A DNA stretch of 32,000 nucleotides from Dickeya solani IPO 2222 (GCF_001644705.1 NZ_CP015137.1:3090001-3122000), one strand, 5' to 3'. Numbered from the stretch's first letter, positions 1 to 32,000 are shown. Numbers and translations are program-made. The notes: generated by a model not told the origin, from the letters alone.

Positions 1-690
1 GACAACGGCACGCTGTTTCTGGATGAAATTGGCGAGTTATCGCTAACGTTACAGGCCAAACTGTTGCGGGTGTTGCAGTACGGCGATTTGCAGCGCGTAG
101 GTGACGACAGTAGCCTGAAAGTGGATGTGCGCGTGCTGGCGGCCACCAACCGGGATTTAAAGCAGTCGGTGCAGGAGGGCGCTTTCCGTGCCGACCTGTT
201 CCATCGTCTGAGCGTGTTTCCGCTGTCGGTGCCGCCGCTGCGCGCGCGCGGTCAGGATATTGCCTTGCTGGCCGGTTTTTTCTGCGAACGCAGCCGCGCC
301 CGATTGGGGTTGCAGCGGCTGTCGTTGTCGCCGGAAGCGATGCAGTTGCTGGCGCGTTATCCGTGGCCGGGGAATGTGCGCGAGCTGGAGCATGTGATTT
401 ACCGGGCGACCATTGTGGCGCGGGCCGGTGGGTCGACCGGCGATCTGGCATTACGTCCGGAACATTTGAATCTGGATGGCGTCTTGCCGGAAGAGCCTCA
501 TCCGGCCGCCGCCGATACCGTGCCGACGTGGCGCGGCATCAGCCTGCGGGATGCGACGGATCAGTATCAGCGGCAGGTGATTAGCGACACGCTGGCGCGA
601 CATCAGGGCAACTGGTCGTCCTGTGCCCGCGAACTGGCGGTGGATAGCGGCAATTTGCACCGGATGGCAAAACGGTTAGGGATTAAATAA
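1..690 (+). CDS. norR: Sigma-54-dependent transcriptional activator, C-terminal part (5' end lies outside the window); NorR-like
   Basis: Frame 1 is open from base 1 ([15 protein letters not shown]...). It has AAA+ sigma-54 interaction motifs ([45 protein letters not shown]) and a C-terminal Fis-type HTH ([12 protein letters not shown]). It is colinear by eye with my recollection of the E. coli NorR C-terminus. Confidence 0.85.
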
Positions 691-691
691 C

Positions 692-714
692 AAACCCCGG
701 CATGACCGGGGTTT
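692..714. terminator. Hairpin between the convergent norR and fumarate hydratase genes
   Basis: AAACCCCGG-catga-CCGGGGTTT is a perfect 9-bp stem starting 2 nt after the norR stop. The flanking A and T runs are part of the stem, so it could act in both directions. Confidence 0.6.
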
Positions 715-736
715 GAAGGGTTAGCCTGGCGAATAA

Positions 737-2380
737 TCAACCGCAGCTGGTGCATTTCTGCGACTGGATCACCTGGAAGAAGTCGTTGCCCTTGTCATCC
801 ACCAGAATGAAGGCCGGGAAGTCTTCCACTTCGATTTTCCAGATAGCTTCCATACCCAGTTCCGGGTATTCCACGCATTCCAGACTCTTGATGCTGTTCT
901 GCGCCAGAATCGCCGCCGGGCCGCCGATGCTGCCGAGGTAGAAACCGCCGTGTTTATTACAGGCGTCGGTCACCTGCTGGCTGCGGTTGCCCTTGGCCAG
1001 CATGATCATGCTGCCGCCGTGGGATTGCAGCAGATCAACGTAGGAGTCCATGCGGCCAGCGGTGGTGGGGCCGAGTGAACCGGAGGCATAGCCTTCCGGC
1101 GTTTTGGCCGGGCCGGCGTAGTAGATCGGATGATCTTTCACGTATTGCGGCAGCTCGCCGCCGTTATCCAGCAGCTCTTTCAGCTTGGCGTGCGCGATGT
1201 CGCGCGCCACGATGATGGTGCCGTTGAGCGACAGGCGGGTGGAAACCGGGTACTGCGACAGCGTCTTGAGAATGTCGGCCATCGGGCGGTTCAGGTCGAT
1301 GCGCAACACTTCGCCTTCGCCAGCCTGACGCAAGTGCTCCGGAATGTATTTGCCGGGGTTGGTTTCCAACTGTTCCAGCCAGATACCCTGACGGTTAATC
1401 TTGGCCTTGATGTTGCGGTCCGCCGAGCAAGACACGCCCATGCCGATCGGGCAAGAAGCGCCATGACGCGGCAGACGGATCACGCGCACATCGTGGGCGA
1501 AGTATTTGCCGCCGAATTGGGCGCCGAGCCCCAGATTGCGGGCTTCCTCCAGCAATTCCTGCTCCAGCGCCACATCGCGGAACGCCTGACCATGCTCGTT
1601 GCCTTCGGTCGGCAGCTGGTCATAGTAGCGGGTGGAGGCCAGTTTGGCGGTTTTCAGGTTGGTTTCCGCCGAGGTGCCGCCGATGACGAACGCAATGTGG
1701 TACGGCGGGCAGGCCGCGGTACCCAGCGTACGCATTTTTTCCACCAGATAGTTGGTCAGCTTGCCCGGCGACAGCAGCGCTTTGGTTTCCTGATACAGGT
1801 AGGTCTTGTTGGCGGAACCGCCGCCTTTGGTGACGAACAGGAATTTGTACTCATCGCCTTCGGTGCTGTAGAGGTCGATCTGCGCCGGCAGGTTGGTGCC
1901 GGTGTTGACCTCTTTGTACATGTCCAGCGCCGCGTTCTGAGAATAGCGCAGGTTGTCTTCGATAAAGGTGTTGTACACCCCGCGCGACAGCGCTTCGGCA
2001 TCGTTGCCGCCGGTCCACACGCGTTGGCCTTTTTTGCCGACGATGATGGCGGTGCCGGTGTCCTGACAGGTGGGCAGGATGCCTTTGGCGGCGATTTCGG
2101 AGTTACGCAGGAACTGCAGAGCGACATAACGGTCGTTTTCGCTGGCTTCCGGGTCGAGGAGGATATCGGCGACCTGTTGCTGGTGGGAAGGGCGCAGCAG
2201 GAAAGAGGCATCGTGGAATGCCTGCTGGGCCAACAGCGTCAGCCCCTGCGGGTCGACTTTGAGAATATCCTGGCCTTCAAACTGGCTAACGGAAACAAAA
2301 TCGCTGCTTATTAAACGATATTCGGTTTTATCCTTCGCTAATGGAAACGGATCTTGGTAATAGAACGGTTTATTCGACAT
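737..2380 (-). CDS. fumB: Class I (Fe-S, oxygen-labile) fumarate hydratase
   Basis: The ORF 737-2575 is trimmed to the ATG at 2380 ([14 protein letters not shown]...), giving 547 aa. It is near-colinear with E. coli FumA/FumB. Several segments ([37 protein letters not shown]) fit my recollection of FumB better than FumA. The choice of symbol between fumA and fumB is less certain than the family. Confidence 0.93.
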
Positions 2381-2827
2381 TTTCTTCTCACTTGCAGCCG
2401 CATAATGGAATGATTCATCGGGTCTTATTTTCCGTCTAGGCTTTTGTGCCGGTCTTATTGTTGTATCCATCGTTGTTGTGTCAATCGTCTCGGGCACGAC
2501 GACAAAAGCAATAAACGTCGGTTGATATTCCTTAATTTGCGCCAGTGCCGCGCCCCTTGAGGGATACCACCTCACATACTATGGCTTTATGACGGGGAGT
2601 ACCACGCCAACAAGTCACATTATTTTTATCTCCGTCATGTTTTCGTTGAAAATATATCTCCGACAGAAACGTGATGCTGTTGCCGGCAAAATGATCCCTG
2701 GGTGCGTCATATTAAGTCATTTATTTAAGTTAATTAAGTGAGATAAACGGCAACGGTATATCCATTAAATAAATAAGGTTTATTGATTACCTAATTAAAT
2801 TGCACATCCGGTTTCACAAGCGGATAT

Positions 2828-3694
2828 TCATTCGCGCTGTTCTAACAGGGTATCGATCAACCACAGCCCTGCCGGGCCGGGAGGGAACGGGCGCGACCAG
2901 GCGATGTCCACCTCAATCTGCCGCGGCCAGCCGGGCAACGCCAGCTCTATCAGTCGGTTCCGCGCGTATTCGTCCACCAGCCAGCGCGGCAGAATGCTCC
3001 AGCCAAATCCTTGTTCCGCCATTTCCAGCAGCATCAGGTACGACGGCGTCGACCAGGTGGCGCCTTCCGACTGCGGCCGTTCCCGCTGGCTATAGGTGTG
3101 AAGGCACAGCTGACGCGCCGTGGCGAGCTGTTCCTGGGTCACCGGCGTGTGTTGTGCCAGCGGGTGGCTGCGGGCCACGTAGATCGCCATTTCGGTTTTC
3201 ACCTGTAGCCGGGATACCGCGATATCGATGGGGTAATGCGCCTGTGCCTGCAACACGCCGACATGGGCGCGCTGCGATTGCAGCAGGTCCACCACGTCCT
3301 CGTCTTCCGCAATCAGACACTCGAACTCCACATCAGGAAAACGCTCGGCGAAGCGCTGCATCACCGGATAGTAGTGGCGGCACTGCCAGGTGTCCGACAG
3401 CACAAAGGTCAGCCGCGGCTCCACCTTGTCCGCCAGCCGGATCGCCAGTTCGTCCAGCGCCTCGCTGGCGGACAGAATGGCTTTGACGTGGCTGAGCACC
3501 TTGCGTCCTTCGTCGGTCAGCGCCGGCTGATGGCCGCGTCTGTCGAACAACGTCAGGCCCAGATCCGCTTCCAGATTCGCCACTGCCGTACTGACGGTGG
3601 ACTGGCTTTTTTGCAGGTGACGGGCCGCCGCGGAAAAAGAACCGGTATTCACGGTGGCGATGAACGCCAGCAGGGATTCGGGAGAATAACGCAT
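2828..3694 (-). CDS. LysR-family transcriptional regulator, divergent from the PACE transporter (AceR-like arrangement)
   Basis: N-terminal wHTH SFSAAARHLQKSQSTVSTAVANLEADLG followed by a LysR substrate-binding domain. The ORF-track start at 3736 is a GTG. The ATG at 3694 (MRYSPESLLAFIA) gives the usual LysR N-terminus. Confidence 0.85.
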   Translation of the reverse strand: MRYSPESLLAFIATVNTGSFSAAARHLQKSQSTVSTAVANLEADLGLTLFDRRGHQPALTDEGRKVLSHVKAILSASEALDELAIRLADKVEPRLTFVLSDTWQCRHYYPVMQRFAERFPDVEFECLIAEDEDVVDLLQSQRAHVGVLQAQAHYPIDIAVSRLQVKTEMAIYVARSHPLAQHTPVTQEQLATARQLCLHTYSQRERPQSEGATWSTPSYLMLLEMAEQGFGWSILPRWLVDEYARNRLIELALPGWPRQIEVDIAWSRPFPPGPAGLWLIDTLLEQRE

Positions 3695-3800
3695 CGCTGT
3701 CTCTATCGCTTTTTTAGATGGAAACTCATTTAACACTATTGGTTATTTCGATGAGAATGGCAACCCGCAATCGCAGTCATGCAGGCTGAAGGAGGAAAAC

Positions 3801-4265
3801 ATGCAACAGCAAATCCAGCAGAAAGCGCGTCATGAACAAAAAACACTCCGTGAACGGATGGCGCATGCCATCGGTTTCGAGGTGATGGCGTTACTGATTT
3901 GCGCCCCGATCGGCGCCTGGGTGCTCGGGCGCTCGATCTTACAGGTCGGCGCGCTGTCGATAATGCTATCCAGCGTGGCGATGATCTGGAACGTGGTGTA
4001 CAACAGCCAGTTTGATCGCCTGTGGCCGGTCAGCCGTGTCAGACGGGGTCTGTGGGTGCGTATGGGACACGCGCTGGGTTTCGAAGGCGGCTTTATCCTC
4101 ATTGGCTTGCCGCTGGCGGCGTGGATGTTGAATATCACCCTGTGGCAGGCGCTGATGGTGGAGATCGGCTTCTTCCTGTTCTTCCTGCCGTATACCATGG
4201 CCTACAACTGGTTGTACGACCTGTTGCGCGAACGGCTGCTGGCGACCGCGGTACCAGGGCGCTAG
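3801..4265 (+). CDS. PACE-family (AceI-like, two BTP domains) small efflux transporter
   Basis: 154 aa with four predicted TM segments arranged as an internal duplication. Each half opens with the family motif R-x-x-H-A-x-G-F-E (RERMAHAIGFEV and WVRMGHALGFEG). AGGAGG sits 6 nt upstream of the ATG. Confidence 0.8.
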   Translation: MQQQIQQKARHEQKTLRERMAHAIGFEVMALLICAPIGAWVLGRSILQVGALSIMLSSVAMIWNVVYNSQFDRLWPVSRVRRGLWVRMGHALGFEGGFILIGLPLAAWMLNITLWQALMVEIGFFLFFLPYTMAYNWLYDLLRERLLATAVPGR

Positions 4266-4350
4266 CCGAGCGACGCGGCAAAAACGACCCGGCAAAGGAG
4301 AGTAGCGCACCGCCTCTGCCGGTTCCGAGCTGTCGGCTTGACCGCTTGCG

Positions 4351-5025
4351 TTACTGACGCAGCGAGGCCCGGTACTCGGCGTAATCCGGCATATGGGGAA
4401 TACGCCACAGATACCAGGCGGCCAGCGTGCGGTAAGGGCGGCAGGCTTCGCTCATCTCCAGCATCGCTTTACGCGTCGGGTCTTGCGGCAGGCGGTACAG
4501 GTAACGAAACCCCTGTTTGATGCCGAGGTCGTCCACCGGCATGATGTCCATCCGCTCCAGCGTGGAGATCAGCAGCATTTCCACCGTCCAGCGGCCGATA
4601 CCTTTCAGCGTGCAAAGCCGTTCGATCAACGTCTCGTCATCCACATGTTCTGCCTCCGCCCGGCTCGGCACCAGCCCATTCTGCACACCCTGAGCAATCC
4701 CTTTGACCGTGTCGATTTTGCGGGCGGAAAAGCCGCACTGGCGCAAGGCTTCCGGTTCGCATGCCGTCAGTTGATCGGCGGAGGGAAAACCGTTTTCACC
4801 CACGGCAAATCGTTGCTGCAGTTTGTTGATGATGGCCGCGGCGGCGCGGTTGCTGAGCTGCTGGCTGGCGACCGCCCGAATCAGCGCGTCGTAAGGTTCC
4901 CTTGCCGGGCGGCTTTCAAAACGAATATGGCCGATGCCGTCGATCAACCGCGCCCAGTGCGCGTCAATGGCGGCCAGATGGGCGAGAGCCTGGGGTTCGT
5001 CGAACGGGAGCGGTGGTGTGGTCAT
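4351..5025 (-). CDS. DNA-3-methyladenine glycosylase II family protein (short AlkA-like, HhH-GPD)
   Basis: 224 aa with an HhH-GPD signature (LKGIGRWTVEMLLISTLERMDIMPVDDLGI, including the catalytic-type Asp). It lacks the N-terminal domain of 282-aa E. coli AlkA. Confidence 0.8.
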   Translation of the reverse strand: MTTPPLPFDEPQALAHLAAIDAHWARLIDGIGHIRFESRPAREPYDALIRAVASQQLSNRAAAAIINKLQQRFAVGENGFPSADQLTACEPEALRQCGFSARKIDTVKGIAQGVQNGLVPSRAEAEHVDDETLIERLCTLKGIGRWTVEMLLISTLERMDIMPVDDLGIKQGFRYLYRLPQDPTRKAMLEMSEACRPYRTLAAWYLWRIPHMPDYAEYRASLRQ

Positions 5026-5120
5026 TCTGCGGCATCCTTATTTTTGTGATTGAACGGGCAAGGCAACGCTTCGCTAACAAGGTATACTGAATAGTACTGG
5101 TTGCTTGAACAGGTGTCTGC

Positions 5121-5774
5121 ATGAATTTCGAACTGTTTGCCGATGAGCCGCCGGAACGCCGCAATGAAACGCTGGCGCCCGGCGCCATGCTGCTGCGCGG
5201 CTTTGCCTGGCAACAGGCCGGTGAATTGCTGGCCGGGCTGGCACAGGTGACGCAGCGGTCGCCGTTTCGTCACATGGTGACGCCGGGCGGGCATACCATG
5301 TCGGTGGCGATGAGTAACTGCGGGCCGCTGGGCTGGGTGAGCGACGAACTGGGATATCGCTACAGCGCTCAGGATCCGCTGACCGGCCAGCCGTGGCCCG
5401 CCATGCCGGCCTGCTTTTGGCAACTGTCACAGGCGGCGGCTCGCGAGGCTGGGTATGACGGTTTTGCGCCGGATGCCTGCCTGATTAACCGGTACGCGCC
5501 GGGAGCCAAACTGTCGTTGCATCAGGACAAGGACGAGCAGGACTTGCGCCAGCCGATCGTCTCCGTCTCGCTGGGGTTAAGCGCGGTGTTTCTGTTTGGC
5601 GGGGAAAAACGCAGCGACCCGTGCCAGCGGTTGGCGCTGATGCATGGCGATGTGGTGGTGTGGGGCGGCGCTTCCCGGCTGTATTACCACGCCATTTTGC
5701 CGCTCAAAAACGGACCGCTGCCGGCGGGAATGTCGGATGAGGTTCGCTTTAATCTAACGTTTCGTAAAGTGTGA
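5121..5774 (+). CDS. alkB: Fe(II)/2-oxoglutarate-dependent DNA/RNA alkylation repair dioxygenase AlkB
   Basis: Colinear with E. coli AlkB (SPFRHMVTPGGHTMSVAMSNCG, ACLINRYAPGAKLSLHQDKDE, VVVWGG.SRL.YH, RFNLTFR). AGGTG lies 5 nt upstream of the ATG. Confidence 0.95.
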   Translation: MNFELFADEPPERRNETLAPGAMLLRGFAWQQAGELLAGLAQVTQRSPFRHMVTPGGHTMSVAMSNCGPLGWVSDELGYRYSAQDPLTGQPWPAMPACFWQLSQAAAREAGYDGFAPDACLINRYAPGAKLSLHQDKDEQDLRQPIVSVSLGLSAVFLFGGEKRSDPCQRLALMHGDVVVWGGASRLYYHAILPLKNGPLPAGMSDEVRFNLTFRKV

Positions 5775-5777
5775 AAG

Positions 5778-5797
5778 GTCCCCCACGAGTGGGGGAC
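5778..5797. terminator. Hairpin between the convergent alkB and flavoprotein genes
   Basis: GTCCCCCA-cgag-TGGGGGAC is an 8-bp GC-rich stem 4 nt after the alkB stop and 10 nt after the flavoprotein stop. The T tracts on both sides are weak. Confidence 0.5.
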
Positions 5798-5806
5798 GAA
5801 AAGGCA

Positions 5807-7369
5807 TTACTTTTTGGTGAAATGGAGATAATCGAGGGCGTTTTCTGCCGCCATGCGACCTGAGTTGAGCGCAAAGCCGAAGGTGCCGCCGCCCAGCAGC
5901 AGATCGTAGGTGTCGCCGTACATGCCGGCGGCGTCATTACCGGTGACGTACAGCCCCGGCACTGCATTGCCTGCCGGCGATATCGCTTCCATCTTCTCGT
6001 TGATCTTCACGCCGCCCAGTGTGCCGAGCGCGGCCGGCAGCATTTTCACCGCGTAGAAAGGACCGGTTTTCATCGGGCGCAGGTAGTCCATGTTCTTGTT
6101 GAACACCTCGTCCCGTTTCTGTGCGGCGAAGCGGTTGTTTTCGTCAACGGTGTGTTTTAACACGCTGGCGTCGACGCCCATCTGTTTCGCCAACTCGTCC
6201 AGCGTGGCGGCCTTGAACACAAAGCCGCGGTTTTTCTGGCTCTCTTTGGTGAACTCATCATCGAATTTCACCAGCTTGGTGTTGGCGATCACCCATTCGC
6301 CGATCGGCACATCGATGCCGTCGTTGACGAAGTGTTTGCGGGCGTCTTCGTCAAACACCGAATACATCACCCCACCGGCTTTAGCCAGCGCGTTGCCGGC
6401 GTGTGGCCAGATGATGACGATGGATTCATCGGTGAAACGGCGGCCGTGTTGATCTATCCACAGATAAGGCTGACGAGCGGCGGCCAGCAACTGAGAGTTA
6501 GGCGCATAGTCCGGCAGGCCGGGGCGGTAGGACTGTACGACGCCCATGCCGTCCTCTTTGGCCCCGGCTTTCCACGCCATTTTGATGCCGTCGCCGTCTT
6601 TACCGACGTTGCCCACCATGATGGTGTCCGGCACCGCCACGTATTTCTGCAGCATCTCCTTATTGTTGGCGTAACCGCCGGTGGCGATGATCACCGCTTT
6701 GGCGTCGATCTGGAACGGTTTGCCGTCGCTGCCTTCGGCGATCACCCCGGCGACTTTGCCGTCCTTCATCACCAGATCTTTACCGGCGGTTTTCACCAGC
6801 GTGGTGACCGGCATGGTTTTGAACTGTTCGTGGAAGGTTTTTATCAGGTAGCGACCGTGGCCGGGGCCGTCGATCACGTGCCAGGTCAACATCCCGCCCG
6901 GTCCGCCGGGGCCGATATATTCAAACTTGATGCCTTTGGATTTGACCCACTCGATGGTGTCGGCGGAGCGGTTGACGAAGGCGCGCACCACAAACGGGTT
7001 CGCCATCCAGTGGCTGTATTCCATGATGGTTTTGAACGCCATGTCCGGCGTTACTACGATGCCCTGACGTTTCTGCATGGTGCTGTTGGCGGCGAAAATG
7101 CCTTCGGCGAAGTTGCCGGTGCCGCCGACTACGCCCTGTTTTTCCAGCAATACGACGCTGGCGCCTTTCTCGGCCGCCGCCATGGTGGCGGCGGTGCCGG
7201 CCGCCCCTGCGCCGATGATCACCACGTCAGCGCTTTTGGGGATCGCCGCCGGTTTGGCCGGTTCCGCGTTGGCGGCGGGTTGCGGTGCCGCCTGCTCCGC
7301 GTAGGCGGAGGTCATCCCCAGCATCGACAGGCACAGGGCGGCAAGGATTGTTCTTCGGTATTGAGCCAT
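5807..7369 (-). CDS. Exported FAD-dependent oxidoreductase, FAD_binding_2 family (flavocytochrome-c fumarate reductase, urocanate reductase or acrylate reductase type); substrate unknown
   Basis: The N-terminus MAQYRRTILAALCLSMLGMTSAYA|EQ looks like a Tat-type signal. A Pro/Ala linker follows, then the dinucleotide fold VVIIGAGAAGTAATMAAAEKGASVVLLEK and a C-terminal GLYVTGNDAAG...GGGTFGFALNSGRMAA. No heme-binding CxxCH motifs are present. Confidence 0.85.
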   Translation of the reverse strand: MAQYRRTILAALCLSMLGMTSAYAEQAAPQPAANAEPAKPAAIPKSADVVIIGAGAAGTAATMAAAEKGASVVLLEKQGVVGGTGNFAEGIFAANSTMQKRQGIVVTPDMAFKTIMEYSHWMANPFVVRAFVNRSADTIEWVKSKGIKFEYIGPGGPGGMLTWHVIDGPGHGRYLIKTFHEQFKTMPVTTLVKTAGKDLVMKDGKVAGVIAEGSDGKPFQIDAKAVIIATGGYANNKEMLQKYVAVPDTIMVGNVGKDGDGIKMAWKAGAKEDGMGVVQSYRPGLPDYAPNSQLLAAARQPYLWIDQHGRRFTDESIVIIWPHAGNALAKAGGVMYSVFDEDARKHFVNDGIDVPIGEWVIANTKLVKFDDEFTKESQKNRGFVFKAATLDELAKQMGVDASVLKHTVDENNRFAAQKRDEVFNKNMDYLRPMKTGPFYAVKMLPAALGTLGGVKINEKMEAISPAGNAVPGLYVTGNDAAGMYGDTYDLLLGGGTFGFALNSGRMAAENALDYLHFTKK

Positions 7370-7452
7370 CTTGTTTTCCTTTTATCGTTTTCACAAATAT
7401 CGTTCTCACGAAATAACACACGGCAAACCGGGCGGCGCCCGGCCGTCATGAA

Positions 7453-7803
7453 TCAGTGCTGGCGGGCTTTTTCGTACGCCTCTTGCGCGGCGTCATGCAC
7501 TGCGCCGCTGGTCATGGTGGCGCCGGAGACGCCATCGACATTGATGGTCTTTTTCTCGGTCATGGTTTTCTCCAGCTCTTTGGCCGCTTCGCCGCCCACT
7601 TCCGGCGTTTCCGACGGGGCGTCGATGCTGGCCTTGTTGACCGTGCCGTTGGCATCCACTTCAAGGGTGACGGTCACGTCGCCGCCGATGCCCTGCTTAC
7701 TGGATGAGTAGGTGCCGGCCTTGAACTGACCGCCTTCCGCCAACGCAACGGTGCTGGCGGTGATAAGCAGGCAACTGAGTAATGTGGCTGAACTTCTCTT
7801 CAT
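7453..7803 (-). CDS. Secreted FMN_bind-domain protein with an ApbE-type covalent flavinylation motif
   Basis: 116 aa with a Sec-type signal (MKRSSATLLSCLLITASTVALA|EGG). The motif DGVSGATMTSG matches the D-x-x-S-G-A-T flavinylation site known from NqrC, RnfG and extracytosolic reductases. Confidence 0.8.
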   Translation of the reverse strand: MKRSSATLLSCLLITASTVALAEGGQFKAGTYSSSKQGIGGDVTVTLEVDANGTVNKASIDAPSETPEVGGEAAKELEKTMTEKKTINVDGVSGATMTSGAVHDAAQEAYEKARQH

Positions 7804-7864
7804 AACGTGATTTCACTCTTTTGATTAACGGAATGTTGATTAATAAAAAATACTGGCCGCCCGG

Positions 7865-9244
7865 TCAGGGAGCGGGCGACAGCAATACGTTCCCATCCTC
7901 GTGACCGAGATGACGAAACAGCAGGCAACTCAGCGCCAGACCGACCCCGAGCAGCGCAAACAGCAGGCTGAACGGGCTGATGTGCAGCCACGGCGACAGC
8001 CGCGATAGCACCCGCAGCGCCGGAAAGGTCAGCGCCATGCTCAGCATCACCGCCAGCAGTTGGCTGAGCAGCAGGATGTTGTTGCCGCTGTTGCAGGTGT
8101 CGTTTTCTAGGTGGCAGCAGGCGAGCGTGCTTTCCGCCGAGTGCAGTAGCGCCGTCAGCACGCCGAGCAGGCCGGACAGCGCGCCGATGCACGGTAGCGA
8201 CCGGTGCTGAATGGCGGCGCCGAGCGCCAGCACCGCGATTGCCGCCAGCAGCGTGGCGGCAATCAGCAACTGGCGATAACCGGCGCGGCGCACCAGCGGC
8301 TCAAACAGCAGCTTGGCGAGCAGGGCGCCGGCGGAAAACAGCAGCATGATGATCCCGGCGGTGGCCGGCGTCAGGCCCAGCGCGGTCTGGATCACCAGCG
8401 AGATCACCACCGGGAGTGACGCCAGCAACAGCCGGGTCAGCACGCCGCCCCACACGCCGACATAAAAGGTGCGAATGCCGAACAGCGAGGCGGGCAGCAG
8501 CGCCTCGCGCACCCGGCGATCGCCGCGCAGATACAACCAGCCGCAGCCGCTGCCCGCCAGCGCAATCAGCGTCAACGCCGGTAGCGGCAGCAGGCGTTTG
8601 GGGGCGGCGACCAGCAGCAACGCGAGCAATAACAGCGCGGTGGTCAGCAGCAGCAGGCTGCGCAGCGGAATACGGCGCGGCGACGGCGTGACGCCATCAG
8701 GAATGGCGTCCCCGGCTAGCCACAGGCACAGCAATGACAGCGGAATGGGGGCGAGAAAAATCGCGCGCCAGCCGAAGGCATCGGTCAGCAAGCTACCCGC
8801 CAGCGGGCCGGTCAGGGTGCCGAGCAGGCCGAGCAGCGTCATACGGTTAAGAAAGGACAGTTTCTGCGCGGGGGGGGTGACGCGCAGCGCCTGAGTGCGG
8901 AGCACCGGCAGCAACAATGCCCCGCCGATGCCTTGCAGGCAGCGGCAGATCGCCAGCGTGGCGGCCGACGTGGCCTGGTTGCACAGCAGCGCGCCGGCGA
9001 TGAACGTCAGCAGCGCCAGCTGGCAGGTGCGCCGTTCCCCCATCCGCTGGCTCAGCCAGCTGTTGAGCGGGGTGAATGCCACCACGGCGACCAGGTAAGC
9101 CATCACCACCGGCTCCATGCGCAGTACCGGCTCGCGCAGCGTATGCGCCATCGCCGGAACGGCGACATACAGCATGGTGGTGTCCAGCGATTGCATGAAA
9201 AACGCCACCGACGCCAGCCAGAATAACGCGCGCGAGCCGGCCAT
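7865..9244 (-). CDS. MFS transporter, DHA2 (14-TMS) type, MdtD-like
   Basis: 459 aa. The N-terminal FFMQSLDTTMLYVAVPAMA and LQGIGGALLLP motifs resemble E. coli MdtD/EmrB-type MFS proteins. The protein is hydrophobic throughout. The start ATG lies 2 nt after the nrfD-like stop. Confidence 0.85.
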   Translation of the reverse strand: MAGSRALFWLASVAFFMQSLDTTMLYVAVPAMAHTLREPVLRMEPVVMAYLVAVVAFTPLNSWLSQRMGERRTCQLALLTFIAGALLCNQATSAATLAICRCLQGIGGALLLPVLRTQALRVTPPAQKLSFLNRMTLLGLLGTLTGPLAGSLLTDAFGWRAIFLAPIPLSLLCLWLAGDAIPDGVTPSPRRIPLRSLLLLTTALLLLALLLVAAPKRLLPLPALTLIALAGSGCGWLYLRGDRRVREALLPASLFGIRTFYVGVWGGVLTRLLLASLPVVISLVIQTALGLTPATAGIIMLLFSAGALLAKLLFEPLVRRAGYRQLLIAATLLAAIAVLALGAAIQHRSLPCIGALSGLLGVLTALLHSAESTLACCHLENDTCNSGNNILLLSQLLAVMLSMALTFPALRVLSRLSPWLHISPFSLLFALLGVGLALSCLLFRHLGHEDGNVLLSPAP

Positions 9245-9246
9245 GA

Positions 9247-10203
9247 TCAGGCCACCGTCATCTGTCCGGCGTACAGCACGAACAGTCGCAGCAGGAATAC
9301 GCCCAGCAGCGTCAGGCCGGCGGCGATCCGCGGCAGAGACGTGACATGACGCCGCATGGCGGGCAGGCTACCCGCCGCCAGCGGCGCCAGCATGCCGATG
9401 CCGATAATACCGATCCAAAACACGCCGCCCCAGAACCCGCTCAGCGCCACCTGCGCCGCCACCGCTTTCTGCCCACCGCCGAGTAGCAAACCGATAAAGA
9501 AGGCGAACAGCAGGAACAGTTCGATCAGTGCGACCGGTTTTTCCAGTTTGTGCAGCAGATGCAGGGTATGCGGACAGTCACGATGGCTGCGCGCCGATGC
9601 GCCGACCATCATCAGCACCGCGATGCCGGAGGTCACGCCAGACACCAGAAACAGCACCGGTAGCACCGGGTTATTCAGCAACGGGAAAGATTTCAACGCT
9701 GAGAGCAGAAAACCGGTATAACAGCCGAGCAGCAACGCCAGCACCAGCAGCAGATTTTCCACCGGACGTATACTGCGGGTCACCAGCGCGATCACCCGGT
9801 TTAGCAAACCGCACAGGGCACCCGGCAACTGGCGTTCGCTCCAGGCCAGCAGCGGTTGCTGATACAGGCTGGCAATCCAGAGAAACATCACCAGCATGTA
9901 CACCTGAAACAGCATCACCCCCAGCGACATGATGGAACTGGGATTATAGAAAATCATCAGGTACCAGAAGGTGATAGGACGGGCGAGGTGGAAAATCAGG
10001 ATCACCAGCCCGACTATCACCGACAGCGGTGCAACGATCGCCGTGGCAGTAATCAACGGGTTGGCGTGTTGATTCTCCGCGGGCAGGTAGCGGCGAAACA
10101 GCAGCGTCAGTACCATCATCCCGGATGAGATCCCCACCAGCAGCAGGTACACGGCGATCGGCCAGTCCCACACCAGCGAGTGAAAATGAAAGGCGTCATG
10201 CAT
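9247..10203 (-). CDS. nrfD: NrfD-family integral membrane quinol dehydrogenase subunit
   Basis: 318 aa, the same length as E. coli NrfD and colinear with it (FHF.SLVWDWPIA.YL.L.GIS.G, YTGFLLSALKS.P.LNNP.LPVLFL.SG, LR.F.LYAGQ.TVA). The start overlaps the upstream stop in the sequence ATGCATGA. Confidence 0.9.
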   Translation of the reverse strand: MHDAFHFHSLVWDWPIAVYLLLVGISSGMMVLTLLFRRYLPAENQHANPLITATAIVAPLSVIVGLVILIFHLARPITFWYLMIFYNPSSIMSLGVMLFQVYMLVMFLWIASLYQQPLLAWSERQLPGALCGLLNRVIALVTRSIRPVENLLLVLALLLGCYTGFLLSALKSFPLLNNPVLPVLFLVSGVTSGIAVLMMVGASARSHRDCPHTLHLLHKLEKPVALIELFLLFAFFIGLLLGGGQKAVAAQVALSGFWGGVFWIGIIGIGMLAPLAAGSLPAMRRHVTSLPRIAAGLTLLGVFLLRLFVLYAGQMTVA

Positions 10204-10894
10204 GGTCGCTCTCTCCGTATTTACCGGGAATGCGGTAGAGGTTGGGGCCGGTGCCCAGATAGACTTTGCTGCGGTAGATCGGATTGCTTTTGATCATTTT
10301 CGAGATCTCGCTATCCGGGTCGTTGAGATCGCCGAACACCAGCGCTTTGGTCGGGCAGATTTCGACGCAGGCCGGTTTCTTACCCGCCGCCAGATTGGTT
10401 TCCCGGCAGAAGTTGCACTTGTCCGCGGTGTGGGTCATCGGGTTGATGAAGCGCACGTGGTACGGACAGGCGGCGATGCAGTAGCGGCAGCCGACGCAGC
10501 GCTTGTCGTTGACATCGACAATGCCGGTCAGCGCGTCTTTGAACGATGCGCCGGTCGGGCAGACCGATACGCAAGGCGGGTTATCGCAGTGCTGGCAGGA
10601 CTGGCGAAAAAACTGTTTGATCGGTTTACTGCTGTCGGTGGCCGGGATATCGACGGTTTGTATGATATCCAGCCGGGTGACGCCCTCCGGCACCTGATTG
10701 GTTTTGCGGCAGGCGGTCATGCAGGCTTTGCAGCCGATACAGCGTAGCTCGTTATGCAATATGCCGTATTTGACGGGGCGCGGGCCGGCGGCGGGCGTTG
10801 CCGTTTCCTGCGCGACCGCCGGCAGGCCGCTGCCGGAGACGGCCAGCGCGCTGCCCATGATGGCGATAAAACGGCGTCGGGTGTAATTTTCCAT
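10196..10894 (-). CDS. nrfC: Tat-exported 4x[4Fe-4S] ferredoxin-type subunit, NrfC-like
   Basis: The ORF is trimmed to the ATG at 10894 (MENYTRRRFIAIMGSALAVSG, a twin-arginine signal). It has four Cys clusters (CIGCKACMTAC, CQHCDNPPCVSVCP, CVGCRYCIAACP, CNFC...CVEICP) and is colinear with E. coli NrfC. AAGG lies about 9 nt upstream. Confidence 0.9.
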   Translation of the reverse strand: MENYTRRRFIAIMGSALAVSGSGLPAVAQETATPAAGPRPVKYGILHNELRCIGCKACMTACRKTNQVPEGVTRLDIIQTVDIPATDSSKPIKQFFRQSCQHCDNPPCVSVCPTGASFKDALTGIVDVNDKRCVGCRYCIAACPYHVRFINPMTHTADKCNFCRETNLAAGKKPACVEICPTKALVFGDLNDPDSEISKMIKSNPIYRSKVYLGTGPNLYRIPGKYGESDHA

Positions 10895-10943
10895 AAAATA
10901 ACCTTTCAGAAATCGAAAACCGGTCTGGCGCAACCGATATCTG

Positions 10944-11019
10944 TTCAGCGATAACACTCGTGTTCAGTGATAAAGCTATTTTTCAGTGATAAAACCATTT
11001 TTCAGTGATAAAACTTTTT
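10944..11019. repeat. Four direct repeats with an exact 19-bp period upstream of the nrfC-like gene; candidate regulator binding array
   Basis: The units start at 10944, 10963, 10982 and 11001: TTCAGCGATAACACTCGTG, TTCAGTGATAAAGCTATTT, TTCAGTGATAAAACCATTT and TTCAGTGATAAAACTTTTT. The last three match 17/19 pairwise. The array lies 50-125 nt upstream of the ATG at 10894. Confidence 0.8.
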
Positions 11020-11372
11020 ATTTTCTTACTCATGGGTATTAATGAGCGCGATAAATAACGACAAAGCCCGTGTGTCGGGAAGTGAAACGTATTGGTGCGA
11101 ATAATTGGAACATGCGTACCTGGCGGGATATGTGGCACGCTTCACATTTAATTTTTTGTATATCCGGATAAAAATAATTGCAAAATACGATAACTGGTGT
11201 GGATAGGGCTATTATTGTCGTGATTTTCATTATTAATGTTATTTTTGTTGTTTGCTTGTGTTATTGAAATGTCTTTTTTGATTTGAGTAATAAAATCCTT
11301 TTTTGGCTAAAATGAATAAAAATGATGTGGCACAAAAATTAATCTTTCAGGTGAGTTATTTCGCCGAAAAAT

Positions 11373-11398
11373 AAAAAAACACCTCCAGCGAGGTGTTT
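11373..11398 (-). terminator. Rho-independent terminator of the esterase gene
   Basis: On the minus strand AAACACCTC-gctg-GAGGTGTTT is followed by TTTTTAT. It lies about 80 nt downstream of the stop at 11476. Confidence 0.75.
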
Positions 11399-11475
11399 CA
11401 GGTGTCTGACGAATCCGTTAAGTGCAACGCACAATACAACATGGCTGTTGGTTAACAGCTATGTTCATCAGCCGA

Positions 11476-12450
11476 TTATGGCTTCAACTGACGGTCCAAA
11501 AACTGAATCACTTTCTGCATGATTTCCGGTTGCAGCCAGTAAACGCCGCCATGCTCCGCGCCTTTCACCACGTAGTAGGTGCTGTCGATGCCGTGGGCTA
11601 CCAGCGCCCGGTGCAGGATTTCGGTCTGATGGGGGGAAACCAGCGTATCGGCGCTGCCATGCATGATCAAAAACGGCGGAGTCTGTTGGCCGATGTAGGT
11701 GATCGGGTTGGCGGCGGCGGTTTTCTCCGGGAAGCGGGTAATCGGGCCGCCTTCATTGAACACCGAGGTGCCGTTGACCCAGATGGCTTCGGTGGAGGAC
11801 GGCGAGGCGTGTTTCTGCACCACTTCGTCCGGGAAGCCTTCGCCGACGCGGGTCAGGTCCGACAGGCCGTAGAAATCGATCACCGCCTGTACCTGGCTGC
11901 TCTGGTCGAGGTGTTCGCCGCGGTCAAATTGCTTATTGCCGTTGGTGGTGCCGGCAAACGCCGCCAGATAGCCGCCGGCGGAAGCGCCGAACACCGCCAC
12001 ATGACCGGCGTCGATGCCGAATTTGCTCGCATTGGCGCGCAGGTAACGAATGGCGGATTTCACGTCTTCCAGCGGCGCCGGGAACAGCACGGTCGGCGCC
12101 ACGCGGTATTCCATGCTGGCGACCACGTAGCCGGCTTCCGCCAGTTTCAGCCGCTGCTGGATGTAGCTGTCTTTATTGGCGTTGATGAAACCGCCGCCGG
12201 TGATGAACAGCACGGCGGGCTGCGGTGATTTCGCCTCCGGTTGCAGGATGTCCATCTTCAATGCCACGTTGGGGTAGCCGCGCATCGGCACCTGGGCGTA
12301 AACCACGTCGGAAATCAGTTTAACCGACGGCTGGCGCGGGGTGAGAGTCAGTTCATGGATGTTGTCTGCGGCCATGGCGCTTGTTACCTGTGCGGCTCCG
12401 GTAATCGTAACGGCGGATAACAGTATCATTTTTAGCGGGAGGGTACGCAT
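11476..12450 (-). CDS. Secreted alpha/beta hydrolase, esterase of the HSL/BD-FAE type; candidate feruloyl or acetyl esterase
   Basis: 324 aa. Signal peptide MRTLPLKMILLSAVTITGAAQVTSAMA|AD, oxyanion-type TGGGF, nucleophile elbow GASAGG, and C-terminal MHGSADTLV and GAEHG. AAGGA lies 7-8 nt upstream of the ATG. Confidence 0.85.
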   Translation of the reverse strand: MRTLPLKMILLSAVTITGAAQVTSAMAADNIHELTLTPRQPSVKLISDVVYAQVPMRGYPNVALKMDILQPEAKSPQPAVLFITGGGFINANKDSYIQQRLKLAEAGYVVASMEYRVAPTVLFPAPLEDVKSAIRYLRANASKFGIDAGHVAVFGASAGGYLAAFAGTTNGNKQFDRGEHLDQSSQVQAVIDFYGLSDLTRVGEGFPDEVVQKHASPSSTEAIWVNGTSVFNEGGPITRFPEKTAAANPITYIGQQTPPFLIMHGSADTLVSPHQTEILHRALVAHGIDSTYYVVKGAEHGGVYWLQPEIMQKVIQFLDRQLKP

Positions 12451-12624
12451 GAAGTATTCCTTAAAATTATTATTTAGCCGATGCTTGTCGTATCAATACA
12501 GGAAGGAAAAAATCAGGAGGCAGGCTATCACGGCTGGGATTAATACAAATGTGCTTAATCTCACATTAGTATTTTTGTAAATTCATATAATTATTATTCG
12601 TTAAGGTTATAAATAAATATAATC

Positions 12625-13527
12625 ATGATAAGTATAAAACGTGCACTTTATTACCATGAGCTGGTGCGTAAAGGGAGTTTTACCCGCGCGGCCAAATCAC
12701 TCAATATCTCACAGGCGTTTCTTTCCCAGGAAATATCCCGGCTGGAGCAGGAGCTGGAAAGGAAATTGATTAATCGCACTACCCGGCAATTTGCGTTGAC
12801 GCCATTCGGCGAAGCGTTTGACGACAAGATCAAACCGCTGATTCGGGAATATTATGACGTTGAACAATTTGTGCAATCGTACGAAGACAGTCAGGACGGC
12901 GCCCTGATGGTGGGGGTGATTCCGATCTTCAACCGGCTGAAATATTACGATGTCTTCACGCTGTTTCAAAAGCAGCATCCGAATATCGAACTGTCCTTTA
13001 TTGATGGCGTCAGCAGCGACCTGCTGGAAAAGGTCAGAAACGCCGAGATCCACGTGTCGCTCTCCACGCCGTTTGACGACTACCTGCAGGATCCGCTGTT
13101 TAACCACACCATCTTTCTGGACGACAATCTGGTGGCGGTGATGGCGGCCGACCATCCGCTGGCGGATCAACCGAGCCTGACGCTCAATCAACTGGCGCAG
13201 GAGCGGCCAATCGTGCCGCAGAAGGGCACCGGCGAGCATGCGGCGGTGTCGGCGGCGTTTAGCCGCGCCGGGCTGGAAGACACCTGCTTTCGGGAGTGCA
13301 GCAATCTCGACATCATTATGGATCTGGTGATGCATCACGGCGGGGTGGTGTTTCTGTGCACGTCGGTGGCGAGCAGTCTGAAGGGATACGATATCGTGAT
13401 TTGCCCGGTAGCGACGCCGATCACCCGCACCTTCGCGGTAAGTTACCTTAAACGTAGTGTTGGCATTCCGGTGGTGCGCCGCTTTCTGGATTTTATGGAG
13501 CGGCATCATCCGATGTTGCGTGGATAA
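12625..13527 (+). CDS. LysR-family transcriptional regulator, divergent from the esterase
   Basis: wHTH GSFTRAAKSLNISQAFLSQEISRLEQELERKLINR followed by a LysR effector domain. It shares a 174-bp AT-rich intergenic region with the esterase gene. Confidence 0.9.
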   Translation: MISIKRALYYHELVRKGSFTRAAKSLNISQAFLSQEISRLEQELERKLINRTTRQFALTPFGEAFDDKIKPLIREYYDVEQFVQSYEDSQDGALMVGVIPIFNRLKYYDVFTLFQKQHPNIELSFIDGVSSDLLEKVRNAEIHVSLSTPFDDYLQDPLFNHTIFLDDNLVAVMAADHPLADQPSLTLNQLAQERPIVPQKGTGEHAAVSAAFSRAGLEDTCFRECSNLDIIMDLVMHHGGVVFLCTSVASSLKGYDIVICPVATPITRTFAVSYLKRSVGIPVVRRFLDFMERHHPMLRG

Positions 13528-13689
13528 CGGCTCATGGAAAAGGAAAACGGCAATCGGGCGACGACGATCGCCCGATAACAGCGTGAGCGCAATTTTAGTG
13601 CAATAAATAGGCGGCTCAACGCCGGCCCAGACGCATCAACTCTTCCGGTACGGACAGGGGAGTAAAACCGGCTGTCTGGCTACGTACCG

Positions 13690-14676
13690 TTAACGCACGA
13701 TCAGCGTGGGTTCGATGCGGACGGTTTCCCCTTTCTGCGCCTCGCCGCTGAGCACCCGTTGCAGATGGCGCATGACCTGCGCCACCAACAGCTCCACCGG
13801 CTGGCGGACGGTGGTCAGCCGGTATCCTTCCCAGGCCGCCTGCGGGGTGTCGTCGCAGCCCACCACTTTGCATGCCGGGCCGCCGGTCAGGCGCAGAGCG
13901 TCAAGGGCGCCGAAGGCCAGTGCGTCACAGGCGCAGAACACGCCTTCGACCGCTGGATGCTGTTGCTGCAACCGGCACATGGCGTGATAGCCACTGTGGT
14001 AGGCGTAATCCGGATTATCCGTCACGACAGGCTCCGGCAGGCCACGATGGGCCAACTGCTGGCGAAAACCCGCCAGCCGCTCCAGCGAGGCCTGCCCGTC
14101 CTGACGACCGCCGATATAGGCCAGCCGGGTCAGCCCCAGCGAGATCAGGTGATCCGCCGCCAGCTCGCCCGCCAGCCGGTTATCGGACAGCACCGCGGTG
14201 ACGGTTTCGCGTTGATCCTCGCGGCCCATCAGCACCATCGGCAGCGACAGTTCCAGACAGCGGCCGGTGGCTTCCCGCGACAGGCTACCGGCGGAGATGA
14301 TCGCCGCTTCCACCTGCCACGACTGCGCCTGCTGCAACCGGGCGCGAATGTCGCACTGTTCGGTGACGCTGACCAGCATCGGCACCAGCCCGTGTTGTTG
14401 CAGCGCCTGAGTCAGCAGGCTGAACAGCCAGGGTTGGAACGGGTTGTCGAACTCGCCCATCACCACCGCCACGATGCCGGAGCCGTGCCGCCCGGAATTG
14501 ACCAGCGCCCGCGCCAGCGCATTGGGGCGATAGCCCAGTTGATCCGCTGCCGCCAGCACTTTTGAGCGGGTCGCCTGACTGACTTTGCCCGGCGCGGAAT
14601 AGGTGCGTGATACCGCCGATGCCGAAACGCCGGCGCAGCGGGCGACATCAATCGAGGTGATGCGTTTCTTATTCAT
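13690..14676 (-). CDS. LacI-family transcriptional repressor, last gene of the ABC operon
   Basis: The ORF is trimmed to the ATG at 14676 (MNKKRITSIDVARCAGVSASAVSRTYS), which gives a LacI HTH followed by a periplasmic-binding-protein fold, 328 aa. The start overlaps the upstream stop in ATGAATAA. AGGGGG serves as the SD. Confidence 0.9.
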   Translation of the reverse strand: MNKKRITSIDVARCAGVSASAVSRTYSAPGKVSQATRSKVLAAADQLGYRPNALARALVNSGRHGSGIVAVVMGEFDNPFQPWLFSLLTQALQQHGLVPMLVSVTEQCDIRARLQQAQSWQVEAAIISAGSLSREATGRCLELSLPMVLMGREDQRETVTAVLSDNRLAGELAADHLISLGLTRLAYIGGRQDGQASLERLAGFRQQLAHRGLPEPVVTDNPDYAYHSGYHAMCRLQQQHPAVEGVFCACDALAFGALDALRLTGGPACKVVGCDDTPQAAWEGYRLTTVRQPVELLVAQVMRHLQRVLSGEAQKGETVRIEPTLIVR

Positions 14677-15436
14677 GTTCTGGCCCCCTGATGATGTGCC
14701 AGTGCCCGTTGCGGCATTGCGCCCGGTCGCCCTGTTCCGGCAGAAACACGTCGGGCGAGGTGGCGATAACCTGTTGCAGCGCCGCTTTTTGCGACTGTTG
14801 CACGTGGTACAGGCCCAACGGCGCGCCCGGTTTACGCGCCAGCGTCTGCACCTGCGGCCAGTTGCCGTGGTAGGCATTGTCCGCCGCCTGCGGCGAAAAA
14901 CACTCCACCAGCGCCAGATCCGAGCGTGCCAGTAACGCGGCGCCCGCGGGCGTCAACTGGCCGTCGCCGCTGTAGAACAGCGACCCCTGTTCGCCGTCGA
15001 GCCACAGGGAACGGTTGGGCACCGAGTGGCGGGTCGGCGCGGTCTGGCAATGCCACGGGCCCAGTTCGTTCAGGCTTTCGCTGTCCTGCCAGTTAAGGGT
15101 AAACAGCGGCCGACCGGCGGGCCAGAAGGCGAAATCCGCCAGACGCTGCACCTGCGGCAATTGCTGACGCGGCGCGATAATCGCCAGCGGCGCGGTGCGC
15201 CCGCAGGATTCGCACCAGTTGAGCCAGGTGGTCAGACCGAGCACGTGGTCGGGGTGAGCATGGGTAATGTAGATGGCGTGAATGTCGTCCGGCGCGGTCT
15301 GGCGCTGCCACAGCGCCTGCGGTACGGTCGGACCGCAATCCACCAGCAACTGGAATCCGCCTTCGCTGACCCGTATCGCCGCGTTGACCCGCTGGCTGTC
15401 GTAGGCTTCGCCGCTGCCGAGAATCTCAAGCTCCAT
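14669..15436 (-). CDS. MBL-fold metallo-hydrolase (short RNase Z / PhnP-like architecture)
   Basis: 255 aa with the THAHPDH (HxHxDH) motif near residue 58 and downstream His/Asp ligand candidates. The start overlaps the 3' end of the ATPase gene by 11 nt. Confidence 0.85.
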   Translation of the reverse strand: MELEILGSGEAYDSQRVNAAIRVSEGGFQLLVDCGPTVPQALWQRQTAPDDIHAIYITHAHPDHVLGLTTWLNWCESCGRTAPLAIIAPRQQLPQVQRLADFAFWPAGRPLFTLNWQDSESLNELGPWHCQTAPTRHSVPNRSLWLDGEQGSLFYSGDGQLTPAGAALLARSDLALVECFSPQAADNAYHGNWPQVQTLARKPGAPLGLYHVQQSQKAALQQVIATSPDVFLPEQGDRAQCRNGHWHIIRGPEHE

Positions 15437-16514
15437 GCGGGTTCTCCTGACCGGCGTGCCGCAGGGGCGGCGACACGCGCTGACCGGCGGCGTCGAACCA
15501 GTGGCAGCGTTCCGGCGCGACCTGCAACGCCAGTTCCTGGCCGATATGCGCCGGCTGGCGGCTTTCCACCACCAGCGTCAGGCAAGGTTCGTGGATGAAG
15601 TGGCCGTGCAGGTGATAGTGCGCGCCCAGATTTTCCACCAGATCGACCTGAAACGTCGGGATACCCTCGGCGACCTCAAAGGCGTCCGGGCGAATGCCGA
15701 GGGTGACCGCGCGTTCATCCCGCTCCAACCGTTGCAGCCACGGCGACAAGATTTGATCGGGCGACGGCATTTGGCCGGGCGACAGCGGAAAAAAGTTCAT
15801 TTCCGGCGTGCCGATAAACCCGGCGACGAAGGTATTGGCGGGATGGTGGTACAGTTCTTCCGGCGTACCTTCCTGGGCGATGCGGCCTTCATGCAGCACC
15901 ACGATGCGGTCGGCCAGCGTCATCGCCTCCACCTGATCGTGGGTGACGTAAATCATGGTGGCGGCCAGTTGCTGATGCAGCGCTTTCAGTTGCACCCGGG
16001 TATGGGTGCGAAGTTTGGCGTCCAGATTGGACAACGGTTCGTCAAACAGGAACAGGCGCGGCTTGCGCACGATAGCGCGGCCGATCGCCACTCGCTGGCG
16101 CTGTCCGCCGGAGAGCGCGCCGGGCTTGCGGGCCAGCAACGGCGTCAGTTGCAGCATCTCCGCCACCTGCGCCACTTTCTCTTCAATGGCTTGACGCCGT
16201 TCGCCCGCCATTTTCAGCGCGAAACCCATGTTTTCCGCCACGGTCATGTGCGGATAGAGCGCGTAGGACTGAAACACCATCGCCATTTCCCGCTGGCCCG
16301 GCGGCTGGCGCGAAATATCCTCGTCGCCCAGCATGATTTGCCCGCTGTCCTGTTCCTCCAGCCCGGCGATGGTACGCAGTAGGGTCGATTTACCACAGCC
16401 GGACGGGCCGACGAACACCACCAGTTCTCCCTGCCGGATATGCAGGTCGATGCCGTGCAGCACCGGCTGACGACCGTAACGCTTGGCGACCTGATGTAAC
16501 CGTAATTCACTCAT
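15426..16514 (-). CDS. Carbohydrate (CUT1) ABC transporter ATP-binding protein, MalK/UgpC-like
   Basis: Walker A GPSGCGKST, signature LSGGQRQRVAIGRA and Walker B LFLFDEPLS, plus a C-terminal regulatory (TOBE-like) extension. Confidence 0.95.
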   Translation of the reverse strand: MSELRLHQVAKRYGRQPVLHGIDLHIRQGELVVFVGPSGCGKSTLLRTIAGLEEQDSGQIMLGDEDISRQPPGQREMAMVFQSYALYPHMTVAENMGFALKMAGERRQAIEEKVAQVAEMLQLTPLLARKPGALSGGQRQRVAIGRAIVRKPRLFLFDEPLSNLDAKLRTHTRVQLKALHQQLAATMIYVTHDQVEAMTLADRIVVLHEGRIAQEGTPEELYHHPANTFVAGFIGTPEMNFFPLSPGQMPSPDQILSPWLQRLERDERAVTLGIRPDAFEVAEGIPTFQVDLVENLGAHYHLHGHFIHEPCLTLVVESRQPAHIGQELALQVAPERCHWFDAAGQRVSPPLRHAGQENPHGA

Positions 16515-16523
16515 CTGCGAGTC

Positions 16524-17351
16524 CTATTTCTGGCTGACGGCGAAGCCGCGCAGCAAATAACGTTGAACAAAGCCCGCCACCAGCAGCACCGGCAGCGAAG
16601 ACAGCAGCCCGATGCCCATCAGTTCTCCCCAGTAGATCTGGTTTTCGGTCATGAAGTTGGCGATAAACAGCGGCAGCGTGAACTGCTGCGGGGTTTGCAG
16701 GAACAACAGGGCGAACAGAAATTCGTTCCACGCCATGATCAGGGTGAAGATCGCCGTGGCGACCAGACCGGGGGCGCACACCGGCAGCACGATGTAGCGC
16801 AGTCGTCGCCACAGCCCGGCGCCGTCCATCGCCGCGGCCTCTTCCAGCGACAGCGGCACGTCGCGGATAAAACTGAGCAGCATCCAGATGCAAAACGGCA
16901 GGGTATAGACCTGATAAGCCAGCATCAGCCCGGTCAGGCTGTTGAGCAGGTGCAGCGATTTGAGCAGCGAATAGAGTGGGATCGCCACTACCATTGGCGG
17001 CATCATCTTGATCAGCAGCACCAGCAGCAGGAACAGGCTGTCGAGCCGCGCCGGAAAACGGTGGCGCGCCAGCGTGTAGGCGGCCAGAAACCCGGTCAGC
17101 AGCGATAACGCCGTGGCGCCGGCGGCCACCCACAATGTATTAAACAGCCGTGCGCCGACGCCATTATTCAGCAGGCTTTTCAGGTGAGTGAGCGTCCACT
17201 GTTGCGGCCAGAACGGGCTGCTCAGGCTGGAGAATTCGGCGGTGGACTTAAACGCCGTCGCCACCATCCACAGGATCGGCAGGGTGAAAAACAGCAGCGC
17301 GACGGTCAGCGCCAGCGCACGCAGCGCCATCAGCCAGTAAGGGAGTCTCAT
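16524..17351 (-). CDS. Carbohydrate ABC transporter permease (MalG/UgpE-like)
   Basis: 275 aa, multi-TM, with the EAA loop EEAAAMDGAGLWRRLRYIVLP. The start overlaps the upstream stop in ATGA. Confidence 0.9.
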   Translation of the reverse strand: MRLPYWLMALRALALTVALLFFTLPILWMVATAFKSTAEFSSLSSPFWPQQWTLTHLKSLLNNGVGARLFNTLWVAAGATALSLLTGFLAAYTLARHRFPARLDSLFLLLVLLIKMMPPMVVAIPLYSLLKSLHLLNSLTGLMLAYQVYTLPFCIWMLLSFIRDVPLSLEEAAAMDGAGLWRRLRYIVLPVCAPGLVATAIFTLIMAWNEFLFALLFLQTPQQFTLPLFIANFMTENQIYWGELMGIGLLSSLPVLLVAGFVQRYLLRGFAVSQK

Positions 17352-18220
17352 GCAGTTTTCCCTCCGCGCATTAGCTGCCAGGCGTAGACCAGGCTCATGG
17401 CGGCGGCGAACAGCAGCATGATCACCGCGCCGGCGCTGGCAAGCCCCAGATTGAAGAACTTGAAACCCTGCTGATAGATGTAGAGCGACAGGGTTTCGGT
17501 GGCGTAACCGGGGCCGCCGCCGGTCAGGGCGTAGACTTTATCGAACAGCTTGAAGGTGTCGATGGAGCGCAGCAGCAGCGCCAGCATGATCGGTTGGCGG
17601 CTCAGCGGCAGCGTGACGTACCACAGCCGTTTCCAGCCGTTGGCGCCGTCGCTCTGCGCGGCTTCCAGCACGTCTTTGGGAATCGCCTGCAACCCGGCGA
17701 GGATTACCAGGCAGGCCATCGGCGTCCACTGCCAGATGTCCACCAGCATCAGCGACCACAAAGCCAGATGCGGGCTGGACAGCCACGGCTGCGGCATCAG
17801 CCCCAGCGCGGTCAGGCAATTGTTGAGCAGACCAAAATCGTAATGAAACCAGACGCGCCAGATGGCCGAGCACACCAGCGTGGAGATCATCATCGGGTAG
17901 ATGAGCAGGCTTAGCACCCACTGGCGGCCGGGAAAATGGCGATACAGCAACAACGCCAGCGCCAGCCCCAGCAGCACCTGCAACAGCGAACTGCCGAACG
18001 AGAACAGCAGGGTGTTTTTCAGGCTGGTTGTGAAGAACCAGTCGGCGAACAGCTGGCGGTAGTTTTCCAGCCCAACCCAACTGCGGCTGGCTGCGGCGTA
18101 ATCCACCTTGCTGAAGGAGTAGAGCAGCATCTGGCCGATGGGATAGAGCGTCAGCAGCAGAAGCAGCGCGGCGGCGGGCATCAGCAGCAGCCAGCGTTGC
18201 CAGCGGGGATCAAAATGCAT
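17348..18220 (-). CDS. Carbohydrate ABC transporter permease (MalF/UgpA-like)
   Basis: 290 aa, multi-TM, with the EAA loop LEAAQSDGANGWKRLWYVTLP. Confidence 0.9.
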   Translation of the reverse strand: MHFDPRWQRWLLLMPAAALLLLLTLYPIGQMLLYSFSKVDYAAASRSWVGLENYRQLFADWFFTTSLKNTLLFSFGSSLLQVLLGLALALLLYRHFPGRQWVLSLLIYPMMISTLVCSAIWRVWFHYDFGLLNNCLTALGLMPQPWLSSPHLALWSLMLVDIWQWTPMACLVILAGLQAIPKDVLEAAQSDGANGWKRLWYVTLPLSRQPIMLALLLRSIDTFKLFDKVYALTGGGPGYATETLSLYIYQQGFKFFNLGLASAGAVIMLLFAAAMSLVYAWQLMRGGKTA

Positions 18221-18236
18221 GGGATGTCCTTGAATG

Positions 18237-18254
18237 GGCGGGCCGCAGCCCGCC
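18237..18254 (-). other. Intercistronic GC hairpin between the binding-protein and permease genes
   Basis: GGCGGGC-cgca-GCCCGCC is a 7-bp stem in the 73-nt gap. Its position is analogous to the stabilising hairpins between malE and malF type genes. Confidence 0.5.
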
Positions 18255-18272
18255 TGACAGCGATTATTCCAC

Positions 18273-18302
18273 TACCTGTTATTTCAGTACCTGTTATTTC
18301 AG
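18273..18302. repeat. 15-bp tandem duplication spanning the stop codon of the binding-protein gene
   Basis: TACCTGTTATTTCAG occurs twice back to back (18273-18287 and 18288-18302). The second copy contains the TAA stop (18294-18296 on the minus strand). Confidence 0.85.
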
Positions 18303-19604
18303 TACTTGCGCGATCTTCTGATTGGCCTGCTGCAACGCTACCTGCGCCGGCATCTGATCCATCAGCGCCAGTTGCAGGTAGTCGCCGAGGATGCTTTCCA
18401 CTTCCTGCCAGTTACGGATGCGCGGACGCGCTTTGCCTGCTTCCAGCGCCGCCAACTGTGCCGGATACCAGCGGTATTTCTGCACCACCTGCGCATCCTG
18501 ATAGACACTGCGGCGGGTCGGCGGCAGCCCCAGTTCCAGCGCCAGCGCTTTCTGGTTTTCCGCGCTGGTGAGGTAACTCAGGAATTGCTGCGCCAGTTCG
18601 CTGTGCTGACTGCTTTTGGCGATCGCCATCTGCCAGATACCGAGCATCGGCGACGGACCGGCGTTCTGCCCCGGCGCCGGTTGCAGCGTCATGTTGCCGA
18701 CCACTTTGGATTTAGTTGCATCGTCCAGCGTCGACGCCCAGGCCGGCCACACTTCGATCGCCATCGCCGCTTTGCCCTGTTCCATTGCCTGACGTACGTC
18801 AGCGGCGTTGTACACCTCGACCCCGGTGGGGGCGAATGCCTTCAGCGCCTTCAGGGTATTGAGCGCCTGCAGCGCCTGCGGGGAATCCAGCGACGCTTTG
18901 CCATTGGTGATGACATTACCGCCGTAGGCCCACAGCATCGGCATAAAGCCGGAAACGATCGGGTTGCCTTTCATGCCGCGGAACACCACGCCGGAGACGC
19001 CCGGTTCCTGCTGTTGCAGGGTTTTGGCGTCGCTCAGCACCGCGTCCCAGTTGGCGGGCGCCTTGAGCTGGTGTTTGTCGAACAGATCCTGACGGTAGGC
19101 GAACATCGCCACGTTGCCGACCACCGGCAGGCTATACGCCGGGCCGCTGTTTTCCGGTACGCGTGAGACGTTCAGCACCGCTGGAATGAAGTCGCTGCTT
19201 TGCAGGTTTTCCGGCAGTGGTTGCAGCCAGCCGTTACCGGCGAATTCCGGGCTCCAGCTGTCGTCCATCAACATCAGATCGTAGGCAGAGGCGTTTTCCC
19301 GCAGGGAAATCACCAATTTTTCATACAGGTTGGCGTAAGGCAGTTTCAGCAGTTCGATCTGCTTGCCGGGATGCTGTTGCTGGAAACGGGCCAGCGTGCT
19401 GTCGAGCGCCTTGCCGTAAACGTCATCGCGCCCGGCGATGACCAGGTCGGCGGCCTGCGCCGTCATGCCGCATGCCAGACCGATGGCGAGCAGCAGGCGG
19501 GAAAGGGTTTTTGTGCTGTGCGGTTTTGTTGTCAGCGTGGTGTTGCCAGGCTTGTTTTTACCAAACATCTTGTTTTTAACAAACATGTCGTTGTTGCCAA
19601 ACAT
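18294..19604 (-). CDS. Extracellular solute-binding protein (family 1) of the CUT1 ABC transporter
   Basis: 436 aa, with a signal-like segment (LSRLLLAIGLACGMTAQA|AD) after an unusually long N-region. Three in-frame ATGs (19604, 19586, 19568) make the start ambiguous. The outermost ATG has AAGG upstream. Confidence 0.88.
   Translation of the reverse strand: MFGNNDMFVKNKMFGKNKPGNTTLTTKPHSTKTLSRLLLAIGLACGMTAQAADLVIAGRDDVYGKALDSTLARFQQQHPGKQIELLKLPYANLYEKLVISLRENASAYDLMLMDDSWSPEFAGNGWLQPLPENLQSSDFIPAVLNVSRVPENSGPAYSLPVVGNVAMFAYRQDLFDKHQLKAPANWDAVLSDAKTLQQQEPGVSGVVFRGMKGNPIVSGFMPMLWAYGGNVITNGKASLDSPQALQALNTLKALKAFAPTGVEVYNAADVRQAMEQGKAAMAIEVWPAWASTLDDATKSKVVGNMTLQPAPGQNAGPSPMLGIWQMAIAKSSQHSELAQQFLSYLTSAENQKALALELGLPPTRRSVYQDAQVVQKYRWYPAQLAALEAGKARPRIRNWQEVESILGDYLQLALMDQMPAQVALQQANQKIAQVLK
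19551..19604 (-). repeat. 18-bp tandem repeat (3 copies) at the 5' end of the binding-protein CDS
   Basis: The minus strand reads ATGTTTGGCAACAACGAC, ATGTTTGTTAAAAACAAG, ATGTTTGGTAAAAACAAG, encoding MFGNND-MFVKNK-MFGKNK. Each unit begins with an in-frame ATG. Confidence 0.85.
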
Positions 19605-19625
19605 AGTGAGCGCCTTTTGTCAGGA

Positions 19626-19641
19626 GTGCATACGTTTGCAC
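19626..19641. promoter_or_regulatory. LacI-family operator palindrome upstream of the ABC operon
   Basis: GTGCATAC|GTTTGCAC is a 16-bp palindrome with 7 of 8 positions symmetric per half-site. It has the central CG typical of LacI/GalR/PurR-type operators and lies 22 nt upstream of the first ATG (19604). Confidence 0.7.
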
Positions 19642-19758
19642 AGGCGCTATCTTTGGCGACATGAATGACAGAAACATGAATGCAGGATGAACAATCCGAG
19701 ATGCTGGGGTGAGGTGAGGGGTGAGGCGGAAGCCGGATTCCGGCTTCCCTAAAAGCGG

Positions 19759-20952
19759 TCAGCCTTTTTTCGGCATGCGGGCGAAGCTCACCATCAACTG
19801 GACGCCGTTAATCAGCACCAGCAGCGCGGTGACCAAAAACACCCAGCGGTAGCCCAGTGTGGCGGAAACGGTAGAGCCGAGCAGCGGCCCGACCACGTTG
19901 CCGAGATACATGCAGGACTGGTTATACCCGAAGATACGGCCGGTCACTTGCTGGCTGCTGTATTTCACCAGCAGCGCCTGCACCGCCGGCATCAGTGCGC
20001 CGTCGGCGAAACCCAGCGCGAAGCGCAGGATGCCGAGCTGGACCGAGCTTTGCACCGCCGACATCAGGAAAAACAGCAATGCGCACAGAAACAGCGCCAC
20101 GATCAGCACCCGCTGAGAACCGATGCGATCTCCCAGCCGGCCGAGGCGCGGCGCAGACAACAGCGCGGACATTCCCGGCACGGCGGCGATAACGCCGCTG
20201 ACAAACGCAATGTTATCAATGTTGGGAGAAAGGTCGCGGATAAACAGCGTCAGGATCGGGCTGATGGAACCGTTCGCCATCTGAATCATCATGGTGGTGA
20301 AGCACAGGCTGACAATCAGCAGTGGATAAGGCAGCGAGGCGAACACCGCCCGGCCGCTGAGCTGCGCTTTTTTGCTGATGGTAACGGCGTTTTCACGAAC
20401 GGCGAACAGCGTAATGAGAAAACAGATAAACAGCATGGCGGAGGTGACGAAAAATACCATGCGCAGACCGATGGTATCGGCCATAAAGCCGCCGAGCAGC
20501 GGACCGATCAACACCCCCGCCACCTGCCCGGTGGACAAGGTGCCGAGCGCCCAACCGCTGCGGTTGCGCGGCACTTGCGAGGCAATCAGCGCCATCGCGT
20601 TGGGAATGTAGCCGGAGGTCAGCCCCATCAGCGCGCGCAGGATAAACAGCTGCCAGACGTTGGTGGCCATACCCTGCAGACCCATGACGATAGACATACC
20701 GAGCGCGGCGCGCAACAGCATCAGCTTGCGGCCTTTACGGTCGGCCAGGCTGCCCCACAGCGGCGCGACAATCGCCGAAATCAGAAACGAGGAGCTGAAC
20801 ACCAGCCCGGACCATAGATTGAGCGCGGTATGATCGCTAACGCCCAGATGTTCGATGTAGAGCGGCAGGAACGGCAGTATCTGACTCATGGCCATGCCGG
20901 TAAAAAAGCATCCCAGCCAGGCGGAGAAAAGGTTGAGTTTCCAGGTTTCCAT
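19759..20952 (-). CDS. mdtG: MFS multidrug efflux transporter MdtG (YceE)
   Basis: 397 aa, colinear with my recollection of E. coli MdtG ([55 protein letters not shown]). Confidence 0.9.
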
Positions 20953-21198
20953 AGGGCAGGTTTTTACGTCGTCAGTGAAAGGCCGGGTCGCTCCCGCGCC
21001 AGTGCCACGCTGAATTACGCGACACGGCTAGTATGGCCGCTTTTGTCTTAGCCGTGAAATAATTTTATATATCAAAGAATAATCCAACCCCGGTGATTGA
21101 TGGGTTTTTGGTTGCAAGGAGGCCCTGTTGATTCAGTCAATTGAAAATGGCCTTTGGCCTGACAATACTGAAAAACCAAAACGTCATTCTGATTTTTT

Positions 21199-21214
21199 TG
21201 TGATTTGAATCACA
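21199..21214. promoter_or_regulatory. CRP binding site (perfect consensus half-sites)
   Basis: TGTGA-tttgaa-TCACA matches the CRP consensus TGTGA-N6-TCACA exactly in both arms. It lies just upstream of the azuC promoter-like hexamers. Confidence 0.7.
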
Positions 21215-21220
21215 AAAGCA

Positions 21221-21248
21221 TTGCATCCGAATTCAACAAAACGTACAA
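21221..21248 (+). promoter_or_regulatory. Sigma-70-like promoter for azuC
   Basis: TTGCAT (21221-21226), a 16-bp spacer, then TACAAT (21243-21248). This predicts a 5' UTR of roughly 40 nt before the GTG at 21297. Confidence 0.45.
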
Positions 21249-21296
21249 TATTTTACCAGATAGTTCACAAATCATTCATTAGTCAAGGTGATCGAC

Positions 21297-21374
21297 GTGC
21301 GTAAATTCCTGAAAAAACTTCTGGTCGCTTACATCAATGCTTACAAAGACATCCCGCCGGGTGCCATGCATTAA
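21297..21374 (+). CDS. azuC: Small protein AzuC (25 aa), absent from the ORF track
   Basis: AAGGTGA SD, a 5-nt spacer, then GTG. The translation is MRKFLKKLLVAYINAYKDIPPGAMH. The C-terminal KDIPPGAMH resembles E. coli AzuC (...TFKDVPPGNMFR, from memory), and the N-terminal half is amphipathic and basic. A strong terminator follows. Confidence 0.7.
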   Translation: MRKFLKKLLVAYINAYKDIPPGAMH

Positions 21375-21403
21375 TTGCCCTGAGCAGACCAAAATTAAAT
21401 AAG

Positions 21404-21430
21404 AAGGCCGCTATGACAGCGGCCTTTTTC
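21404..21430 (+). terminator. Rho-independent terminator of azuC
   Basis: AAGGCCGCT-atgac-AGCGGCCTT is a perfect 9-bp stem followed by TTTTT. Confidence 0.85.
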
Positions 21431-21474
21431 ATGTCTTCGCTTTTTGTTGCGTCGGTTTTATTTCAACTCATTTG

Positions 21475-21515
21475 TGTTAACGATTCGTCTTGTTAACGAC
21501 CCATGATGTTAACGA
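21475..21515. repeat. Three direct copies of TGTTAACGA with an exact 16-bp period, at and beyond the dmlA stop codon
   Basis: Copies lie at 21475-21483, 21491-21499 and 21507-21515. The last contains the dmlA TAA (21509-21511 on the minus strand). The minus strand therefore reads ...AGTCGTTAACA..GGTCGTTAACA..AATCGTTAACA. Confidence 0.8.
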
Positions 21516-22594
21516 CTCAGCGCCTGCATAATCGCCTCACCCAGCGCGGCCGTATTGCCGCTGCCGCCGAGGTCCCGCGTCAGCGGCGCATTTCCCGGTC
21601 CTTGTTCCAGCACCCGTTCAATAGCGCTTAGCACCGCCGCGCCGGCGGCGTCGTGGCCGAGGTGTTCCAGCATCATCGCCCCACACCAGATTTGGCCGAT
21701 CGGGTTGGCGATGCCTTTGCCGGCGATATCCGGCGCTGAGCCGTGCACCGGTTCGAACAGGCTGGGGAAGGTGCGATCCGGATTGATGTTGGCCGACGGC
21801 GCGATGCCGATGGTGCCGGTGCAGGCCGGGCCGAGGTCGGACAGAATATCGCCGAACAGGTTACTGGCGACCACCACGTCAAACCAGTCCGGGTGCAGCA
21901 CGAAGTTGGCGGTGAGAATATCGATGTGATATTTGTCCACCTTGACTTCCGGGTAGCGGGTGCTCATTTCGGCGACGCGGCTGTCCCAGTACGGCATGGT
22001 GATGGCGATACCGTTGGATTTAGTGGCTGACGTCAGATGTTTTTTCGGGCGTTTCATCGCCAGCTCGTAGGCGAATTTAAGGATGCGATCGACGCCGACG
22101 CGGGTCATCACCGTTTCCTGAATCACCACTTCGCGCTCAGTGCCGGCAAACATCGTGCCGCCGACGCTGGAATACTCGCCTTCGGTGTTTTCGCGCACGA
22201 TGTAGAAGTCGATATCACCGGGTTGACGCCCGGCCAGCGGCGCTTTCACGCCCGGCATCAGGCGGCAGGGGCGCAGGTTGACGTACTGGTCGAATTCACG
22301 GCGGAACAGCAGCAGCGATTGCCACAGCGACACGTGATCCGGCACCACCTCCGGCCAGCCCACCGCGCCGAAATAGATGGCGTCGAAGTCCTTGAGCTGC
22401 GCGAACCAGTTGTCCGGCATCATCTTGCCGTGCCGGAGGTAGTAATCGGCGCTGGCGAAATCAAACCATTCCCACTCCAGCTGGATATCAAACAGTTCGG
22501 CGGCGCGGGCGATCACCCGTACCCCTTCCGGCATCACTTCCTTGCCGATGCCGTCGCCGGGAATGACGGCAATGCGGTAACGTGGTTGAGACAT
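21509..22594 (-). CDS. dmlA: D-malate / tartrate dehydrogenase (decarboxylating), isocitrate/isopropylmalate dehydrogenase family
   Basis: The ORF is trimmed to the ATG at 22594 (MSQPRYRIAVIPGDGIGKEV), with AGGAG 6 nt upstream, giving 361 aa. It is colinear with E. coli DmlA/YeaU (FDAIYFGAVGWP, REFDQYVNLRP, DFY.VRENTEGEYS, ASNLFGDILSDLGPACTGTIGIAPSAN). Confidence 0.9.
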   Translation of the reverse strand: MSQPRYRIAVIPGDGIGKEVMPEGVRVIARAAELFDIQLEWEWFDFASADYYLRHGKMMPDNWFAQLKDFDAIYFGAVGWPEVVPDHVSLWQSLLLFRREFDQYVNLRPCRLMPGVKAPLAGRQPGDIDFYIVRENTEGEYSSVGGTMFAGTEREVVIQETVMTRVGVDRILKFAYELAMKRPKKHLTSATKSNGIAITMPYWDSRVAEMSTRYPEVKVDKYHIDILTANFVLHPDWFDVVVASNLFGDILSDLGPACTGTIGIAPSANINPDRTFPSLFEPVHGSAPDIAGKGIANPIGQIWCGAMMLEHLGHDAAGAAVLSAIERVLEQGPGNAPLTRDLGGSGNTAALGEAIMQALSR

Positions 22595-22715
22595 GGCAAC
22601 TCCTGAACGGTTTTTCTGATCGATTGCACTTGGGTAACAGAGAGTGTATTTACTCTGTTCGATGTAAACAATTTCGCTTCCGGTAAAGGCATTGTTGAAT
22701 AAAAGAGAAGAATAA

Positions 22716-23672
22716 ATGAGTGCAATCGACGATTTGCTGTTCTTCAGCCGCATCGCCGCGCTCGGCAGCCTGACGGCGGTGGCGCGCGAAAGCGGGTTAT
22801 CGCTGCCGGCCGTCAGCAAACGGTTGACGCAACTGGAGCAACGGCTGGGGGTACAGCTGATCAGGCGTACCACCCGACGGCTGGATTTAACGCCGGAGGG
22901 GCAATTGTACGCCGAAGGTACGTTGCCGATTCTGCATGAAATCGAGGAACTGGAAAGCCAGGTACGCCGTAACCAGCTAACGCTGCGCGGACGGCTGACC
23001 GTCAATGCGTCGTTCGGTTTCGGCCGTCGCCATATTGCGCCGCTGATTTCCGCCTTCGCCCGTCAGCACGGCGAGCTGGAAGTGCAGCTGCAGCTCACCA
23101 GTCAGCCGCTCAACATGCTGGACGCCGGCGTGGATATCGATATCCGCTTCGGCGCGCCGCCGGACTCCCGGCTGGTGGCGCATCGGTTGATGGACAATCC
23201 GCGGGTGCTGTGCGCCGCACCGGCGTATCTGTCGCGCAGCGGCACGCCGCAGACGGTGGCGGATCTGGCTGGGCACAACTGTCTGGTGTTGCGTCAGTAC
23301 GAGAGCGACTACGGCTTATGGCGTTTTTACCGTGACGGCCGCGAGTTTACCCATCGCGCTTTCGGCAATCTTTCCGCCAACGACGGCGAGGTGATCATGC
23401 GCTATGCGTTGGACGGGCACGGCATCATCTTGCGCTCGCTGTGGGATGTGCGTCCCTGGCTGGCCAGCGGCGAACTGGTGGCGTTGTTGCCGGACTACAT
23501 CATGCCGGAAGCGGACATTTACGCGGTCTATCAGCAGCGTCGACATGTGCCGGCGCGCATTTCCGCGTTTATCGCCTGGCTGAAACAACAGTTGCCGCAG
23601 GGGGAAGAATACCGACAGCGCCTCCCCGGCGGGGAGGCGCAGAGAATTACTGGCGCACCAAACGACCGGTAG
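22716..23672 (+). CDS. LysR-family regulator divergent from dmlA (DmlR-like by synteny)
   Basis: w[38 protein letters not shown] followed by a LysR effector domain. It shares a 121-bp region with dmlA, as dmlR and dmlA do in E. coli. The C-terminal tail runs 26 nt into the 3' end of queF. Confidence 0.8.
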
Positions 23673-24489
23673 CGGCTTCGGTTTCGAAATCGCTGCGGAA
23701 CGGGTTGATGTCCAGACCGCCGCGACGGGTATAGCGGGCGAATACGGTCAGTTTTTCCGGCTGGCAGTAGCGCTTGAGGTCATTGAAGATGCGCTCGACG
23801 CACTGCTCGTGGAATTCGTTGTGCTGGCGGAACGAAATCAGGTAACGCAGCAGCGCTTCCCGGTCGATTTGCCGGCCTTCGTACTTGATAACCACGCTGC
23901 CCCAGTCCGGCTGGTAGGTGACCAGACAGTTGGATTTCAGCAGGTTGGAGCACAGGGTTTCCGCAACCACCGGCGCCTTGTCGCGCACCGCGTGCTGCAG
24001 ATAATCCGGGTTGAAGCCGTAATCGTTCACTTCGATGTCCAGCTCGTCAATGTTGATGCCGGGCAGGGTATCGATCTGCGCCGGATAGCCTGTCAGGCCC
24101 GGAAACAGCGTGACCTTGACGTCGCCGTTGGCGGCGGCGGACAGATCCTTGATCAAGGTGGCGTGCACTTCGCCGATGTCGCGAAAGCGGGTCTGGTTGA
24201 AGCTGTTAAGGTACAGCTTGAACGATTTGGACTCGATCAGGTTTTCCGAACTGGCCGGGATGATGAATTCGGCGATGCCTACCAGCGGCTTTCCCTTGTG
24301 ATTGAGCCACGACAGCTCGAAGGCGGTCCACAGATCGTAGCCGTCAAACGGCAGGTCCGGCCCGGTCAGGCCGACCAGATCGCGCCCACGGGCGCGCGGC
24401 AGCGCTTCCAGCAGCGTCGGGTCGTATTTGTCCGGGTAGCTGGAGCGCACCCCCAGATGGGTAATGCTATCGTTTTCTGTAATATGCAT
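23647..24489 (-). CDS. queF: NADPH-dependent 7-cyano-7-deazaguanine (preQ0) reductase, bimodular type
   Basis: 280 aa, colinear with E. coli QueF ([36 protein letters not shown] with the catalytic Cys, [31 protein letters not shown]). Confidence 0.95.
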
Positions 24490-24494
24490 ATCGC

Positions 24495-25370
24495 TCAGTT
24501 CCTTGCTGGTACGGGTATGGCATGAATGTATTTTCTGAATAGCCTGCGGGTACCGTAAATAGGGCCGACGCCCAACACCGCATAGACCACTTTAATCAGA
24601 AATTGCGACAGGATCATGGTGCGGATCACGTCAAAGCTCAGCACATTATAAAACGCGATGGTGCAGAAAATCACACTGTCGACGGCGGAGGCGGTAACCG
24701 TGCTGGTGATCACGCGGATAAACAGGTAGCGGGACTTGGTCAGGATCTTGATTTTGTGCAGCACCCAGGCATTGATGTTTTCGGAGATCAGGTAGGCCAG
24801 CGATGAGGCTACCAGCACCGCCATCATGCTTTCCACGATGCCGCTGTAGGTTTTGCTGTATTCCCATTCCGGCAAGCCGGGGATCAGGCTGGTGACCCAC
24901 AACCCGAGCACAAATGCCAGATGGAAGAAAAAAGCGATCATGATGGTGCGGCGCGCCAGACGCAGCCCATAAAATTCATTCAGGATATCCACCAGAATAA
25001 AGGTCAGCGGGTAGACGAAAACGGCGGGCGGCACGACCAGATTCAGGGCCGGAATAAATATCGGTTTGACGCCGCTGACGGTGGAGAAAATATAGATGAC
25101 GCAAAGTGCGGCGGTAATGATGAGGTAAGCCAGCCAGGATCGTTCGTTTCTGTCGCTGATGTCGTAGGCGGTGGTGATGTCTTTGCCGGAATAGAGTTTT
25201 TTGTACAGAGCGTTGAGTTCGTGCCGGCTTAGGTCATCGGAGATTTCGCTGTCGACCAGTTCCTTGAGATCCATGTGGATCATCTTGCCGGTCGATAATA
25301 CCATGATATTGGCTGATAATTCGCCGCTGTGGTTGAACCCCAGCAGCTTGAATTTCTTGTTTGCATCCAT
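24495..25370 (-). CDS. VUT-family (YhhQ/DUF165-like) queuosine-precursor transporter homologue with an N-terminal soluble extension of about 80 aa
   Basis: 291 aa. The C-terminal part (about 210 aa) is polytopic and carries VUT-like motifs ([16 protein letters not shown]...[17 protein letters not shown]). The first 80 or so residues are hydrophilic ([19 protein letters not shown]...). The stop lies 5 nt before the queF ATG. Confidence 0.78.
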
Positions 25371-25991
25371 TTATATCCTTTCCTCTATGATATATCCCAG
25401 TAGGACTGCGTCCTCGGGGCGTTTTCTGTCCGCCATGTCCGGCGAATCCGGGATGTCGACAAAAAATCCCGTGGCAGGAGAGTGACAGAGTATCGGCGTA
25501 TTCTGTACCAGCGCAGGCGGCCGTCGGATGATTAGCAGCGCGCCGGGAGAGAAGGCGTCGCCAATCGGCGACTCGATCTGCACCGCCACCATATTGGCTT
25601 CTTCTCCGAAGAAATAGGTCAACGGATATTGAACCGATAACTGACCAATCTTGTGCTGCCGTGCCAACAACAGTTGCGATTGCGGAATGATGGGAATCGC
25701 CGCCGGGTTTTTGTTGCCTTCAAAAGAGACGGTATTGTTCAGGCGCTCGACCTTTTCCAGATCGTAATCTTCGATTTCCTCGCAGGACACGCCGAAGAAA
25801 TCGGAAATACGATTGATGGTGGATTGCTGAACCTTGTTTACCCTACCTTCAAGAATTTTGTAGATAGTGGTACGCGTTACCCCGGTACGATTGGAAAAAG
25901 AGGCTTTGGTTTCGCCTCGCGTACGCATTAGATATTCAATATTTTTAATGATATTAGTTTTGCGCTGAGCATTCGTTGTTTTCATGGTCAT
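25371..25991 (-). CDS. XRE-family HTH regulator with a C-terminal LexA/CI-like (S24-like) domain that appears catalytically degenerate
   Basis: N-terminal HTH_XRE (ASFSNRTGVTRTTIYKILEGRVNKVQQSTINRISDFFGV). The C-terminal segment VAVQIESPIGDAFSPGALLIIRR parallels the S24 G-D-S-M-x-P motif but has Ala in the Ser position. The ATG at 25985 (MKTTNAQ) has better SD spacing than the one at 25991. The TAA abuts the ATG of the next gene. Confidence 0.75.
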   Translation of the reverse strand: MTMKTTNAQRKTNIIKNIEYLMRTRGETKASFSNRTGVTRTTIYKILEGRVNKVQQSTINRISDFFGVSCEEIEDYDLEKVERLNNTVSFEGNKNPAAIPIIPQSQLLLARQHKIGQLSVQYPLTYFFGEEANMVAVQIESPIGDAFSPGALLIIRRPPALVQNTPILCHSPATGFFVDIPDSPDMADRKRPEDAVLLGYIIEERI

Positions 25992-26655
25992 CCCTTCTCA
26001 GGTCAGTTCTCAGACAGGTTCATCTTACGATAAAGCCTTACGTTCACCTATCCCGCCGGAAAGAAAAAATCGGCAACCACGGTGCGTAGCGGGCAATTAC
26101 GACGGAAAAAGCAGGCGGGATAGCATGAACTTATTCAATTAATTGGTGGTTGCTGTAATGGTGCCATTAAAAATAGACACTAAAGATCATAATGTGTCCA
26201 TTAATCTGTTGACTTGACTGTTTTTATTGCTATAAGGTTTAGAAAAATTAATTAATCTGCGTGATACAGATAATTTACTATAAATATAAGATATAATTAA
26301 CAAACTAATTGGTTGTTTCTGACGTCACTGACGCAGGCTGCCATCTATCCGACACCAGGGAACCCAGAACGGACGCTTAGCAGAGAGGTGAGAAAATCAG
26401 GGAGCGTCATTATCGATGACACACGCCGACGACGCTGCGCTTTGACGCAGCGTTGGTGTTTCTGGGGCTATTTGCCGCCAGCCAAATCAATAACACGTCC
26501 GGCCAGGTGACTGGCTTCAGCTTACAGCAGCCAGGCAATCGCGCTGGTTATTTCCCTCCCCTGATGACCGCCGTGTGATCCGGTCAACCGGACTCGTTTC
26601 TCCGCCATTAGTATGAATATCGCTATATCGGTATAAAGCTCGGTATAAAGAAAAA

Positions 26656-26672
26656 CGGGGCGTTCCGCGCCG
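26656..26672 (-). terminator. Possible terminator of rhiE
   Basis: The minus strand has an imperfect GC hairpin (CGGCGCGGAACGCCCCG, with one internal mismatch) followed by TTTTTCTTT, about 42 nt after the stop. Confidence 0.4.
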
Positions 26673-26713
26673 ACCTGATGCCGACGCGGGATGAGGCGTG
26701 ATGAGCGCTGGGG

Positions 26714-28444
26714 TTATTGCGGCGTTTCCGTCAGCGTGATGGCGTCGTACATCACCATGCCGCCCAGCAGTTCCAGCGTAATGCGGTTGCCGCCGTGCTG
26801 CAGTGCGCCCGCGGGCAGCGGAATATGCGCTTCATGGTAACGGCCGCTTTGCATCGCACCCCGATAGATGGACTTGTCGTTGTCGTACTTCAGCGTCGTC
26901 AGCAACTGACCGTTGAGTTTCACCGCCAGTTGCGGCGAACTGGCCGGCGTGGTCATGCCGCTGTTGCTGGCGGCGGCGATAGCGATATTCAGGGTGTAAG
27001 GCTGCTCGGGCGTGCGGGCGTTGAACAGGATGTGCCAACTGCCGGGCTGGGTCTGGGCGTAGTACCAATCCTTGCGTTCGCGGCTTTTGCCGATCTCGAA
27101 GGTCAGGTCGGCCGGCACCTCGGTTTGCCAGTGATACTGACGCGGCCGATCGCCGAAGCGGAACTCGTCGGCCCGGCGGTCGGCCTGACCGATGGCCCAT
27201 GCCAGCGGTGCAGGTTGCTGAGCGTCAATCTGTCCGAGTCGGGTTTTCTTGCCTTCTACCCGCACGGTTTGCTGCGCCAGCAGGCCGATTTGCGTGCCGC
27301 CATCGGCGTAGGCCGACAACCGGTATTCACCCGGCGGCACATTGCTCAGGCTGAAACGGCCGTCACGGTTGGTGCGGGCGCTGAACAGGTAACCGGTGGT
27401 CTGAATATCAAAGCTCTCCGCGCTGCTGTTCAGCACCACCGTGGCGTGGGGTGCGTCGGTGCGCAGGCGGCCGCTAACGGTGGCGCGCTGGCGCGGATAG
27501 CGCGCATCGTCCAGCCAGCGATAGGGCCAACTGGCGCGTTCATGCTCGGCCCGGCGGCTGACGTCCGCCACCAGTTCCCGATCGTTGCCCTGATTGATGT
27601 ACAGCAGCCACGGGCCGTAGAGTTTCTCAAAACCCGGTTGCGCCACCATATCCGGGGTACCGAAGTGAGAACCGGTAAGATAGTTCAGGATAATCGCGTC
27701 CTGATGCACCAGCAGTTCCTGTTTCAGCGCGTCGCCCGAGTAGTACTCGCCGCTGGCGGGCACCATCCAGGCGCCGTAACCGTTGCCCATCACGCCCCAG
27801 TAGCGGCTTTCGCGTTGATAACCGGCAAAGTCGTATTTGGAGTAGACGCTGCCGTCAGGTAGCCGCCAGGTTTCATCCTGCACTTTCGGCAACTGCTCCA
27901 GTTCCTCGTACAGCAGCGGCGTGCCGCGCCGGATGCTGTTGAACAGCGTGTCCAGCCGGGTGGCGTCGAAACGGTAAACGTTGCGCAGCTCGCTGACTGT
28001 CACTGGTGCTGAGCCGGTGTTGGCGGCGACCACATAGCTGTACAGGCCGCTGACGTTGTGGGTCATGATCAGGTGATATTCCAGCCGCAGTTTGCCGTTC
28101 TGATCGTCGATATAGGCCAGATGCACTTGATCCGGCGTCTGTTTGATCACCTCCAGCCGTTCCGGCACGAATTCGTTGACGCCGCCGGAGTAGTAATCGA
28201 GGTAAAAACTGCGGTTTTTATCCGGGTCGCGCGCCGCGCCGGAGAGGCGGGAAATCAGGTTGGTGCCGCCTTTCCACACTTCCTTCGCGCTGCCGTCCGC
28301 ACCAAAGCGGACTTTCAGCAGCCCGTTGTCCAGCGTGCTGTTCATGCCATCAAGCGTCAGTTTCACCGCGCCTGTCGCCGTCAGCGGCAGCACGAATATC
28401 AGTGTCAACAACGGGGTACGCCATGCCTGCAGAGGTTTATTCAT
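26714..28444 (-). CDS. rhiE: Secreted rhamnogalacturonan endolyase, polysaccharide lyase family 4, RhiE-like
   Basis: The ORF is trimmed to the ATG at 28444 (MNKPLQAWRTPLLTLIFVLPLTATGA|VKL signal). The N-terminal LDNGLLKVRF...G and the middle carboxypeptidase-regulatory-like module (DGRFSLSNVPPGEYRLSAYADG) are typical of PL4 RG lyases. This matches my recollection of Dickeya RhiE. Confidence 0.8.
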   Translation of the reverse strand: MNKPLQAWRTPLLTLIFVLPLTATGAVKLTLDGMNSTLDNGLLKVRFGADGSAKEVWKGGTNLISRLSGAARDPDKNRSFYLDYYSGGVNEFVPERLEVIKQTPDQVHLAYIDDQNGKLRLEYHLIMTHNVSGLYSYVVAANTGSAPVTVSELRNVYRFDATRLDTLFNSIRRGTPLLYEELEQLPKVQDETWRLPDGSVYSKYDFAGYQRESRYWGVMGNGYGAWMVPASGEYYSGDALKQELLVHQDAIILNYLTGSHFGTPDMVAQPGFEKLYGPWLLYINQGNDRELVADVSRRAEHERASWPYRWLDDARYPRQRATVSGRLRTDAPHATVVLNSSAESFDIQTTGYLFSARTNRDGRFSLSNVPPGEYRLSAYADGGTQIGLLAQQTVRVEGKKTRLGQIDAQQPAPLAWAIGQADRRADEFRFGDRPRQYHWQTEVPADLTFEIGKSRERKDWYYAQTQPGSWHILFNARTPEQPYTLNIAIAAASNSGMTTPASSPQLAVKLNGQLLTTLKYDNDKSIYRGAMQSGRYHEAHIPLPAGALQHGGNRITLELLGGMVMYDAITLTETPQ

Positions 28445-28775
28445 GTGCATCGTCCATTTGTCTTGTGATGTGTGGTGCGTTGTAGGGAGAGGAATACAGC
28501 AGCACACAGCCTAGCGCGGCGGTGAACGGCGCTCCTTTGTCGGATGGTCATCTGCGGGGCAAAGGTGGCAACAGCGCGAAGATCGGCGCGATCGGGATCA
28601 TATTTGTTGATTCTGGTGCGGCGGGGCCGCACTCGGACTATTGGCGGCATAATTCGGTGGAAATGCGGTAATTTTTTTTAAAATCAACAAATTATATCGA
28701 TAAACAATTGAATAACACCCCGATGCGGTTTTTCGCTATTATGCACTCCTCTCAAACCTGTACCTGATGGGCGCT

Positions 28776-29309
28776 ATGGAACGTTTTCTGGAAAATACGA
28801 TGTACGCTGCACGGTGGCTGTTGGCTCCGGTTTATCTGGGGTTGTCGCTGGGATTACTGGCGCTGGCCATCAAGTTCTTTGAAGAAATTTGGCATGTCCT
28901 GCCGAACCTCTTTTCCATTGCGGAATCCGATCTGATCCTGACGCTGCTGTCGCTGGTGGATATGACGCTGGTGGGCGGGTTGCTGGTGATGGTGATGTTT
29001 TCCGGCTATGAAAACTTTGTGTCGGCGCTGGATATCGGCGAGGACAAGGAGAAGCTGAACTGGCTAGGCAAAATGGACGCCAGCTCGCTGAAAAACAAAG
29101 TGGCGGCGTCGATCGTGGCGATTTCGTCCATCCACCTGCTGCGGGTGTTTATGGATGCCAAGAACGTACCGGACAACAAGCTGATGTGGTATGTGATCAT
29201 CCACCTGACTTTTGTGCTGTCCGCTTTTGTGATGGGTTATCTGGACTGGTTGTCCCGCCACGAACACCACACCCATCACGGCGCCGGTAAATCTCACGAC
29301 AAGCCGTAA
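28776..29309 (+). CDS. yqhA: UPF0114 inner-membrane protein YqhA
   Basis: From [25 protein letters not shown] it is nearly identical in long stretches to E. coli YqhA ([76 protein letters not shown]). The ORF-track start at 28767 is 3 codons upstream. Confidence 0.9.
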
Positions 29310-29365
29310 ATATCACCATAAGCATCGATAACCATCGATAACAATGCGCTGCTGACGTGAATGAC

Positions 29366-29396
29366 GCCCTCGGTTAACCACCGGGGGCATTTTTTT
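29366..29396 (+). terminator. Rho-independent terminator of yqhA
   Basis: GCCCTCGG-ttaacca-CCGGGGGC is an 8-bp stem including one G-U pair, followed by ATTTTTTT. Confidence 0.75.
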
Positions 29397-29484
29397 CGCC
29401 CGTCAGGCGCGGAAGTGGGCAACAGCGGCGCTGTCGTCGTGTGATACAGTCTGTGCTGTGTGCGATCTACGGAGACGATGAGCC

Positions 29485-30378
29485 ATGCACCGACTTCCTC
29501 CCCTGCCGGCGTTGCGGGCTTTTCTGGCCGCCTGCCGGGCGGGCAGTTATACCGCCGCAGCCGAAGAACTGAATGTTACCCACGGCGCCATCAGCCGCCA
29601 GATCCGTATTCTGGAAACCTGGCTGGGGCAGACGCTGTTTGTGCGCGCCGGCCAGTGCATGGTGCCGACGCTACATGCGCAGGCGTTCGCCAAGGAGATG
29701 AACGACGTGCTGGCGGTGATGGACGAAGCCGCCCGCCGCTATGGTCGCGGTGAAGCCACCCAGGTGCTGCGCATCAGCGCACCCGCCACTTTCACCATGC
29801 GCTGGCTGGCGCCGCGACTGCCGGCGTTTTATCAGGCCAATCCCGGTACGCTGATTCAGATTCACACCGCGACCACCCAGCAATTGGCAATGACCAGCGG
29901 CTTTGATCTGGTGATTCGCCTTGGCGTGTTCAACAGCGACCGCTTCAGCGCGCTGCCGTTTATGCACGAGCACTATACCTTGTTGGCCGCGCCTTCGTTG
30001 CTGGCCCGTCAGCCGATCGCCACATTGGCGGCGGTGGCGAACCACACGTTGCTCGACACCGAAACCCGCCCTGGCTTCTGGCCGCAGTTGTTCGATCTGG
30101 GCGGGGTGGTCGATCCCGGTACGCTCAACTGGCTGCGTTTTGATCACTTTTACGTCACTTACGCCGCTTTGATCGACGGGCTGGGCGTCGGGCCGGGACC
30201 ACTGCCGCTGCTGGCGCGCGACGTGGCGCTAGGCCGGCTGACGGCACCGTTGCCGGATCTGCGCATCGCCGAGCGTACCTACTATTTGCTGACGCCTGCC
30301 GGGCTGGCGAAAACCCGGCTGCATTACCGTTTTGAACGCTGGCTGCTGGAAGAAGGGGCCAAACCCGATGAGGCCTGA
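29485..30378 (+). CDS. LysR-family regulator, GcvA-like subgroup
   Basis: MHRLPPLPALRAFLAACRAGSYTAAAEELNVTHGAISRQIRILE resembles the GcvA-type N-terminus (RLPPLNALR.F..AA...SFT.AAEEL.VT.AA.S.QI..LE). Confidence 0.85.
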   Translation: MHRLPPLPALRAFLAACRAGSYTAAAEELNVTHGAISRQIRILETWLGQTLFVRAGQCMVPTLHAQAFAKEMNDVLAVMDEAARRYGRGEATQVLRISAPATFTMRWLAPRLPAFYQANPGTLIQIHTATTQQLAMTSGFDLVIRLGVFNSDRFSALPFMHEHYTLLAAPSLLARQPIATLAAVANHTLLDTETRPGFWPQLFDLGGVVDPGTLNWLRFDHFYVTYAALIDGLGVGPGPLPLLARDVALGRLTAPLPDLRIAERTYYLLTPAGLAKTRLHYRFERWLLEEGAKPDEA

Positions 30379-30383
30379 CCTAT

Positions 30384-30468
30384 ATTGATCCCTGATCCAC
30401 ATTGATACCTAACCCACATTGATACCTGATCCACACCGGTATCTGGCTCACATTATTGTCATGCATCA
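30384..30468. repeat. 17-bp tandem repeat array (3 good and 2 degenerate units) between the LysR stop and the NUDIX gene
   Basis: ATTGATCCCTGATCCAC (30384), ATTGATACCTAACCCAC (30401) and ATTGATACCTGATCCAC (30418) are followed by ACCGGTATCTGGCTCAC (30435) and ATTATTGTCATGCATCA (30452). Units 1-3 match 15-16/17. Confidence 0.8.
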
Positions 30469-30511
30469 GGGGTAGCGTGGGGCGAAATAACCGAATAAGG
30501 AGGTGCTAGCC

Positions 30512-30967
30512 ATGAATTATGTGCAGGAAATGCGTCAGTTGATCGGGCATCGCCCGCTACTGCTGGCTGGGTCTAACGTGATTGTGCTCAATGCGCGCCG
30601 GCAGGTGCTGTTGCAGCATCGGCTGGAGGGCGTCTGGGGATTGCCCGGCGGTCTGCTGGAATTGGGGGAGTCGCTGGAAGAGGCGGCGATTCGGGAAGTG
30701 CGTGAAGAAACCGGATTGCAACTGAACTCGCTCGATTTTCTGAAGGTGTTCTCCGGTCCCGATCATTTTTTTACCTTGCCTAATCAGGATCAGATCTACG
30801 TGATTACCGCCCTGTATGTCTCCTATAGCTGGCAGGGCGATATCGTGGTGGATAAAACCGAATCGCGGGACGTGCGTTTCTTTGATCTTCAGGCACTGCC
30901 GCCGCTGGGCGATGAGTACCGCGAATACCTTGATTATTTTCTGTCATTGCCGTCATTGCCGCGCTAA
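30512..30967 (+). CDS. NUDIX hydrolase
   Basis: NUDIX box GLPGGLLELGESLEEAAIREVREETGL. The ATG at 30512 lies 8 nt after AAGGAGG. The ORF-track start at 30503 falls inside the SD. Confidence 0.9.
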   Translation: MNYVQEMRQLIGHRPLLLAGSNVIVLNARRQVLLQHRLEGVWGLPGGLLELGESLEEAAIREVREETGLQLNSLDFLKVFSGPDHFFTLPNQDQIYVITALYVSYSWQGDIVVDKTESRDVRFFDLQALPPLGDEYREYLDYFLSLPSLPR

Positions 30968-31734
30968 TGCGCAGGCAGCGTTTCCCACAGCAACGACAGA
31001 CCGGCGATCAGCATCATGCTGTCCACCAGCCGGTTGAACAGGGTGTCGGACAGACGCAGTACGAAGCGTTTGCCGATATACACCCCGGCCACCTGCGTCA
31101 GTCCGACCATCAGCCCGGCCCACAATACCGACAGCGGCAGCGCGCCGACCACGCCGAAGGTAGAGGCTTTGGTCAGATAGATCACCAGCGACGCGGCGGA
31201 TTCGGTCGCCAGTAACGCGCCTTTCAGCAGACCGTAACCGGCAAACAGCGGCAGCGTCAGCGGGCCGGTGGAAAACACCACGCCGGTGAGGAAGCCGACC
31301 ACGCCGCCCGCCACCGCCAGTTGGCTATCGTTCAGGCTGAAGGCGCGCTGCCGGGCCAGATGGCGCAGCGGGATCAGCAGCAGAAAAAACAGACCGATGC
31401 ACAGGCTGGACAAGCGTACCGGCATCGCCCACAGCAGACTGGCGCCGATTATCGACGCCGGGATGCCGGGCAGGCAATAGCAACCCAGCGCCCGCAGGTT
31501 GATGGCGTTACGCCACAGGATAACTTTGGAAATGTTGCTCATGGTGGCGGCGATCGCCATGATCGGCACCGCCGCCTGCGGGCTGAATGCCCAGGCCAGC
31601 GCGGGCAGCAGAATGATGGAGCCGCCGGTGCCGACGATGCCGCTGACGCTGCCGGCGAACAGGCCGAGAAGAAGAATCAGGATATAGCTCACTGGTGACC
31701 TCGCTGAGCGGATTGATTTGTCTGAGGCGAGCAT
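30964..31734 (-). CDS. TauE/SafE (TSUP, DUF81) family anion exporter
   Basis: A polytopic protein with the repeated family motif (GIVGTGGSIILLP and GFLTGVVFSTGPLTLP). The ATG at 31734 lacks a good SD. A GTG at 31692, preceded by GAGGT with a 6-nt spacing, is a credible alternative start (242 aa). The 3' end overlaps the NUDIX stop by 4 nt. Confidence 0.85.
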   Translation of the reverse strand: MLASDKSIRSARSPVSYILILLLGLFAGSVSGIVGTGGSIILLPALAWAFSPQAAVPIMAIAATMSNISKVILWRNAINLRALGCYCLPGIPASIIGASLLWAMPVRLSSLCIGLFFLLLIPLRHLARQRAFSLNDSQLAVAGGVVGFLTGVVFSTGPLTLPLFAGYGLLKGALLATESAASLVIYLTKASTFGVVGALPLSVLWAGLMVGLTQVAGVYIGKRFVLRLSDTLFNRLVDSMMLIAGLSLLWETLPAH

Positions 31735-31968
31735 ACCTGTGTGTCAGGTGAATATCTCTGGCGAAAAAATCACGAATACGTGAGTTAAATTCACATATAT
31801 AACGACGCGGAGATAACGGCCGTAAACGCCTTGACAGCCAATCTTCCGCTCGCATAGGGTGGAAACGGCAGGCGTGATGGACGGGCAAAGTCCGGCCTGC
31901 CGACGCCAGTGGCGTTTTACACAGCCTGACGTATCCGGTAACGAGAATAATAAACAAGGTGTTGCAAC

Positions 31969-32000
31969 ATGAGTCTGACGACGTATCTTGGCAAACAGGT
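31969..32000 (+). CDS. Probable 5' end of a CDS continuing beyond the window (MSLTTYLGKQ...); product unknown
   Basis: An ATG lies 7 nt after AAGGTG, and the frame stays open to the window edge. Only 10 codons are visible. Confidence 0.3.
   Translation, partial: MSLTTYLGKQ

Follow-up and report, generated by a model that had tools for sequence, protein, structure and literature searches.

A NrfCD-MFS module paired with flavin proteins in Dickeya solani, a candidate quinol-dependent periplasmic reductase

A five-gene operon of Dickeya solani, a soft-rot bacterium of potato, combines an NrfC-NrfD-like pair and an MFS transporter with an FMN_bind protein and an FAD_binding_2 flavoprotein, and we lean, with slightly better than even confidence, towards reading it as a quinol-dependent periplasmic flavin reductase, a reading that takes in its wiring, a hydroxycinnamate substrate and a role for the transporter. 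The operon probably targets a plant-derived unsaturated acid that is reduced in the periplasm. Across the genomes surveyed, the NrfCD-MFS module occurs in four gene orders, one of them with a haem relay, and is joined in these to four or more reductases that are not orthologues of one another. Wiring of NrfCD into flavin rather than haem proteins is not described in the literature searched, in which we found no paper linking NrfCD to FMN-binding proteins or flavoprotein reductases.

All five genes lie on the minus strand of the window (the whole 32-kb stretch of DNA analysed), and each open reading frame was recovered where the initial annotation had placed it. They encode an NrfC-like protein (10196..10894; 232 aa, with an ATG start at 10894; Fer4_11 and further 4Fe-4S Pfam families), an NrfD-like membrane subunit (9247..10203; 318 aa; PF03916, E=2e-84), a DHA2/MdtD-like MFS transporter (7865..9244; 459 aa; MFS_1), an FMN_bind protein (7453..7803; 116 aa; PF04205, E=1e-14) and an FAD_binding_2 flavoprotein (5807..7369; 520 aa; PF00890, E=1e-60). 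The spacing reported earlier was likewise reproduced, with nrfC and nrfD overlapping by 8 nt, a 2-nt gap between nrfD and the MFS gene and remaining gaps of 61 and 83 nt; a weak hairpin occupies the MFS/FMN_bind junction. The window had also been said to encode neither a CxxCH haem protein nor an apbE/ftp product, and indeed no ORF within the 32 kb contains CxxCH more than once (it occurs singly just twice, both times in a non-coding frame) and no annotated ORF of the window has an ApbE/Ftp domain.

The NrfC-like protein carries four Cys clusters and a twin-arginine motif (TRRRFI), which is kept as SRRRF in its orthologues, all of them beginning at an ATG equivalent to that at 10894. It is predicted to be a Tat-exported ferredoxin with four [4Fe-4S] clusters, a wire from NrfD into the periplasm. 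Its score on TIGR03149 (330.6 bits) lies under the cut-off of 377.6, and that of NrfD on TIGR03148 (407 bits) lies over the cut-off of 347.6, with an alignment spanning profile positions 2-316 of 316 that agrees with the colinearity claimed for NrfD. This NrfD shares 45-53% identity with its counterparts in genuine nrfABCD operons and is labelled 'cytochrome c nitrite reductase subunit NrfD' by PGAP. Survey of 80 NrfD loci, in which a haem protein was sought as a CxxCH-rich ORF within 8 kb, separated 48 haem-type loci, with NrfA, NrfB, NrfC and NrfD and an MFS or flavin gene in none (0/48), from 32 flavin-type loci with NrfC-NrfD-MFS, none of which (0/32) had a CxxCH-rich ORF within 8 kb. FMN_bind and FAD_binding_2 matches were found close by in 27 of the 32 flavin-type loci, and five Brenneria species have NrfC-NrfD-MFS without an adjoining reductase. 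The NrfC tree and the NrfD tree each divide into the same two groups, which are reciprocally monophyletic, and both window proteins fall in the flavin-type clades. Four genomes (Pectobacterium zantedeschiae, P. peruviense, Symbiopectobacterium and Edaphovirga) contain both locus types.

The MFS gene, regarded as a bystander in the initial annotation, proved instead to track the module more faithfully than any other gene: it immediately follows nrfD in 32/32 flavin-type and 0/48 haem-type loci, is also part of the haem-relay variant, and is an integral third member of the module. On the MdtD model it scores 192 bits, under the cut-off of 426, and relatives at least 38% identical to it were found only beside NrfCD, forming a narrow subfamily whose alignment retains the MFS motifs and has 91 invariant columns. 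We know of no MFS-type FAD exporter. Supply or export of FAD to the periplasm is our best guess at its role, favoured because all flavoproteins associated with the module, each with a short Sec-like signal peptide, appear to be exported unfolded by Sec. Tat signals are found on the stand-alone flavoproteins Mrd (PMC4427408 Table 1) and ArdA (bioRxiv 10.1101/2024.02.11.579808).

The 116-aa FMN_bind protein, predicted to be a Sec-exported, covalently flavinylated one-domain electron relay, carries the flavinylation motif DGVSGATMTS, and D-x-x-[ST]-G-A-[ST] is present in every FMN_bind partner, including a 32%-identical Phytobacter protein and a Sodalis fusion; its PGAP label, 'TonB family protein', stems from a 29-bit match to tonB_Cterm. 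The 520-aa flavoprotein is predicted to be an exported member of the fumarate reductase superfamily and a terminal C=C reductase. Its best curated model is the vinyl phenol reductase VprA (401.6 bits, under the cut-off of 600), but this likeness is clade-wide and below the cut-off throughout (most members score 344-401 bits and the Sodalis fusion 294) and therefore says little about substrate; weaker matches include TcuA, 3-ketosteroid dehydrogenases and succinate dehydrogenase. Among solved structures, those of Shewanella Fcc3 and UrdA come closest. The residues that bind fumarate have not been kept, Fcc3 H365, R402, H504 and R545 aligning with Y, I, G and L, and the clade has the active-site signature QSYRPG / ALGTLGG / YGD[ST]YDL. 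An RR pair had been noted in the signal peptide; it is present here (MAQYRRTIL...) but is RK or RQ in orthologues, whose signal peptides are short and hydrophobic, and because it is not conserved as a Tat motif, export is probably by Sec and not Tat, as assigned by eye. Paralogues of the flavoprotein in Brenneria and Acerihabitans sit elsewhere, with no NrfCD near.

The pairing of NrfCD-MFS with different reductases recurs in several arrangements. Dickeya and Pectobacterium have FMN_bind and flavoprotein as a split pair, while in Phytobacter the pair (only 37% and 32% identical) is divergent from nrfC-nrfD-MFS. In Sodalis, a 636-aa FMN_bind-FAD fusion lies upstream of nrfC, followed by nrfD-MFS, with all genes in one orientation and closely packed (gaps up to ~150 nt). 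The haem-relay version comprises flavoprotein, tetrahaem c3, NrfB-like protein, NrfC, NrfD and MFS. The reductases of Dickeya, Phytobacter, Sodalis and locus L090 are only 28-38% identical. Flavoprotein homologues in Shewanella and Denitrovibrio (52-56% identical) adjoin a 115-116-aa tetrahaem cytochrome in the place of FMN_bind.

The initial annotation overlooked an adjacent gene pair that gives a lead to the substrate. A divergent LysR-family regulator (12625..13527, plus strand; 300 aa; LysR models), which would be FaeR, is paired with a secreted alpha/beta-hydrolase esterase (11476..12450, minus strand; 324 aa; Pfam BD-FAE, 184 bits, and Abhydrolase_3). The esterase gene is the one annotated faeD (feruloyl esterase) in D. 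solani: the PL4 lyase (26714-28507) is found exactly 14 genes away, which agrees with the supplement of PMC8386352 (faeD A4U42_13420, rhiE A4U42_13490). This esterase probably provides the substrate. A faeD-type esterase upstream of nrfC is conserved across Pectobacteriaceae, although in P. fontis the esterase alone has been lost; an AlkB neighbour is equally conserved, so little can be concluded from synteny inside Pectobacteriaceae. The LysR gene is conserved with the cluster (66-95% identity), and the Edaphovirga orthologue locus, which has no adjoining esterase, has a 46%-identical LysR divergent beside nrfC; the LysR protein of the window may regulate the esterase and perhaps the reductase operon too. 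A Shewanella flavoprotein homologue adjoins two tannase/feruloyl-esterase-family genes and an OprD porin.

The esterase gene and the nrfC operon are separate transcripts, since an intrinsic terminator (11376..11399, minus strand; 10-bp stem, then a T-run) ends the former. Only two CRP-like matches occur in the window, at 11128..11149 (~244 nt upstream of the nrfC start) and at 12547..12568 in the esterase/LysR intergenic region. The nrfC site is preceded by TACAAAAA at 11160-11153 on the minus strand and, when both sequences are read directly, the faeD and nrfC promoters have in common the composite TACAAAAA-N6-TGTGA-N6-CACAT. Upstream of nrfC, TGTGA-N6-CACA is kept in Dickeya, Pectobacterium, Brenneria, Symbiopectobacterium, Phytobacter and Edaphovirga. 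The intergenic region upstream of nrfC yielded no FNR-like site, although an operon for anaerobic respiration would be expected to have one.

We propose that the NrfD-like membrane protein would oxidise (demethyl)menaquinol and that the Tat-exported NrfC-like protein would pass the electrons via its four [4Fe-4S] clusters into the periplasm. There the Sec-exported 10-kDa FMN_bind protein, covalently flavinylated by an ApbE presumably encoded elsewhere in the genome, would relay them to the FAD of the exported 52-kDa flavoprotein, which would hydrogenate a C=C bond. The likeliest substrate would be ferulate or a related hydroxycinnamate freed from plant cell walls by FaeD, an unproven but leading candidate because faeD and the LysR gene adjoin and the faeD and nrfC promoters have the CRP-like composite in common; the MFS protein coupled to nrfD would supply FAD to the periplasm. 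We infer both the path of the electrons and its direction. The earlier interpretation, that NrfCD feeds flavin proteins, survived two in-silico attempts at refutation: no relative has nrfA or nrfB beside these genes, canonical nrfABCD being a separate paralogous locus, and the two halves do occur together elsewhere, also in rearranged orders.

It is rather unlikely, in our judgement, that the wiring is the same and the substrate another 2-enoate or vinyl compound, with the adjacency of faeD reflecting inherited synteny only. Characterised split relatives do reduce acrylate and methacrylate (ArdAB) or methacrylate (Mrd/Mcc), the best curated model is a vinyl phenol reductase, the Fcc3 carboxylate-binding H504 and R545 are replaced, and the esterase is transcribed separately and absent beside the Edaphovirga orthologue. 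However, two unrelated esterase families (BD-FAE in Pectobacteriaceae, tannase/feruloyl esterase in Shewanella) adjoin the flavoprotein clade in distant lineages, the promoters of faeD and nrfC share the composite motif, and the clade is unlike Mrd/ArdA in signal-peptide type and active-site signature. The alternative compounds would be acrylate, methacrylate, crotonate, itaconate, urocanate and 4-vinylphenols. Possible, if doubtful, is that the MFS protein is not a cofactor exporter, and that it transports substrate or product or partners NrfD structurally or in ion conduction: it retains the DHA2 motifs that characterise drug/H+ antiporters, its nearest named family is MdtD/EmrB efflux, and it is tightly translationally coupled to nrfD in all genomes. 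Its persistence with NrfCD where the reductase, and hence presumably the substrate, differs (28-38% identity), and even where no reductase adjoins, speaks against a role tied to one substrate. One example of such transport would be to carry toxic phenolic acids out of the cytoplasm to the periplasmic reductase; nothing among our results counts against a structural role.

Electron flow in reverse, from a periplasmic flavoprotein dehydrogenase through FMN_bind and NrfC to quinone reduced at NrfD, with a saturated or hydroxylated compound as electron source, appears improbable. The characterised periplasmic members nearest the clade are all reductases (Fcc3, UrdA, ArdAB, Mrd) and the closest NrfCD relatives work as quinol dehydrogenases, even though the FAD_binding_2 superfamily has dehydrogenases (TcuA, 3-ketosteroid dehydrogenases, succinate dehydrogenase), NrfD-family complexes run both ways, with Qrc reducing menaquinone (PMC8076601), and the control elements, with no FNR site, are CRP-type in look, as for a catabolic gene. 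We give slightly less credence again to the idea that the NrfCD-MFS and FMN_bind/flavoprotein genes are mere neighbours, the former with another partner and the latter with another donor. The Brenneria loci without flavin genes, the Brenneria and Acerihabitans paralogues away from NrfCD, and the 61-nt and 83-nt gaps and the weak hairpin at the MFS/FMN_bind junction would fit it, but the association recurs in four gene orders with mutually non-orthologous reductases, these loci encode no other periplasmic redox partner, and the Sodalis genes lie close together in one orientation. A decayed nrfABCDEFG operon, left behind after loss of nrfA and nrfB, to which the NCBIfam NrfD equivalog score and the PGAP nitrite-reductase-subunit label might point, has a negligible probability and is refuted by the intact canonical loci coexisting in the same genomes and by the separate monophyletic clades of the two NrfC/NrfD kinds. 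All genes of the locus are full length and kept across several families of Enterobacterales, and the division of the 80 loci into two separate groups excludes a decayed nrf operon.

The quinol-dependent flavin reductase that we favour resembles E. coli-type NrfABCD in its 8-helix-type NrfD-like subunit, its Tat-exported NrfC with four [4Fe-4S] clusters, the overlap of nrfC and nrfD and 45-58% identity to true NrfC/NrfD. It differs in having no NrfA, NrfB or haem-lyase gene, in the separate clade of its NrfCD, in the MFS gene that always follows nrfD and in having flavoproteins as periplasmic partners. A review of the NrfD family, in whose text neither flavin nor flavoprotein occurs, gives the partners as molybdoenzymes, multihaem cytochromes and hydrogenase (PMC8076601). 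As in the urocanate reductase UrdA (Shewanella) and FrdA (Listeria), a covalent-FMN relay with an ApbE motif would feed an extracytosolic FAD_binding_2 domain, and export is probably Sec-type; also shared is the modularity of flavin and cytochrome that Meheust et al. 2021 described (PMC8238504). In contrast to UrdA and FrdA, the two domains are separate proteins in the window (fused in the Sodalis variant), and electrons would come from NrfC, a periplasmic Fe-S protein served by an NrfD quinol dehydrogenase, where the established donors are the Shewanella cytochrome chain (UrdA) and the Listeria extracellular electron transfer pathway (FrdA) (PMC8238504). Nor does the window flavoprotein conserve active-site residues of the fumarate and urocanate types.

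With the Geobacter methacrylate reductase Mrd/Mcc and the Shewanella woodyi acrylate reductase ArdAB, the operon shares a ~500-aa periplasmic FAD flavoprotein with an adjoining small carrier and, as proposed here, a respiratory 2-enoate reductase role; this split-flavocytochrome layout is exactly matched by the closest flavoprotein homologues in Shewanella, Denitrovibrio and Geobacter. The flavoprotein signal here is short and Sec-like, whereas the Mrd family has Tat signals of 34-55 aa (PMC4427408 Table 1) and that of ArdA is Tat-type. Further differences from Mrd and ArdAB are an FMN_bind carrier in place of a tetrahaem cytochrome, a different active-site signature and a dedicated quinol dehydrogenase in the same operon. 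In Shewanella, periplasmic FAD is supplied by the MATE flavin exporter Bfe. The MFS protein would hypothetically meet the same need, for Sec-exported flavoproteins and for ApbE, but unlike Bfe it is a DHA2 transporter encoded inside the reductase operon.

Profile searches against Pfam and NCBIfam bore out the initial annotation of five co-directional ORFs on the minus strand, comprising an FAD_binding_2 flavoprotein (5807–7369; ORF and profile match), an FMN_bind protein (7453–7803; PF04205) with the motif DGVSGATMTS, a DHA2-type MFS transporter (7865–9244; MFS_1 domain), NrfD (9247–10203; PF03916, E=2e-84) and an NrfC-like ferredoxin with four Cys clusters and a Tat motif, whose true start is taken as the ATG at 10894 because its orthologues all begin ME(N/E/D). 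The 8-nt overlap and 2-nt gap described among the first three genes are present, as are the claimed absences of haem proteins (across all 32 kb, CxxCH never occurs more than once in an ORF) and of apbE (the ApbE domain was not found in any annotated ORF); Enterobacterales generally encode ApbE for RnfG/RsxG. The FMN_bind, MFS and flavoprotein sequences, together with an esterase and a LysR regulator encoded upstream of nrfC, exactly match D. solani proteins in the series ANE76239–ANE76244. Against their respective equivalog models, NrfD reaches 407 bits (cut-off 347.6) and NrfC 330.6 bits, short of its cut-off of 377.6. This combination of an NrfD/PsrC-type cofactor-less membrane subunit with a periplasmic 4x[4Fe-4S] ferredoxin would place the pair among the NrfD-family quinol-interacting membrane complexes. 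The flavinylation motif D-x-x-[ST]-G-A-[ST] is conserved in all 17 FMN_bind partners examined, and the window protein has an N-terminal signal peptide by sequence reading, predicting a location outside the cytoplasm; in domain, motif and predicted location it fits the ApbE-flavinylated electron-transfer proteins. The MFS stop codon, ahead of the 61-nt gap to the FMN_bind gene, is spanned by a GC-rich hairpin (7857–7875, minus strand) whose T-tail is weak; it could tune how much of the membrane components is made relative to the soluble ones. GC content is unusually high across the MFS and NrfD genes (8001–10000; 0.685 in 8001–9000), with a strong AT skew of +0.31, probably because the minus strand here encodes membrane proteins rich in Leu and Ala, and not because of a foreign origin.

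One genome per species was scanned for NrfD relatives, and each of the best 80 of 205 matching loci was searched with the window proteins and its CxxCH motifs were counted. These best 80 loci form two classes with no intermediates: 48 of haem type, with the canonical NrfA-NrfB-NrfC-NrfD arrangement (Vibrio, Photobacterium, Serratia, Salmonella, Pragia and others), and 32 of flavin type, with NrfC-NrfD-MFS (Dickeya, Pectobacterium, Brenneria, Symbiopectobacterium, Edaphovirga, Sodalis and a MAG). Every haem-type locus contains a ~200-aa ORF with five CxxCH (NrfB) and, except where a contig end intervenes, a 480–550-aa ORF with four CxxCH (NrfA) upstream of NrfC-NrfD; an MFS or flavin gene occurs in none of the 48. 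The MFS gene directly follows NrfC-NrfD in 32 of 32 flavin-type loci, FMN_bind and FAD_binding_2 matches lie nearby in 27, and no CxxCH-rich ORF, NrfA or NrfB, was found within 8 kb in any. Pectobacterium zantedeschiae, P. peruviense, Symbiopectobacterium and Edaphovirga each carry one locus of either class. Neighbour-joining (NJ) trees of NrfC and NrfD, built separately, recovered the same two reciprocally monophyletic groups (35 flavin-context and 48 operon-borne tips), with both window proteins inside the flavin-context clade, which makes the flavin-type pair a paralogous lineage of its own. Canonical NrfABCD membership is thus contradicted by these NrfC and NrfD trees and by the lack of NrfA and NrfB in the window. 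A decayed nrf operon, for which related genomes should carry nrfA/nrfB beside these genes, is ruled out by the distinctness of the survey classes, their presence in the same genomes and the separate NrfC and NrfD clades, and neither gene accompanies any of the 32 flavin-type loci. A comparison for residues that might mark a partner-binding surface was uninformative (only 1 and 4 class-discriminating columns in NrfC and NrfD). A megablast of the locus against E. coli genomes and a search of solved structures with the NrfD sequence returned no match.

Public records obscure this distinction. The NCBI pipeline names the NrfD-like protein 'cytochrome c nitrite reductase subunit NrfD' because the TIGR03148 cut-off is passed, and the FMN_bind protein 'TonB family protein' because a 29-bit tonB_Cterm match exceeds the 27.1 cut-off. 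Misannotation of both proteins is systematic, and nitrite-ammonification surveys that use nrfD or nrfC as a marker will count an unrelated flavin-type system.

The proposed link between NrfC-NrfD-MFS and the reductase half was open to the objection that the two might never co-occur elsewhere. The module recurs in rearranged forms, and its recurrence with different reductases and gene orders argues that the halves are functionally linked. Gene order in Pectobacterium is the same as in Dickeya. Phytobacter has an FMN_bind/flavoprotein pair (32% and 37% identical to the window proteins) divergent from nrfC-nrfD-MFS, while Sodalis and a related MAG encode a Sec-exported FMN_bind-FAD_binding_2 fusion of 631–637 aa (33–36% identical) directly upstream of nrfC-nrfD-MFS, at a locus adjoining a thiolase and a sigma-54 regulator. 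Flavoproteins 52–56% identical to that of the window occur in Shewanella avicenniae and Denitrovibrio, with a 115–116-aa tetrahaem cytochrome in the place of FMN_bind, a swap of the flavin/cytochrome interchange type described for fumarate-reductase-like enzymes by Meheust et al. (PMC8238504). A further arrangement is found on an AT-rich assembly contig (L090, Logan ERR11525762; 3630–9371), which encodes LysR, a 469-aa flavoprotein, a tetrahaem cytochrome c3, an NrfB-like pentahaem protein, NrfC, NrfD and an MFS of the same subfamily as the window's. Its flavoprotein is a Sec-exported FAD_binding_2 protein that keeps the Fcc3-like H504 and R545. By its gene content, L090 would be a haem-relay version of the same idea, and the locus has the look of a stage in evolution between NrfABCD and the all-flavin form. 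A regulator shared between L090 and the window is unsupported, the LysR proteins being only 27% identical. The L090 NrfC has a VKTINT repeat in its signal region.

In Brenneria roseae, B. populi, B. sp. hezel4-2-4, B. bubanii and B. alni (loci L011, L022, L023, L025 and L034), nrfC-nrfD-MFS is kept and the esterase+LysR and FMN_bind+flavoprotein blocks are both missing; in B. salicis and a related genome (L014, L009), flavoprotein and esterase are both pseudogenised or fragmented and FMN_bind is intact. This co-loss of the non-adjacent esterase and flavin blocks hints that the two work together. Paralogues are encoded elsewhere in the genome, as a stand-alone flavoprotein adjoining an OprD porin in B. 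populi and as an FMN_bind-FAD fusion adjoining a thiolase in other Brenneria. Since the module persists without local flavin genes while such paralogues exist elsewhere, NrfC-NrfD-MFS may serve reductases in trans, as a hub. Several further flavoprotein paralogues were seen in Brenneria and Acerihabitans (L006 1395–3320 and 8001–9566; L007; L171 7001–9806), with OprB or OprD porins, a ~363-aa unannotated protein, thiolase and CoA-transferase genes and a 641-aa FMN_bind-FAD fusion as neighbours and no local quinol dehydrogenase; tree pathogens would thus seem to have an enlarged set of periplasmic flavin reductases.

By its distribution, the MFS transporter is part of the module. Every flavin-type locus, and L090 too, has its gene no more than ~27 nt after nrfD, whereas the canonical loci (48 surveyed) never carry it. 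Relatives of at least 38% identity are found only in NrfCD-MFS clusters; in a metagenome scan, NrfC/NrfD adjoined only two close relatives (93% and 48% identical) and none of the other 78 (28–36% identical). The protein is full length with typical DHA2 motifs, including conserved TM1 D-T-T, R-x-x-Q-G-x-G-G and G-P motifs, and has 91 invariant columns among 13 sequences. Called MdtD-like in the initial annotation, it scores 192 bits on the MdtD model against a cut-off of 426, and therefore appears to be a DHA2 member other than MdtD. One role for such a protein would be transport of the reductase substrate; the MFS tracks NrfCD while the reductase varies, however, and is kept in the five Brenneria species without an adjacent reductase, which makes substrate-specific transport unlikely.

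Export of the flavoprotein suggests another role. All associated flavoproteins have a short, hydrophobic signal peptide that was judged by eye to be Sec-like (~24 aa in the window protein), and the RR motif remarked on earlier is present in D. solani but replaced by RK or RQ in the majority of orthologues. Tat signals are carried instead by the stand-alone flavoproteins of the Mrd family, where they are 34–55 aa long (PMC4427408, Table 1), and by ArdA (bioRxiv 10.1101/2024.02.11.579808). A Sec-exported flavoprotein must acquire its FAD in the periplasm, and our working hypothesis is that the MFS would supply it; the conserved transporter may thus explain how Sec-exported flavoproteins get periplasmic FAD.

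Alignment of the flavoprotein to Fcc3 (phmmer, 1JRZ/1Q9I) places Y, I, G and L at the positions of H365, R402, H504 and R545, with the R402 column confirmed by an R402Y mutant sequence within the same alignment, and the whole clade has QSYRPG, ALGTLGG and YGD[ST]YDL where the Fcc3 residues stand. With its fumarate-binding and catalytic residues replaced, a fumarate reductase of the Fcc3/FrdA type is ruled out. Nor does the enzyme fit the split flavocytochrome c pattern (Mrd/Mcc, ArdAB) of a tetrahaem cytochrome partner and a Tat-type flavoprotein signal, its partner being an FMN_bind protein and its RR unconserved. The best curated model is the vinyl phenol reductase VprA (NF053717), at 401.6 bits against a cut-off of 600. 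Most clade members score 344–371 bits and the Sodalis fusion 294, so that relatives in very different contexts score almost as well, all below the cut-off; the match is therefore uninformative on the substrate, and VprA was rejected as an indicator of it.

Genomic context is a better substrate lead than the VprA match. The esterase gene upstream of nrfC (11476–12450, minus strand) encodes a protein with a strong match (184 bits) to BD-FAE, the bifunctional feruloyl/acetyl-xylan esterase family, and a signal peptide by sequence reading; the LysR gene is adjacent and divergent, and both genes are conserved beside the cluster throughout Pectobacteriaceae. Exactly 14 genes from the esterase lies a PL4 rhamnogalacturonate lyase with domains II and III (26714–28507, minus strand), by position rhiE, a known Dickeya virulence enzyme. 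In D. solani IPO2222, faeD (A4U42_13420) and rhiE (A4U42_13490) are 14 locus-tag steps apart (PMC8386352, supplement), and the equal spacing identifies the esterase, indirectly, as the gene annotated faeD. Annotated gene, feruloyl-esterase-type fold, signal peptide and adjacent regulator are thus all found together in the window. Hassan and Hugouvieux-Cotte-Pattat (2011) reportedly described FaeD as a feruloyl esterase that is secreted and whose induction by ferulate is mediated by FaeR, encoded next to it. The Shewanella flavoprotein homologue adjoins two tannase/feruloyl-esterase-family genes and an OprD porin. Only two CRP-like sites occur in the window, in the nrfC and faeD promoter regions, where they form part of a common 33-nt composite (TACAAAAA, 6 nt, TGTGA, 6 nt, CACAT; 11128–11160 and 12547–12580, respectively); the TACAAAAA element that precedes the CRP-like core may be the LysR operator, and the nrfC-proximal CRP-like site is conserved across six genera. 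Against ferulate, faeD has its own terminator, AlkB is equally conserved as a neighbour, the Edaphovirga orthologue has no esterase beside it, P. fontis has lost the esterase alone, and no FNR-like site was found upstream of nrfC. Weighing these observations, we give ferulate or another hydroxycinnamate roughly even chances of being the substrate.

Immediately upstream of the nrfC start codon lies a tandem array (10944–11019) of about four copies of a 19–20-bp unit with the core TTATCACTGAA on the minus strand. The unit is present as a single copy in D. oryzae and D. undicola, and a response-regulator site was rejected as the array is absent from other Dickeya species; the array is instead a duplication within the 5' leader that is specific to D. 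solani, with no conserved operator role. Several other genes of the window were noted. AlkB and an HhH-GPD glycosylase (4351–5774) flank the cluster; in Pectobacterium (L001, 9614–13243), the two are separated by an Ada methyltransferase/regulator and a Sua5-like gene, which D. solani lacks at this position. A PACE-family efflux transporter (206 bits, above cut-off) and a divergent AceR-like LysR regulator occupy 2828–4265, an arrangement of PACE transporter and divergent LysR known from AceI/AceR, the chlorhexidine efflux system of Acinetobacter. The region 13690–19604 (minus strand) encodes a LacI-family regulator, an MBL-fold hydrolase with a weak, below-cut-off Apyc1-like match (39 bits against 50) and an ABC sugar-type uptake system (UgpC/MalK-like ATPase, two permeases and SBP_bac_1); the predicted start of the LacI ORF is probably too far upstream, because the ORF overlaps the MBL gene.

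Taken jointly, these observations may be read as describing an unrecognised modular quinol-dehydrogenase hub, NrfC-NrfD-MFS, for Sec-exported periplasmic flavoprotein reductases, in which the MFS is an FAD exporter that loads them and soft-rot Pectobacteriaceae respire FaeD-released hydroxycinnamates; as a whole we regard this reading as possible but rather doubtful. If true, a flavoprotein would for the first time be the catalytic partner of an NrfD-family complex, the MFS would be the first FAD exporter of its superfamily, ferulate and other hydroxycinnamates from plant cell walls would be respired in anoxic rotting tissue, and phenolic acids, which are plant defence compounds and virulence signals, would also be removed. 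It would add flavoprotein reductases to the NrfD-family respiratory complexes and give the flavin-based periplasmic reductases of Enterobacterales, which to our knowledge are without CymA-type donors, a dedicated quinol dehydrogenase. It also raises the testable question of whether plant hydroxycinnamates are anaerobic electron acceptors of Dickeya and Pectobacterium in soft rot.

The partners of NrfD-type complexes in a published review are molybdoenzymes, multihaem proteins and hydrogenases, and the terms flavin, flavoprotein, MFS and transporter are absent from its text (PMC8076601); a survey of flavinylation covers FMN_bind-linked fumarate-reductase-like enzymes and several membrane donors, and 'Nrf' is absent from its text (PMC8238504). 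Full-text literature searches found no paper linking NrfD or NrfCD with FMN_bind proteins or flavoprotein reductases. All the components belong to known families, and what appears to be new, judged from gene content, is their combination, in which NrfCD would feed a flavin relay and then a flavoprotein and is accompanied by a conserved MFS.
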